Source: a virus
DNA length: 39,274 nucleotides
Virus record (IMG/VR): IMGVR_UViG_3300045988_104228
Coordinates: 1 to 39,274 of that record
Reading direction: 5' to 3' (one strand)
The translations under genes were made by a program, and so were the position numbers. The notes beneath the pieces are model-generated. The model saw only the letters and a list, made by a program, of their open reading frames with translations, was not told the DNA's origin and did not search any database. Positions 1-39,274 of the stretch are shown in pieces. Positions within the stretch are counted from its first letter, which is position 1. Each line of letters starts with the position of its first letter.

Positions 1-10
1 ATAACATTAC

Positions 11-40
11 AGTCCTTGAAACTCAATGTTTTCAAGGACT
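11..40. repeat. 11-8-11 inverted repeat AGTCCTTGAAA/ctcaatgt/TTTCAAGGACT; candidate attP core or hairpin (second copy 39166-39195 lies inside the DTR)
   Basis: Perfect 11-bp arms around an 8-bp spacer, about 80 bp from the int stop codon; geometry resembles tyrosine-recombinase core sites. Confidence 0.4.
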
Positions 41-81
41 GTGTTAATTTTAAGGCGGTCTAAAACAGGTTATTTTCGGCT

Positions 82-114
82 CTACAACTAACACACAACT
101 AACACACAACTAAC
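82..114. repeat. Three tandem copies of the 11-bp unit ACACAACTAAC (first copy partial), abutting the int stop codon; candidate arm-type sites
   Basis: ctACAACTAAC ACACAACTAAC ACACAACTAAC read directly; related pair at 39084-39105. Confidence 0.45.
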
Positions 115-118
115 AAAA

Positions 119-778
119 TCAAATTAAATTTGCTTCGCGCAACAGCGTTTGAATTTCCACGTGCGTATAAACTTTCTCGGTCAAATTCATTATCGATTTG
201 TGACCGACTATTTTTTTGAGAATCGTCTGATTTGCATTTGCGGCAACCATGAGCGATATAAAAGTGTGCCTGGTCTCGTGTGGCGTGTGCTCCATGTTGA
301 GCTCGCGCATTAGCGGTTTCCAATAAATTTTTTGAAAATTGTCATAACTGATATGCTCGCCGTTTACCGTGCAGACGGCATATGGACAGTTTGAGCTTGC
401 CATAAATTGCCGCCAAAAGGGCAGAACCTTGTCCGCAATCGGCACTATTCTGATTCCGGCTTTCGTCTTTGATTTCCGAACTTTAAACCACTGCTCGTCA
501 AGGTTAACATCTTCTTTTTTCAAATCTAAAAGCTCGGAAATTCTTACGCCGGAGTAAATCAGCATTAAAATCAGTGGCACATATTTGTTTTTATTGACCT
601 GTGCCCACAGCTTTTCAATTTCCTCTGTCGTAAATGCCGTTCGGGTTTTTGACTCGGTATCATTTGTAACGCTCAACTGGTCGGCATAATTTTTTTTGAT
701 AGCATCGTGCTGTACGCACCAACGGTACAGCTGATTAAACAGGTATTCTGATTCGCTTTTGCATTTGATATCCTGCAC
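119..778 (-). CDS. int: Tyrosine integrase, C-terminal catalytic part (gene interrupted by a frameshift)
   Basis: Catalytic-domain signatures LMLIYSGVRISELLDL (Arg), HETRHTFIS (H-x-x-R), GHKSIMNLTEKVYTHV (His...Tyr). Confidence 0.85.
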   Translation of the reverse strand: MQDIKCKSESEYLFNQLYRWCVQHDAIKKNYADQLSVTNDTESKTRTAFTTEEIEKLWAQVNKNKYVPLILMLIYSGVRISELLDLKKEDVNLDEQWFKVRKSKTKAGIRIVPIADKVLPFWRQFMASSNCPYAVCTVNGEHISYDNFQKIYWKPLMRELNMEHTPHETRHTFISLMVAANANQTILKKIVGHKSIMNLTEKVYTHVEIQTLLREANLI

Positions 779-1154
779 CGCAGTTGTCTATAATATCCTG
801 CATATGCTGCGGGCGTATATCCGCCATTTTCATATCATACAACGGCTCGCAGTGCTTGTATGCCGCGCTGTAATTTCGCGTTGTCGAGCGGTTTGAGTCA
901 TCATCAAATGTATCATCCCACCAACGCTTATATATGTCGGCAAAAGTGACTTTTGACATCTGCAAGTCATACGGATTGTCATTAAATGCCGCGAGGGCTT
1001 GCAGCGCTTCCGCTTTTGTGCGGTAGTATCCGATTGTGGCATATAATTGTTTACCGTTATCATCCCAGCCTATTGTACGCCGCGCAATGTACGGCTTGCG
1101 CCTATTTTTGCCCGATAGCTTGTATACAGAACCGTATCCGTTTGGTAATCGCAT
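735..1154 (-). CDS. int: Tyrosine integrase, N-terminal part (arm-binding and core-binding region); frame ends at TAA 735-737
   Basis: MRLPNGYGSVYKLSGKNRRKPYIARRT... is typical of a phage integrase N-terminus; SD AAAGGAG lies upstream of ATG 1154; overlaps the catalytic-part ORF in another frame. Confidence 0.8.
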   Translation of the reverse strand: MRLPNGYGSVYKLSGKNRRKPYIARRTIGWDDNGKQLYATIGYYRTKAEALQALAAFNDNPYDLQMSKVTFADIYKRWWDDTFDDDSNRSTTRNYSAAYKHCEPLYDMKMADIRPQHMQDIIDNCGAGYQMQKRIRIPV

Positions 1155-1287
1155 AAAAATACCGCTCCTTTGCTTGCATTTAATAGGAGCGGATGATATA
1201 ATGAAGTATATCAATCCACTCTTTTTGCCAAGTTGTGTGTTGCTTCTCTGAGCCCTCGGTGTTCCCGTACCGGGGGTTCTTTTTTAT

Positions 1288-1752
1288 TTAGCTTAAATCT
1301 TTTATCGCGCTCGAAACATCATCGACAAGGTCGAGTCCGACCTGCGTCTTGCCCGTTACTTTGCCGTCGATAAACACGACAGTCGCGCCATAAGTCACGC
1401 CGCCCATATCCTTACTTGACCAAGCGTAGGATTGAGAAGTGCTTTCGCCAATCTGGGAAGACGTAACAAGTTTACCCTCACAGCCGATGATTTTACAGAC
1501 TTGCTCATAGGTCATGCCGTTTTTAATCTTGTTAAACTCGTCGAGCGTAATGTATTCGGTTTCGGGTTCTGTCGTTGTCGGTGTGTCTGTGCCGCCATCT
1601 CCGCTTATCGCTATTGCGGCGATGAGAACGAACAGAAGAACAAATACCACGAGAACAATCTTCCAGCCTTTTGACATCTTTGCTCTTGCACCGCAGTTTG
1701 GGCAAAACTTTTCTTTCTTGCCGAGCTCTGTTCCGCATTTCTTACACTTCAT
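1288..1752 (-). CDS. Membrane-anchored protein: N-terminal zinc-ribbon (CxxC...CxxC), one TM helix, extracellular DUF3862/BLIP-like domain
   Basis: MKCKKCGTEL..FCPNCG, then WKIVLVVFVLLFVLIAAIAI, then a soluble domain; SD AAAGGA upstream. Confidence 0.7.
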   Translation of the reverse strand: MKCKKCGTELGKKEKFCPNCGARAKMSKGWKIVLVVFVLLFVLIAAIAISGDGGTDTPTTTEPETEYITLDEFNKIKNGMTYEQVCKIIGCEGKLVTSSQIGESTSQSYAWSSKDMGGVTYGATVVFIDGKVTGKTQVGLDLVDDVSSAIKDLS

Positions 1753-1770
1753 TTTAATACATCCTTTCTA

Positions 1771-1986
1771 TTATCTGACCGCGCTCAGAAAAGCAACTGC
1801 CTTTCCGAGTATACGGACTTCATTCATCTCTTCTTTAGAGTATATCATATCATCGTAAAGTGGGTTCTCGGGTCTGAGAACGACTTTTGAAGGATATTTG
1901 TAAACTCTTTTTAATGTTGCTTCTTCGCCAATCAGAACGGCAGCTATCTCTCCATCTTCTACATCGGGCTGTTCTCGTATGTATAC
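1771..1986 (-). pseudogene. Orphan C-terminal half of an S24 (LexA/CI-type) peptidase domain, with no start codon
   Basis: Translates to VYIREQPDVEDGEIAAVLIGEEATLKRVYKYPSKVVLRPENPLYDDMIYSKEEMNEVRILGKAVAFLSAVR*; contains the TLKR catalytic-Lys motif; an in-frame stop lies just upstream and there is no ATG/GTG/TTG. Confidence 0.8.
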
Positions 1987-2038
1987 GACATGCAGTTGTT
2001 TTATTTATTTTCGTATGTTATAATTCCGTTGTAGGCTT

Positions 2039-2185
2039 TCAGGAGTGGTAACACAAACTTTCAAAAACTCTCACCATAGCGAGCGTTATGTCCGCTAAAT
2101 CTTCAAGCCTACACTCTTTCGACTTCTGGGCGAGTAGTTGCAGCTGCTCGTTCAGAAGTTTCTCTGCGGTCTCAAACTTTTTCAT
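2039..2185 (-). CDS. Small hypothetical protein (48 aa) downstream of the cro-like gene
   Basis: ATG preceded by AAGGAG at 8 nt; MKKFETAEKLLNEQLQLLAQKSKECRLEDLADITLAMVRVFESLCYHS. Confidence 0.5.
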   Translation of the reverse strand: MKKFETAEKLLNEQLQLLAQKSKECRLEDLADITLAMVRVFESLCYHS

Positions 2186-2242
2186 TTTTTCATCTCCTTT
2201 CCATGTTTAACCTCAGTTTCCATTTTGTGTCTTTTATGACAC

Positions 2243-2446
2243 TTACGCGGCAAAAAAAATAGCAATTATCTGGTCATTGTCAAGGTTAAGCACCGAACAA
2301 ATCTTCTTGATTTCTGACTGCTTAAAGTCGCTTTTTCCTGTGAGCTTATTTGACATAGCTTTTTCGCCTATACCAATAGATTCCGCCAATTTGGCGGCTG
2401 TATATCCACGCTTGACCATCTCGCCTCTGAGTTCCATTTCGTTCAT
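2243..2446 (-). CDS. XRE-family HTH protein, Cro-like (67 aa)
   Basis: MNEMELRGEMVKRGYTAAKLAESIGIGEKAMSNKLTGK... HTH; SD AAGGAGGTG lies 6 nt upstream of ATG 2446 (the ORF-track GTG at 2455 is less likely). Confidence 0.8.
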   Translation of the reverse strand: MNEMELRGEMVKRGYTAAKLAESIGIGEKAMSNKLTGKSDFKQSEIKKICSVLNLDNDQIIAIFFAA

Positions 2447-2471
2447 TGCCTGCACCTCCTTTCATTGTTTC

Positions 2472-2576
2472 GTGCCTTTTAGGACACCTTTATATTATCA
2501 CTCGTTTTGCCGACTGCCAACCCCTAAAAGACACTTTTCAAGATTTTTTTGAAAATTAGTGTTGCTTTTTAGAAAC
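2472..2576. promoter_or_regulatory. Three operator-like copies of TG(C/T)CTTTTAG(G/A) in the divergent promoter region (2472-2487, 2523-2534 inverted, 2563-2576)
   Basis: gtgccttttaggacac; cctaaaagacac (reverse complement gtgtcttttagg); tgctttttagaaac; two copies overlap the -35/-10 elements. Confidence 0.45.
2492..2520 (-). promoter_or_regulatory. Sigma70-type promoter reading leftward (TTGGCA-17-TAATAT)
   Basis: Reverse complement reads TTGGCAgtcggcaaaacgagtgaTAATAT upstream of the cro-like gene. Confidence 0.55.
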
Positions 2577-2590
2577 AGTTATGGTATTAT
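2562..2590 (+). promoter_or_regulatory. Sigma70-type promoter reading rightward (TTGCTT-17-TATTAT)
   Basis: ttgctttttagaaacagttatggtattat, 25 nt upstream of ATG 2615. Confidence 0.55.
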
Positions 2591-2614
2591 TTGATACGAA
2601 AGGAGAGACCATAA

Positions 2615-3796
2615 ATGAATATAGGAGATATAATGCGCACTCGACGTCAAGAACTTGGCTTGACTCTTGAAGAAGTAGGAGATTATGTCGGCGTAGGTAA
2701 AAGCACCGTTAGAAAGTGGGAAAATGGAGATATCGAGAACATGAAGCGAGATAAAATTGCGCTTCTCAGCAAAATTCTCAAGTTAAGCCCTTTGACATTT
2801 ATAACTGGAGAAGTCGAATATGGCACTCCTGACAACATCATCCCTCTCCCAAAAATGAAAAAGATTCCACTACTCGGGACAATAGCTTGTGGAGAACCTA
2901 TTCTGGCGGCTGAAAATATCGAAGCTCTTATCAATGCAGACGAAAATCTCAACGCAGATTTCGCGCTCCGCTGCAAGGGTGACAGTATGATAAATGCCCG
3001 TATATTTGACGGTGATATCGTGAGCTACACAATGAACAACATATCAACCTTTAACAACCCTGCATTCGGCAGTGTGAGAGCTGTCAGTGTGAACGACAAA
3101 CCGTATTTTGTCGGCAGAGATGTCGCCGAGATACTCGGATATAGTAATCCGCGAAAAGCAATCGGCGACCATGTAGACGATGAAGATAAAACCGATGGGG
3201 TAACGATTCGTGACTCCATCGGTAGGGAGCAAAAACCCATAATCATCAACGAGTCAGGTCTTTACAGCCTTATCCTCTCAAGCAAACTCCCAAAAGCCAA
3301 AGAGTTCAAGCGCTGGGTAACGGCGGAAGTGCTTCCGGCAATCCGCAAAACAGGCGGCTATGTCAACGACACGGCACAGTTCGTCGAGAGCTATTTCGGA
3401 CAGCTCGAACCGAATCAGAAACACGCGCTGACGATGATGTTTGACGAGAGCAAAAGAATGAGCGCACAGCTCAAGGAGCAAGCCCCGAAAGTTCTCTTCG
3501 CGAACGCGGTAGAGACGGCACATAACTCGATTCTTATCGGCGACCTTGCGAAAATCATAAGGCAGAACGGCGTTGACATCGGTCAGAAGAGACTTTTCGA
3601 GTGGTTGCGTCAGAACGGATATCTCATCAAAGACGGTCAGAGCAAGAACATGCCGACTCAGAAAGCGATGGAAATGAGTCTCTTCGAGGTCAAAGAAAGC
3701 ACGATAAACAACCCTGACGGCTCGGTGAGAGTTACCCGAACGACAAAGGTCACAGGCAAAGGTCAGACCTATTTTGTCAAGAAATTCTTGTCGTGA
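2615..3796 (+). CDS. Chimeric ORF: XRE HTH plus the N-terminal half of an S24 peptidase (CI/LexA-like, aa 1-136) fused in frame to a BRO-N/KilAC antirepressor
   Basis: HTH LGLTLEEVGDYVGVGKSTVRKWENG; S24 part IPLLGTIACGEPI...CKGDSMINARIFDGDIV; then SYT-MNNISTFNNPAFGSVRAVSVNDKPYFVGRDVAEILGY (BRO-N) and APKVLFANAVETAHNSILIGDLAKII (KilAC/ANT); SD AAAGGAGAG. Confidence 0.85.
   Translation: MNIGDIMRTRRQELGLTLEEVGDYVGVGKSTVRKWENGDIENMKRDKIALLSKILKLSPLTFITGEVEYGTPDNIIPLPKMKKIPLLGTIACGEPILAAENIEALINADENLNADFALRCKGDSMINARIFDGDIVSYTMNNISTFNNPAFGSVRAVSVNDKPYFVGRDVAEILGYSNPRKAIGDHVDDEDKTDGVTIRDSIGREQKPIIINESGLYSLILSSKLPKAKEFKRWVTAEVLPAIRKTGGYVNDTAQFVESYFGQLEPNQKHALTMMFDESKRMSAQLKEQAPKVLFANAVETAHNSILIGDLAKIIRQNGVDIGQKRLFEWLRQNGYLIKDGQSKNMPTQKAMEMSLFEVKESTINNPDGSVRVTRTTKVTGKGQTYFVKKFLS
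3032..3796 (+). CDS. Antirepressor (BRO-N + KilAC domains) as a stand-alone reading frame nested in the chimeric ORF
   Basis: ATG 3032 begins MNNISTFNNPAFG..., the usual N-terminus of BRO-family proteins. Confidence 0.6.
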   Translation: MNNISTFNNPAFGSVRAVSVNDKPYFVGRDVAEILGYSNPRKAIGDHVDDEDKTDGVTIRDSIGREQKPIIINESGLYSLILSSKLPKAKEFKRWVTAEVLPAIRKTGGYVNDTAQFVESYFGQLEPNQKHALTMMFDESKRMSAQLKEQAPKVLFANAVETAHNSILIGDLAKIIRQNGVDIGQKRLFEWLRQNGYLIKDGQSKNMPTQKAMEMSLFEVKESTINNPDGSVRVTRTTKVTGKGQTYFVKKFLS

Positions 3797-3811
3797 AAGG
3801 AGACGAATATC

Positions 3812-4015
3812 ATGCGCAAAATCACAGTAAAAGAAGCGGCGCAAATACTCGGCATGAGCGAGATGTTTGTACGAATAGGTTTACAGCGCGGCAAACTGCC
3901 GATAGGTACGGCGATAAAGCTCAACGGCAACCGCTATACCTATTACATCAACCCAAAACAGCTCGCGGAGTATAGCGGCGCAGAACTGACAAAAGCTGAA
4001 AAGATACACATGTAA
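3812..4015 (+). CDS. Small HTH DNA-binding protein, excisionase (Xis)-like
   Basis: MRKITVKEAAQILGMSEMFVRIGLQRGKLPIG... MerR/Xis-type HTH; position follows the antirepressor. Confidence 0.55.
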   Translation: MRKITVKEAAQILGMSEMFVRIGLQRGKLPIGTAIKLNGNRYTYYINPKQLAEYSGAELTKAEKIHM

Positions 4016-4028
4016 AGGAGGCGGAGCA

Positions 4029-4196
4029 ATGAGGGCGGCTTTGATAGTGTCGATTGTGCTTTTATCGTTAAATGCACTGCTAAATCTTATTACGGCTATA
4101 CACTCGTTGATAACCGATGATGACGAGGGATGTTGGTGTGTGCCAAACTTTTTAGCATCCGTCGCCATGATTATTGTACTCACGCAGCAGCTTTAA
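4029..4196 (+). CDS. Small membrane protein (55 aa)
   Basis: SD AAGGAGG lies 8 nt upstream; two hydrophobic segments (MRAALIVSIVLLSLNALLNLI... ASVAMIIVL). Confidence 0.5.
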   Translation: MRAALIVSIVLLSLNALLNLITAIHSLITDDDEGCWCVPNFLASVAMIIVLTQQL

Positions 4197-4213
4197 GAGA
4201 GGGAGGTATAGCT

Positions 4214-4384
4214 ATGATACTGAAATTTGCAATTCAAACAGTCTTTGAATTTGTCGCGGTCGTACTTATCATCTATGGATTTATTCACGAGGACAAGCTG
4301 ATAGCTTTTGAAGATTCACTCAAGCGCAGAATCAAAAAGAAAGGAGCTGAACGCCATGTACGAGACAACGGCAATCGCTCCTGA
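4214..4384 (+). CDS. Small membrane protein (56 aa)
   Basis: SD GGGAGG upstream; MILKFAIQTVFEFVAVVLIIYGFI followed by a basic tail. Confidence 0.5.
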   Translation: MILKFAIQTVFEFVAVVLIIYGFIHEDKLIAFEDSLKRRIKKKGAERHVRDNGNRS

Positions 4385-4886
4385 AGCATTCAAGATAGCG
4401 GATAGACTTACGCTGTTAATGGAAGAGCACGAACCGCCTGTGACGAGGTTGGAACTGGCAAACGCTGTGGGTTGCCACAAGGACACTATTTCGCGATATT
4501 GCGACGGCACAAATTCCGTGTCGTTCATCTTCGCGATTCGGATTGCTCGATTTTTCAATGTCTCGCTTGATTATCTCGTGGGACTGACAGATAGCAAGGA
4601 GATACCGCAGTGGCAAAAGCCCGGAAAACATAAACACTCAGAGCATTGGCACTTGAAAAACATCTGCAAACGCTGTTATTACCGCCGTGAAATGGTCGGG
4701 CTTGCAGGGATAAGCGGATTTGATATCGAGTACGACAACAAAGCTTGTCACTACACACTCGACACAGGCAAGTTCCGCGAGATAGAGGCGACGGACATGG
4801 AGTGCCCGTATTTTCGCCCCAAAAGAAGAGAAAGGAAAGTTGTTTCCCCGGCATGGGACAAGATGAAAAGCGATGAAAACATATGA
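4356..4886 (+). CDS. XRE-family HTH protein with a Cys/His-rich C-terminal region
   Basis: RLELANAVGCHKDTISRYCDGTNSVSFIFAIRIARFFNVSLDYLVGL HTH; SD AAAGGAG before ATG 4356. Confidence 0.7.
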   Translation: MYETTAIAPEAFKIADRLTLLMEEHEPPVTRLELANAVGCHKDTISRYCDGTNSVSFIFAIRIARFFNVSLDYLVGLTDSKEIPQWQKPGKHKHSEHWHLKNICKRCYYRREMVGLAGISGFDIEYDNKACHYTLDTGKFREIEATDMECPYFRPKRRERKVVSPAWDKMKSDENI

Positions 4887-7377
4887 CCAATTTTTAGATG
4901 ACAAGATAGAAGTCGCCAAAGAGAGCGGGTTCGAGATATCGCTCGACGAAATTAACCCGGCACTCAAACCTCACCAGAAGCTCGCCGTTCAATGGGCGGT
5001 CAGAGGCGGCAGGCGCGGACTGTTCGAGCGGTTTGGACTCGGCAAGACCGTGCAGGAACTCGAATTTTGCCGTATAGTCACCGAGCATGAGGGCGGTCAG
5101 GCTCTTATAGTGCTTCCGCTCGGCGTGCGTCAAGAGTTCACCCGTGACGCAAGAGAGCTGTTGCATATCCCCGAGCCCGTATATGTCACCTGCATGGACG
5201 AGGTAAGAGCTTCAGATGCACAAATCCTCATGACCAACTACGAGCGAGTCAGAGACGGAGACATAGACCCCAAATATTTCACGGCGGTCAGCCTTGACGA
5301 GGCGGCGGTACTTCGCTCTTATGGCTCAAAAACCTATCAAACTTTTTTTCCGAAGTTCAAGGGAATTAAATATAAGCTTGTGGCGACCGCCACGCCGAGC
5401 CCGAACAGATATAAAGAGCTTATCCATTACGCAGGGTTTCTCGACCTTATGGACACGGGGCAGGCACTTACACGCTTTTTCAAACGCGATTCTACAAAAG
5501 CTAACAACCTGCAGCTCTATCCGAGTATGGAGCGTGAATTTTGGCTCTGGGTTGCGTCGTGGGGGCTGTTCCTAAGCTCGCCCGCCGACCTTGGACTCGA
5601 TGCGACGGGCTACGATTTACCGCCGTTTGAAGTCCGTACCCATGTCATAGACGACGACATGGAAAACTTGCCCGCCGACCGTGACGGACAGTTCAAGCTG
5701 TTGAGAGATACCGCGACATCGTTATCTGAGGCGGCACGGGAAAAAAGCTCAAGTATATTGGCGCGAGTAGCGAAAGCAAAAGAGCTGATAGACGAAGCAA
5801 GCCCCGACGAGCATTTTATTCTGTGGCATGACCTCGAAGCTGAACGTCATGCGATTAAAAAGGCTATTCCTGAAGCTGTCGACATTTACGGCAGTATGGA
5901 CTATGACGAACGCGAACGCCGCGTTATTGACTTCCAAGAGGGCAAAACAAGGATATTCGCCACAAAGAAGAGCCTTTCCGGCTGCGGGTGCAATTTTCAG
6001 AAATATTGCCACCGTGCGATATTCGTCGGTATTGACTATGAGTTCAACGACTTTATTCAGGCAATTCACAGAATACACCGCTTCTTGCAGACCGAAAAGG
6101 TGATTATCGACATAATCTATACCCAAGCGGAAGAAGAAATCTGGGAAGCACTCCGTGAGAAGTGGAAACGGCACGACGAATTAGCACAGAAGATGTCCGA
6201 AATCATCAAAAAATACGGCTTGTCATCTCCGCATATCGCCGAGCAGCTGAAAAGAAGTAAAGGAGTCAAAAGAGTGGAAATCAAAAGAGAAAGGTTCACA
6301 GCCGTGAATAACGACTGCGTTGACGAGACACGAAAAATGCCCTCTGATAGCGTCGGATTGATTCACACGTCAATCCCATTCTCCAATCATTACGAATATA
6401 CCCCGTCATATAACGACTTCGGCCACAACGCGACAACAGCCCAGTTTTTCAAACAAATGGACTATTTGACCCCTGAACTGCTTCGCGTGTTACAGCCCGG
6501 CAGAGTCTGCGCGGTTCATGTTAAAGACCGCGTTCTCTTCGGCAATGTGACGGGCACGGGCTTTCCGACTGTTGAACCGTTCCACGCGATGTGCATAAGC
6601 CACTACCAAAAGCACGGCTTTCAGTATTTCGGCATGATAACCATCTGCACCGATGTTGTCCGCGAGAACAATCAAACTTACCGTCTCGGCTGGACGGAAC
6701 AGTGCAAAGACGGCACGAAGATGGGCGTCGGCTGTCCTGAATATATCTTGCTTTTCCGAAAACTTCCGAGCGATACAACGGACGGATATGCAGATGTCCC
6801 CGTCACCAAAAGCAAAGACGACTATACCCGCGCCCAGTGGCAGATTGACGCGAACGGTTATCAGCGGTCAAGCGGGAACCGACTTGTCACCCGCGAGGAA
6901 CTCAAAGACGCGCCCGTTCGAGTGCTCGAGAGAATGTATCGTCAATATTCCCGCGAAACGGTCTACGACTACGCCGACCACGTAAAACTCGCCAAAGAAC
7001 TCGATGAAAAGGGACATCTTCCCGCCACTTTCGCAGTGGTCTCGCCCGGCAGCTGGAGCGACGAGATATGGGACGATATCAACCGTATGCGCACACTCAA
7101 CACAACGCAGAGCAGACGCCGTCAGAATCTTCATGTATGCCCGTTGCAGCTCGATATCGTGGAGCGGGTAATAAACAGATATTCCAACAAAAACGACCTT
7201 GTATATGACCCGTTCGGCGGTCTTATGACCGTTCCGTATATGGCAGTTAAAATGGGGCGCAGGGGCTACGGTTGCGAACTTAACCCTGACTATTTCCGCG
7301 ATGGCGTGGGCTATCTCGAAGCGGCAGAAGCACAGATAGGCGCACCGACGCTATTTGACTTAATGGAGGGAGCTTAA
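4873..7377 (+). CDS. SNF2/DEAD-like helicase fused to an N6/N4-type DNA methyltransferase (834 aa)
   Basis: Helicase motifs FGLGKTVQ, SLDEAAVLRS, ATATPSPN and a helicase-C region; methylase motifs HTSIPFSNHY ((D/S)PP(Y/F)-like) and DPFGGLMTVPYMAVKMGRRGYGCELNPDYF (AdoMet motif I). Confidence 0.8.
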   Translation: MKTYDQFLDDKIEVAKESGFEISLDEINPALKPHQKLAVQWAVRGGRRGLFERFGLGKTVQELEFCRIVTEHEGGQALIVLPLGVRQEFTRDARELLHIPEPVYVTCMDEVRASDAQILMTNYERVRDGDIDPKYFTAVSLDEAAVLRSYGSKTYQTFFPKFKGIKYKLVATATPSPNRYKELIHYAGFLDLMDTGQALTRFFKRDSTKANNLQLYPSMEREFWLWVASWGLFLSSPADLGLDATGYDLPPFEVRTHVIDDDMENLPADRDGQFKLLRDTATSLSEAAREKSSSILARVAKAKELIDEASPDEHFILWHDLEAERHAIKKAIPEAVDIYGSMDYDERERRVIDFQEGKTRIFATKKSLSGCGCNFQKYCHRAIFVGIDYEFNDFIQAIHRIHRFLQTEKVIIDIIYTQAEEEIWEALREKWKRHDELAQKMSEIIKKYGLSSPHIAEQLKRSKGVKRVEIKRERFTAVNNDCVDETRKMPSDSVGLIHTSIPFSNHYEYTPSYNDFGHNATTAQFFKQMDYLTPELLRVLQPGRVCAVHVKDRVLFGNVTGTGFPTVEPFHAMCISHYQKHGFQYFGMITICTDVVRENNQTYRLGWTEQCKDGTKMGVGCPEYILLFRKLPSDTTDGYADVPVTKSKDDYTRAQWQIDANGYQRSSGNRLVTREELKDAPVRVLERMYRQYSRETVYDYADHVKLAKELDEKGHLPATFAVVSPGSWSDEIWDDINRMRTLNTTQSRRRQNLHVCPLQLDIVERVINRYSNKNDLVYDPFGGLMTVPYMAVKMGRRGYGCELNPDYFRDGVGYLEAAEAQIGAPTLFDLMEGA

Positions 7378-7673
7378 TGGCACTAACTCTTGGCAGTTTA
7401 TTCGACGGCATAGGTGGATTTCCGTTAGCGGCTGAACTTGCGGGTATCAAACCTGTGTGGGCGGCAGAAATTGACCCGTTTTGTGTCGCTGTGACAAAAA
7501 AACGCTTCCCGGAAATGGAACATTTAGGAAGTGTCACCGAAATAGACGGGACAAAAATAAAGCCCGTCGACATAATCACGTTCGGCTCACCGTGTCAAGA
7601 TTTAAGCACTGCCGGAAAGCGGGCGGGCTTAGCGGGAGAACGTAGCGGTTTTTTTTGGAAGCCGTTAGAATAA
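7377..7673 (+). CDS. dcm: DNA (cytosine-5)-methyltransferase, N-terminal part (motifs I and IV); reading frame lost in a T8 run
   Basis: LFDGIGGFPLA (motif I), ITFGSPCQDLSTAGKR (motif IV); ends ...ERSGFFWKPLE* instead of the expected ...RSGxFxEAVRII. Confidence 0.85.
   Translation: MALTLGSLFDGIGGFPLAAELAGIKPVWAAEIDPFCVAVTKKRFPEMEHLGSVTEIDGTKIKPVDIITFGSPCQDLSTAGKRAGLAGERSGFFWKPLE
7649..7656 (+). repeat. T8 homopolymer at the dcm frame break
   Basis: ggTTTTTTTTgg read directly; upstream frame 0 and downstream frame -1 both carry Dcm motifs. Confidence 0.95.
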
Positions 7674-8713
7674 TTTACGAAATGAGGTCGGCAACTAATG
7701 GAGAATACCCAACTTTCATTCTTTGGGAAAATGTTCCCGGAGCATTCAGCAGTAATCAACGGCGTGACTTTAGAACCGTGCTCGAAGAGCTCACAAAAAC
7801 CGATATTCCAATGCCTGGAAGTGGGCGGTGGGCGACCGCCGGAGTGGTTCGAGGGGGGGAGCTTTGCGTCGCATGGCGACAGCTTGATGCTCAGTATTGG
7901 GGAGTTCCCCAGCGCAGAAAGCGCATCTACCTTGTCGGAAGTTTTGGAAGTAATCGCGCCGAAAAAATATTATTTGAGCGCGACGGCGTGCGCAGGTATC
8001 TTACGAAGAACAGAGAATCGTGGCAAAGAGCTACCCCCGATGTTGAAAGCAGCGTTAATGTCTGTTGTTGCGATGCAAGAGGCAACGGCGGAAAAGGAAT
8101 AGCTCCCACGATGACGGGCGACCATAACGGACATATCAGCGATTATACCGCAATATTGACGTATAATATCTGTTCTTTAAGTTCAACCTCGATGAAGTCG
8201 GATAATCTGCACAGCGGCGCCTACGAAACGGAAACCGCACGGACGCTTGATAGTAACGGCGGTAATCCCTTTTGTAACCAGGTCGGTATTGTTGTATGTG
8301 CTTCTGACCGAACTTCGTTCAATCAAGGCAAAAACGCTTGTTCCGATTTTGACATAAACGATAGCGACATAAATTCGACGCTTGTTGCAAAGAGTTCGTC
8401 GGCGGTTGCTTACAGCAGCGTTCTCCGGCGGCTTACACCGCTCGAGTGTGAGCGTTTGCAAGGATATCCCGATTATTGGACGACATTACCCAAAATAGAC
8501 AAAATGACAGATGATGAGGTCGAATTTTACAAAGCAGTATATTTGACCGACAAAAAAATCAGAGGAAAAACAGCAAAAACACCCTCTAAAGCCGCGCTTA
8601 TTAGCTGGTACAACAAACTCGACAACGACGGCAACAGATACAGAGCGTTAGGAAACAGCCTCGCGATACCGTGTGCCTTGAGAGTTATAGAGGGAATCGC
8701 GAAAGGAGTTTAA
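7655..8713 (+). CDS. dcm: DNA (cytosine-5)-methyltransferase, C-terminal part (motifs VI, VIII, TRD, IX, X); first in-frame ATG at 7682
   Basis: EAVRIIYEMR, ILWENVPGAFSS (VI), YWGVPQRRKRIYLV (VIII), RRLTPLECERLQGYPDYWT (IX), YRALGNSLAIPC (X). Confidence 0.85.
   Translation: MEAVRIIYEMRSATNGEYPTFILWENVPGAFSSNQRRDFRTVLEELTKTDIPMPGSGRWATAGVVRGGELCVAWRQLDAQYWGVPQRRKRIYLVGSFGSNRAEKILFERDGVRRYLTKNRESWQRATPDVESSVNVCCCDARGNGGKGIAPTMTGDHNGHISDYTAILTYNICSLSSTSMKSDNLHSGAYETETARTLDSNGGNPFCNQVGIVVCASDRTSFNQGKNACSDFDINDSDINSTLVAKSSSAVAYSSVLRRLTPLECERLQGYPDYWTTLPKIDKMTDDEVEFYKAVYLTDKKIRGKTAKTPSKAALISWYNKLDNDGNRYRALGNSLAIPCALRVIEGIAKGV
7698..8102 (+). CDS. Candidate overlapping gene (134 aa), +1 frame relative to the dcm C-terminal part
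   Basis: ATG preceded by GAGGT at about 9 nt; translation is not low-complexity (…SIGEFPSAESASTLSEVLEVIAPKKYYLSATACAGILRRTENRGKELPPMLKAAL…); no independent evidence. Confidence 0.25.
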   Translation: MENTQLSFFGKMFPEHSAVINGVTLEPCSKSSQKPIFQCLEVGGGRPPEWFEGGSFASHGDSLMLSIGEFPSAESASTLSEVLEVIAPKKYYLSATACAGILRRTENRGKELPPMLKAALMSVVAMQEATAEKE

Positions 8714-8715
8714 AA

Positions 8716-9768
8716 ATGAAACTGACCTGTAATACATACGACCTCAAGGCAGCTTGTGCCAAAGCTGCAAGAGTCATTGACAAATCGCCGTCTCCGGCTA
8801 CAAACGGACTCTTGCTCAAGGCAGAAAGTGGAGTCCTGACCGTGACGGGATATAATCTCACGATTGGAATATCCGTCAAAATCCCCGCGATGATAGAGAT
8901 TCCCGGAGCGATAATCGCCGACGCGAAGATTCTGACAAATGCAGCGGGCAAGCTTCAAAAGTTTGAGACGGCACTATCAACGGATGAAGATGTTCTCACC
9001 GTCCAGAACGGACGCTCGAATCTCAAGGTCAAAGGCATACCTGCGGAGCAATACCCCGAGCTTCCAACTCCCGAAGATGGCACAACTTGCCGAGTTGACG
9101 GAGCGAATCTCGTCAAGCTGATTAAAAAAACCGTGTTCGCCGCCGCAGATGATAAGGGCGTGAGAATGACCGTCTCCGACAACCTCAGACTCTGCGCGAC
9201 TGACGGGTTCACACTCGCTGAGTCAAGCATACCGTGCGAAGAGGGGACAGCACCGGGCGCAACGGTAACAATTCCGCCAAAGGCACTGCTCGAGCTTTCG
9301 GACGCGACCGACGCGGTCGAGATATCCGTCTCAAGCAAACATTTTATAGCGCAGACCCGCGATTATACGCTGTTTTCGCGCCTTATGTCTACCGCGTGGG
9401 GAATCGATGTGGACAAGATTATTCCCAAAAACACAGCTTCGGTCAAGACGGATTTTAAAGCCCTCACATCTGCGCTCGAAAGAGTTCAGATTCTCGCGAG
9501 CACCGAGACACAGCCTGTTAAGATGTCGCTCTCAAGAGATGCCATTGAACTATCTGTGAGGACGACGATAGGCAGTGCCACCGATTCAGTGATGGGCGAG
9601 ACCGATTCAGACCTCGTGATAGGAATCAACGCGAGATATCTCGTCGGAGTGCTTAAAGCGGCTGAGACTGACAGCTTTCTTGTCAGCTCTCCCGTGTCTC
9701 CGTTGGTATTCAAGGACGACTCAAGCACCTATATTTTACTCCCGGTGCGACTGAGGGAAAGAATATGA
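8716..9768 (+). CDS. dnaN: DNA polymerase III beta sliding-clamp homolog (351 aa)
   Basis: Length and three-domain layout; LLLKAESGVLTVTGYNL, LCATDGFTLAE, INARYLVGVLKA and C-terminal YILLPVRL are typical of DnaN; SD GAAAGGAG. Confidence 0.75.
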   Translation: MKLTCNTYDLKAACAKAARVIDKSPSPATNGLLLKAESGVLTVTGYNLTIGISVKIPAMIEIPGAIIADAKILTNAAGKLQKFETALSTDEDVLTVQNGRSNLKVKGIPAEQYPELPTPEDGTTCRVDGANLVKLIKKTVFAAADDKGVRMTVSDNLRLCATDGFTLAESSIPCEEGTAPGATVTIPPKALLELSDATDAVEISVSSKHFIAQTRDYTLFSRLMSTAWGIDVDKIIPKNTASVKTDFKALTSALERVQILASTETQPVKMSLSRDAIELSVRTTIGSATDSVMGETDSDLVIGINARYLVGVLKAAETDSFLVSSPVSPLVFKDDSSTYILLPVRLRERI

Positions 9769-9899
9769 GATACAACGACGCAGACCAAACACCGCCCGTT
9801 CAGACAACGGCGGCACAGGACGAACAAATAAAACAAATGACAGCAACCGATTGTATCAACTACCTATTTCAAATAATGAAGGGAGAAACAAAAAGATGA
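9765..9899 (+). CDS. Small hypothetical ORF (44 aa)
   Basis: ATG overlaps the dnaN stop (ATGA) and the ORF fills the gap to the next gene; no recognisable domain. Confidence 0.3.
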   Translation: MRYNDADQTPPVQTTAAQDEQIKQMTATDCINYLFQIMKGETKR

Positions 9900-10384
9900 A
9901 GCTCTATGAACTCGACAACGAATACCTCGATTTTATCGCAGCTGTCGAAGATGGGACAATCCCGGAGGACGCTATCGAAGATACCCTTGAAATGCTCAAC
10001 GGCGACTACAAAGACAAGCTGGACAACACCGTTTGTGCTATCAAGAATTTGACCGCCGAAGCTAAGATGATAGACGAAGAGATAAAAGCTCTGACGGCGA
10101 GAAAAAAAGCAAAAGAAAACTCCGTCGACTATCTTAAAAGCTGCGTGTCTCGCTCTATGCAGTGCAGAGGTGAAACCTCTTTCGAGAGCGCGAGAAACAA
10201 AGTCGCTTTTCGCAAGTCTGAACGTCTCGTAATCGCAGATGAAGCCGCATTTGTGGAAAAATATCCGGAGTTTGTCACATTTACCCCGAAAATCAGCAAG
10301 ACCGATGTCAAAACGGCGGTCAAGTCCGGCGAATCGTTTGACGGCGCGGACATTGTGGAAGTCCAGAACATTCAGATTAAGTGA
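9896..10384 (+). CDS. Siphovirus Gp157-family protein
   Basis: MKLYELDNEYLDFIAAVEDG...IEDTLEMLNGDYKDKLDNTVCAIKNL is typical of Gp157; lies upstream of a recombinase as usual. Confidence 0.65.
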   Translation: MKLYELDNEYLDFIAAVEDGTIPEDAIEDTLEMLNGDYKDKLDNTVCAIKNLTAEAKMIDEEIKALTARKKAKENSVDYLKSCVSRSMQCRGETSFESARNKVAFRKSERLVIADEAAFVEKYPEFVTFTPKISKTDVKTAVKSGESFDGADIVEVQNIQIK

Positions 10385-10392
10385 GGTGCAAC

Positions 10393-11070
10393 ATGGATAA
10401 TCTTGAAATTTACAGTAGGGTTTGCGAAGTGCCCGGCAACGCACAGAAGACAATCGCGGCGGGTCGTCTCAAGGGATTCACAGACATTAACCCGATGTGG
10501 CGCATTAAGAAGCTGACCGAGGTATTCGGGGCTTGCGGCATCGGCTGGTACACAGACAATATCATGGAGTGGCTTGAGGACGGAGCAGACGGAACAAAGA
10601 CGGCGCACGTCAGCCTTAATCTTTATGTCCGCATAGACGGCGAGTGGAGCAAGCCTATTTTTGGCATCGGCGGCGCGTCATACATATCCAAAGAGCGGAG
10701 CGGAACTTATACATCGGATGAGTGCTTTAAAATGGCATATACCGACGCGCTTTCCGTCGCTTGTAAGGCATTAGGTTTTGGCGCAAATGTCTATTGGGCG
10801 GCAGGAAGAAGCAAATACAGCTCTCAGAACACCCAGTCGACACCCGCAGACGAAAAGATAAACCGTGAAGCCGTAAATCTTGCCACGCGCGACCTAATGG
10901 GCGAGTTTGCGAAGCTCAGAGGGAAAAGTATAGGCGAAGTAGAAAACGCGCTCATGCGCCAAATTTCAGCCCCTGAGGGCATGTCTCTTGAAACTATATC
11001 AGACAGTTTGGCAGAAAGGGCAAAAACTCAGATAGCCGTCTGGCTTAAAGCGGCAAAGGAGCAGTCATGA
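10393..11070 (+). CDS. Single-strand annealing protein, Rad52/Sak-like
   Basis: FTDINPMWRIKKLTEVFGACGIGW and AYTDALSVACKALGFGANVYW resemble Rad52-type annealases; SD GAGGTG. Confidence 0.55.
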   Translation: MDNLEIYSRVCEVPGNAQKTIAAGRLKGFTDINPMWRIKKLTEVFGACGIGWYTDNIMEWLEDGADGTKTAHVSLNLYVRIDGEWSKPIFGIGGASYISKERSGTYTSDECFKMAYTDALSVACKALGFGANVYWAAGRSKYSSQNTQSTPADEKINREAVNLATRDLMGEFAKLRGKSIGEVENALMRQISAPEGMSLETISDSLAERAKTQIAVWLKAAKEQS

Positions 11071-11621
11071 CGATTGAAAAAGCCGACTGGCTCTTTGAGT
11101 CCGACGGATTCTATCTCAAGTTCAAGGTCAAAAACCGCGAAGAAGGTCAGCGCATAGTGGCAGAAGTTAAATCTTCGGACAAGCCCTATGAGTTGACCGT
11201 CGAGAAGAAAAAGCGCAAGCGCAGTCTTAACGCGAACGCCTATTGCTGGGTTCTTTGCACCAAACTTGCAGACAGGCTTAGCGTTACCACAAAAATCAAG
11301 ACCACCAAAGAAGATATATACCGAAATGCCGTCCGAGAGTTAGGCATATATCGTGACTTTCCGGGACTGGGTACGGACGAAGCAAACACCCTGCGCACAG
11401 CATGGGAAATGCTTGGCACGGGGTGGATAACCGAGCAGGTGGATTTTGAAGCCGATGGCGATCACATTAGAGTCAGGTGCTATTACGGAAGCAGCACATA
11501 CAACACTCGCCAGATGTCGCGGCTCATAGACAACCTCGTGCAGGACTGTAAAGCGGTCGGAGTAGAAACGCTGACCCCCGAAGAACTGGCAAGGCTGAAA
11601 GGCACGTGGACGAGTGAATAG
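11067..11621 (+). CDS. NinB/Orf-like recombination mediator (putative)
   Basis: KRSLNANAYCWVLCTKLADRL resembles the RSLxQN..W motif of lambda NinB; sits in a recombination-module context. Confidence 0.4.
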   Translation: MTIEKADWLFESDGFYLKFKVKNREEGQRIVAEVKSSDKPYELTVEKKKRKRSLNANAYCWVLCTKLADRLSVTTKIKTTKEDIYRNAVRELGIYRDFPGLGTDEANTLRTAWEMLGTGWITEQVDFEADGDHIRVRCYYGSSTYNTRQMSRLIDNLVQDCKAVGVETLTPEELARLKGTWTSE

Positions 11622-11892
11622 CATTATACAGGCAGAACATAATTGCTTTTTGTGTGGACGCGCTGATTGGCTGGAAAAGCACCACATCTTCGGCGCGTCC
11701 AATAGAAAAAACAGCGAAAAATACGGCTTAACCGTGTATCTGTGCCACTGGTGCCACAACGAGCCGCCGGACGGTGTACACCACAACGCGGACAACCGTC
11801 ACCGCCTACAGGAATTGGCACAAAAAAAGTTTGAGGAGGTCTATCCTGACCTTGATTTTATAAAGATTTTCGGGAGGAATTACAAATGGTAA
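11614..11892 (+). CDS. Zinc-binding HNH-like protein
   Basis: CFLCGR...LEKHHIFG...LCHWCHN: CxxC/HH/CxxCH arrangement. Confidence 0.45.
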   Translation: MNSIIQAEHNCFLCGRADWLEKHHIFGASNRKNSEKYGLTVYLCHWCHNEPPDGVHHNADNRHRLQELAQKKFEEVYPDLDFIKIFGRNYKW

Positions 11893-12092
11893 GACAGAAT
11901 TGCTTTGCCTATGGCTCAGCAACGGAAAACGGCTGCAAGGCGTTGATAAAGCGCGAGTGCGACAAATGCAAGTTTTACAAGACGGCAAACGACGACGAAA
12001 TCGAAAAACTTAACTGCGAGCTCAGAATCCGCCGCATATATCAGATGTCGTCGAAAGATTTTTTAAATAACAGGAGGTCAAACAATGATTAA
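11886..12092 (+). CDS. Small Cys-rich hypothetical protein
   Basis: ORF tightly packed between neighbouring genes; no recognised domain. Confidence 0.45.
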   Translation: MVRQNCFAYGSATENGCKALIKRECDKCKFYKTANDDEIEKLNCELRIRRIYQMSSKDFLNNRRSNND

Positions 12093-12462
12093 CAGCGTAA
12101 TCCTCATGGGTAGGTTGACCGCCGACCCCGAACTCAGACAGACTCAGAACGGCACAGCGGTAACATCGTTCACTGTAGCCGTCGACCGCAGATTCCAGCG
12201 CGGACAGACCGACTTTATCAACGTTGTCGCATGGAAGCAGACCGCCGAGTTTGTCGAAAAGTATTTCAAAAAAGGTGCAATGATAGCGCTTCGCGGCAGT
12301 ATTCAGCAGCGCAACTATGAGGACAAAAACGGCAACAAGCGCACCGCATTTGAAGTTATTGCCGACGAAGTTAGCTTCTGCGGGTCAAAGGCGGACAAGC
12401 CGCAGACCCCGAACAACGACGACTTCGAGGAAATACCCATAAGCGACGACTTGCCGTTCTGA
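12085..12462 (+). CDS. ssb: Single-stranded DNA-binding protein
   Basis: MINSVILMGRLTADPELRQTQNGTAVTSFTVAVDR OB-fold start; acidic tail ending DDLPF; SD AGGAGG. Confidence 0.95.
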   Translation: MINSVILMGRLTADPELRQTQNGTAVTSFTVAVDRRFQRGQTDFINVVAWKQTAEFVEKYFKKGAMIALRGSIQQRNYEDKNGNKRTAFEVIADEVSFCGSKADKPQTPNNDDFEEIPISDDLPF

Positions 12463-12471
12463 GGTAGCGAG

Positions 12472-12801
12472 ATGAACATAGTCGACTTTATACCCAAAGG
12501 CAAGGAAAACGCGGTCACGCGGGAAGCACTTTGCATTTATACGGGGCTCGACGACCGAACCGTTCGCAAGCTGATAGAGCTTGCAAGGGACGGCGGAGCA
12601 CCTATTCTTTCATCGTCGCATAGCGTCGGATATTGGCTTTCCGACGACATCGTCGAGATTAAAGCTTTCCTCAATGAGACTGACCGCCGTTGCAGAAGCT
12701 TGTCACGCAGAGCACAAGGGCTCAGACGCTATGTAGCGGAGCGCGAGGGAAAATATGTCGTTCCCGTACAAGCCCATTTCAGGACGATAAAAAGGAGCTG
12801 A
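12472..12801 (+). CDS. Hypothetical winged-helix-like protein
   Basis: SD GAGGT; sits upstream of the replisome organizer. Confidence 0.5.
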   Translation: MNIVDFIPKGKENAVTREALCIYTGLDDRTVRKLIELARDGGAPILSSSHSVGYWLSDDIVEIKAFLNETDRRCRSLSRRAQGLRRYVAEREGKYVVPVQAHFRTIKRS

Positions 12802-12805
12802 GACA

Positions 12806-13588
12806 ATGGAGCTCAAATGGATAAAACTCTGCGTTAATATCTTCGACGATGAAAAAATATCGCTCATCGAGAGTATGCCCGACGCTGATTCCATAATTGT
12901 TATATGGTTCAAAATCCTCTGTCTCGCGGGCAAGCAGAACAACTGCGGCGTGCTTATGCTTAGTGACCGCATACCATACACCGAGGAAATGCTTGCAACT
13001 ATCTTTCGCCGTCCTATATCTACCGTGCGTCTCGCTCTTACCACCTTTGAAAGCTTCGGAATGATAGAGGTTGTGAACGGCACAATAACTATCCCGAATT
13101 GGGAGAAGCACCAAAGTGTCGATAAGTTAGCCGAACTCAAGGAGTACAACCGACTCGCACAACAAAAATCCCGCGCAAAAAAGCGTGCCTTGCAGGCTGT
13201 CAATGACATGTCAATGACATGTCAACGAAGTCAAGGCATAGAAGAAGATACAGATAAAGATATAGAAGAAGATATAAAAGAAATAGATAAAGAAAAACCC
13301 ACGCGCCACAAATACGGTGAATATCAAAATGTTCTTCTGTCTGACGAAGACATTGAAAAACTGAAAAAAGAGTTTTTTGACTGGTCTGACAGAATCGAAC
13401 GCCTGAGCGCGTATATGGCAAGCACTGGCAAAAGTTATAAAAACCACCTTGCCACTATCAGAAACTGGGCGCGGCGTGATAGCAGGACTCCGACCGCAGA
13501 TGTCAAACCAAAAGGACAAGCTTCATATGACATCTCGGAGTTTGAGCGTCAGAACATGTCAAAGCCGATAGCCTACAAGAAAAAATAA
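12806..13588 (+). CDS. Phage replisome organizer (N-terminal domain family)
   Basis: WIKLCVNIFDDEKISLIESMPDADSIIVIWFKILCLAGKQNNCGVLML...IPNWEKHQ is characteristic of this family. Confidence 0.85.
   Translation: MELKWIKLCVNIFDDEKISLIESMPDADSIIVIWFKILCLAGKQNNCGVLMLSDRIPYTEEMLATIFRRPISTVRLALTTFESFGMIEVVNGTITIPNWEKHQSVDKLAELKEYNRLAQQKSRAKKRALQAVNDMSMTCQRSQGIEEDTDKDIEEDIKEIDKEKPTRHKYGEYQNVLLSDEDIEKLKKEFFDWSDRIERLSAYMASTGKSYKNHLATIRNWARRDSRTPTADVKPKGQASYDISEFERQNMSKPIAYKKK
13199..13300 (+). repeat. Iteron-like tandem repeat (GTCAATGACAT x2.5) followed by a purine-rich repetitive tract inside the replisome organizer gene; candidate origin
   Basis: gtcaatgacatgtcaatgacatgtcaacg, then gaagaagatacagataaagatatagaagaagatataaaagaaatagataaagaaaaa. 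Confidence 0.35.
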
Positions 13589-13628
13589 TGCAGTGCCCGG
13601 GCGAAAGTCCGGGCAGAAAGGAAAAATT

Positions 13629-14012
13629 ATGGATTGCAGTAAAACAATAGACTTCTTTGCCGAAGCAAAAAGGCTTTGCGATTCACGCACCGGGTGCACA
13701 GCTGATGTGGCTAACAAAGAGCAATGCCCGCTGTTTGCTTTTTGCAAGCACCCCGGTATAACAAGGGGCGCCGAATATGCCAAAAAGTTAATTGAAAATC
13801 TACAAAAGTGGAGCAATGAACACCCGAAGAAAACATACGCACAAGACTTCTTTGAAAAATTCCCGAAAGCGCGGAGAAACTCGGATGGAACCCCGTTTGT
13901 ATGCAGAGAAAGAATCTACGGCGGAGAGTGTCCAGTGTTAGAATGCGATGAATGTTGGAACAAGGATTGTTGGAACGAGCCTATGAACGATGAAGAAACA
14001 AAAGGAGCTTAA
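13629..14012 (+). CDS. Cys-rich hypothetical protein
   Basis: SD GAAAGGA before ATG 13629; no recognised domain. Confidence 0.55.
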   Translation: MDCSKTIDFFAEAKRLCDSRTGCTADVANKEQCPLFAFCKHPGITRGAEYAKKLIENLQKWSNEHPKKTYAQDFFEKFPKARRNSDGTPFVCRERIYGGECPVLECDECWNKDCWNEPMNDEETKGA

Positions 14013-14016
14013 CAAA

Positions 14017-14427
14017 ATGAAAATTGTTTTAGAAAAAGGCGCATACAAACCCGAAAAAGCACACCCCGATGATGCAGGATTTGACCTCATGGCAAGGGAA
14101 GGTCAGATAGTCCCGGCGCATGGTAGCGCGACATTTAACACAGGCGTACATATCGAGATACCGCAAGGGTTCGTCGGATTTCTCAAGAGCAAGAGCGGAC
14201 TTAATGTCAAACACGGCATAACAAGTGAGGGCGTTATCGACGCGGGCTATACAGGCAGTATTTGCGTCAAACTATACAACAACACCCAAATTCCTTACTT
14301 GGTCAAAAAGGGCGATAAGATATCGCAGCTCGTCATTTTGCCGATTTGCAGCGATGAGCTTGAAGTCGTCGATACTCTCGACGAGACGGCACGCGGCAAT
14401 AACGGATTTGGTTCAAGCGGGAGGTAA
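14017..14427 (+). CDS. dut: dUTP diphosphatase (trimeric dUTPase)
   Basis: AGFDL, VIDAGYTG, ISQLVI and C-terminal RGNNGFGSSG motifs. Confidence 0.9.
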   Translation: MKIVLEKGAYKPEKAHPDDAGFDLMAREGQIVPAHGSATFNTGVHIEIPQGFVGFLKSKSGLNVKHGITSEGVIDAGYTGSICVKLYNNTQIPYLVKKGDKISQLVILPICSDELEVVDTLDETARGNNGFGSSGR

Positions 14428-14429
14428 AA

Positions 14430-14738
14430 ATGATAATAGCAAAAAAAGCGTTAGAGCTTCTAAACGATGTAGAATTTTCTGAAAAGTATCAAGGCGCACA
14501 AGAATATACAGAAATGCTTATCGTGTGCAAAGAAGCTCTCGATAAGCAGATACCGAAGAAGCCTCAATATGTTGATACAAGATTTAGGCATCACGGAAGA
14601 GAAATAAGTGACGGCTCGTCGCTCGATAAATGCTATAAATGTCCTAATTGTAATAGTCATATTTTTCATGTTTTTGATAGTGAAAAATGTTGTAAATATT
14701 GCGGGCAGGCTTTAGATTGGAGTGACAACAATGCGTGA
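14430..14738 (+). CDS. Hypothetical protein with a C-terminal zinc ribbon
   Basis: CYKCPNC...CCKYCGQ; SD GGGAGG. Confidence 0.55.
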   Translation: MIIAKKALELLNDVEFSEKYQGAQEYTEMLIVCKEALDKQIPKKPQYVDTRFRHHGREISDGSSLDKCYKCPNCNSHIFHVFDSEKCCKYCGQALDWSDNNA

Positions 14739-15153
14739 GATACTTTTTCGCGGCAAAACAATAGGCAACGGTGAATGGGTTGAGGGATATTATTATAAAG
14801 CTAAGTATTGCAGAACTGACGACGAGCTTTGTGATTATATTACTGTTCCGCACCCAAAAGAATACAACGAGCCAAGTTCGCACTATATTGTAAACCCTGA
14901 AACCATAGGACAGTACATAGGTCTGAAAGATAGAAAAGGCACAAATATTTTTGAGGGCGATATAGTAAAGAGAGTTTGCTTCGGCAAAATGAGCATTTAT
15001 CAAATTGTCTATGACAACGATCTCACGAGTTTTATCGGGCAAGCGGGTGTGAGATTTACAACATTTGACTATGGTCCAACCGAATTTGAGGTTATTGGCA
15101 ATATCTATGATAACCCCGAACTATTAGGAGGTAACAACAATGGCACTTGCTAA
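14731..15153 (+). CDS. YopX-family protein
   Basis: MREILFRGK..., NIFEGDIV, FEVIGNIYDNPELLGG are typical of YopX. Confidence 0.8.
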   Translation: MREILFRGKTIGNGEWVEGYYYKAKYCRTDDELCDYITVPHPKEYNEPSSHYIVNPETIGQYIGLKDRKGTNIFEGDIVKRVCFGKMSIYQIVYDNDLTSFIGQAGVRFTTFDYGPTEFEVIGNIYDNPELLGGNNNGTC

Positions 15154-15316
15154 AAGATGTGATAAATGCGGCAACATATATGTATTCCGTATACGCGATA
15201 AAACGACTATTTTAGACTGGGACGGTGAAACGGTGTTTGTGCGAGGCGAATTCAAAGATTTGTGCCCAATATGCATGGAAAAGCTAATGAAATGGTTCGA
15301 AAGCGAGGATGATTAA
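15140..15316 (+). CDS. Small zinc-ribbon protein (58 aa)
   Basis: CDKCG...CPIC; ORF fills the gap exactly; below the ORF-track length cutoff. Confidence 0.45.
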   Translation: MALAKRCDKCGNIYVFRIRDKTTILDWDGETVFVRGEFKDLCPICMEKLMKWFESEDD

Positions 15317-15751
15317 ATGGCTGATGCAGACAGAGAACGGCTGATTAAAATTCTAAAACTTGGTTCTTGCCCGTCGCCTTATCTTTGCGACGAGAATTGC
15401 AAGTATGCAAACCTTGAACGGTGCTATGAGGAAAGGACGGCAGACTTACTTCTTGAACATGGCGTTATCGTGCCTCCCTGCAAGGTAGGAGATACGGTGT
15501 ATCGCATTACGCAATGTTCTTGTGAAGATATTGACGGAGCACAGACTGAATGCGAATTTTATGGTTTTGGAACAGATGATAGGATTTGCGAGCTTCCAAA
15601 TGACGTGAAATGTCCTTATAAGCTTAGAGTCGCTGGTTGCAATGTAACAGAAATAAATATCTTTATGTTTGCAAGAGAATGGGGAAGTGCTACATTTCCT
15701 ACCCGTGAAGAAGCAGAACGAGCATTAAAGGAGCGTGAAGACAATGCCTGA
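15317..15751 (+). CDS. Cys-rich hypothetical protein
   Basis: SD GAGGATG; no recognised domain. Confidence 0.55.
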   Translation: MADADRERLIKILKLGSCPSPYLCDENCKYANLERCYEERTADLLLEHGVIVPPCKVGDTVYRITQCSCEDIDGAQTECEFYGFGTDDRICELPNDVKCPYKLRVAGCNVTEINIFMFAREWGSATFPTREEAERALKEREDNA

Positions 15752-16169
15752 CGCTGACAGATGTGTTTGCTGCGGAGAGATAGTCCCCGAAGGTCGGCAG
15801 GTGTGCCCACAATGCGAGCGCAAAAGATATATCTACACTATACCCGATATCCCGCCGTCTCTTAACAAGTTCGCGGGGCGTGAGAATGTATGGGCTTATA
15901 GAGCGGAAAAAAAGCAGTGGGAAGCTCTGTGCGCGGCGTACTGCCGACCGAAACCGTCCGAGCCGATAAAAAAGTGCGTTGTCAGAATTACATACTTTTT
16001 CCGCACAAGGCAGCGGCACGACCCCGACAACTACAACGGCAAGTTTATCCTTGACGGCTTGCGGGAAGCGGGGATAATTGAAGATGATAGTTTCTCAAAC
16101 GTCGAGCTTCAGCTGTGCGGAAGCTATGACAAGGAAAATCCGAGAACAGAGATAGAGGTGATATTGTGA
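15744..16169 (+). CDS. rusA: RusA-like Holliday junction resolvase with an N-terminal zinc ribbon
   Basis: PPSLNKF..., RHDPDNYNGKFILDGLREAGIIEDDS match RusA catalytic motifs. Confidence 0.8.
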   Translation: MPDADRCVCCGEIVPEGRQVCPQCERKRYIYTIPDIPPSLNKFAGRENVWAYRAEKKQWEALCAAYCRPKPSEPIKKCVVRITYFFRTRQRHDPDNYNGKFILDGLREAGIIEDDSFSNVELQLCGSYDKENPRTEIEVIL

Positions 16170-16582
16170 CCGTTCCCGAATACGTCAACCGAATAAAGCA
16201 CCTTGACAATGAGTTGTCATTCAAACAGCGTCAGAAATCGGAGCTGTTTGATATGTTGGTATCAATTACCGCCCCGCCGTCCGAGTCGGTGCAGAAGACA
16301 GCAGAGGACAAAATGAGCAGCTTGATATCTCAATATGTCGACTTAGGCAACGAAATCATAGAGATATATCAGAAAAAATTCGCCGCCGAAAACGAGTTTC
16401 AGGCTCTTGTGAGCCAACTCCCGCCGCAGTGGGAAGAGTTTCTGCTTTTGAGGCACCTCAGCAGGATGAGCTTTGAAGACATTGCAGAAGAGATGGGATA
16501 TTCCCGAGAGTGGTGTTGGAAAACGAACAAGAAAGCTTGCGCGGCACTCGAAGAACTACTCAACGCCAAAAGTGTACAGTAA
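16166..16582 (+). CDS. Sigma-70 region-4-like transcriptional regulator (DUF1492/ArpU-like candidate late activator), GTG start
   Basis: EEFLLLRHLSRMSFEDIAEEMGYSREWCWKTNKKACAALEELL is a region-4-type HTH; last early gene before the structural block. Confidence 0.6.
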   Translation: MTVPEYVNRIKHLDNELSFKQRQKSELFDMLVSITAPPSESVQKTAEDKMSSLISQYVDLGNEIIEIYQKKFAAENEFQALVSQLPPQWEEFLLLRHLSRMSFEDIAEEMGYSREWCWKTNKKACAALEELLNAKSVQ

Positions 16583-16610
16583 AATACTGTAAAATACAGT
16601 GAAATACAGT
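16575..16610. promoter_or_regulatory. Four TACAGT/TACTGT hexamers at exact 10-bp phasing
   Basis: TACAGTaaaaTACTGTaaaaTACAGTgaaaTACAGT; the first two form the palindrome TACAGTAaaaTACTGTA. Confidence 0.5.
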
Positions 16611-16616
16611 TGGGAG

Positions 16617-16630
16617 ATATGATATCATAT
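16617..16630. promoter_or_regulatory. 14-bp perfect palindrome ATATGATATCATAT
   Basis: Read directly; immediately follows the TACAGT array. Confidence 0.4.
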
Positions 16631-16740
16631 AGATGTAAAAGTGGACGGGCAACCGCTTTTACTTCTTTTCTCCGTTCATGTTGTTTACCACATCTCCACC
16701 GCTCGCCGGTGCGGAAAACCGGCTCCTTTCTTACCGCCTC

Positions 16741-16771
16741 GCCCTGCGGCGGGTTAATAGCAGGGCTTTTT
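16741..16771 (+). terminator. Rho-independent terminator
   Basis: GCCCTGC-ggcgggttaata-GCAGGGC followed by TTTTT. Confidence 0.6.
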
Positions 16772-16773
16772 AT

Positions 16774-16836
16774 GCGGAGCTTTCAGGCGATATGCGCATA
16801 AGCGCATTAAAGGTTCGAGTCCTTTGCTCCGATCCA
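16774..16836 (+). other. tRNA-like element: acceptor-like stem, one hairpin, canonical T-arm, discriminator and CCA; not a canonical tRNA
   Basis: cggagc/gctccg stem; AAAGG-TTCGAGT-CCTTT T-arm; ...gctccga-t-CCA; D-arm absent; central hairpin atgcgc-ataa-gcgcat cannot form a 7-nt anticodon loop. Confidence 0.35.
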
Positions 16837-17049
16837 AGCCGCCAAGAGGGCGAGGAAGCGCGAGAAGTTAAGTATTGGGTTGCCGGAGCGCTCGGCGGCG
16901 GCTTGTTAAGCCGTATAAATCCCGATGGCTGATGAAAAGACGCAGCTCGGGCGGCATATATGGTGGCATACGGTTATCTTCGGGGCTGATATACCCCGAC
17001 AGTTCGGTTCAACTCCGACTTTGCACACCTACAAGTTAGTTCCTTCCCA

Positions 17050-17093
17050 TTGGTTGTCGGTGGTTATTCGGTTGTCGGATATCCGCCGACAAC
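17050..17093. repeat. GGTTGTCGG direct repeat (17052-17060, 17070-17078) plus an inverted copy CCGACAAC (17086-17093)
   Basis: Read directly; lies 24 nt upstream of the ParB-like gene start. Confidence 0.6.
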
Positions 17094-17116
17094 GCTTTAA
17101 AAATTCAGGTGATAAC

Positions 17117-18154
17117 ATGGAGATAATTACAAAGAAAGTAAAAGACCTCAAGCCGTATGAGCGCAACCCGCGCAGAAATGACGAAGCGGTGGAGTATGTC
17201 GCCGAGAGCATATCGGAGTTCGGCTTCAAAGTCCCGATAGTAATTGACGGCGACGGCACAGTCATATGTGGTCACACGAGACTAAAGGCGGCAAAGAAGC
17301 TCCATTTGGCGGAGGTGCCTTGCATTGTTGCCGATGACCTCGACGACGAACAGATAAAAGCATTTAGGCTCGCTGACAACAAAGTCGCGGAAAAGGCGGA
17401 ATGGGACTTCGGCTTCCTTGACAAAGAGCTCGGCGGCATATTCAACTTTGACATGGGTAAGTTCGGGTTCAACTTCATGGCACCGGAAGTCAAGAAAAAG
17501 AACAAGCTCGATACCAAGACGCGGAAAGCAAATATTCTGAATCTTGAAAGGGCGCAGTTCTCCGGGGTCGGCAAATATGACATACCCGAGATACAGCCCG
17601 TATATCAGCTTCCCGAGGTCACGGACTGGATCCCGTTTGATTTTATGTTAAGTGACAAACGAAGCCCGGAAGAAAAGCAAAAAACAGGGGTACATTTTTT
17701 TCGCGATGATTATAAATTCGAGAGAATCTGGAACACTCCTGAGAAGTATATAGAAAAGCTCGCGGAATATGCTTGTGTGCTCTCTCCTGACTTTTCACCA
17801 TACGGCGATATGCCTATGGCAACACAGATATTCAACCACTATCGTAAACACTGGGTAGCGGTCTATATGCAGGAGTGCGGGCTTACTGTTATTCCGACTA
17901 TCAGAGCGAGCACTGACGAGAGATGCAAGGAGTGGTATCTTGAGGGCGAGCCTCGCGGCAGCGTTATAGCAATTTCAAGCATGTGGACGAAAGACGGCAC
18001 AACGGGCGCGGATGCGTTCGAACGGGAGTTCCAAACCATGCTCAAAGAGCTGAACCCGTCAAAGGTGTTCGTTTATGGCAAACTGCCAAAGACAGAATTT
18101 GAAAATATAGAAAGAATACCGTCTTTCGCTGAGACGAGATTCGCGCAGGATTGA
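17117..18154 (+). CDS. ParB-like N-terminal (nuclease/CTPase-fold) domain fused to a DUF4417-like domain
   Basis: LKPYERNPRRNDEAVEYVAESISEFGFKVPIVIDGDGTVICGHTRLKAAKKL is a ParB/Srx-type N-domain; SD AGGTG before ATG 17117 (the ORF-track start at 16925 crosses non-coding-looking sequence). Confidence 0.7.
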   Translation: MEIITKKVKDLKPYERNPRRNDEAVEYVAESISEFGFKVPIVIDGDGTVICGHTRLKAAKKLHLAEVPCIVADDLDDEQIKAFRLADNKVAEKAEWDFGFLDKELGGIFNFDMGKFGFNFMAPEVKKKNKLDTKTRKANILNLERAQFSGVGKYDIPEIQPVYQLPEVTDWIPFDFMLSDKRSPEEKQKTGVHFFRDDYKFERIWNTPEKYIEKLAEYACVLSPDFSPYGDMPMATQIFNHYRKHWVAVYMQECGLTVIPTIRASTDERCKEWYLEGEPRGSVIAISSMWTKDGTTGADAFEREFQTMLKELNPSKVFVYGKLPKTEFENIERIPSFAETRFAQD

Positions 18155-18206
18155 TTTTTCAAATCTTGCGTGCTATAATAACAAAAAAGAAAAGGAGAAA
18201 AAGAAA

Positions 18207-18455
18207 ATGCTGGTACCCGGATATAACCCTGAAGACCTTGAGAAAATCGACGAGTCAAAGCTTGAACCTGCAACGGATGCAGAAATACAAGAGGCAATAC
18301 AAGAAGTACTTGACGAAATGGACGAAGAGCTCAAAGAAGCTTTCAGTGAAGAGACGCTCGAGCGCGAATACGGCGATTTCATGAGAGAGTTTGAGAAAGC
18401 CGAGACTATCGAAGAACGAACGGCTGTTATGGACAAATACCACATCTCATATTAA
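18207..18455 (+). CDS. Highly acidic small protein (82 aa; about one third D/E)
   Basis: SD AAAGGAG; 27 D/E versus 8 K/R counted in the translation. Confidence 0.6.
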   Translation: MLVPGYNPEDLEKIDESKLEPATDAEIQEAIQEVLDEMDEELKEAFSEETLEREYGDFMREFEKAETIEERTAVMDKYHISY

Positions 18456-18473
18456 ACGAAGAACAAAAAGATT

Positions 18474-18502
18474 AAAGAGACTGCATCGGCGGTCTCTTTT
18501 TT
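18474..18502 (+). terminator. Rho-independent terminator
   Basis: AAAGAGAC-tgcatcggcg-GTCTCTTT followed by a T-run. Confidence 0.65.
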
Positions 18503-18521
18503 ATTTGCAGGGGGGCAAGAA

Positions 18522-19181
18522 ATGGCGAAAGGAAATAGACCTGACAGTGGCTGGGGAAAAGGCGATAACACAGGAGACGAAGGTAGCCGCGTTAGAGCGT
18601 TTTATGATAAAACAGAGAAGTTTGCTAACATGTCTATGCATGAGTTTGAAAATGCAATACGTGATAAAAGCGTTGAATATGTTGGACTGTTTGACGCGAA
18701 CGGGAAACTTGTGGTTGCAGGAACGAGCAATCACAAAGAAGCCGTCGCTATACCAACAGGACACCCAGATTTCAAAAAAGCCGTAATTCTTACACATAAT
18801 CACCCAAATGGCGATAACAGAGTAATAGGTGGTTCTTTTTCTTCAAAGGACATCAAAAATCATATAAGGTTGGGATTTGCTGGAGAATCTCGTGCCGTAG
18901 CAAATGGACCGAATGAAAACACATATATTTTTAGAGCAAAAAGAGGCGCAAAACGAAACTCTTATAAGATGATGGCGGCTGCCGATAAAGTAGAAAAAGA
19001 ATATGAATCCCGAGCGCAAAAATCGGTAGATAGCGTCAGAAGAAAGCTCGCGGCAAAGGGCAAGACCTTAAACGGCAAAGACAATCAGGTATATATCGGA
19101 ACGGCGAAAAGAATGTGGAAAGACAGCGGCATGGAAAAGTTTGGTTATGAATATGTCGAGGTCAAGAAAAAGCGTTGGTAA
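18522..19181 (+). CDS. Protein with a JAB/MPN (JAMM, RadC-like) metalloprotease motif
   Basis: AVILTHNHPNGDNRVIGGSFSSKD fits H-x-H-P...S-x-x-D; a possible upstream Glu lies in NHKEAV. Confidence 0.45.
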   Translation: MAKGNRPDSGWGKGDNTGDEGSRVRAFYDKTEKFANMSMHEFENAIRDKSVEYVGLFDANGKLVVAGTSNHKEAVAIPTGHPDFKKAVILTHNHPNGDNRVIGGSFSSKDIKNHIRLGFAGESRAVANGPNENTYIFRAKRGAKRNSYKMMAAADKVEKEYESRAQKSVDSVRRKLAAKGKTLNGKDNQVYIGTAKRMWKDSGMEKFGYEYVEVKKKRW

Positions 19182-19207
19182 CAGCGAATTAAAAGAGAGG
19201 TGGTGGC

Positions 19208-19570
19208 ATGGCTAAACAAACAGATTTCGCGGGCAAAAGACACACTTTAACAGTGGAAGACCAGAGGAAAGGCGGAAAGCGTTCAGGCGAGGTGCGCCGT
19301 GATCTGAGAGATACCCGCGAAATAGTGAGACGCGCCATGTCGATGTACCTCAAAAACAGTGACCCGGCAGAGGTCAACTACCTGAGTGAGATAACGGACG
19401 GGGCTAATATATCAGCCAAAGAGGCGATGATATACGCGCAGCTCAACCGGGCGATGAACGGCGACACAATGGCATTTAAAGCGTTGATGGAGCTTGCCGC
19501 CGAGAACGGCGGTCAGCAGCAGAGCGACATATCAGAGCTTTACAAGGCACTGGACGGTGACGACGAATGA
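19208..19570 (+). CDS. terS: Terminase small subunit
   Basis: Sits immediately upstream of and overlaps terL (ATGA); QRKGGKRSGEVRR basic DNA-binding N-terminus is typical. Confidence 0.7.
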   Translation: MAKQTDFAGKRHTLTVEDQRKGGKRSGEVRRDLRDTREIVRRAMSMYLKNSDPAEVNYLSEITDGANISAKEAMIYAQLNRAMNGDTMAFKALMELAAENGGQQQSDISELYKALDGDDE

Positions 19571-20838
19571 AAATAACAACACTGTCGCCGAAGCAAAAGG
19601 AGATTCTACGTTGGTGTCACGGCAAGAATAAAGACAAATATGATGCTATTATATGCGACGGTGCAGTCCGTTCAGGTAAGACCGTCTGCATGATTCTGTC
19701 GTTCATCCATTGGGCTATGCGGTATTTTGACGGTCAGACGTTCGCTATATGCGGCAAGACCGTCCAATCGGCAGAGCGTAACATAATAACGCCGTTGCTC
19801 GGAATGACCGATTTAACGGCGTATTTTGAGCTTAATTATAAGAGGTCAAGCAAGCTTCTTGTGGTGACCGGAAACGACAAGACAAACTATTTCTATGTGT
19901 TCGGCGGCAGAGACGAGAGTTCGGCGGGATTGATTCAGGGCTTGACCCTTGCGGGCGTGCTCTTAGACGAGGTCGCGCTTATGCCTCGCTCGTTTGTGGA
20001 GCAGTCGCTCGCGAGATGTTCGGTGACCGGGTCAAAGTACTGGTTCAACTGCAATCCCGACAGCCCGGCACATTGGTTTTATGAAGAATGGGTAACGAAG
20101 CCCGAAGAGAAACATGTCTACCACATACACTTTTTATTAACCGACAATCCGTCACTTACCGACGAGATAAGAGAGCGATATTTCAGGCTATACCCGTCGG
20201 GAGTGTTTTATCAGCGGTTTATTTTAGGTCTGTGGGTAGCGGCAGATGGGCTTGTTTACGATGTCGATGTCAACAGTTTAATTGATGATACCGTCCCGGA
20301 ACAGGGGCGTTATTTTATATCTATCGACTATGGCACATTGAATCCGTTTTCGGCGGGTCTGTGGTGCTTAAACGGCAAGACGGCGACGCGCATTAAAGAG
20401 TTTTATTATGACGGTCGCAAGCGACAGAGACAAATGACCGACGAGGAATATTATAAAGCGGTCGAAGAACTCGCCGAGGGCTATGACATTGAGCGAATAA
20501 TTGTTGACCCGTCCGCCGCGAGCTTTATCACCTGCATAAGAAAGCACGGTAAGTTCTCGGTGCGCAAGGCAAAAAACGATGTAATTGACGGAATCCGAGT
20601 CACTTCTGAGATGGTCAAAGGCGGCGTCGTAAAGATAAACTCGAGCTGCCAGGGCATCTTGAAAGAGTTCGGCATGTATCGCTGGGATGAGAAATCGACC
20701 GTTGACAAGGTTGTAAAGGAATACGACCACGCGATGGACGATATGCGTTACTTTTGTTACACGGTATTAAGGAGGGAACTCCGCTGGATGGGATACAGAG
20801 GGGACAAAAATGAAGAAAATCAAGATGTGGATATGTGA
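19567..20838 (+). CDS. terL: Terminase large subunit (PBSX/Terminase_3-like)
   Basis: Walker A CDGAVRSGKT, Walker B-like LLDEV, C-terminal nuclease region IIVDPSAASF...DHAMDDMRY. Confidence 0.9.
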   Translation: MKITTLSPKQKEILRWCHGKNKDKYDAIICDGAVRSGKTVCMILSFIHWAMRYFDGQTFAICGKTVQSAERNIITPLLGMTDLTAYFELNYKRSSKLLVVTGNDKTNYFYVFGGRDESSAGLIQGLTLAGVLLDEVALMPRSFVEQSLARCSVTGSKYWFNCNPDSPAHWFYEEWVTKPEEKHVYHIHFLLTDNPSLTDEIRERYFRLYPSGVFYQRFILGLWVAADGLVYDVDVNSLIDDTVPEQGRYFISIDYGTLNPFSAGLWCLNGKTATRIKEFYYDGRKRQRQMTDEEYYKAVEELAEGYDIERIIVDPSAASFITCIRKHGKFSVRKAKNDVIDGIRVTSEMVKGGVVKINSSCQGILKEFGMYRWDEKSTVDKVVKEYDHAMDDMRYFCYTVLRRELRWMGYRGDKNEENQDVDM

Positions 20839-21013
20839 AAAATATCTGCCGTCATACGCCAAAGAGAGCATGAAAGAAGAGCTCCGGAGCTTAAACCTTG
20901 AGGTAGATGATTTGAGACGCGAGAACGAGCGCCTGAGGGCGTATATCGCGGGGCTTGAGCGCGGCGTTAGGTCACTAAAAAAGATAGTAATAAATACGGA
21001 GGGCAACAAATGA
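20810..21013 (+). CDS. Small coiled-coil protein between terL and portal
   Basis: SD GAGGGG; heptad-like LRSLNLEVDDLRRENERLRAYIAGLERGV. Confidence 0.5.
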   Translation: MKKIKMWICEKYLPSYAKESMKEELRSLNLEVDDLRRENERLRAYIAGLERGVRSLKKIVINTEGNK

Positions 21014-22386
21014 GCGTTATATCTGCGCTGCTTAATTGCGAGAAAATATATAATTTCAGCGATGCATTCGGGGTCAAAGATATCACGACGCGAGAAATGA
21101 AAACCGCTATCAAGCTATGGCTCGAGATGTATTTTGACCACGAGAGCGACGGTCTCGACGACTGTCAGCGACTGCCCGTTCTCGTCGTCAATAAGCTTAT
21201 AAAGACCACTTTTTCAGAGTATGAGACAAGCACTAAAAACGCATTTGCAGAGCGAGTCCTCGGCGAGCTGGAAGAGATACGGCGCGAAGCGTTTCAGCAG
21301 ACACTTATCTCCGGCGAATGCCTTATAAAGCCTGTACCAACTGCGGACGGGTTTTATTTTGTCCCGATTAGGCGCGATTGCTTTATACCGCTTGCGAGAA
21401 ACGAGCTGAACGAGCTTACAAGTGTTGGAACTGCGGAAACGACAATCGAAGACGGCAAATATTATACTTTGCTCGAGCGCAGGACGGCAGGGCAAGCTTT
21501 AACGATAGAAACAAAGCTCTTTCGGTCAAGCGACTCAAACACGCTCGGCGTGGAAGTCCCACTCGACACGCTCGAAAAATATGCGAATTTAGAGCCTGTG
21601 GCGGTGTTGCCCGTTGATGGAATCGGTCTTGTATCACTCAAAACGCCGCTTTACAACACGGTTGACGGTTCGGCGGACGGCGTAGCGATATATGCACCCG
21701 CGGCACAGCTCATAGCGCGAATCAACCGTAACGAATGGCAACTTTCCCGCGAGTTTGAACTCGGTAGGGCGCGTATAATGGTGCCCGAAGACCTCACCCG
21801 GCAGAAGCCCGGCGAGAACGGAAATACAAAGACGCGCAGTCTCGAGGATGATATCTTTACCGCTTTTGACGAAGATCCGCAGGACTTCGGCGTTACGATA
21901 TTCTCGCCCGCGTTCCGCGAGCAGAGCTATCTTACAAGAAAGACCGAATACCTGCGGAATATCGAAAGTCTTATCGGCTTTAAGCGCGGTATTTTGTCAG
22001 ATGTGCAGGAAGCCGAGCGAACAGCTACGGAAATAACATCTTCTGACGGTGATTATAATCTGACTATAATCGATATGCAGGGGATTTGGACAAAGACAGT
22101 TAAAAAGCTGCTGGAACTTTGCTCGGAGCTTGGCGCACTTTATCATATCGGCGGTTATGCGCCTATCGCCCCGGACGAGGTTACACTCGACTACGGTGAC
22201 GGTGTTCTTTATAACCGCGACAAGACGTGGAATGAGTACTGCGCTATGGTGCAGATGGGACTTATTAAGCCGGAGATAGCTGTTGCGTGGTATTTTGAGC
22301 TGCCGTGGGACACTCCCGAAGCTATCCAAAACATACGAGACAACTATATGCCCGAGATAGAGAGCATGACGGCAGGAGTTGAGTAA
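21010..22386 (+). CDS. Portal protein (SPP1 gp6-like)
   Basis: Size (458 aa) and position after terL; SD GGAGGG. Confidence 0.85.
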   Translation: MSVISALLNCEKIYNFSDAFGVKDITTREMKTAIKLWLEMYFDHESDGLDDCQRLPVLVVNKLIKTTFSEYETSTKNAFAERVLGELEEIRREAFQQTLISGECLIKPVPTADGFYFVPIRRDCFIPLARNELNELTSVGTAETTIEDGKYYTLLERRTAGQALTIETKLFRSSDSNTLGVEVPLDTLEKYANLEPVAVLPVDGIGLVSLKTPLYNTVDGSADGVAIYAPAAQLIARINRNEWQLSREFELGRARIMVPEDLTRQKPGENGNTKTRSLEDDIFTAFDEDPQDFGVTIFSPAFREQSYLTRKTEYLRNIESLIGFKRGILSDVQEAERTATEITSSDGDYNLTIIDMQGIWTKTVKKLLELCSELGALYHIGGYAPIAPDEVTLDYGDGVLYNRDKTWNEYCAMVQMGLIKPEIAVAWYFELPWDTPEAIQNIRDNYMPEIESMTAGVE

Positions 22387-22388
22387 CT

Positions 22389-23555
22389 ATGCTACCGCCA
22401 GATAGCATTGACGCATTGAGAATACTCGCGATGCAAATAACAGACCCGATGACCGACTTCTTGCTACGGGATATCGCCCGCAGAGTAGCCGAAGCGGGGC
22501 AGATAACCTCTACGGCAGGATATCAGATATGGAAGATACAAGAGCTCGGAAAAAGTCAAAAAGAAGTCAAGAAAAAGCTTGCCGAACTGTTGAATGTATC
22601 TCTCGACGAGATAGATGAGATATTTGAACAAGCGGCAGAAGAAGGATATAAATTTGACTTGTCAAAGTTGCCGACCGTTGAAGGTGTCCCGTTCGAGGAA
22701 AACGAGAGCTTACAGCAGATAGTCAAAGCGGCGGTCACGCTTGCGCAGGACGACTTTAAAAATATAACTCAGACAATAGGGATGATAAGCCCATACGGGC
22801 AGAGGTTGCCCTTGTATGACGCATATAACGCCTATTGCGACTATGCATTTAAACAGGTATTCACGGGCGCGACAGACTATAACACGGCGGTTCAGATGGC
22901 TTGCAGAAACCTATATCGGAGCGGACTTGTAACCGTTGACTACGAGAGCGGAGCGAAAGCGTCGATAGAAACGGCGGTCAGGCGTAACATTATGGGTGGT
23001 CTCGGTCTGATGCAGGAAAAAATCAGCGAACAAAATCACGAGAAGTACGGCGCGGACGGCTGGGAAATATCAGCCCACGCCGCAAGTGCTCCCGACCACG
23101 AACCTATACAAGGCAAGCAATACCGCGATGAGGACTATCAGAAGCTCAACGATAGCCTCGTTCGCCGAATCGGCACTTTGAACTGCGGTCATGCGGCTTT
23201 TCCTATCTTTTATGGCGTTACCGAACCTACATACACTGCCGAGCAGCTGGAAGCCTTTAAAAGGGCGAACGCCGACGGCATAACATATCAAGGCAAGCAC
23301 TACACCACCTATGAAGCGACACAGGCGCAGCGGCGGCTTGAAACTGCTATCCGCAAATGCAAGCGAAAGATAACGGTTCTCGAGGGCGCGGGCGACGACG
23401 ATGCACTCAAGGCGGCGAGAACGCGATATACCCGCCTTAATCAGGAATATGCGCGATTTTCCAAAGCGGCAGGACTACGGACACAAACTGCGCGTCTGAA
23501 AGCGGCGGGATTCAGTTATAAACAAGGCAGAGAAGCCGTAAAAGGAAGTGATTAA
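22389..23555 (+). CDS. Head morphogenesis / minor capsid protein (SPP1 gp7 / Mu F-like)
   Basis: Position after the portal; central region GADGWEISAHAASAPDHEPIQGKQY is typical of this family. Confidence 0.75.
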   Translation: MLPPDSIDALRILAMQITDPMTDFLLRDIARRVAEAGQITSTAGYQIWKIQELGKSQKEVKKKLAELLNVSLDEIDEIFEQAAEEGYKFDLSKLPTVEGVPFEENESLQQIVKAAVTLAQDDFKNITQTIGMISPYGQRLPLYDAYNAYCDYAFKQVFTGATDYNTAVQMACRNLYRSGLVTVDYESGAKASIETAVRRNIMGGLGLMQEKISEQNHEKYGADGWEISAHAASAPDHEPIQGKQYRDEDYQKLNDSLVRRIGTLNCGHAAFPIFYGVTEPTYTAEQLEAFKRANADGITYQGKHYTTYEATQAQRRLETAIRKCKRKITVLEGAGDDDALKAARTRYTRLNQEYARFSKAAGLRTQTARLKAAGFSYKQGREAVKGSD

Positions 23556-23690
23556 ATGAACATCTCGGGCAAGGAATACGAAGAGGTAATTATAACCGCA
23601 GAGGACGGCGAAGTTCTTGCGGTTGTCTCAGATAGCGAGATAATAGAAAAGAAAGATGTAAAGGTCATTTTGACCCCAGAACACGATTGA
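23556..23690 (+). CDS. Small hypothetical ORF (44 aa)
   Basis: ATG directly after the preceding stop; followed by a terminator. Confidence 0.35.
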   Translation: MNISGKEYEEVIITAEDGEVLAVVSDSEIIEKKDVKVILTPEHD

Positions 23691-23706
23691 CACAATTCAA
23701 TAATCT

Positions 23707-23739
23707 CAGCGTTTCGCATTCGTGCGAGGCGCTGTTTTT
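23707..23739 (+). terminator. Rho-independent terminator
   Basis: CAGCG-tt-TCGCA-ttcg-TGCGA-gg-CGCTG followed by TTTTT. Confidence 0.65.
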
Positions 23740-23829
23740 ATATCCATTTTTACCCCGCCACTGGTTCATGTGGCTAAATTCTGACCGCAGACAGAGCGGT
23801 ATATAAGCAATGTTCAGGAGGATTTTACT

Positions 23830-24393
23830 ATGGAAAACATTCACGCTATTCTCGAAAAATACGGGGTTACCGTTTCCGAGGATAAGAAAGCAGACTTCGA
23901 CAAAGCAGTCGCGGAGAACTACAAGACCATCGCCGAGTTCGGCAAGGTTACGGCGGCACGCGACAACTTCAAGAGTCAGCTCGACACCGCTACAAACTCA
24001 CTCAAAGAGTTCGAGGGCGTAGATGTTGAGGACTTAAAAGGCAAGATAACAAGCCTCACAAATGACCTCAACACGCAGAAAACAAAATATGAGCAGCAGC
24101 TCGCCGACCTCGACTTCGAGAACGCGCTCGACCTTGCTATAACTGGCAAAAAAGGTAAGAGCGTGAAAGCAGTCAAGGCGCTGCTCGATGTTGACGCACT
24201 CAAGGCGAGCAAAAATCAGCGCGACGATATAGATGCCGCGCTCGAAGCCCTCAAGAAAGATGACGGATATCTTTTTGACGAGGACAACAACATACCTCCG
24301 CCCTATGCTGGCGGAACGGGAAGAAGGCAGAATCCGAACGGCGATATGACTCTCCGTTCTGCGCTTTCCGAGAAATTTTCAAAGAAAGGTTGA
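23830..24393 (+). CDS. Capsid scaffolding protein
   Basis: Alpha-helical acidic 187-aa protein immediately upstream of the major capsid gene; SD AGGAGG. Confidence 0.75.
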   Translation: MENIHAILEKYGVTVSEDKKADFDKAVAENYKTIAEFGKVTAARDNFKSQLDTATNSLKEFEGVDVEDLKGKITSLTNDLNTQKTKYEQQLADLDFENALDLAITGKKGKSVKAVKALLDVDALKASKNQRDDIDAALEALKKDDGYLFDEDNNIPPPYAGGTGRRQNPNGDMTLRSALSEKFSKKG

Positions 24394-24401
24394 TTTAAAC
24401 A

Positions 24402-25397
24402 ATGGCAATTACTCTTGCAGAAGCAAAGGTCGGCATGGCTGACCATGTAGACCAGATGGTTATCGACGAGTTCAGACGTTCGTCTCTGCTCCTCGATATG
24501 CTCACATTCGACAACGCGATTTCACCCGGCACTGGTGGTTCGACTATGACCTACGGCTATATTCAGCTTCAGACTCCCTCCACCGCCACCACTCGTCAGA
24601 TTAACGGCGAGTATGAAGCTAACGAGGCAAAGAGAATCGAAAAGACCGCGAAGGCTATCATAATGGGCGGCAAGTTCAACGTTGACCGCGTCATTGAGAA
24701 TACCTCCGGCGCGGTTGATGAGATAACATTTCAGCTCCGCGAAAAGATCAAGGCAACGACCAACTATTTCCACAACCTCGTTATTAACGGCTCTTCGGCA
24801 AGCACCGGATCAGGCTATGTGACCAACACTTTCGACGGTCTGAGAAAGTCCCTCGCTGGCAAGTCCACCGAGATAACTTCCACTATTGACCTCTCCGATT
24901 CGTCCAAACTCGATGCCAACTATGCCGCATTCCTCGACGAACTTGATGAGCTTGTTCATAAGGTTGACGGTAAGCCGTCGCTCCTGCTCATGAATGGCGA
25001 TATGCTCCTCAAGGTCAGAGCTTGCGCCCGCAGAGCTAGTTATTACTCCCGCGAGCGTGACGAGTTCGGTCGTTGGGTTGAGTATTACGGCGGCATTCCT
25101 ATGCTCGACACGGGCGAGTATTACAACGGCAGTGCGTCCGTTGACTGCATAGGCACTTCCACTCCGTCCTCGACTGCGGCTGGAACTTCGAGCATTTACG
25201 CCGTAAACCTCGGACTTGACGCATTCCACGGCATCGCGCCTACGGGAACGGGCGTTATAAACACCTATCTTCCCGATATGGCTGCTCCCGGAGCAGTCAA
25301 GAGCGGCGAAGTTGAGCTTGTTGCGGGTGCGGTTCTCAAGAATACCCTCAAGGCGGCAGCTCTTAACGGAATTGCCATTAAGCCCAAGACCGCATAA
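24402..25397 (+). CDS. Major capsid protein
   Basis: 331 aa; position between the scaffold and connector genes. Confidence 0.85.
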   Translation: MAITLAEAKVGMADHVDQMVIDEFRRSSLLLDMLTFDNAISPGTGGSTMTYGYIQLQTPSTATTRQINGEYEANEAKRIEKTAKAIIMGGKFNVDRVIENTSGAVDEITFQLREKIKATTNYFHNLVINGSSASTGSGYVTNTFDGLRKSLAGKSTEITSTIDLSDSSKLDANYAAFLDELDELVHKVDGKPSLLLMNGDMLLKVRACARRASYYSRERDEFGRWVEYYGGIPMLDTGEYYNGSASVDCIGTSTPSSTAAGTSSIYAVNLGLDAFHGIAPTGTGVINTYLPDMAAPGAVKSGEVELVAGAVLKNTLKAAALNGIAIKPKTA

Positions 25398-25410
25398 GGA
25401 GTGACTAACG

Positions 25411-25767
25411 ATGACACAGTATGCAGACTACGGCTACTATCTCAATGACTATCTCCACGGCGGGGACGCCATGAGCAAGGACGACTTCGACTTTTTCGCC
25501 GTCAGAGCCTCCAAGGTTATTGAGCGGCACACATTCAGCCGGATTAAAGAAGTGACGGAAGCGATTAAGTCTTGTTGCTGCGAGCTCGCCGAATGTTTAC
25601 AGTCGGAACATAGCGCAGACAACCAGAGCGGCAAGACCTCCGAGAGCGTTGGCAGCTACTCCGTATCTTATGCATCGGCAACCGACAGACACCGCGAGAG
25701 TCAGCAGGAATATAGCCGTATTCTGCATCTGTGGCTCGGTGACACGGGTTTACTTTACAGGGGGTAA
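25411..25767 (+). CDS. Head-tail connector (gp6-like)
   Basis: Size and synteny after the capsid gene. Confidence 0.6.
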   Translation: MTQYADYGYYLNDYLHGGDAMSKDDFDFFAVRASKVIERHTFSRIKEVTEAIKSCCCELAECLQSEHSADNQSGKTSESVGSYSVSYASATDRHRESQQEYSRILHLWLGDTGLLYRG

Positions 25768-25769
25768 AG

Positions 25770-26123
25770 ATGTATACCAACACAAAAGCAACCGTGTACC
25801 GCCTTATAGGGGGCAAATACGAGCGGATATTCCTGCCGCACGTTTTTTGGGATATGAAGTCAACCGCCTCGACGGGCAAAAACGGCAAGACCGAGAGCGA
25901 CACGGTGACGGTTTTTCTGCCGTTGCTCTTGCAGTTTACTCCGCAGAAAGACCTTATAATCAAAGACTCTGTGCCTCTGACGATTGATAACTCGACCGAA
26001 GAAGCTCAGAGCGCGAGCGTAAAAAAGCTTTTTGCCAGGTATGATGTTCACACGGTCATGGCTTGCCGGATGTGCGATTATGGCTCGGCGGAAATGCGCC
26101 ACACCGAGCTTGATGTGAGGTGA
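25770..26123 (+). CDS. Head closure / head-tail adaptor protein
   Basis: Synteny; SD AGGGGG. Confidence 0.5.
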   Translation: MYTNTKATVYRLIGGKYERIFLPHVFWDMKSTASTGKNGKTESDTVTVFLPLLLQFTPQKDLIIKDSVPLTIDNSTEEAQSASVKKLFARYDVHTVMACRMCDYGSAEMRHTELDVR

Positions 26124-26127
26124 TAGC

Positions 26128-26601
26128 GTGTCCGACAAAATAAAGCAACCCGACAATATGGAATATACCGGGACGATAAATGTCAAGATTCACTGGAATC
26201 CGCAATTTGCAAAAGAGATGAACCAAAGGGCGTATAGAATCCAGTGCGTTATCGACTCTGATGTCATTAAGTTTATGACACCGTATATCCCGTATCAGTC
26301 CGGCTTTTTGGCGACAAAGGCATTGACTATCCCTACTGTCATAGGTACTGGCGAAATCCGACAGTTGGGTCCGTATGCACATTATCAGTACATGGGCGAG
26401 ATATATGGTCCCAATATCCCAGTCAAAGAAAAAGGCGAGATTGTGGGTTGGTGGTCACCGCCGAGTAAAGCCCCGACGGGGAGACCGCTGACGTATGATA
26501 CCACAAAAAATCCGCTCGCAGGTTCGCACTGGTTTGAGCGTATGAAAGCTGACCGTGCGGACAAAATTCTTGCCGACGCGCAGGAGGCGGCAAATAGATG
26601 A
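26128..26601 (+). CDS. Head-tail joining / minor capsid family protein (GTG start)
   Basis: Synteny; SD GAGGTG 5 nt upstream of GTG. Confidence 0.5.
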   Translation: MSDKIKQPDNMEYTGTINVKIHWNPQFAKEMNQRAYRIQCVIDSDVIKFMTPYIPYQSGFLATKALTIPTVIGTGEIRQLGPYAHYQYMGEIYGPNIPVKEKGEIVGWWSPPSKAPTGRPLTYDTTKNPLAGSHWFERMKADRADKILADAQEAANR

Positions 26602-27044
26602 ACATAATCGAAACCGTAAAAAAAACACTCTCTCAGTGTCCTAAAATAGACGACTTTTGTAACGGTTTGCATGTCGATTTTTCCGAAAACAAGAGCGGGG
26701 ACTTCGGACTCTATTCTTCGGGCGATGCGCTTGTCGGAAAAGATATTTTAGGCAATGAGAAACGCAAACACAGCTTTGTACTGTACGCCAACGGCAGACC
26801 GTTCAACGAGTTTGACCGACTGGCGCACAGTGCTTTTTTATTGGAGCTGAACTATTGGCTCGAGAAGCAGAAACATATCGCGGTGACATCTGTTGTCGAC
26901 GGCAAAGAGCTGCCGGGCGAGATAACAAAAATGAGCTGCGCAAATGCGATGCTTTTTGCAGTTCCGACAGGGAACGTGAACGACGGCGTCACATATCAGC
27001 TTCAAATCTACGCCGAATATACCATAGAAAGTGAGGAGTTTTAA
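26598..27044 (+). CDS. Tail completion / tail terminator-like protein
   Basis: Synteny immediately upstream of the major tail gene. Confidence 0.5.
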   Translation: MNIIETVKKTLSQCPKIDDFCNGLHVDFSENKSGDFGLYSSGDALVGKDILGNEKRKHSFVLYANGRPFNEFDRLAHSAFLLELNYWLEKQKHIAVTSVVDGKELPGEITKMSCANAMLFAVPTGNVNDGVTYQLQIYAEYTIESEEF

Positions 27045-27550
27045 TGCCTGGAACTACTGCCAATACGGCAAACGCAAAGATAGAGCGCAAATATCTTGCA
27101 CACTACATCGATTCGTCGTTTAATGGCACAACTGCAAACTATGTCCGTTTGGGCAAAGACCTTGAAGAGTATGCGATTGAGATGAATCCGGACTCGGAGA
27201 CGAAGAAGAACATACTCGGCGAGAACTCGACCAATGTCAAAGGTTACGAGCCGCAGGGCTCTGTTGACCCTTATTATGCTTATAGTGGCGACCCGCTCTA
27301 TGAGCACCTTGCGTCCATAATCAACGACCGTGCGACTGGCTCGGCTCTTGAAACAACTGTCGTTGACGCGCTGTTCAAGACCGACGGCTCGTGTGAGTGG
27401 GCGTATCGTGAGAACGCTATTATCATTCCGCAGTCGATAGGCGGCGAAGACGGCGTTCAGATTCCCTTTGAAATCCACTACAACGGCGGACGCACAAAGG
27501 GAACTTTTGATGCGGCAACAAAAACGTTTACCGCAGATTCGTCCAAGTAA
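27044..27550 (+). CDS. Major tail protein
   Basis: 168 aa; position before the chaperone and tape-measure genes; followed by a terminator, typical of highly expressed tail tube genes. Confidence 0.75.
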   Translation: MPGTTANTANAKIERKYLAHYIDSSFNGTTANYVRLGKDLEEYAIEMNPDSETKKNILGENSTNVKGYEPQGSVDPYYAYSGDPLYEHLASIINDRATGSALETTVVDALFKTDGSCEWAYRENAIIIPQSIGGEDGVQIPFEIHYNGGRTKGTFDAATKTFTADSSK

Positions 27551-27552
27551 TC

Positions 27553-27591
27553 AAAAAAGGGGGGCTGCTTCGGCAGCCTCTCTCCCTTTTT
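27553..27591 (+). terminator. Rho-independent terminator (leaky, within the tail operon)
   Basis: GGCTGC-ttcg-GCAGCC core stem with extended G/CT pairing, then TTTTT. Confidence 0.5.
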
Positions 27592-27603
27592 AGGAGGTAA
27601 AAC

Positions 27604-28071
27604 ATGGCACAGCAGCGACAGAGTATAAACTTTGACGACGGCTTTAAAAGCTACGAAATTAACGGCGACCCGCAGAGAATTGTCCGTATAGATACCGCCG
27701 ACTACGGACTTATAGAGCGTCTGCGGAACGCTAAAAACAATATAAACGAAGAAATGAAAAAATATGAGAACGTCAAGATAAAGAGCGACGGTTCGGCAGA
27801 CCTTGACGATGAGACGGCAGCTGATAGTCTCCGCGACCTCGGCAAGTTCATATGCGGTCAGTTCGACTATATCTTCAACTCCGAAGTGTCCGGCGTTCTG
27901 TTCGGCACAGCTTCACCGCTTTCAACTCGCGGCGGCGTTCCGCTTTTCGAGCGCGTTTTCAATGCAGTTCTTCCGATTATAGAAACTGACATAAAATCCG
28001 AGCAGAAGAAAGCCGAAGCCCGTATCAAAAAGTACGAAGCCGAAGCCGCGAGGTTTAAAAATAGCTTATGA
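27604..28071 (+). CDS. Tail assembly chaperone
   Basis: Position between the major tail and tape-measure genes; acidic 155-aa protein. Confidence 0.65.
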   Translation: MAQQRQSINFDDGFKSYEINGDPQRIVRIDTADYGLIERLRNAKNNINEEMKKYENVKIKSDGSADLDDETAADSLRDLGKFICGQFDYIFNSEVSGVLFGTASPLSTRGGVPLFERVFNAVLPIIETDIKSEQKKAEARIKKYEAEAARFKNSL

Positions 28072-28634
28072 TAGGCTATCTTCCGACCACGCTCGAAGTG
28101 GCAGGCAAAGAATATTCTATCTGCTCCGATTATCGCGTTGCGCTTGTCATTTTCGAGGCGTTTGACGACCCGGAACTCAATGAGTATGACAAAATGGCGG
28201 TTATGCTGGACTGTTTATATAAAGAGCCAGACTCGATACCGAGAGAAGCCTGCAACGAGGCGATTGAAAAAGCGTCGTGGTTTCTTGATGGCGGTGAGGA
28301 CTATAAAGAAGCAGGTCAACAGCGACAGAAAAAGGTCATGTCATGGTCTCAGGACGAAAAGATGATTTTTTCCGCAGTAAACAAGACCGCCGGGCAGGAA
28401 GTCCGCGCCGTGCCCTATATGCATTGGTGGACATTTCTCGGCTATTTCGCAGAGATTGGCGAGTGCCTTTTCTCGACAGTCCGTTCTATCCGTGAAAAGA
28501 AGAACAGACACAAGAAGCTCGACAAGTGGGAGCAGGAATTTTATAAAGAACACAAAAAGATGATAGACATTGAGCGCAAATACTCGGCACAGGAACAGGC
28601 AGAACGTGACGCGCTCAATAAACTTTTAGGATAG
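28068..28634 (+). CDS. Second tail chaperone-like protein (phage Gp15-like)
   Basis: Own ATG overlapping the upstream stop (ATGA); directly upstream of the tape measure. Confidence 0.6.
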   Translation: MIGYLPTTLEVAGKEYSICSDYRVALVIFEAFDDPELNEYDKMAVMLDCLYKEPDSIPREACNEAIEKASWFLDGGEDYKEAGQQRQKKVMSWSQDEKMIFSAVNKTAGQEVRAVPYMHWWTFLGYFAEIGECLFSTVRSIREKKNRHKKLDKWEQEFYKEHKKMIDIERKYSAQEQAERDALNKLLG

Positions 28635-28648
28635 CGGGGGGTGATTGA

Positions 28649-30844
28649 ATGGTTGACGGCTCTCTCAAATTTGACACAAAATTTGACACGGACGGCGTGA
28701 ATAAAGCGACGGACATGGTGAATAAATCGGTGTCACGTATGTATCAGCGCGTCAAACAGGCGTTCAGCGGCAAGGAAGTTGACCAATCTACGGCGCGAAT
28801 GAAACAGCTCCAAAACAGCGTTGACGAAGCTAACGCAAAAGTCGAAAAGCAAATCTCGGACATCGAGAGACTACGCGCCGAATATGCCGAGTTGAAAGCC
28901 GACGACGGCTATATCGAGCCCGAAACGGCTATACCTCTGATAGAACAGGCGGAAACGCTCAAAGCGAAAATAGCCGAAGCCAAGCAGCAAGTCGCCGAAT
29001 ATGACAAGCAGTGGGAACAGGGAGTTGCGGGTGCGGACAGCAAGTCAAGCCAGTGGATAGACAAACTCCATTCCTTACAGGAAGAATATGACAAAATTCT
29101 CGAAAAAATCGAGAAAATCGAGAGCAAAGCCGAAGCAAAACATCAGACCGACCGCGACGCACAGCTCAAAGCTTACGAAGAAAAGATATCCGACTCAGAG
29201 GGCAAGCTTGAAGGGCTCAAAAACAAGGCAGAAATAGCAAAAACAAAGCTTAATGAAGCTCTTGACGCAAAAGTACCCAGCAACTTTAAAAGGGGCTTGA
29301 CGGGCGCGACAGAGGGCTTGAGCAGGTTCTTAAAAAGAGTTATGGGGCTTGCAAAACGTGTCTTTGTGTTTACGGTTATTTTAAGAGCTTTGAGAAAATT
29401 GCAAGAGCTTTTAAAGACGATGACCTCGACCGACAAGCAGGTTCAGACCTCTCTCGCCAACATCAAAGGAAATCTGTTGACCGCATTTCAGCCGATTTAC
29501 GAAGTCGCACTCCCCGCGTTGAAAGAGCTGTTATTTGTGCTTGAACAGGTCACGGCGTTTGTCGCGTCGTTCACCGCCGCGCTTTTCGGCAAATCTGTAT
29601 CACAGATGCAGAAAAACGCAAAGGCGCTTAATAAGCAAGCAACGGCGACAAGCAAGGTCGGCAAGGCGGCGGAAAAAGCTTCTCGAAGCCTTGCAAGTTT
29701 CGACGAGCTGAATCAGCTCAGTGATAACAGCTCAAGCAGTTCAGGCGCCACAGATGCGTCGTCTGCGCCCTCGTTCGACAGCAATATCGCCGATATGGAA
29801 ACCAATGTGAAAAAAATAACAGCATATGCGACGATTTTAGCCGGAATAGCACTTGTAATGGTTGGCATAGCCACCGCAAACATATCAGCTGCGCTTTTTG
29901 GAGTTGGATTGATTATAACTGGCATAGCTTTCGGCAAAGGCTCGGGAGCTTTTTCCGGAATTCCGCAGTGGGTGCATCAGATAATCACATGGGGGTCTAT
30001 GATTTTAGGCGTTGTCTTAATAGTCTTAGGCTGTTACCTCGGGTTTAATCCAAAACTTATTTTGGCTGGACTGGCTATGCTCGCCACAGGATTGGCTTAT
30101 GGAAGTGCATCTGGCGCTTTTGATGTGGCTTTCGCGAAAATCTCCGAGTTCAAAGACAACGTTATAAATAAGATAAAAGAGTTTGGCGTAAATGTGAAAG
30201 ATTGGTGGAATTCTAACCTCGCAAAATTCTTTACAAGAGAGTACTGGCAGGAGAAATTCAATAATATCCGAGGAAGGTGCGCTGACTTCAAAAACGCTGT
30301 GTTCAACGGCGCACAGAATTTAGTATCGCGCATAGCGAGTAGTGCATCAAATCTTTGGAATAAAATAACCTCTGGTGCGTCGAGAATGTGGGATTCAATC
30401 AAGAACTCAGGTCGTGACAAACTCAACGGCATAATTTCGCTCGTCGAGCGTTGCATAAATACCGTTGTCAATAAAGCGAATAGAATCTCGTGGAATATTC
30501 CCGATTGGGTGCCCGGAATAGGCGGCAAGAAGTTCGGCTTCAATCTGCCTACCGTCAGCATACCTCGCCTTGCAACAGGTACAGTTGTCCCGAGAAACTA
30601 CGGCGAATACACCGCCATACTCGGCGATAACAAGCGCGAGCCCGAAGTTGTTTCGCCTCTGTCGACGATGAAACAGGCGGTTCGCGAGGTCATGAATGAA
30701 CTCGGCGGGGATAACTCACGCCCGATATCAATTTCAATTTATACCACGCTCGACGGAAAGGTCGTCGGGCAATCGGTAATTGAATACCATAACGGCGTTG
30801 TCAGAAGAACTGGCAAAACGCCGCTCGCGGGGGTGAGCGTATGA
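28649..30844 (+). CDS. Tail tape measure protein
   Basis: 731 aa; long coiled-coil N-terminus; central hydrophobic segments (ITAYATILAGIALVMVGIA...). Confidence 0.9.
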   Translation: MVDGSLKFDTKFDTDGVNKATDMVNKSVSRMYQRVKQAFSGKEVDQSTARMKQLQNSVDEANAKVEKQISDIERLRAEYAELKADDGYIEPETAIPLIEQAETLKAKIAEAKQQVAEYDKQWEQGVAGADSKSSQWIDKLHSLQEEYDKILEKIEKIESKAEAKHQTDRDAQLKAYEEKISDSEGKLEGLKNKAEIAKTKLNEALDAKVPSNFKRGLTGATEGLSRFLKRVMGLAKRVFVFTVILRALRKLQELLKTMTSTDKQVQTSLANIKGNLLTAFQPIYEVALPALKELLFVLEQVTAFVASFTAALFGKSVSQMQKNAKALNKQATATSKVGKAAEKASRSLASFDELNQLSDNSSSSSGATDASSAPSFDSNIADMETNVKKITAYATILAGIALVMVGIATANISAALFGVGLIITGIAFGKGSGAFSGIPQWVHQIITWGSMILGVVLIVLGCYLGFNPKLILAGLAMLATGLAYGSASGAFDVAFAKISEFKDNVINKIKEFGVNVKDWWNSNLAKFFTREYWQEKFNNIRGRCADFKNAVFNGAQNLVSRIASSASNLWNKITSGASRMWDSIKNSGRDKLNGIISLVERCINTVVNKANRISWNIPDWVPGIGGKKFGFNLPTVSIPRLATGTVVPRNYGEYTAILGDNKREPEVVSPLSTMKQAVREVMNELGGDNSRPISISIYTTLDGKVVGQSVIEYHNGVVRRTGKTPLAGVSV

Positions 30845-31230
30845 GTATAGCCGTAATGAAAATCAAAAAAACGGGTACATCGTCATGGAAAACACTTCCC
30901 ACGCCGATGGGCTTAAAACCCGGAATAAATATCATCGACAGCAGCAAGAGCGGGCGTGATAACAACACGGGAACAATGTTTCGCGATATCGTGACGGGAA
31001 AGAACAAATACACCGCCACGATGCCGAGCGGATTGAACAACACGCAGTATGCAGAAATCGCGGACATTATCCTTGCCGACAGTTTCGATTGTTGGTTGCC
31101 GAACCCGAAAACGGGCACATTCGGCACAAAGACATTCTACTGCTCGACGCTCGAAGCAGATATAGAGCGGATATACAGCGAGACTCTTTGGACTTATAAA
31201 GAGGTCAGCTTTAATTTGACCGAGATGTAA
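30841..31230 (+). CDS. Distal tail protein (short Dit-like)
   Basis: Synteny directly after the tape measure. Confidence 0.55.
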   Translation: MSIAVMKIKKTGTSSWKTLPTPMGLKPGINIIDSSKSGRDNNTGTMFRDIVTGKNKYTATMPSGLNNTQYAEIADIILADSFDCWLPNPKTGTFGTKTFYCSTLEADIERIYSETLWTYKEVSFNLTEM

Positions 31231-31243
31231 GGGGGCACGGGCA

Positions 31244-33340
31244 GTGTATAAGATAATCAACGCGACAAAACGCGCAGCGGTAAGAACTGCTTATGCCAAG
31301 CGGACTCGTCACATAATCAACCGGATAACATTCGGACATTATGTGACGACTCTCGGGATTCGTTCTTTTGTCTCGGATAAGGTCGTCATAACGGACGGTT
31401 TGCAGAGCTTGAGCGTGACGCAGGTTCTCAACGGAGACGAGGACGCAACAGTCGGAAGCGTAGGCTCAAGCTCCTATTCCGCGACTTTTGATAATCCGTC
31501 GTCCACCTTTAACTACCGCGACAAGATAGCTTTTGTCGAGAGCGGCGTGCTTCTGGCGGACGGAACATATTATTACACGCCCTGCGGATATTTTGCGACA
31601 GAGAAGCCGGAAACGGACGACGACGGAAAGACCCTGGCCGTCACCGGATATGACGAGATAGACAAAATGGGCGGCAAGTGGACGCCGTCTATCACCGTGA
31701 CAGATACCACGACACTAAAAGATATCGTCGAGAATATCGCGAGTATGCACGGCTTGAGCGTGACATATGTCGATACGGCGGCACAGACTGCCTTGAAAAA
31801 TCATGTTATCGGCGTTGCAACAGCCGCAGAACTGACGGAGCAGAGCGAGCGAGATGTGCTCGGCTACTGCGTCGGATGCGCGGGAATGTCTGCACGAGTA
31901 AACACGGTCGGAAAGCTTTATATCTCGTGGTTTTTTAGTCCGGGCAGTACCTATGACTACACCGTGACGGCAGATGTCCAGTGGGAAAACGGTTTTAAAA
32001 AGTCCGCAGAGAGCGCGGTCAAAATAGAAGCGGTTACAGCGGGCGAGGACGAAGATGTCTATACGAAAGGCGCAGGAGTTCCACTGTCTTTTGCAAATCC
32101 GCTTGTTACCCATGCCGAGATAGACGCGATATATGCACGGTATAACGGGCGTACATGGTATCCGTCAACTTGTACATGGCGCGGAGACCCGTGTGTAGAG
32201 GTCGGGGATATTATCACCGTCAAAGACAAAAACAACAAGTCATATACCATCTATGTAGCACAGCAAGAGTTAGACCTCTCCGGCGGCTTGCAGTCCACAA
32301 TCACATCTCCCAATCTCGACACAACGGAGATGTCTTTCGACTCGGTCAGCGCGTCCGTAAAGCTTGAACTCAGCAAGGTTAAAAACTCGATGGAAGCGGC
32401 AATAAAAGCCGCCACAGACGCTATAAACGGGGCAAACGGCGGATATTACCGCATTCTCGACCTCGACAAGGACGGAAACCCGGACGGATGGGAATGTTTC
32501 GCGACAGACGGCTTGCGGGGCGTTAAATGCACCTACGGCGGTATAGGCTGCACAACAAACGGCGGCAAGACCTACACCAACGCCATGACCGGAGCGGGCA
32601 TAAACGCAACAGCTATAACGACGGGTATCATCACAGGCGGCACAAACGGATTTTCTTTTAACCTCGAAACCGGACACATCGAAGCCTCCGATATCAACAT
32701 CACTGGCGGCGATATAAACCTTGACGGCGGTCAGTTGTCAATAGAAAACAGCGGATTTAAGACCGACCTGTCAAGCGGATATTTGCAGATGTATTACACC
32801 ACAAATATGCAAACCGGCGCAAATTATGAGTACTTTGACATTAACAATACGCTGATTGGCACGAAGTTTTATGCGACGCTCGCCGCGCCGAAGCCTGCCG
32901 CCGCGCTTGGCGTTACATCAAACGGTTTTCGATTTGGCGAGAAAGCAGAAAACGCCACGCTTGTAAACCATTGGAACACCGATTATGCCGTGATAGAAAA
33001 AGATAACGCAAGATTTCGCAAAAAAGTCGAGGTCAACGAGCCTTTAAGCGTTGCTGCAGGCGGCGACGCCATCGGGTTTATCGCGCATGCACCAAACGGC
33101 GCGAACGATGTAAGCGCGGAGCTTGGTGCTACGAGTGACGCGAGCGCACTGCTGCAAATCGTCAACAACACCAAAGGCACGGTTCCGGCGCGAATTGAAA
33201 TCTACTCGAGCGGAACAAACGGAAAGGGCATGACTTTAAAGCTTACTTCCGGCGGCGGTTACACCGGACGACTATTTTTAGACACCACCGGACTGTATGC
33301 CGAATTTAACGACAGCGGCGACTACAAAAAACTCGCTTAG
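31244..33340 (+). CDS. Tail-associated / baseplate hub protein (Tal-like), GTG start
   Basis: 698 aa after Dit; SD AAGGGGG. Confidence 0.65.
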   Translation: MYKIINATKRAAVRTAYAKRTRHIINRITFGHYVTTLGIRSFVSDKVVITDGLQSLSVTQVLNGDEDATVGSVGSSSYSATFDNPSSTFNYRDKIAFVESGVLLADGTYYYTPCGYFATEKPETDDDGKTLAVTGYDEIDKMGGKWTPSITVTDTTTLKDIVENIASMHGLSVTYVDTAAQTALKNHVIGVATAAELTEQSERDVLGYCVGCAGMSARVNTVGKLYISWFFSPGSTYDYTVTADVQWENGFKKSAESAVKIEAVTAGEDEDVYTKGAGVPLSFANPLVTHAEIDAIYARYNGRTWYPSTCTWRGDPCVEVGDIITVKDKNNKSYTIYVAQQELDLSGGLQSTITSPNLDTTEMSFDSVSASVKLELSKVKNSMEAAIKAATDAINGANGGYYRILDLDKDGNPDGWECFATDGLRGVKCTYGGIGCTTNGGKTYTNAMTGAGINATAITTGIITGGTNGFSFNLETGHIEASDINITGGDINLDGGQLSIENSGFKTDLSSGYLQMYYTTNMQTGANYEYFDINNTLIGTKFYATLAAPKPAAALGVTSNGFRFGEKAENATLVNHWNTDYAVIEKDNARFRKKVEVNEPLSVAAGGDAIGFIAHAPNGANDVSAELGATSDASALLQIVNNTKGTVPARIEIYSSGTNGKGMTLKLTSGGGYTGRLFLDTTGLYAEFNDSGDYKKLA

Positions 33341-33349
33341 GGGGCTATC

Positions 33350-33583
33350 ATGACAAAAACCGAAATTGAACAGAAAATCGCAGAAGTCAAAGCGCAGGGC
33401 GACGCCTTGCAGAAGCACAACTCTCAAATAATGCAGCAGCTCGAAGTCAACAAGCTCGAGCTTGCGAAAATCTGCGGCAAAATCGAACTGTTGTCCGATA
33501 TGCTCTCAGAACTCGAAAAAACGCCCGTGGAGGGCGAGAATGGGGAGGCGGAAAAAGATGCAGACAAGAACGATAACGGTTGA
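33350..33583 (+). CDS. Small coiled-coil protein
   Basis: SD GGGGG; heptad-rich sequence. Confidence 0.5.
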   Translation: MTKTEIEQKIAEVKAQGDALQKHNSQIMQQLEVNKLELAKICGKIELLSDMLSELEKTPVEGENGEAEKDADKNDNG

Positions 33584-34469
33584 TTATGCCCGCCCGCGTG
33601 GCTACGACGTAGGCTACCGCGCCGAAAATAATTTTACTCTGCTTGCCTTGCCTGTGCCCAAAGAGCTCGAGGGCGCGGACAGCTACAGAGTCTATTTTGA
33701 ATCAACGGTCGGCAAGCATCTGCAAACTGAGCTGTTGACTCCTGTGAACGGCTATGTGACTGTCAAAATAACGAGCGATGTTGTGCCAGAGCCGGGCAAC
33801 ATGGCAGCGCAGCTTGTCGCTTTTGCGGACGGCGAGAGAGTTGGCTATGCGCCTATGATAACAGGCTCTGCAAAGGTGTCGATCCCGGACGGCACAGAGC
33901 GGTTGAGTCACAGCCTCGCCGCCGAAATCGCGCTTAACACTGCCGCACGGCATTCGCACGACAACAAATTCGTGCTTGATAAGTTTGCCGAGTCAAAAGA
34001 CGGCAAGCCGACCTATGGCGGTCAGGCTTTAGGCGGTGGCGGCGCGTCAACCGCTGAAGACGTCAGTTATACCAACACACAGTTGCCGAATGCCGAAAAT
34101 GTTAAGACGGCACTCGACAATCTCGTTTCTAACTCTCACACCCACGACAACAAGGCAGTCCTTGACGGCATAACCGCCGAGAAAACAGCCGAGTGGGACG
34201 GCAAGTCTGATTTTAGCGGCAGTTACAACGACTTGACCGACAAGCCGACCATACCCACAGTGCCGACAAAGGTGTCGGCATTTGAAAATGACAAAGGTTA
34301 TCTGACGGAGCATCAGGACTTGACCGCGTATGCCAAAGAGACAGATATTCCGACCGCACTTAAAAATCCGTATGCGCTGACGATAAAAATCGGCGACGAG
34401 ACCGTTGTCTATGACGGCTCGGCGGCGAAAGAGGTTGGAATCGCAGACGGCACGGAGGTGGAATATTAA
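33558..34469 (+). CDS. Tail fibre protein with repeated H-x-H motifs
   Basis: SD GGAGG before ATG 33558; ARHSHDNKFVLDKF and NSHTHDNKAVLDGI repeats are typical of trimeric fibre shafts. Confidence 0.7.
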   Translation: MQTRTITVDYARPRGYDVGYRAENNFTLLALPVPKELEGADSYRVYFESTVGKHLQTELLTPVNGYVTVKITSDVVPEPGNMAAQLVAFADGERVGYAPMITGSAKVSIPDGTERLSHSLAAEIALNTAARHSHDNKFVLDKFAESKDGKPTYGGQALGGGGASTAEDVSYTNTQLPNAENVKTALDNLVSNSHTHDNKAVLDGITAEKTAEWDGKSDFSGSYNDLTDKPTIPTVPTKVSAFENDKGYLTEHQDLTAYAKETDIPTALKNPYALTIKIGDETVVYDGSAAKEVGIADGTEVEY

Positions 34470-35233
34470 TGGCAAAAAAACTCTATGAAGAAGCGTCCGT
34501 GCAAGCGATTGCAGACGCAATCAGGGCTAAGATCGGTAGCACCGACACATATAAGATTGCAGAAATGCCAACCGCGATATCGGCAATACCGACGGGCGGT
34601 AGCGCAGATAGTCAAGATGACGCTATAATCCAGCGCACGATATCGGGCGCATATTCAAACGACCGTATAACGACGGTCGGAGCGTGCGCATTTTTAGGAT
34701 GTCAAGCTCTTACAGCGATTGATTTGCCGAATGTCACTGAAATTAAACGCAATGCTTTTGAGTCGTGCGTTCAGCTGTCAACAATAAATCTTCCCAAGGT
34801 CACCGCGCTTGACAGAGGTGTTTTTACAAATTCTGCAATACAACAAGCCTATTTCCCATTGGTGACAACGATAGGCGACAATTGTTTTTATACCGCAAAG
34901 CATCTGACATCTGCAAATCTACCGCTTGTTACAAGTTTACCGATTGACTCTTTTCGCCTCTCGACAGTTCAGACAGCTGATTTTGCGGCGATAACAAATA
35001 TAAACCGCACGGCGTTTACTGACTGCCAATCCCTTGAGACGCTCGTCATCCGCACTCCGTCCGTTTGTGTGATATCCGACATTTCGGTTGCGTTGCGCGG
35101 AAGCAAGATAGCATCTGGCACGGGGTATATTTATGTGCCGGATAACCTTGTCGACAGTTATAAGGCGGCGACAAACTGGGTTGCTCTTGCAAATCAAATT
35201 AAGCCGATTTCGGCGTTGGAGGCGGGCACATGA
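34469..35233 (+). CDS. BspA-type leucine-rich-repeat protein (candidate receptor-binding or accessory fibre protein)
   Basis: Repeating units of about 23 aa: ...AFLGCQALTAIDLPNVTEIKRNAFESCVQLSTINLPKVTALDRGVF... Confidence 0.7.
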   Translation: MAKKLYEEASVQAIADAIRAKIGSTDTYKIAEMPTAISAIPTGGSADSQDDAIIQRTISGAYSNDRITTVGACAFLGCQALTAIDLPNVTEIKRNAFESCVQLSTINLPKVTALDRGVFTNSAIQQAYFPLVTTIGDNCFYTAKHLTSANLPLVTSLPIDSFRLSTVQTADFAAITNINRTAFTDCQSLETLVIRTPSVCVISDISVALRGSKIASGTGYIYVPDNLVDSYKAATNWVALANQIKPISALEAGT

Positions 35234-35436
35234 TAAAAACAGAGACGCGCGCCGATGGACTTATCCGCACCTATAGCGACAGCGGAAAAAGAATCCAAAA
35301 AGACGGCACAACTGAGATTTACGACGAGGCGATTGACCTTGCAAGTGCAGGATATACTTACACGGAAACGGAAGAAACGGCGGAGATATCCGACACCGAG
35401 GCGCTTGAAATTATCACAGGAGGTGCGGACGCATGA
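35230..35436 (+). CDS. Small hypothetical protein (XkdX-like position)
   Basis: SD GGAGG; between the fibre genes and the lysis module. Confidence 0.5.
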   Translation: MIKTETRADGLIRTYSDSGKRIQKDGTTEIYDEAIDLASAGYTYTETEETAEISDTEALEIITGGADA

Positions 35437-35861
35437 CGCGAGCAGAAGCAAAGGCTTATCGCGACAAGATAGACGGCGTTTTGACAAAGGTCACGACGGA
35501 CGCAGAAGCTTTGGAGTATGCCGAGCTTTATCCGCTGTGGAGCGGGTATGTCGATTATGCCGTCGGCAGTATAGTCCGCAGACCGAGCGGGCTCTATCGC
35601 TGCTACAACGCTATAACGGCAAATCCGACATGGTTGCCGGAGGATGTGGCGGCGCACTGGGAACGCATCACGGTCGGCGAGGACGGCACAATCAACAATC
35701 CTATCACGGCGGTGGCTGGTATGAGGTACTACAAAGACCTATATTATGCTGACGCCGGAAAAACATACAAGTGCATACGCGACGACACCGACGGTCAAGG
35801 TACTATCTTGTACTATGTACCATCTCAGTTAGTCGGAATCTATTTTGAGGAGGCAGAGTAA
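35433..35861 (+). CDS. Hypothetical protein with CBM5/12-like carbohydrate-binding motifs
   Basis: W..YVDYAVGSIVRRPSGLYRCYNAITANPTWLPEDVAAHWERI pattern. Confidence 0.5.
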   Translation: MTRAEAKAYRDKIDGVLTKVTTDAEALEYAELYPLWSGYVDYAVGSIVRRPSGLYRCYNAITANPTWLPEDVAAHWERITVGEDGTINNPITAVAGMRYYKDLYYADAGKTYKCIRDDTDGQGTILYYVPSQLVGIYFEEAE

Positions 35862-36863
35862 ATGAATATCTGCGTATCAATCGGTCACGGAAAATCAGCA
35901 AAGGGCGGCTATGACAGCGGCGCACTCGGCGGAAACTATCAGGAATTTAAGATAGGACGCGAAATAGGCAGGTACATAGGCGAGATTTTTAAAGGCTATG
36001 CCTGCACAGCCGATGTCATAAACTATGACGCGACGCTTTATCTCACCGAGCGAATAGCCCACGTCAACAAACACGGCTATGATTTGGCGATTGAAATCCA
36101 CCTCAACGCCGCAGGCGGCACAGGCTCGGAGGTCTATTACAAGCACAAGAGCGCAAAGGGTAAAAAGCTCGCGGCGGCAATCAGCAAGAGCATAGCTAAT
36201 ACTTTCGGCATCCGCGACAGAGGCGCCAAGGTCAAAATTAATCCTGCAAACGGCACGGACTATTTTGGATTTGTCCGCTCGTGCAAGTGCGAATCTCTGC
36301 TGATAGAGACCGTGTTTATTGATACAGCGAGCGACCGCAAGCACGTCGAGACCGCCGCAGGACAGAAGCAGTGCGCAGAGGCTATCGTCAAGGCTATCGC
36401 CGATTTTTACGGCATAAAGAAAAAGTCCGCTCCGGCAGTCAAGCCGAGTGAGGACGAGCCTGCGTCGGCAACCGTCAGAGCGGGCGATATCGTCAAGATA
36501 AAGGGCAGCAAGTACGCCACCGGGCAGAAGATACCGATGTGGGTCAAGCTTAAAAAGCACACAGTTAAATCAATCAGCGGAAACAAGGCACTGCTGAAAG
36601 AAATTAACAGCTGGGTGTACATAAGCGATTTGACCGTTTTGCAGTCAACTGCAAAGACCGTCACGGTCGGTAGCAAGGTGAAAATCAAGTCGGGCGCGAC
36701 CTACGGCGGACTCACGGCGGCACGCGGCTCCATCGTTCCGGGTGCGCAGCTGACAAGGACTCACACCGTCGGCAAAATACAGACAAACGGCGGAGTCCGG
36801 GAGGCTCTTTTGACTGATATCGCGAGCTGGGTTGCCGTCAAATATCTGGAGGTAGTCGGATGA
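35862..36863 (+). CDS. Endolysin: N-acetylmuramoyl-L-alanine amidase (Amidase_3) with two C-terminal SH3-like wall-binding repeats
   Basis: ICVSIGHGKSAKGGYDSGA, AIEIHLNA, ESLLIETVFID; duplicated G(D/S).VKIK...W(V).(I/V) modules. Confidence 0.9.
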   Translation: MNICVSIGHGKSAKGGYDSGALGGNYQEFKIGREIGRYIGEIFKGYACTADVINYDATLYLTERIAHVNKHGYDLAIEIHLNAAGGTGSEVYYKHKSAKGKKLAAAISKSIANTFGIRDRGAKVKINPANGTDYFGFVRSCKCESLLIETVFIDTASDRKHVETAAGQKQCAEAIVKAIADFYGIKKKSAPAVKPSEDEPASATVRAGDIVKIKGSKYATGQKIPMWVKLKKHTVKSISGNKALLKEINSWVYISDLTVLQSTAKTVTVGSKVKIKSGATYGGLTAARGSIVPGAQLTRTHTVGKIQTNGGVREALLTDIASWVAVKYLEVVG

Positions 36864-37258
36864 CCGTAGGAGAAATCGCCGCAATATGCGGCATACCGTC
36901 GGCGTTGACCGTCGCCATTGTCGGCTTTTTTGTGTGGCTCTTGCAGCGCAGTATCGTAAAACGCGAAACTGCCCGAGCGGCAGAAGAAGCCAAACGCGAA
37001 AAAGCCCGCGCCGCAGAGGACGCAAAGCTCGAAGCGGAGCGCGTAAAACAGGAAAACTCGCGAAAAGCGTTTGAAAAAAATCTGCTTGCGACCTCAAACG
37101 CGGCTCTCGCGCTCGGGGAAGCGACCGCCCGCGCCGTCCAGCGCATACCGGACGCACACTGCAACGGCGATATGCACGCGGCACTTAACTACGCCGCGAA
37201 AATCAAGCACGAACAGCGGGATTTTCTCGCTGCTCAGGGCATAGATAACATATTTTAA
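36860..37258 (+). CDS. Membrane-anchored coiled-coil protein in the lysis cassette
   Basis: N-terminal TM IAAICGIPSALTVAIVGFFVWLL, then a K/E/A-rich helix. Confidence 0.55.
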   Translation: MTVGEIAAICGIPSALTVAIVGFFVWLLQRSIVKRETARAAEEAKREKARAAEDAKLEAERVKQENSRKAFEKNLLATSNAALALGEATARAVQRIPDAHCNGDMHAALNYAAKIKHEQRDFLAAQGIDNIF

Positions 37259-37276
37259 TTTCAGGAGGCTATCAAA

Positions 37277-37579
37277 ATGGCAAAAATCAAAGACATACTC
37301 GCAAACATCAGCAACGTCAAGGTCGGCACGTGGGTGCGCGGCATCCTGCTGATTATCTCGCTCGTCAACATGGCGCTTTCCGCTGCCGGAAAAGCTCCGA
37401 TTCCTGCGGACTACAATGAGCTGTACACCATCGTCAGCGTCGTGTTCTCGGTGCTTGTCGGAATTTCGGCATACTGGAAAAATAACAGCTTTACTGAGGC
37501 GGCACAGACTGCCGATAAGTTCCTGCACGAGCAGGGCTCGGCGATTGAGGATCCGGGCACGGACGAGGAGGCAGAGTGA
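37277..37579 (+). CDS. Holin (LL-H / phage_holin_1-like)
   Basis: Two TM segments (WVRGILLIISLVNMALSAAG; IVSVVFSVLVGISAYW) and an acidic C-terminus; next to the endolysin. Confidence 0.7.
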   Translation: MAKIKDILANISNVKVGTWVRGILLIISLVNMALSAAGKAPIPADYNELYTIVSVVFSVLVGISAYWKNNSFTEAAQTADKFLHEQGSAIEDPGTDEEAE

Positions 37580-37683
37580 TGATAACAGCTATCCTTTTTA
37601 ATCTGCTTAATATGCTCGGACTTTACGGCGCGGGCATCATCGTGGCGGTGCTCAAGCTTCTTGGCATGATTTCTTGCGGGTAA
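37579..37683 (+). CDS. Small hydrophobic peptide (34 aa)
   Basis: ATGA overlap with the holin stop; MITAILFNLLNMLGLYGAGIIVAVLKLLGMISCG. Confidence 0.35.
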   Translation: MITAILFNLLNMLGLYGAGIIVAVLKLLGMISCG

Positions 37684-37684
37684 C

Positions 37685-37717
37685 TTCCGTGCGTTTTCCG
37701 TGCGTTTTCCGTGCGTT
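37685..37717. repeat. Perfect tandem repeat, 3 x 11 bp (TTCCGTGCGTT)
   Basis: Read directly; starts 2 nt after the last lysis-cassette stop codon. Confidence 0.9.
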
Positions 37718-37758
37718 TTGAAACCAACTTGCTTACAACTTGCGACTAACTTAGGATT

Positions 37759-37810
37759 AAAAAACGACCGGGCAGGGGAGAAATCCCTTGCCCGGTCATT
37801 TTTGTTTTTG
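37759..37810. terminator. Bidirectional rho-independent terminator
   Basis: 13-bp stem GACCGGGCAGGGG/CCCTTGCCCGGTC, flanked by AAAAAA on the left and TTTTTGTTTTT on the right; separates convergent genes. Confidence 0.8.
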
Positions 37811-37812
37811 GA

Positions 37813-37998
37813 TTAGTCGACAAGCGCGAGCTCGTCGTAGTAGTACTGTTTGTCGTCGATTGTGACTTCCGGCTCGCCGTTGATGGCTGCGTCGTTGCTG
37901 TACTCGCCCGCGAAAGCGATGGCTTCGTCAAGTGTAAAGCTGCGGTTGGTGATGATCTCGTAGACGGTTTCGTTGGTGTTGGTGTTGATGATTTTCAT
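37813..37998 (-). CDS. Small acidic hypothetical protein (61 aa)
   Basis: Own consensus promoter; 13 D/E versus 3 K/R. Confidence 0.6.
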   Translation of the reverse strand: MKIINTNTNETVYEIITNRSFTLDEAIAFAGEYSNDAAINGEPEVTIDDKQYYYDELALVD

Positions 37999-38035
37999 TT
38001 TCTTTTATCCTTTCTTTCAGAGCTTTCTGCTCTTT

Positions 38036-38087
38036 CATTGTCTATATTATAGCATACTATGCCGAGTATGTCAACACTTTTTTCAAA
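38036..38087. repeat. 52-bp promoter-region repeat, copy 1 (2 mismatches versus 38732-38783)
   Basis: cattgtctatattatagcatactatgccgagtatgtcaacacttttttcaaa. Confidence 0.9.
38046..38074 (-). promoter_or_regulatory. Consensus sigma70 promoter TTGACA-17-TATAAT with the inverted repeat CATACT-n6-AGTATG in the spacer
   Basis: Reverse complement reads TTGACAtactcggcatagtatgcTATAAT; drives 37813-37998. Confidence 0.8.
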
Positions 38088-38104
38088 AGTTTTTGAAAAA
38101 TATT

Positions 38105-38139
38105 TAAAAAAGCAGTCTCTTCCGCGAGGCTGCTCTTTT
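38105..38139 (-). terminator. Rho-independent terminator of the 38690-38154 operon
   Basis: AGCAGTCTC-ttccgc-GAGGCTGCT, with a T-run on the minus strand (AAAAAA on plus). Confidence 0.65.
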
Positions 38140-38153
38140 ATCTGTTTCCGTTA

Positions 38154-38351
38154 TTATTCGTCGCCTAAAAAGTCGACAATTGCTTTTTTGATGATCTGCG
38201 CCTGTGGTATGCCGTCGGCTTCGCATTTTGCCTTGAATCGTGCGACTAAGTCTTTCGGCAAGCTGGCGCGCACCATAGTGTATGTCTTGTCGTTATAACG
38301 GCGCTTGACCGCCGTCGAAGTGTGCGTCTTGCGCTTTGGTGCTTCTTCCAT
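38154..38351 (-). CDS. Ribbon-helix-helix (CopG/Arc/MetJ-like) DNA-binding protein
   Basis: YTMVRASLPKDLVARFKAKCEADGIPQAQIIKKAIVDFL fits a beta-strand plus two helices, the RHH pattern. Confidence 0.65.
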   Translation of the reverse strand: MEEAPKRKTHTSTAVKRRYNDKTYTMVRASLPKDLVARFKAKCEADGIPQAQIIKKAIVDFLGDE

Positions 38352-38378
38352 ACTTTTCTATCTCCACTTCCACTTGGA

Positions 38379-38690
38379 TTAAAACTTTATTTTGACCTGA
38401 TTGACAACGTTCTTGTCGTTTTCTGTGCCAATCTCAAGCACCATCCAAGGATTCTCCCAGTCGCAAGCGTCGGATCCGGGGCTGTAGCCATCGTGCACAT
38501 CGAAATCATCGTTGATTTTCCAATACACCTGATACTGATTGCCCGACTCATCTTCTGCTGTTGCTTCGTACCAGTTGTCCCAAACTCCGGTTGCGAGGCA
38601 TTTGCCGTCTTCGGAGACTTCGTGGCAGAAAGCACCTTCATAGCCGCAGATGTAAGCATCCTGAATAAGTTTGATTTCTTTGATTGCCAT
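38379..38690 (-). CDS. Acidic hypothetical protein (103 aa)
   Basis: First gene after the promoter; about 21 D/E versus 7 K. Confidence 0.6.
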   Translation of the reverse strand: MAIKEIKLIQDAYICGYEGAFCHEVSEDGKCLATGVWDNWYEATAEDESGNQYQVYWKINDDFDVHDGYSPGSDACDWENPWMVLEIGTENDKNVVNQVKIKF

Positions 38691-38731
38691 TGTTTTTTCT
38701 TCCTTTCTTTTTTTGAGGTTCTTGCCTCATT

Positions 38732-38783
38732 CATTGCCTATATTATATCATACTATGCCGAGTATGTCAACACTTTTTTCAAA
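38732..38783. repeat. 52-bp promoter-region repeat, copy 2
   Basis: cattgcctatattatatcatactatgccgagtatgtcaacacttttttcaaa. Confidence 0.9.
38742..38770 (-). promoter_or_regulatory. Second copy of the consensus promoter TTGACA-17-TATAAT with the same spacer inverted repeat
   Basis: Reverse complement reads TTGACAtactcggcatagtatgaTATAAT; drives 38690-38154. Confidence 0.8.
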
Positions 38784-38869
38784 CTTTTTTTAAAAAATTT
38801 GAAAGTTTTTTCTTTTTGATTTTAGCAACATATAACTATATAGTCAAGCCAAAAAAGTGGACACATAAC

Positions 38870-38891
38870 ATTTTGCCGACGTCGGCAAAAT
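38870..38891. repeat. 22-bp perfect palindrome ATTTTGCCGAC|GTCGGCAAAAT
   Basis: Read directly; flanking bases are wrong for a terminator (A-run follows the stem on both strands). Confidence 0.9.
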
Positions 38892-38956
38892 ATAAAACAG
38901 CAGCCCCGCCGGAGCGAGACTGCCGCGTGAAATAGGATATAGAGCCGGAGACTCTT
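38890..38956 (-). ncRNA. Candidate small RNA of about 65 nt, with its own promoter and terminator
   Basis: Promoter TTGCAA-16-TATAAT (38963-38990, minus); 5' hairpin AGAGTC-tcc-GGCTCT; 10-bp terminator stem (38900-38923) followed by TGTTTTATATTTT. Confidence 0.3.
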
Positions 38957-39011
38957 TATTGCATTATAGCACGATTCTTTATAATTGCAAGAGAAAATAA
39001 AATATAAAATA

Positions 39012-39040
39012 TTGACTTGTACGATCTTTGTGAATATAAT
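39012..39040 (+). promoter_or_regulatory. Sigma70-type promoter TTGACT-17-TATAAT reading into the att region
   Basis: ttgacttgtacgatctttgtgaatataat; no ORF downstream before the int 3' end. Confidence 0.5.
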
Positions 39041-39083
39041 ATCGAACTGAGTCGAGATAGTTTGGCGCGGTTTGAAAAGTTTT

Positions 39084-39105
39084 CAACAACTTACACACAA
39101 CTAAC
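39084..39105. repeat. Two copies of the 11-bp arm-like unit (CAACAACTTAC ACACAACTAAC)
   Basis: Same motif as 82-114, on the other side of the inverted-repeat core. Confidence 0.45.
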
Positions 39106-39155
39106 AAAACAAGTCCGAAAGCCTTATTTTTCAAGGAATTAGTGTTATCCGCACC

Positions 39156-39274
39156 ATAACATTACAGTCCTTGAAACTCAATGTTTTCAAGGACTGTGTT
39201 AATTTTAAGGCGGTCTAAAACAGGTTATTTTCGGCTCTACAACTAACACACAACTAACACACAACTAACAAAAT
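39156..39274. repeat. Direct terminal repeat, right copy
   Basis: Exact identity with 1-119. Confidence 0.95.

Follow-up and report, generated by a model that had tools for sequence, protein, structure and literature searches.

The window analysed here, the complete 39,274-nucleotide stretch of the IMG/VR record IMGVR_UViG_3300045988_104228, is a circularly assembled phage genome with terminase, portal, head, tape measure and lysis genes and a direct terminal repeat of 119 bp (positions 1-119 are identical to 39156-39274). Within this otherwise complete genome the repressor gene is inactivated.

The immunity region of the window

On the plus strand, at 2615-3796, lies an ORF of 393 aa composed of residues 1-136 of a CI-type repressor, the tripeptide SYT and a 254-aa antirepressor (Ant). 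Pfam domains follow one another along its product in the order HTH_3 (residues 8-59), Peptidase_S24 (85-138), Bro-N (154-241, E 3e-29) and ANT/KilAC (284-392, E 9e-35 for ANT). The CI part comprises the HTH, a linker and the N-terminal half of the S24 domain with the cleavage site and the Ser, matching positions 1-57 of the 116 in the S24 profile; the second part is a full-length BRO-N/KilAC antirepressor. The SYT codons are the ant leader translated in frame, after which Ant starts at its own Met (3032), and residues 140-393 are identical to the stand-alone 254-aa Ant of relatives, homologues of which measure 252-259 aa. The original prediction, made from the letters alone, had described this joint (an HTH and first S24 half running in frame into a complete BRO-N/KilAC antirepressor at its Met); Pfam and coordinates agree with it, and all the coordinates that it gave hold to the base. 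Binding and inactivation of the cognate repressor is the defining activity of this antirepressor family and would be the predicted function of Ant here.

The exact 393-aa fusion protein is present on four contigs, as against hundreds that carry intact CI. Among the best 120 homologues, with a 215-member cluster covered in part, there is no second full-length HTH-S24N-Ant fusion; conservation of the fusion as a single gene in unrelated phages, which the original prediction had named as an argument against itself, is absent from the same 120. The homologues available for the chimera are more than 86% identical. A 393-aa "anti-repressor protein" with an HTH and half an S24 domain should be annotated as the product of a rearrangement and not as a novel domain architecture.

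The other part of the repressor gene lies on the minus strand at 1771-1988 (stop codon at 1771-1773) and encodes the C-terminal half of the S24 domain, with the catalytic Lys in TLKR. The translation of 1771-1986 matches positions 55-116 of the 116 in Peptidase_S24 (E 3e-12), complementary to positions 1-57 in the chimera, as expected if this orphan supplies the missing half; its frame has no start codon and a stop codon is found 7 codons upstream. Rejoining the halves gives the normal repressor of about 206 aa that had been foreseen: the 206-aa protein covers the S24 profile from 1 to 116 (92 bits) and is 100% identical to an existing CI (P0001), carried by at least 119 contigs. HTH_3 is located at residues 8-59 in both the chimera and the rejoined CI, so that the N-terminal DNA-binding domain is present in each.

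When aligned with E. coli LexA, the fused half contains the cleavage site (IAC-GEP, VAA-GEP in LexA) and the Ser (GDSM, GMSM in LexA), and the orphan half contains the Lys (TLKR, TVKR in LexA); the break point, DGDIV|YIRE, can be mapped onto the equivalent LexA position. Cleavage site, Ser and Lys are united in one polypeptide in the rejoined sequence and in P0001 but not in the window. The cI gene is destroyed, its Ser-bearing and Lys-bearing halves now being encoded on opposite strands. The ancestral 206-aa CI, with its HTH, C-G cleavage site and Ser (GDSM) and Lys (TLKR) dyad, is a repressor of the autocleaving LexA/CI type (E. coli LexA, 7b5g/1jhh) and shares 42% identity with the repressors of Staphylococcus phages 47, LH1 and phi2958PVL; unlike in these proteins, the gene in the window is split, and each fragment lacks one of the catalytic residues as well as the C-terminal dimer interface.

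Between the two halves of cI extends the inverted segment (1989-3017, 1029 bp), which includes a 48-aa ORF (2039-2185, minus strand), a cro-like HTH gene (2243-2446, minus strand), the divergent promoters and operators, and the 5' two-thirds of cI. The 48-aa ORF, which has no match in PHROG, stands between cro and ant in the canonical layout (gene order of L004-L013); the cro-like product is a 67-aa DUF739/HTH_26 protein by Pfam and is called at the same length in L003 and L004. The switch region (2456-2614) contains a cro promoter predicted by a promoter scan (TTGGCA-17-TAATAT, from 2520 to 2492 on the minus strand), a probable extended -10 cI promoter identified by eye (TGGTATTAT, 2583-2591, plus strand) and three operator-like repeats found by a repeat search (GTGYCTTTTAGG, at 2472-2483, 2523-2534 and 2563-2572). 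The lysogeny module also includes a 154-aa zinc-ribbon/DUF3862 protein (Pfam; 1288-1752, minus strand), which is flanked by cI and int in every canonical prophage. In the window the predicted cI-side promoter faces the chimera and the early operon; the predicted cro promoter faces cro, the 48-aa ORF, the cI remnant, the 154-aa gene and a frameshifted int. This predicted layout reads as originally stated, with the repressor promoter directed toward HTH-S24N::Ant and the early operon and the cro side toward the lysogeny genes.

Gene order in related prophages

The uninverted order, int-154aa-cI | cro-48aa-ant, is observed in ten integrated prophages; in Firmicutes siphoviruses the module typically runs int - membrane protein - cI | cro - ant. 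In blastn comparisons, 1989-3021 of the window is inverted relative to both flanks in 9 of the 10 prophages, at 99.7-99.9% identity. In L004, for example, it aligns at 99.9% identity to 9375-10407, reversed with respect to both flanks, with the orphan 3' half of cI collinear with 10401-12390; in the tenth prophage (L010) it matches in two pieces around an insertion. The break site within cI (site 1) is intact in all ten, and eight match the site in front of ant (site 2, CATG-AAAG-GAGC) exactly. In L010 the AAAG-GAGC junction is preserved with one different base upstream, and L009, whose ant is divergent, gives no match at site 2. Re-inversion of the segment, which had been expected to restore the canonical layout, does restore the gene order but not the ancestral sequence, because TCGT has replaced AAAG at the 48aa/ant junction.

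Identity to the window is 99.98-100% for rearranged contigs and from 90% to 100% for canonical relatives. A megablast search of positions 1-6000 against GenBank phages gave no match. Exact 24- and 30-mers spanning the junctions had zero matches in IMG/VR, and a search of the JGI metagenome collection gave 0 matches for the inverted junction and 6 for the canonical one; these zeros are weak evidence, because both collections barely contain the phage. In GTDB representative genomes CI relatives are found at 67% identity at most. Clostridia and Oscillospiraceae MAGs place the host among gut Clostridia, Oscillospiraceae/Ruminococcus-like.

The inversion in several assemblies

The TCGT fusion junction is present in six contigs (the window, L001, L002, L003, L109 and L113), obtained from several sequencing runs with MEGAHIT k119, MEGAHIT k127 and SPAdes. 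The left junction is present in the window, L001 and L003, and L003 covers both junctions at 100% identity. This evidence consists of assembled contigs, and the samples that can be traced to a BioProject belong to one project, PRJNA217052 (FijiCOMP). The ERZ266xxxx, ERZ2722xxxx and JGI assemblies may partly stem from it too, and the six contigs may represent fewer independent hosts; all six are probably from one Fijian cohort.

That the inversion existed in no DNA molecule and arose as a chimera of assembly or library preparation, an option raised by the original prediction, is barely conceivable. Two clean break points without repeats might suggest it, as might some contigs of the same cohort, such as L109 and L110 (a 2460-bp cycle), which are probably graph mixtures. 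Random chimeric reads, however, would not reproduce one identical junction in six contigs, at three assembler settings and from different runs, and k-mers of 119-127 across a junction without homology cannot be derived from canonical sequence alone. The inversion is real. For L110 and L109 a minicircle or a tandem duplication was also considered and is less likely than mixtures of canonical and form-C genomes (form C, described below, carries a second inversion) in one sample. Circular "complete" viral contigs can conceal mixed structural variants.

Structure of the two junctions

At base level, the left junction (1988|1989) reads ...GTAT ACGA CATGCAG... and the right one ...GGTGATA TCGT GAGCTAC..., where ACGA (1985-1988) is a block of cI and TCGT (3018-3021) is its inverted copy, standing in place of the AAAG that began the ancestral Shine-Dalgarno sequence of ant (AAAGGAG). 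The exchange was therefore non-conservative: 4 bp of cI were duplicated in inverted orientation and 4 bp belonging to the ant ribosome-binding site were lost. Microhomology is zero at both junctions, and a repeat search found no inverted repeats at the break points (1988 and 3018) beyond the 4-bp block made by the event itself. The original observation that the break points share only TCGT is correct for the block; the block is a product of the event, and the ancestral sites have no homology.

A sister contig, L119 (SRR2198968), is identical to 2985-5310 of the window except that its block is AAAG (GGTGATA AAAG GAGCTAC). It carries the complementary segregant, the second product that a reciprocal exchange with breaks staggered by 4 bp would leave, and the two right junctions, TCGT and AAAG, place the strand-exchange points 4 bp apart. 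The left junction predicted for the second segregant (GTAT CTTT CATG) is in none of the loci retrieved. The stagger points to subunit exchange by a type II topoisomerase of the gyrase type, or to end joining after an equivalent staggered break. Classical cases of the Ikeda model come from E. coli, where quinolones often induced the joints (lambda-plasmid or lambda-bio). Illegitimate recombination mediated by gyrase through subunit exchange is an established proposal (PMC11164529), with which our case shares junctions without homology, reciprocal exchange, exchange points 4 bp apart and the recovery of both heteroduplex right junctions; it differs in that the enzyme is deduced from the stagger alone and that the event is an intramolecular inversion in a phage of gut Clostridia. 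A natural case at base resolution, with the right junction in both segregant forms, is rare outside in vitro gyrase systems.

The anatomy of the junctions also bears on the reading that the original prediction put first, a programmed switch in which a recombinase reversibly flips the immunity cassette between a lysogenic wiring (intact cI) and a lytic one (chimera plus early genes). Programmed invertible segments, such as those of the Hin/Gin/Cin/Min serine invertases, FimB/E and invertons, likewise consist of a promoter-bearing segment of about 1 kb that faces different downstream genes in its two orientations. Both wirings are found in near-identical backgrounds; in sample ERZ2662072 the intact-cI and fusion junctions are found together (L121 and L109), as a switching population would give, and the identical inverted 4-bp blocks (ACGA/TCGT) of the post-event junctions could in principle allow conservative flipping. 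Against this, inverted repeats do not extend beyond 4 bp, AAAG was lost and ACGA duplicated, and the genome's one site-specific recombinase, a tyrosine integrase, is frameshifted. Resolvase and invertase domains are absent from the ORFs checked, which include part of the small ones, and from the precomputed Pfam tables.

Moreover, a reversible switch would be expected to leave CTGCATGTCGTGAGCTACAC beside an intact cI. The flip-back junctions Jd2 (CATG-TCGT-GAGC) and Ja2 are in none of the loci, the CI variant DGDKRY is absent from 120 homologues, and an exact look-up in a collection of 15 billion proteins returned neither the Ja2-type (DGDKRY) CI nor a full-length AAAG-type fusion. The fusion junction is also confined to the lineage with the int frameshift, although hundreds of contigs share cI and ant. 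Unlike the known invertible systems, the locus combines a non-conservative exchange with a single orientation in one near-clonal lineage, and a reversible switch is highly improbable. The other option of the original prediction, a fixed rearrangement that created a lysogeny-defective derivative, is supported.

Integrase, methylase and attP in the rearranged lineage

The tyrosine integrase gene (119-1214, minus strand; Phage_int_SAM_3 and Phage_integrase in Pfam) is a pseudogene of two overlapping frames, 735-1214 and 119-778, produced by an additional G at 742: the window has AACAGGTATT, and the intact 344-aa int of L004 and L011 has AACAGTATT. This frameshift is common to 12 contigs, including uninverted ones; since L107, L110 and L111 combine it with an intact cI, it preceded the inversion. 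A methylase gene is also frameshifted in the rearranged lineage. The inverted state is limited to a single near-clonal lineage with the int frameshift (six contigs and one sister junction), and the canonical state is present on hundreds of contigs.

The att core (TGTTATCCGCACC, 39143-39155) is located at the circular junction; attL was recognised in L004, attR in L106 and attP in L104 and L107. In L001 and L113 this core is one break site of a second inversion (form C), which destroys attP by cutting it at both edges of the 6-bp spacer between 7-bp inverted arms (TGTTATC/GATAACA). Form C has no usable attP, yet it assembles as a 39-kb circle.

The edges of such a spacer are where a tyrosine recombinase cuts, and a deregulated enzyme, for instance a split integrase with a separate catalytic fragment, might repeatedly have cut preferred sites and produced the cI/ant and attP inversions many times. 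Both rearrangements are found only in the int-frameshift lineage, the right junction exists in two versions (TCGT and AAAG), and site 1 in cI is partly palindromic (TGTATAC|GATATCA), with the 4-bp block at its centre. We nevertheless regard recurrent targeting as quite unlikely, because a stagger of 4 bp does not agree with tyrosine (6-8 bp) or serine (2 bp) recombinases, each event has a second break site unlike the att core, one heteroduplex event predicts precisely these two right junctions, and all the rearranged contigs are near-clonal. For the first inversion Int can be ruled out as the agent, given the 4-bp stagger and a site 2 without att-like arms.

Probable origin and consequences of the inversion

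A single fixed illegitimate inversion, one-off and not programmed, is likely to be the origin of the window's arrangement, and most likely it turned a temperate siphovirus into a lysogeny-defective lineage. The ancestor would have been a temperate siphovirus of a gut Clostridia host with the order int-154aa-cI | cro-48aa-ant-early genes. One illegitimate reciprocal inversion, with breaks within cI (DIV|YIR) and in the ribosome-binding site of ant, struck a lineage that already had the int frameshift; the window carries the segregant with the cI block (ACGA/TCGT) at both junctions and without AAAG, and the sister contig the one that keeps AAAG. The inversion that destroyed attP came later. The metagenomes of the human gut appear in this way to have captured a transition from temperate to lytic life step by step (int frameshift, cI/ant inversion, attP-destroying inversion), in a cohort where the probable ancestor still occurs.

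The rearranged phage would no longer establish or maintain lysogeny and would propagate lytically. Since the ribosome-binding site of ant is gone, Ant of the window form would be made only as the chimera. The early genes, apparently run from the repressor-maintenance promoter, may allow the phage to grow on lysogens of its own ancestor.

Alternatively, a phage of this same origin, with cI, int and methylase broken, might be a defective dead end that persists only with a co-resident intact helper prophage. The genome does have three disruptive lesions, its early operon now relies on a predicted cI-side promoter, and a slightly different canonical phage (L121) is present in the same sample as L109. 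Such dependence is unlikely, as the circle is complete with structural and lysis genes intact, and the rearranged form is seen in several runs and evolved further into form C, whose 39-kb circle without functional attP is more in keeping with a replicating phage genome than with an excised prophage.

Clear-plaque and virulent derivatives arise through lesions of the immunity region, as in the cI and vir mutants of lambda, the spontaneous lysogeny-module deletions of Streptococcus thermophilus phages of the Sfi21 type and mycobacteriophage D29. The lysogeny-defective derivative proposed here resembles them in having an inactivated repressor gene in a complete temperate-type genome with decaying lysogeny genes (int frameshift, attP loss). 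Unlike them it is known from metagenomes and not from culture, and its lesion is an inversion, not a deletion or point mutation, with the switch promoters swapped and an in-frame CI-NTD::Ant fusion. In P22 immI virulence the antirepressor is constitutive (virA-type mutants). Here too antirepressor expression would be uncoupled from repressor control and may offer a route past superinfection immunity; the difference is that Ant follows the promoter of the repressor itself and is joined to the repressor DNA-binding domain, in a case known from sequence alone.

A possible, although rather doubtful, extension is that the rearrangement was adaptive. With the early operon and Ant, the latter as a CI-HTH::Ant chimera aimed at the operators, behind the repressor-maintenance promoter, the phage could escape homoimmunity and prey on lysogens of its ancestor, because any resident CI that shut this promoter down would also stop its own production. 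In this view form C would be compensatory, realigning the strong cro promoter with the early genes, and a related version would have the split integrase drive rearrangements repeatedly. The promoter swap together with a repressor-HTH::antirepressor chimera would constitute a testable design for immunity escape.

A repressor gene split in two

The window is a phage genome assembled as a circle of about 39.2 kb, with positions 1-119 repeated at 39156-39274. The ORF at 2615-3796 encodes a chimera of 393 aa, in which Pfam places HTH_3 at residues 8-59, positions 1-57 of the 116-position Peptidase_S24 profile at 85-138, Bro-N at 154-241 and ANT/KilAC at 284-392. The other half of cI is an orphan on the minus strand (1771-1986), which matches profile positions 55-116 (E 3e-12), is without a start codon and has a stop 7 codons upstream. 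The two pieces are therefore complementary, as had been predicted, and when rejoined they give a full S24 match (1-116, 92 bits). The repressor of about 206 aa that rejoining was expected to yield does exist: the reconstruction matches P0001, a protein of 206 aa, at 100% identity; P0001 occurs on at least 119 contigs with lengths up to 858 kb, and more than 100 further CI variants are 96-100% identical to it. In alignment with E. coli LexA, the fused half contains the cleavage site and the Ser, and the orphan the Lys. The splitting of the repressor is thus confirmed, far beyond chance.

Four contigs carry the exact chimera: three come from ENA, and the fourth is the window itself, a JGI/IMG contig of 39,274 bp. 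All of its best 120 homologues are stand-alone Ants (232-259 aa, mostly 252-258), with no further full-length fusion among them. An upstream in-frame ATG, giving the N-terminus MERSYTMNN..., is called in 21 of 134 Ant homologues (set P0121.fa), so that the SYT linker of the chimera (3023-3031) corresponds to the natural ant leader, open in frame.

The ancestral layout

The uninverted arrangement, which the original prediction proposed to seek among relatives, is present in 10 integrated prophages (L004-L013), all with the order ant(254 aa)-48aa-cro / cI(206)-154aa-int followed by host genes. Seven of them have an intact integrase of 344 aa, the same as the window's type, and L005, L009 and L012 a different one of 393 aa. 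By blastn, positions 1-1991 and 3022 onward are collinear with the canonical prophages and 1989-3021 is inverted, at 99.7-99.9% identity in 9 of the 10; in L010 this segment aligns as two pieces flanking an insertion. The ancestral module resembles the Firmicutes siphovirus modules int - membrane protein - cI / cro - ant, and the nearest cultured repressors, at 42% identity, are from Staphylococcus phages.

L010 (ERZ27229663, a 504-kb contig) is a related integrated prophage with 96-97% identity to the window. The first 2556 bp (L010 1-2810 region), however, match 11875-14430 at 99.9% identity in opposite orientation, which points to a further inversion within the replication module or else to chimeric assembly. 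In the region 8768-9558, duplicate copies of the 48-aa ORF region enclose a 577-bp insertion that carries a KTSC-domain gene.

Anatomy and origin of the junctions

In window orientation, canonical site 1, inside cI, reads ...CTCGTATGTAT-ACGA-TATCACCGTC... and canonical site 2, between the 48-aa ORF and ant, reads ...AACTGCATG-AAAG-GAGCTACACAATG...; the window has ...GTAT-ACGA-CATGCAGTT... at its left junction and ...GACGGTGATA-TCGT-GAGCTACAC... at its right one. The junction sequences of the several forms were labelled Ja (GACGGTGATATCGTATACATACGAG), Jb (GACGGTGATATCGTGAGCTACAC), Jb2 (GACGGTGATAAAAGGAGCTACAC), Jc (CGTATGTATACGACATGCAGTTG), Jc2 (CGTATGTATCTTTCATGCAGTTG), Jd (CTGCATGAAAGGAGCTACAC), Jd2 (CTGCATGTCGTGAGCTACAC), Je (GTAATGTTATTTTTTGAAAATTAG) and Jf (TTAGTGTTATCAAAAAAATCTTG). 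Base-level comparison of the window with the canonical sites showed no microhomology at the break points. ACGA stands at both window junctions, inverted relative to each other, and the Shine-Dalgarno sequence of ant, AAAGGAG, has lost its AAAG. Since the net length at the junction is unchanged, CI(1-136)-SYT-Ant stays in frame. Re-inversion would recover the canonical gene order, as judged by blastn against the prophages, but not the ancestral sequence, because AAAG is gone and ACGA is doubled.

The original prediction had also considered an assembly chimera. Among all fetched loci, the TCGT right junction occurs in the window, L001 (MEGAHIT k119), L002 (SRR2199641, k127), L003 (SPAdes), L109 (SPAdes) and L113 (SRR2198974, k127); three of these (the window, L001, L003) also have the left junction, and L003 spans both at 100% identity. 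An assembler or library artefact cannot recreate one homology-free junction across MEGAHIT k119, k127 and SPAdes assemblies; the assembly chimera is rejected and the inversion is real.

A further contig, L119 (SRR2198968), equals 2985-5310 save for a 4-bp block, AAAG (GGTGATA-AAAG-GAGCTAC); its reading is still in frame (...FDGD-KRSYT-MNN...) and the ant ribosome-binding site is kept. Homologous recombination or template switching between the other forms cannot produce this AAAG block. It would arise if staggered cuts, 4 bp apart, were made at both sites, the ends were reciprocally exchanged and the resulting 4-bp heteroduplex was resolved through replication: one daughter would carry ACGA/TCGT and the other CTTT/AAAG, and the L119 junction is exactly the predicted second segregant. 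The corresponding left junction, GTAT-CTTT-CATG, is in no fetched contig. Tyrosine recombinases cut with a stagger of 6-8 bp and serine recombinases with one of 2 bp, so neither fits. For gyrase-type subunit exchange, a homology-free 4-bp stagger has been proposed as the hallmark (PMC11164529), and we infer that an enzyme of this type was the probable agent of the inversion.

A reversible inversion switch had been suggested as well. The junctions are non-conservative, a repeat search found no inverted repeats at the break points, and no resolvase or invertase is among the ORFs checked. None of the fetched loci contains a flip-back sequence (site 2 with TCGT, as in Jd2, CATG-TCGT-GAGC; or cI with AAAG), none of 120 CI homologues is the corresponding DGDKRY variant, and exact look-up in the protein collection returned neither the flip-back CI nor a full-length chimera of the AAAG type. 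A programmed switch is contradicted on every point tested.

A second inversion and stepwise decay of one lineage

In L001 (7380-9931) and L113, which come from different assemblies, 39150-39155 plus 1-2550 (attP side, frameshifted integrase gene int', 154-aa gene, cI remnant, 48-aa ORF and cro) is inverted again; we call this form C. The att core at 39143-39155, TGTTATC-CGCACC-(G)ATAACA, has a 6-bp spacer between 7-bp inverted arms (TGTTATC/GATAACA), the repeat being perfect in the G+ form, and was identified as attL in L004, attR in L106 and attP in L104 and L107. The form-C break points at attP are exactly both edges of CGCACC; the inversion removed this spacer and left a second, inverted copy of five T from the T7 run at 2544-2550. 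In form C attP is unusable and the early and former lysogeny genes are all co-directional, and the genome still assembles as a 39-kb circle, which argues that the lineage replicates as free phage and not as an excised prophage.

The G at the spacer edge is a 1-nt indel, G+ in L104, L107, L111, L112 and L114-116, and G- in the window, contig L017 and the attL of seven prophages (L004, L006-L008, L010, L011, L013). Position 1 of the window coincides with this edge and is the exact merging point of the attP and form-C sequences; such a graph branch hints that both forms were mixed in its source sample. L110 (2515 bp, ERZ2661665) is a 2460-bp SPAdes-graph cycle running through the cI promoter, intact cI, the 154-aa gene, int' and the form-C junction back to the cI promoter, and in L109 (2570 bp, ERZ2662072) 55-nt overlaps connect intact-cI, form-C and fusion junctions. 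The likeliest reading of both is that the assembly graph mixed canonical and form-C genomes; a minicircle or tandem duplication is less probable.

The integrase is inactivated by an additional G at 742 (AACAGGTATT vs AACAGTATT), which leaves separate ORFs for an N-terminal part (139/159 aa) and a catalytic part (219 aa). This frameshift, found in 12 contigs, accompanies an intact cI in L107, L110 and L111, of which L107 and L111 are uninverted genomes with the attP junction, and is thus older than the inversion; in L104, the same phage, int and cI are both intact. Identity to the window is 99.98-100% among the rearranged contigs, and canonical L011 differs from the window by only two substitutions over 3022-10500. 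The C5 methylase (7377-8713), intact in L011 (445 aa), has a -1 frameshift at 7649 in the window, L001 and L002, where a C is missing before a T7 run. Contigs of traceable origin belong to BioProject PRJNA217052, the FijiCOMP cohort; L011 and L117 bear 'BRIT16' sample names.

Regulatory consequences

The prediction of a fixed, lysogeny-defective rearrangement is supported by the broken cI, the frameshifted int', the loss of attP in form C and a near-clonal lineage. In the window cI gives no protein with both Ser and Lys, nor one with the C-terminal half (the dimer interface in LexA), and the ant ribosome-binding site is destroyed. The cro promoter found by promoter scan (2520 to 2492, TTGGCA-17-TAATAT) now reads cro, the 48-aa ORF, the cI remnant, the 154-aa gene and int', and the cI-side promoter, with a probable extended -10 seen by eye (TGGTATTAT, 2583-2591), reads the chimera and early operon. 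Structural and lysis genes are intact. We infer a lysogeny-defective phage that would propagate lytically; the main alternative for the consequence is a defective, helper-dependent genome. Growth on lysogens of its own ancestor is conceivable, because the early genes stand on a promoter needed active in the lysogen and Ant is made there as a CI-HTH chimera, although we consider it unlikely.

The event belongs to a known class, repressor-inactivating rearrangements that give virulent derivatives. Unusual within it are the promoter-swapping inversion, the in-frame chimera of repressor N-terminal domain and antirepressor, the recovery of both heteroduplex segregants and the later inversion at attP. 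It offers a clean natural case study and a testable immunity-escape hypothesis, and not a new kind of system.

Three operator-like repeats, GTGYCTTTTAGG (2472-2483, 2523-2534 and 2563-2572), lie between the divergent promoters and were carried along with the inverted segment. An 18-nt motif, TTTTTGAAAATTAGTGTT, occurs at 2050-2067 (minus) and 2546-2563 (plus), inverted and 478 bp apart, with 0.07 occurrences expected by chance. The repeats and the motif probably serve as operators, among them perhaps a distal one that acts by looping. Next to the att core, at 39136-39145, stands a similar stretch, AATTAGTGTT.

Follow-up and report, generated by a model that had tools for sequence, protein, structure and literature searches.

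Why would a prophage carry two nearly identical copies of a consensus promoter, each with the same predicted operator inside it, in front of small acidic proteins without a recognised family, and what part does the small DNA-binding protein encoded between the two copies play? The question is raised by an island in the window, that is, in the whole stretch of DNA analysed here, 39,274 nt long and covering positions 1-39,274 of IMGVR_UViG_3300045988_104228. The features needed to follow the argument are these:

37760-37803, both strands: predicted bidirectional intrinsic terminator (terminator scan), formed by inverted repeat I3 with 20-nt arms that are 90% complementary
37813-37998, minus strand: open reading frame of a 61-aa acidic protein (pI 4.1), the only gene of the cassette that has no ribbon-helix-helix (RHH) gene
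38030-38108 and 38726-38804: the two copies of a 79-nt repeat, 89% identical
38046-38074, minus strand: promoter copy 1, within the repeat 38030-38108, TTGACA-17-TATAAT with extended -10 TG, 12/12 in the promoter scan
38053-38070: predicted operator in promoter copy 1, an exact dyad, CATACT-CGGCAT-AGTATG
38107-38141, minus strand: predicted intrinsic terminator of the 103-aa/RHH operon, hairpin 38111-38134 (-18.2 kcal/mol, z -4.6) followed by U6
38154-38351, minus strand: 65-aa RHH protein, predicted autorepressor, Aca-like, from Pfam, PHROG and NCBIfam matches and alignment
38379-38690, minus strand: open reading frame of a 103-aa acidic protein (pI 4.1), Trp-rich and predicted to be all-beta
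38742-38770, minus strand: promoter copy 2, TTGACA-17-TATAAT with extended -10 TG, 12/12 in the promoter scan
38749-38766: predicted operator in promoter copy 2, an exact dyad, CATACT-CGGCAT-AGTATG

Both cassettes are read from the minus strand. In cassette 1, promoter copy 2 is followed by the 103-aa gene, the RHH gene and a terminator; in cassette 2, promoter copy 1 is followed by the 61-aa gene and a terminator. The island runs on the strand opposite to the late genes, has terminators on both sides and a G+C content of 41% against about 49%, and its surroundings include an amidase gene (35862-36863) and an SPP1-type holin gene (37277-37579), with the integrase at the opposite end of the window. 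The relative L006 is integrated, and its homology to the window reaches only to position 39156, beyond which host DNA follows; this places the island between the lysis genes and the prophage end, in keeping with an earlier, sequence-only reading that had put it past the lysis cassette. No tRNA genes were found, and an Rfam scan of the island returned only sub-threshold noise.

That reading had also described the three open reading frames, a terminator after the RHH gene and a bidirectional one after the 61-aa gene, a 52-nt repeat with 2 mismatches, a perfect minus-strand promoter in each copy of it, and an inverted repeat CATACT-n6-AGTATG that lies in each spacer and overlaps the -35 element. 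All of these were recovered. The open reading frames lie where it had placed them, both terminators are supported by minus-strand folds, both promoters match TTGACA-17-TATAAT at 12/12, and the dyad is the same in both copies, centre included; the 52-nt repeat turned out to be part of the longer, 79-nt one. The terminator at 37760-37803, whose minus-strand RNA folds at -31.4 kcal/mol (z -7.9) and is followed by U6, serves both strands, closing the 61-aa cassette on the minus one and, on the plus one, the lysis operon. Sites of the form TTGACA-17-TATAAT with at most one mismatch number 3 in the window against 0.14 expected, and at least 3 were found in 0 of 100 shuffles. The dyad has its CA in common with the -35 hexamer and its TG in common with the extended -10, and a search of the window at up to two mismatches found no further dyad, so that there are exactly two operator sites. 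The repeat copy around promoter copy 2 includes an A/T-rich upstream tract.

First, is the 65-aa protein indeed an RHH protein? Taken by itself, its sequence makes the assignment weak: Pfam RHH_1 (PF01402) matches at E 0.0018 and 18.6 bits, below the cut-off of 20.5, RepB-RCR_reg (PF10723) at 14.9 bits against a cut-off of 21, and PHROG 3180, "Arc-like repressor", at E 8e-6. Across its 273 homologues the assignment is consistent, most of the 120 listed carrying precomputed PF10723 and/or PF01402 matches. The predicted layout comprises a conserved basic N-terminal arm, KRKTHTSTAVKRRYNDKTY, a beta-strand, TMVRASL, and two helices, with no C-terminal extension. A tblastn search with the protein against 50,697 records of isolate phages gave no match; in species-representative genomes, family members were found through protein search only, with Clostridia as hosts, and an exact search for the operator in those genomes gave no match.

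Second, does this protein act on both promoters, and through the dyad? In gut Clostridia phages and prophages, most homologues of the RHH protein are placed behind the same promoter, a near-consensus one being present upstream of 126 of the 137 homologues with enough upstream sequence. Both dyad arms are exact in 77 of 98 unique promoters and within one mismatch in 85 of them, and the information in the promoter alignment is high at the -35, TACT, AGTATG and the -10 and falls almost to zero in the central 6 bp. Conversely, when one starts from the promoter-dyad, a family RHH gene lies within 3 kb in 70 of 85 untruncated unique instances in IMG/VR, 56 of these genes being downstream, 8 just upstream, as in the window, and 6 divergent. 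The variable core is itself informative: over 122 unique RHH/operator pairs, and with shared ancestry corrected for in part, proteins with the same three beta-strand contact residues have similar central 6-mers (mean identity 0.78-0.92), whereas those with different contact residues do not (0.24-0.42), and this covariation is seen at every level of helix-region identity. All cores are identical in 10 of 12 non-redundant multi-promoter loci, among which four different cores are represented; in one of the exceptions (L170) there are two RHH genes, which differ in their beta-strands and lie each behind a core of its own. Linkage, covariation and matching cores thus lend strong comparative support to the earlier regulatory reading of an RHH protein at the operon end with an operator in each promoter, and the core shared by the two window copies agrees with its further suggestion that one RHH protein coordinates both. 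Judged from these comparisons, regulation of both cassette promoters by the RHH protein through the dyad is strongly supported, and a single small DNA-binding protein very probably shuts off both strong promoters.

Third, what would such a circuit do? We read the island, with a probability of about 0.6, as the two-promoter regulon of a prophage-borne, Aca-type RHH autorepressor whose acidic cargo proteins would be early anti-host accessory factors. A dimer or tetramer of the RHH protein would bind CATACT-CGGCAT-AGTATG at both promoters and, since part of the -35 hexamer and of the extended -10 lies within the dyad, would exclude RNA polymerase from them. Most likely, the beta-sheet would read the variable central 6 bp and the invariant basic N-terminal arm the invariant outer arms of the dyad. 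Upon entry of naive DNA or prophage induction, a burst of all three proteins would follow, until the accumulating RHH protein imposes repression, after which a low, self-limited level would remain in lysogens. There is moderate support for the 103-aa and 61-aa proteins as early accessory factors directed against the host, most likely inhibitors of host defence, and likewise moderate support for the repeated promoter-operator element as a portable module and a recombination point at which cargo may be swapped between phages. The layout is one already known from phages, which use it for brief bursts of anti-immunity proteins; the regulator family and the cargo are uncharacterised.

The closest counterpart is Aca14 of Pasteurella multocida (Feussner et al., NAR 2026, PMC13551039; bioRxiv 10.64898/2026.07.27.740549), an RHH protein of 66 aa whose gene comes last in a small anti-defence operon. 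It binds an inverted repeat within its own promoter and a nearly identical one in the neighbouring operon's promoter, and experiments have shown it to repress the two operons (PMC13551039), with which the regulatory reading of the window agrees. The window protein, at 65 aa, is nearly of the same length, both have a pre-strand motif Y-N-x-x-x-Y followed by the strand and L/V-P, and in the window, too, the same operator recurs in the promoters of the RHH gene's own operon (38749-38766) and of its neighbour (38053-38070). In a profile comparison with hhalign, the RHH family and Aca14, the sequence of which was taken from a supplementary gBlock after restoring one base, match at a probability of 89%, with an E of 2.3e-6 for the single comparison and 17% identity over 46 columns. 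BLASTP of the window protein itself against Aca14 is not significant; the RHH protein of a relative (L293) matches both, at 5e-7 to the window protein and 7e-4 to Aca14, and in a tblastn search of a database of about 2 Mb, Aca14 picks up some members of the family with E values between 1e-4 and 1e-2. On these sequence comparisons, the similarity appears to be a remote one. The two systems also differ: the Aca14 operator, TGTATATGA-N2-TCATATACA, is AT-rich and overlaps the -10, whereas CATACT-N6-AGTATG fills the spacer and touches both the -35 and the extended -10; recognised Acrs are present in Aca14 operons, while the window cargo belongs to no recognised family; and the hosts of Aca14 are Proteobacteria, those of the window family Gram-positive gut Clostridia, the Aca14 paper making no mention of Clostridia or Bacillota (PMC13551039).

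More broadly, in canonical acr-aca operons with HTH repressors such as Aca1 and Aca2, as far as these are recounted in later papers, a strong promoter precedes variable small genes and a conserved terminal repressor gene (Stanley et al. 2019, via PMC8708921 and PMC13551039). The operator lies in the promoter, a burst is followed by shut-off, and the conserved regulator can serve as bait for the cargo (via PMC8708921 and PMC13551039). The window resembles these operons in having a gene for a small DNA-binding protein at the operon end, behind a strong promoter and small variable genes, but its regulator is RHH rather than HTH, it contains no validated Acr or homologue of one, and its promoter-operator element is duplicated as a portable unit. 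Reg of the Bacillus conjugative plasmid p576 is an RHH protein that autoregulates and represses four strong promoters of establishment genes (PMC8708921), whose products, variable and mostly without assigned function yet including an anti-restriction protein, are expressed transiently on entry into a new cell (PMC8708921). The likeness is one of architecture only, namely a Firmicutes mobile element with an RHH repressor and several strong promoters that all repeat a single regulatory sequence; the Reg operators are dual direct heptamers, TTATCCCnnTTATCCC, that flank the promoter next to the -35, whereas the window operator is a dyad inside the spacer, and Reg belongs to a plasmid, the window to a prophage. 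In archaeal viruses, multiple copies of a strong promoter with its regulatory sequence mark early small genes, mostly without assigned function, near acr/aca genes (PMC11065993); those have BRE/TATA promoters, the winged-HTH protein Aca8 and many copies per genome, in contrast to the sigma-A promoter, RHH protein and two copies of the window. A DNA search brought up the Streptococcus phages Javan110 and Javan73 through a promoter-like stretch only; they have the same architecture with another dyad and an HTH partner, and for that reason we regard them as analogous and not as the same system.

Fourth, what is the cargo? The 103-aa and 61-aa proteins find no match in Pfam, PHROGs, NCBIfam, PADLOC, PDB sequences or, by Foldseek, PDB structures; the three window proteins, searched together with some 25 cargo proteins of relatives, yielded nothing usable in Pfam, PHROGs, NCBIfam or PADLOC apart from PAPS reductase and SIR2; and about 60 cargo representatives were compared with known Acr, anti-defence and defence families and with solved structures, none giving a match. 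The 103-aa family has 107 representatives at 50% identity, one of which (P0149) is fused to an XRE HTH domain, and a profile search of IMG/VR with this family returned a single contig that was already known. The AF2 model of the 103-aa protein (pLDDT 73) has no Foldseek match in the PDB and only one, an uncharacterised phage homologue, in BFVD; a fourth-ranked structural match to Ugi-2 (E 1.8) was dismissed as noise, and a profile match of the family to the lectin CV39L (E 1e-5), in which no stretch passes alone, was judged to be Trp-repeat similarity. The 61-aa protein has 19 homologues and an AF2 model (pLDDT 85) with an alpha/beta fold, again without a Foldseek match in the PDB. In 7 further loci a relative (K4, 68 aa) is encoded first behind an operator promoter, and relatives head extended arrays of small genes such as early regions typically have. 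The promoter-plus-gene unit as a whole is absent from the relatives L003 and L006, which marks it as a discrete insertion. In general, whatever lies between the promoter and the RHH gene is interchangeable and mostly unrelated from locus to locus, amounting to 91 clusters overall, most of them orphans; within the CGGCAT clade alone, near-identical RHH genes and promoters accompany seven unrelated acidic proteins, and the cargo of this clade other than that of the window includes proteins of 79, 99, 108, 110 and 122 aa. The PAPS reductase and SIR2 genes, which lie in operator-bearing operons, were set aside as evidence, no RHH gene having been found nearby, and a relative with a further cargo gene (L292) was left out, as its assembly looks indel-ridden.

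One lineage supplies a link to a known anti-CRISPR. A homologue of the 103-aa protein (P0005) shares an operon with a family RHH protein and a homologue of AcrVA2, an anti-Cas12a protein, and in two loci (L293 and L299) the promoter is accompanied by a gene for a 98-aa protein homologous to the 103-aa cargo at 45% identity, the family RHH gene and the AcrVA2 homologue. The latter matches PDB 7ci1 at E 3e-13 in phmmer and carries a precomputed PF26125 match. The link comprises one lineage on three short contigs; a search of IMG/VR found no relatives of it, and a scan of metagenomes returned the same lineage together with two distant AcrVA2-like loci that lack the RHH gene. The sequence-only reading had likened the island to anti-CRISPR or anti-defence operons and suggested comparing its proteins with Acr and anti-defence collections and searching by guilt by association from the RHH gene. 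The comparison of the acidic proteins gave no match, and the association search brought up the AcrVA2 homologue in one lineage and, in other clades, small membrane peptides without resemblance to Acrs. Taken together, an anti-defence role of the acidic cargo is plausible, with the operon of the relatives speaking for it and the lack of Acr or anti-defence matches in the window cargo against it.

The foremost alternative is that the island is a generic moron, lysogenic-conversion or superinfection-exclusion cassette, in which the RHH protein would merely hold accessory genes at a constant low level in the lysogen and the acidic proteins would help the lysogen, perhaps through exclusion of other phages or changes in host physiology, rather than counter defences during infection. 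The island occupies a classic moron position, at the prophage end, opposite to the late genes, bracketed by terminators and lower in G+C, and no cargo protein matches an anti-defence family. Other clades of the RHH family, moreover, carry as cargo either small membrane peptides, which resemble exclusion or toxin-like peptides, or a conserved pair of 42 aa and 55 aa, and some cassettes adjoin IS30 transposases outside phages. The membrane peptides suggest that the cassette serves to express accessory genes in general, and together with the 42-aa and 55-aa pair and the IS30-linked cassettes they indicate that the RHH family is not dedicated to anti-defence. Against this stand the AcrVA2 homologue in an operon with a 103-aa homologue and a family RHH, the remote similarity to Aca14, and the place of the 61-aa relatives at the head of arrays typical of early regions; and negative feedback on a consensus promoter would fit an entry burst no less than steady expression. 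On balance we consider the moron explanation unlikely, if the one most deserving of attention among the rivals to an Aca-type regulon with early anti-host cargo.

Could the small proteins instead belong to an immunity or replication circuit, an Arc/Mnt-like antirepressor switch or a CopG-like copy control? Arc and Mnt of the P22 immI region and the plasmid protein CopG are small RHH proteins encoded in the operon they repress, with an operator that overlaps a strong promoter at the -35/-10. The best library matches of the window protein point the same way, to the "Arc-like repressor" of PHROG 3180 and to RepB-RCR_reg/RepA replication regulators, and in one relative (L007) the cassette adjoins a replication-initiator gene. 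However, Arc/Mnt and CopG control an antirepressor or a replication initiator, whereas the window regulon includes neither and its cargo is interchangeable: operator sites in the window occur only at the two cassette promoters, neither the antirepressor-like gene (2615-3796) nor the replication genes, all tens of kilobases distant, have an operator, neither operon contains a rep gene, and across relatives the cassette sits in varied genomic positions and phage backbones with unrelated cargo. Such a circuit is, in our judgement, very improbable.

Weaker still is a type II toxin-antitoxin system in which the 103-aa protein would be the toxin and the downstream RHH protein both antitoxin and autorepressor, a pairing that the sequence-only reading had named among the findings that would overturn its own view. 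RHH antitoxins are common, the RHH profile weakly matches VapB26 and DinJ among PDB sequences, and a toxin-first gene order has precedent in the HigBA and BrnTA families; but the gene ahead of near-identical RHH genes encodes any of at least seven unrelated proteins, in some loci nothing stands between the promoter and the RHH gene, the RHH protein (62-66 aa in the family) runs on for 3-5 residues past helix B, which ends near residue 62 of 65, and so has no toxin-binding tail, the strongly acidic, all-beta 103-aa protein matches no toxin family in Pfam, PADLOC or the PDB, and the second, identical promoter drives a lone gene without a partner, for all of which we give this pairing hardly any credence.

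If an Aca-type RHH regulon is the right reading, several uses follow. To our knowledge, almost no anti-defence proteins are known from gut Clostridia phages, in which the standard HTH-Aca bait fails; the promoter-dyad TTGACATACT-N6-AGTATG-N-TATAAT would provide a very specific, searchable flag for accessory, probably anti-defence genes in these phages, and it is the search with this promoter-dyad that yielded the 91 mostly orphan cargo clusters. The pairing of three beta-strand residues with a 6-bp core would amount to a ready recognition table for RHH-DNA specificity and to compact, orthogonal repressor/promoter pairs for Gram-positive synthetic biology, and the 103-aa and 61-aa proteins would be candidates for direct tests against host defences. 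A bolder version, possible though distinctly tentative, holds that the RHH family as a whole is a large natural set of mutually orthogonal repressor/operator pairs in gut Clostridia phages, in which the consensus promoter, the CATACT/AGTATG arms and the N-terminal arm of the protein stay fixed and three beta-strand residues set specificity by reading the central 6 bp. Elements residing together could in this way each run private burst-then-off cassettes, and the window cargo would represent two new families of defence inhibitors, perhaps acting against Cas12a or another system of an Oscillospirales host.

Finally, the leaders of both cassettes and the DNA upstream of promoter copy 2 harbor further elements:

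37999-38039, minus strand: 5' leader of cassette 2, with hairpin AGAGC-AGAAA-GCUCU at 38019-38033 and RBS AAAGGA (fold -6.4 kcal/mol, z -2.8)
38691-38735, minus strand: 5' leader of cassette 1, with hairpin GAGG-CAAGAA-CCUC at 38715-38728 and an RBS (fold -5.9 kcal/mol, z -3.8)
38819-38847, minus strand: predicted second promoter without operator, TTGACT-17-TAAAAT, 10/12 with TG in the promoter scan
38870-38891, no strand assigned: perfect palindrome of 22 bp, ATTTTGCCGACGTCGGCAAAAT, within the upstream, conserved portion of the cassette, occurring once in the window
38890-38990, minus strand: small transcription unit without an open reading frame, with promoter TTGCAA-16-TATAAT at 38963-38990, a leader hairpin and a terminator at 38897-38926

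The two leader hairpins are equal in position and different in sequence, and the leader of cassette 1 is kept in relatives. The operator-less promoter, about 75 nt upstream of promoter copy 2, is likewise kept across relatives that differ in cargo and phage backbone, and could permit transcription independent of the RHH protein. The 22-bp palindrome is present in 15 loci, its arms conserved and its centre variable. The unit at 38890-38990 is conserved, its terminator (fold -30.1 kcal/mol, z -5.3) showing compensatory changes in the stem, and may represent a third cassette leader that has degenerated, or else a small RNA.

First, the island is a real, well-defined regulatory module. Its duplicated segment proves longer than the 52-nt core, with two differing positions, from which the sequence-only reading started: the copies (38030-38108 and 38726-38804) are 89% identical over 79 nt. 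Read on the minus strand, both match TTGACA-17-TATAAT at 12 of 12 positions, with one base between the -10 and a TG ahead of it; three such sites with at most one mismatch occur in the window against 0.14 expected, and no shuffle yields as many as three. Both spacers hold the identical inverted repeat CATACT-CGGCAT-AGTATG (hereafter the dyad), which begins with the two closing bases of the -35 hexamer, an overlap that had been proposed, and ends with the TG of the extended -10. No further dyad site with up to two mismatches exists in the 39-kb window. The three small ORFs are present where they had been placed, and on the minus strand a terminator of -18.2 kcal/mol (z -4.6, then U6) stands behind the 65-aa gene and one of -31.4 kcal/mol (z -7.9) behind the 61-aa gene. 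The relevant features are:

119-1214, minus strand: integrase
4873-7377: large SNF2-helicase / N6-N4 DNA methylase fusion, early region
35862-36863: amidase
37277-37579: SPP1-type holin
37813-37998, minus strand: 61-aa ORF, pI 4.1
38154-38351, minus strand: 65-aa ORF, probable ribbon-helix-helix (RHH) protein
38379-38690, minus strand: 103-aa ORF, pI 4.1

The window is a temperate phage that also encodes an HTH-S24/Bro/Ant protein. Since homology to an integrated relative, L006, extends to 39156 and gives way to host DNA beyond, the island lies between the lysis genes and the prophage end, where it had been thought to sit; its G+C content is 41%, against about 49% elsewhere in the window. The integrase is split into two overlapping minus-strand ORFs (735-1214, SAM-like N-terminal domain; 119-778, catalytic domain), possibly by a frameshift or an assembly error. 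The SNF2-methylase fusion, for which a self-protection or anti-restriction function is possible, has no operator nearby and falls outside the RHH regulon. Between the lysis genes and the bidirectional terminator, 37685-37719 consists of three tandem 11-nt units overlapping as TTCCGTGCGTTTT; a relative, L003, has other short tandem repeats in their place (its 4240-4330), as do further relatives.

Weak but concordant evidence suggests that the 65-aa protein is an RHH protein: it scores slightly under threshold against Pfam RHH_1 (E 0.0018), further matches PF10723 RepB-RCR_reg, PHROG 3180 'Arc-like repressor' (8e-6) and an NCBIfam RepA regulator (8.5e-4), and has 273 homologues, with precomputed RHH-family Pfam hits in most of those listed. 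Conservation in the family alignment covers the two helices and, at the N-terminus, a basic segment (KRKTHTSTAVKRRYNxKTY); the beta-strand (TMVRASL in the window) is variable, and the C-terminus extends only a few residues past helix B. The 103-aa and 61-aa proteins, which the sequence-only reading could not recognize either, have no match in Pfam, PHROGs, NCBIfam or PADLOC. Their AF2 models (all-beta, pLDDT 73, and alpha/beta, pLDDT 85, respectively) have no Foldseek neighbour in the PDB, and a BFVD search with the 103-aa protein matched only an uncharacterised phage homologue. The 103-aa family comprises 107 representatives at 50% identity; one member, the 176-aa P0149, carries an N-terminal XRE-type HTH fusion reminiscent of self-regulating Acr-HTH fusions.

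Second, the RHH gene and the promoter travel together, whichever is used as the starting point. Searching with the RHH protein yielded 80 loci in IMG/VR and 80 in species-representative genomes, at identities down to about 51%, and a near-consensus promoter lies no more than 1.6 kb upstream of 126 RHH genes, out of 137 for which the upstream sequence was long enough. The 98 unique promoters carry the exact CATACT/AGTATG arms in 77 cases and arms with at most one mismatch in 85, with almost no information content in the six central bases. Conversely, a promoter-dyad pattern search made without the RHH protein returned more than 119 IMG/VR stretches, and a family RHH gene lies within 3 kb of 70 of the 85 untruncated unique instances: downstream in the operon (56), directly upstream as in the window's two-promoter layout (8), or divergent at 92 nt (6). 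As judged from this co-occurrence, the RHH gene and the promoter with the dyad form a single unit. Where genome records name a host, it belongs to the gut Clostridia (Oscillospiraceae, Ruminococcaceae, Acutalibacter, Roseburia and others), and tblastn against 50,697 phage records found the RHH protein in no isolated phage.

Third, the variable dyad centre covaries with the RHH residues aligned to the base-contacting positions of Arc (M, R, S in the window). Among 122 unique RHH/operator pairs binned by helix-region identity, mean identity of the central 6-mer is 0.78-0.92 between loci with the same triplet and 0.24-0.42, near random, between those with different triplets, in every bin including 90-100%. 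Examples of the pairings are:

MRS: CGGCAT
xSR or xAR: GCAAGC
SIR: GCAATA
ATY: CTCGAG or ATCAAT
QVS or LSS: AATAxx

Of the 12 non-redundant loci with several promoters, 10 have a single core throughout, and four different cores are represented among them. L170 (1986-3300), one of the exceptions, has two adjacent cassettes, each RHH behind its own core (strand KQVATQV with TATAAA, GSIVVRI with GCAACA), and looks like two orthogonal RHH/operator pairs side by side. Because stratifying by helix identity removes shared ancestry only in part, the covariation and the within-locus matching are strong support, short of proof, that the RHH reads the dyad and that one RHH per locus serves all promoters. 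We infer that one dimer would place its beta-sheet on the variable centre, with the invariant outer arms of the dyad contacted by the equally invariant arms at the protein's N-terminus.

The genes behind these promoters, in turn, change freely. Within the CGGCAT clade, the gene between near-identical promoters and RHH genes differs from locus to locus:

window, L003, L006, L012: 103/101-aa protein
L007: 99-aa protein
L015: 108-aa protein
L016: two 110-aa proteins
L018: 79-aa protein

L007 is a different phage with a P22-type portal, its cassette lying between replication and terminase genes. The RHH-less second promoter of the clade drives a 61-aa or a 122-aa protein, and the cargo proteins of this clade are, with one exception, acidic. 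L003 and L006 lack the unit of promoter and 61-aa gene (about 37804-38164), and their RHH stop codon abuts the bidirectional terminator. Over all loci there are 91 cargo clusters, and 32 of 62 representatives of at least 60 aa have a pI below 5.5. Another clade keeps a 42-aa and 55-aa pair with a variable gene inserted between, others carry pairs of small membrane peptides, and some cassettes, between an XRE-HTH gene and an IS30 transposase, are cargo-free. Given such differing or absent cargo, the RHH/promoter device is best read as a general accessory-gene expression cassette with no single dedicated function. The IS30-flanked units (L043 1760-3690, L111 2620-4340; 80-aa XRE-HTH gene upstream, transposase downstream), with or without two small membrane peptides, suggest carriage by a different kind of mobile element.

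Several associations point toward anti-defence. On contig L293, a related consensus promoter that keeps AGTATG as its right arm precedes P0005, a 98-aa homologue of the 103-aa protein (45% identity); next come a 60-aa family RHH, a 349-aa protein and a 281-aa protein. The independent contig L299 shows the same arrangement. The 349-aa protein is by homology an AcrVA2 relative (precomputed PF26125, which a separate Pfam search did not return; a phmmer match to PDB 7ci1 at E 3.2e-13 that takes in the HxRxGHxHxxWxG motif). By BLASTP, the RHH of L293 matches that of the window at 5e-7 and Aca14 at 7e-4; the RHH family profile matches Aca14 with 89% probability at 17% identity, sharing a Y-N-x3-Y motif before the strand, and Aca14 as a tblastn query detected some family members. 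Relatives of the 61-aa protein are the first gene of RHH-controlled operons of several small genes and, without the operator, also occur in long small-gene arrays divergent from an HTH gene. These links are associations, that to AcrVA2 coming from one lineage.

Aca14, a 66-aa RHH protein of Pasteurella multocida, represses its own and a neighbouring anti-defence operon in EMSA and reporter assays, through inverted repeats overlapping the -10 (PMC13551039), the same logic as had been proposed here. The window family, however, is only remotely similar in sequence, differs in operator sequence and position, and belongs to another host group, Clostridia and Bacillota being unmentioned in that paper. 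We therefore file the RHH as probably working like an Aca, and as no more than a possible member of the Aca14 family because the operator type, a defining feature there, differs. In a Bacillus conjugative plasmid, the RHH protein Reg(p576) is the repressor of a strong promoter that is present in four copies and drives establishment genes, ardC among them (PMC8708921); its operator type and the kind of element differ from those of the window, and in archaeal viruses a repeated strong promoter with regulatory sequence has served for finding anti-defence genes (PMC11065993). Given the Aca14 and Reg(p576) precedents the concept no longer surprises; what is added is an RHH/operator family, large and so far uncharted, in phages of gut Clostridia, together with protein-DNA covariation that is unusually clean and a flag with which dozens of orphan genes, candidates for anti-defence, can be searched for.

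Most probably, a burst of the 103-aa, RHH and 61-aa proteins from naive DNA would be followed by shut-off as the RHH occupies the dyad of each promoter and keeps RNA polymerase away, the cargo being early-acting accessory factors, probably defence inhibitors. We give this combined statement a probability of about 0.6; its regulatory part is very likely, and an anti-defence role of at least one cargo protein is close to a coin toss. The main competitor, a moron cassette benefiting the lysogen, fits the island's position and the membrane-peptide cargo of other clades, and we consider it unlikely yet well ahead of the rest. An Arc/Mnt or CopG-type control circuit is highly improbable because the phage's only operators are at the two cassette promoters. 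A toxin-antitoxin pair, which the sequence-only reading had named as a potential refutation, is the least credible, as the partner changes or is absent, the RHH lacks an antitoxin tail and the cargo is acidic and non-toxin.

Some dyad-bearing sites depart from the common layout. In L106, L135, L168 and L179 a promoter-like site lies 16-17 nt past the RHH stop codon, reversed and facing the gene, and could serve convergent or antisense transcription or as a roadblock. L214 and L224 have the same arms in promoters of operons encoding a PAPS-reductase-like and a SIR2-family protein, respectively, with no RHH gene found within 3 kb. Streptococcus phages Javan110 (L001) and Javan73 (L002) show the same architecture at 488-559, an A/T tract and a perfect TTGACA-17-TATAAT, with a different spacer dyad (TCACGG-N4-CCGTGA); directly after the lysin gene, it drives a 43-aa membrane peptide and a 59-aa HTH-like protein, and appears to be an analogous cassette with another regulator.

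Upstream of the island, an ORF-less minus-strand transcription unit (38890-38990) has an operator-less promoter, TTGCAA-16-TATAAT with TG, a leader with a hairpin (AGAGUC..GGCUCU) that resembles those of the cassettes, and a terminator that is strong at -30 kcal/mol. L003, L006, L015 and L016 retain this unit, with changes in the terminator stem that compensate one another, and it could represent a small RNA of about 65 nt or a third cassette in decay. The sequence ATTTTGCCGACGTCGGCAAAAT (38870-38891), a perfect 22-bp palindrome that is unique in the window, is found some 25 nt upstream of a promoter (38819-38847) that is conserved and has no operator; the 15 loci with this palindrome, among them a clade whose RHH identity is only 58%, keep the arms and differ in the centre. 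On the plus strand, a near-consensus promoter (39012-39040, TTGACT-17-TATAAT) faces a non-coding stretch of about 150 nt with a hairpin (39163-39198) at its end, and ACAACTAACACACAACTAAC repeats occur at 39086, 39239 and 39250. As the L006 homology stops at 39156, 39012-39274 may represent an att region as well as, or instead of, a small RNA.
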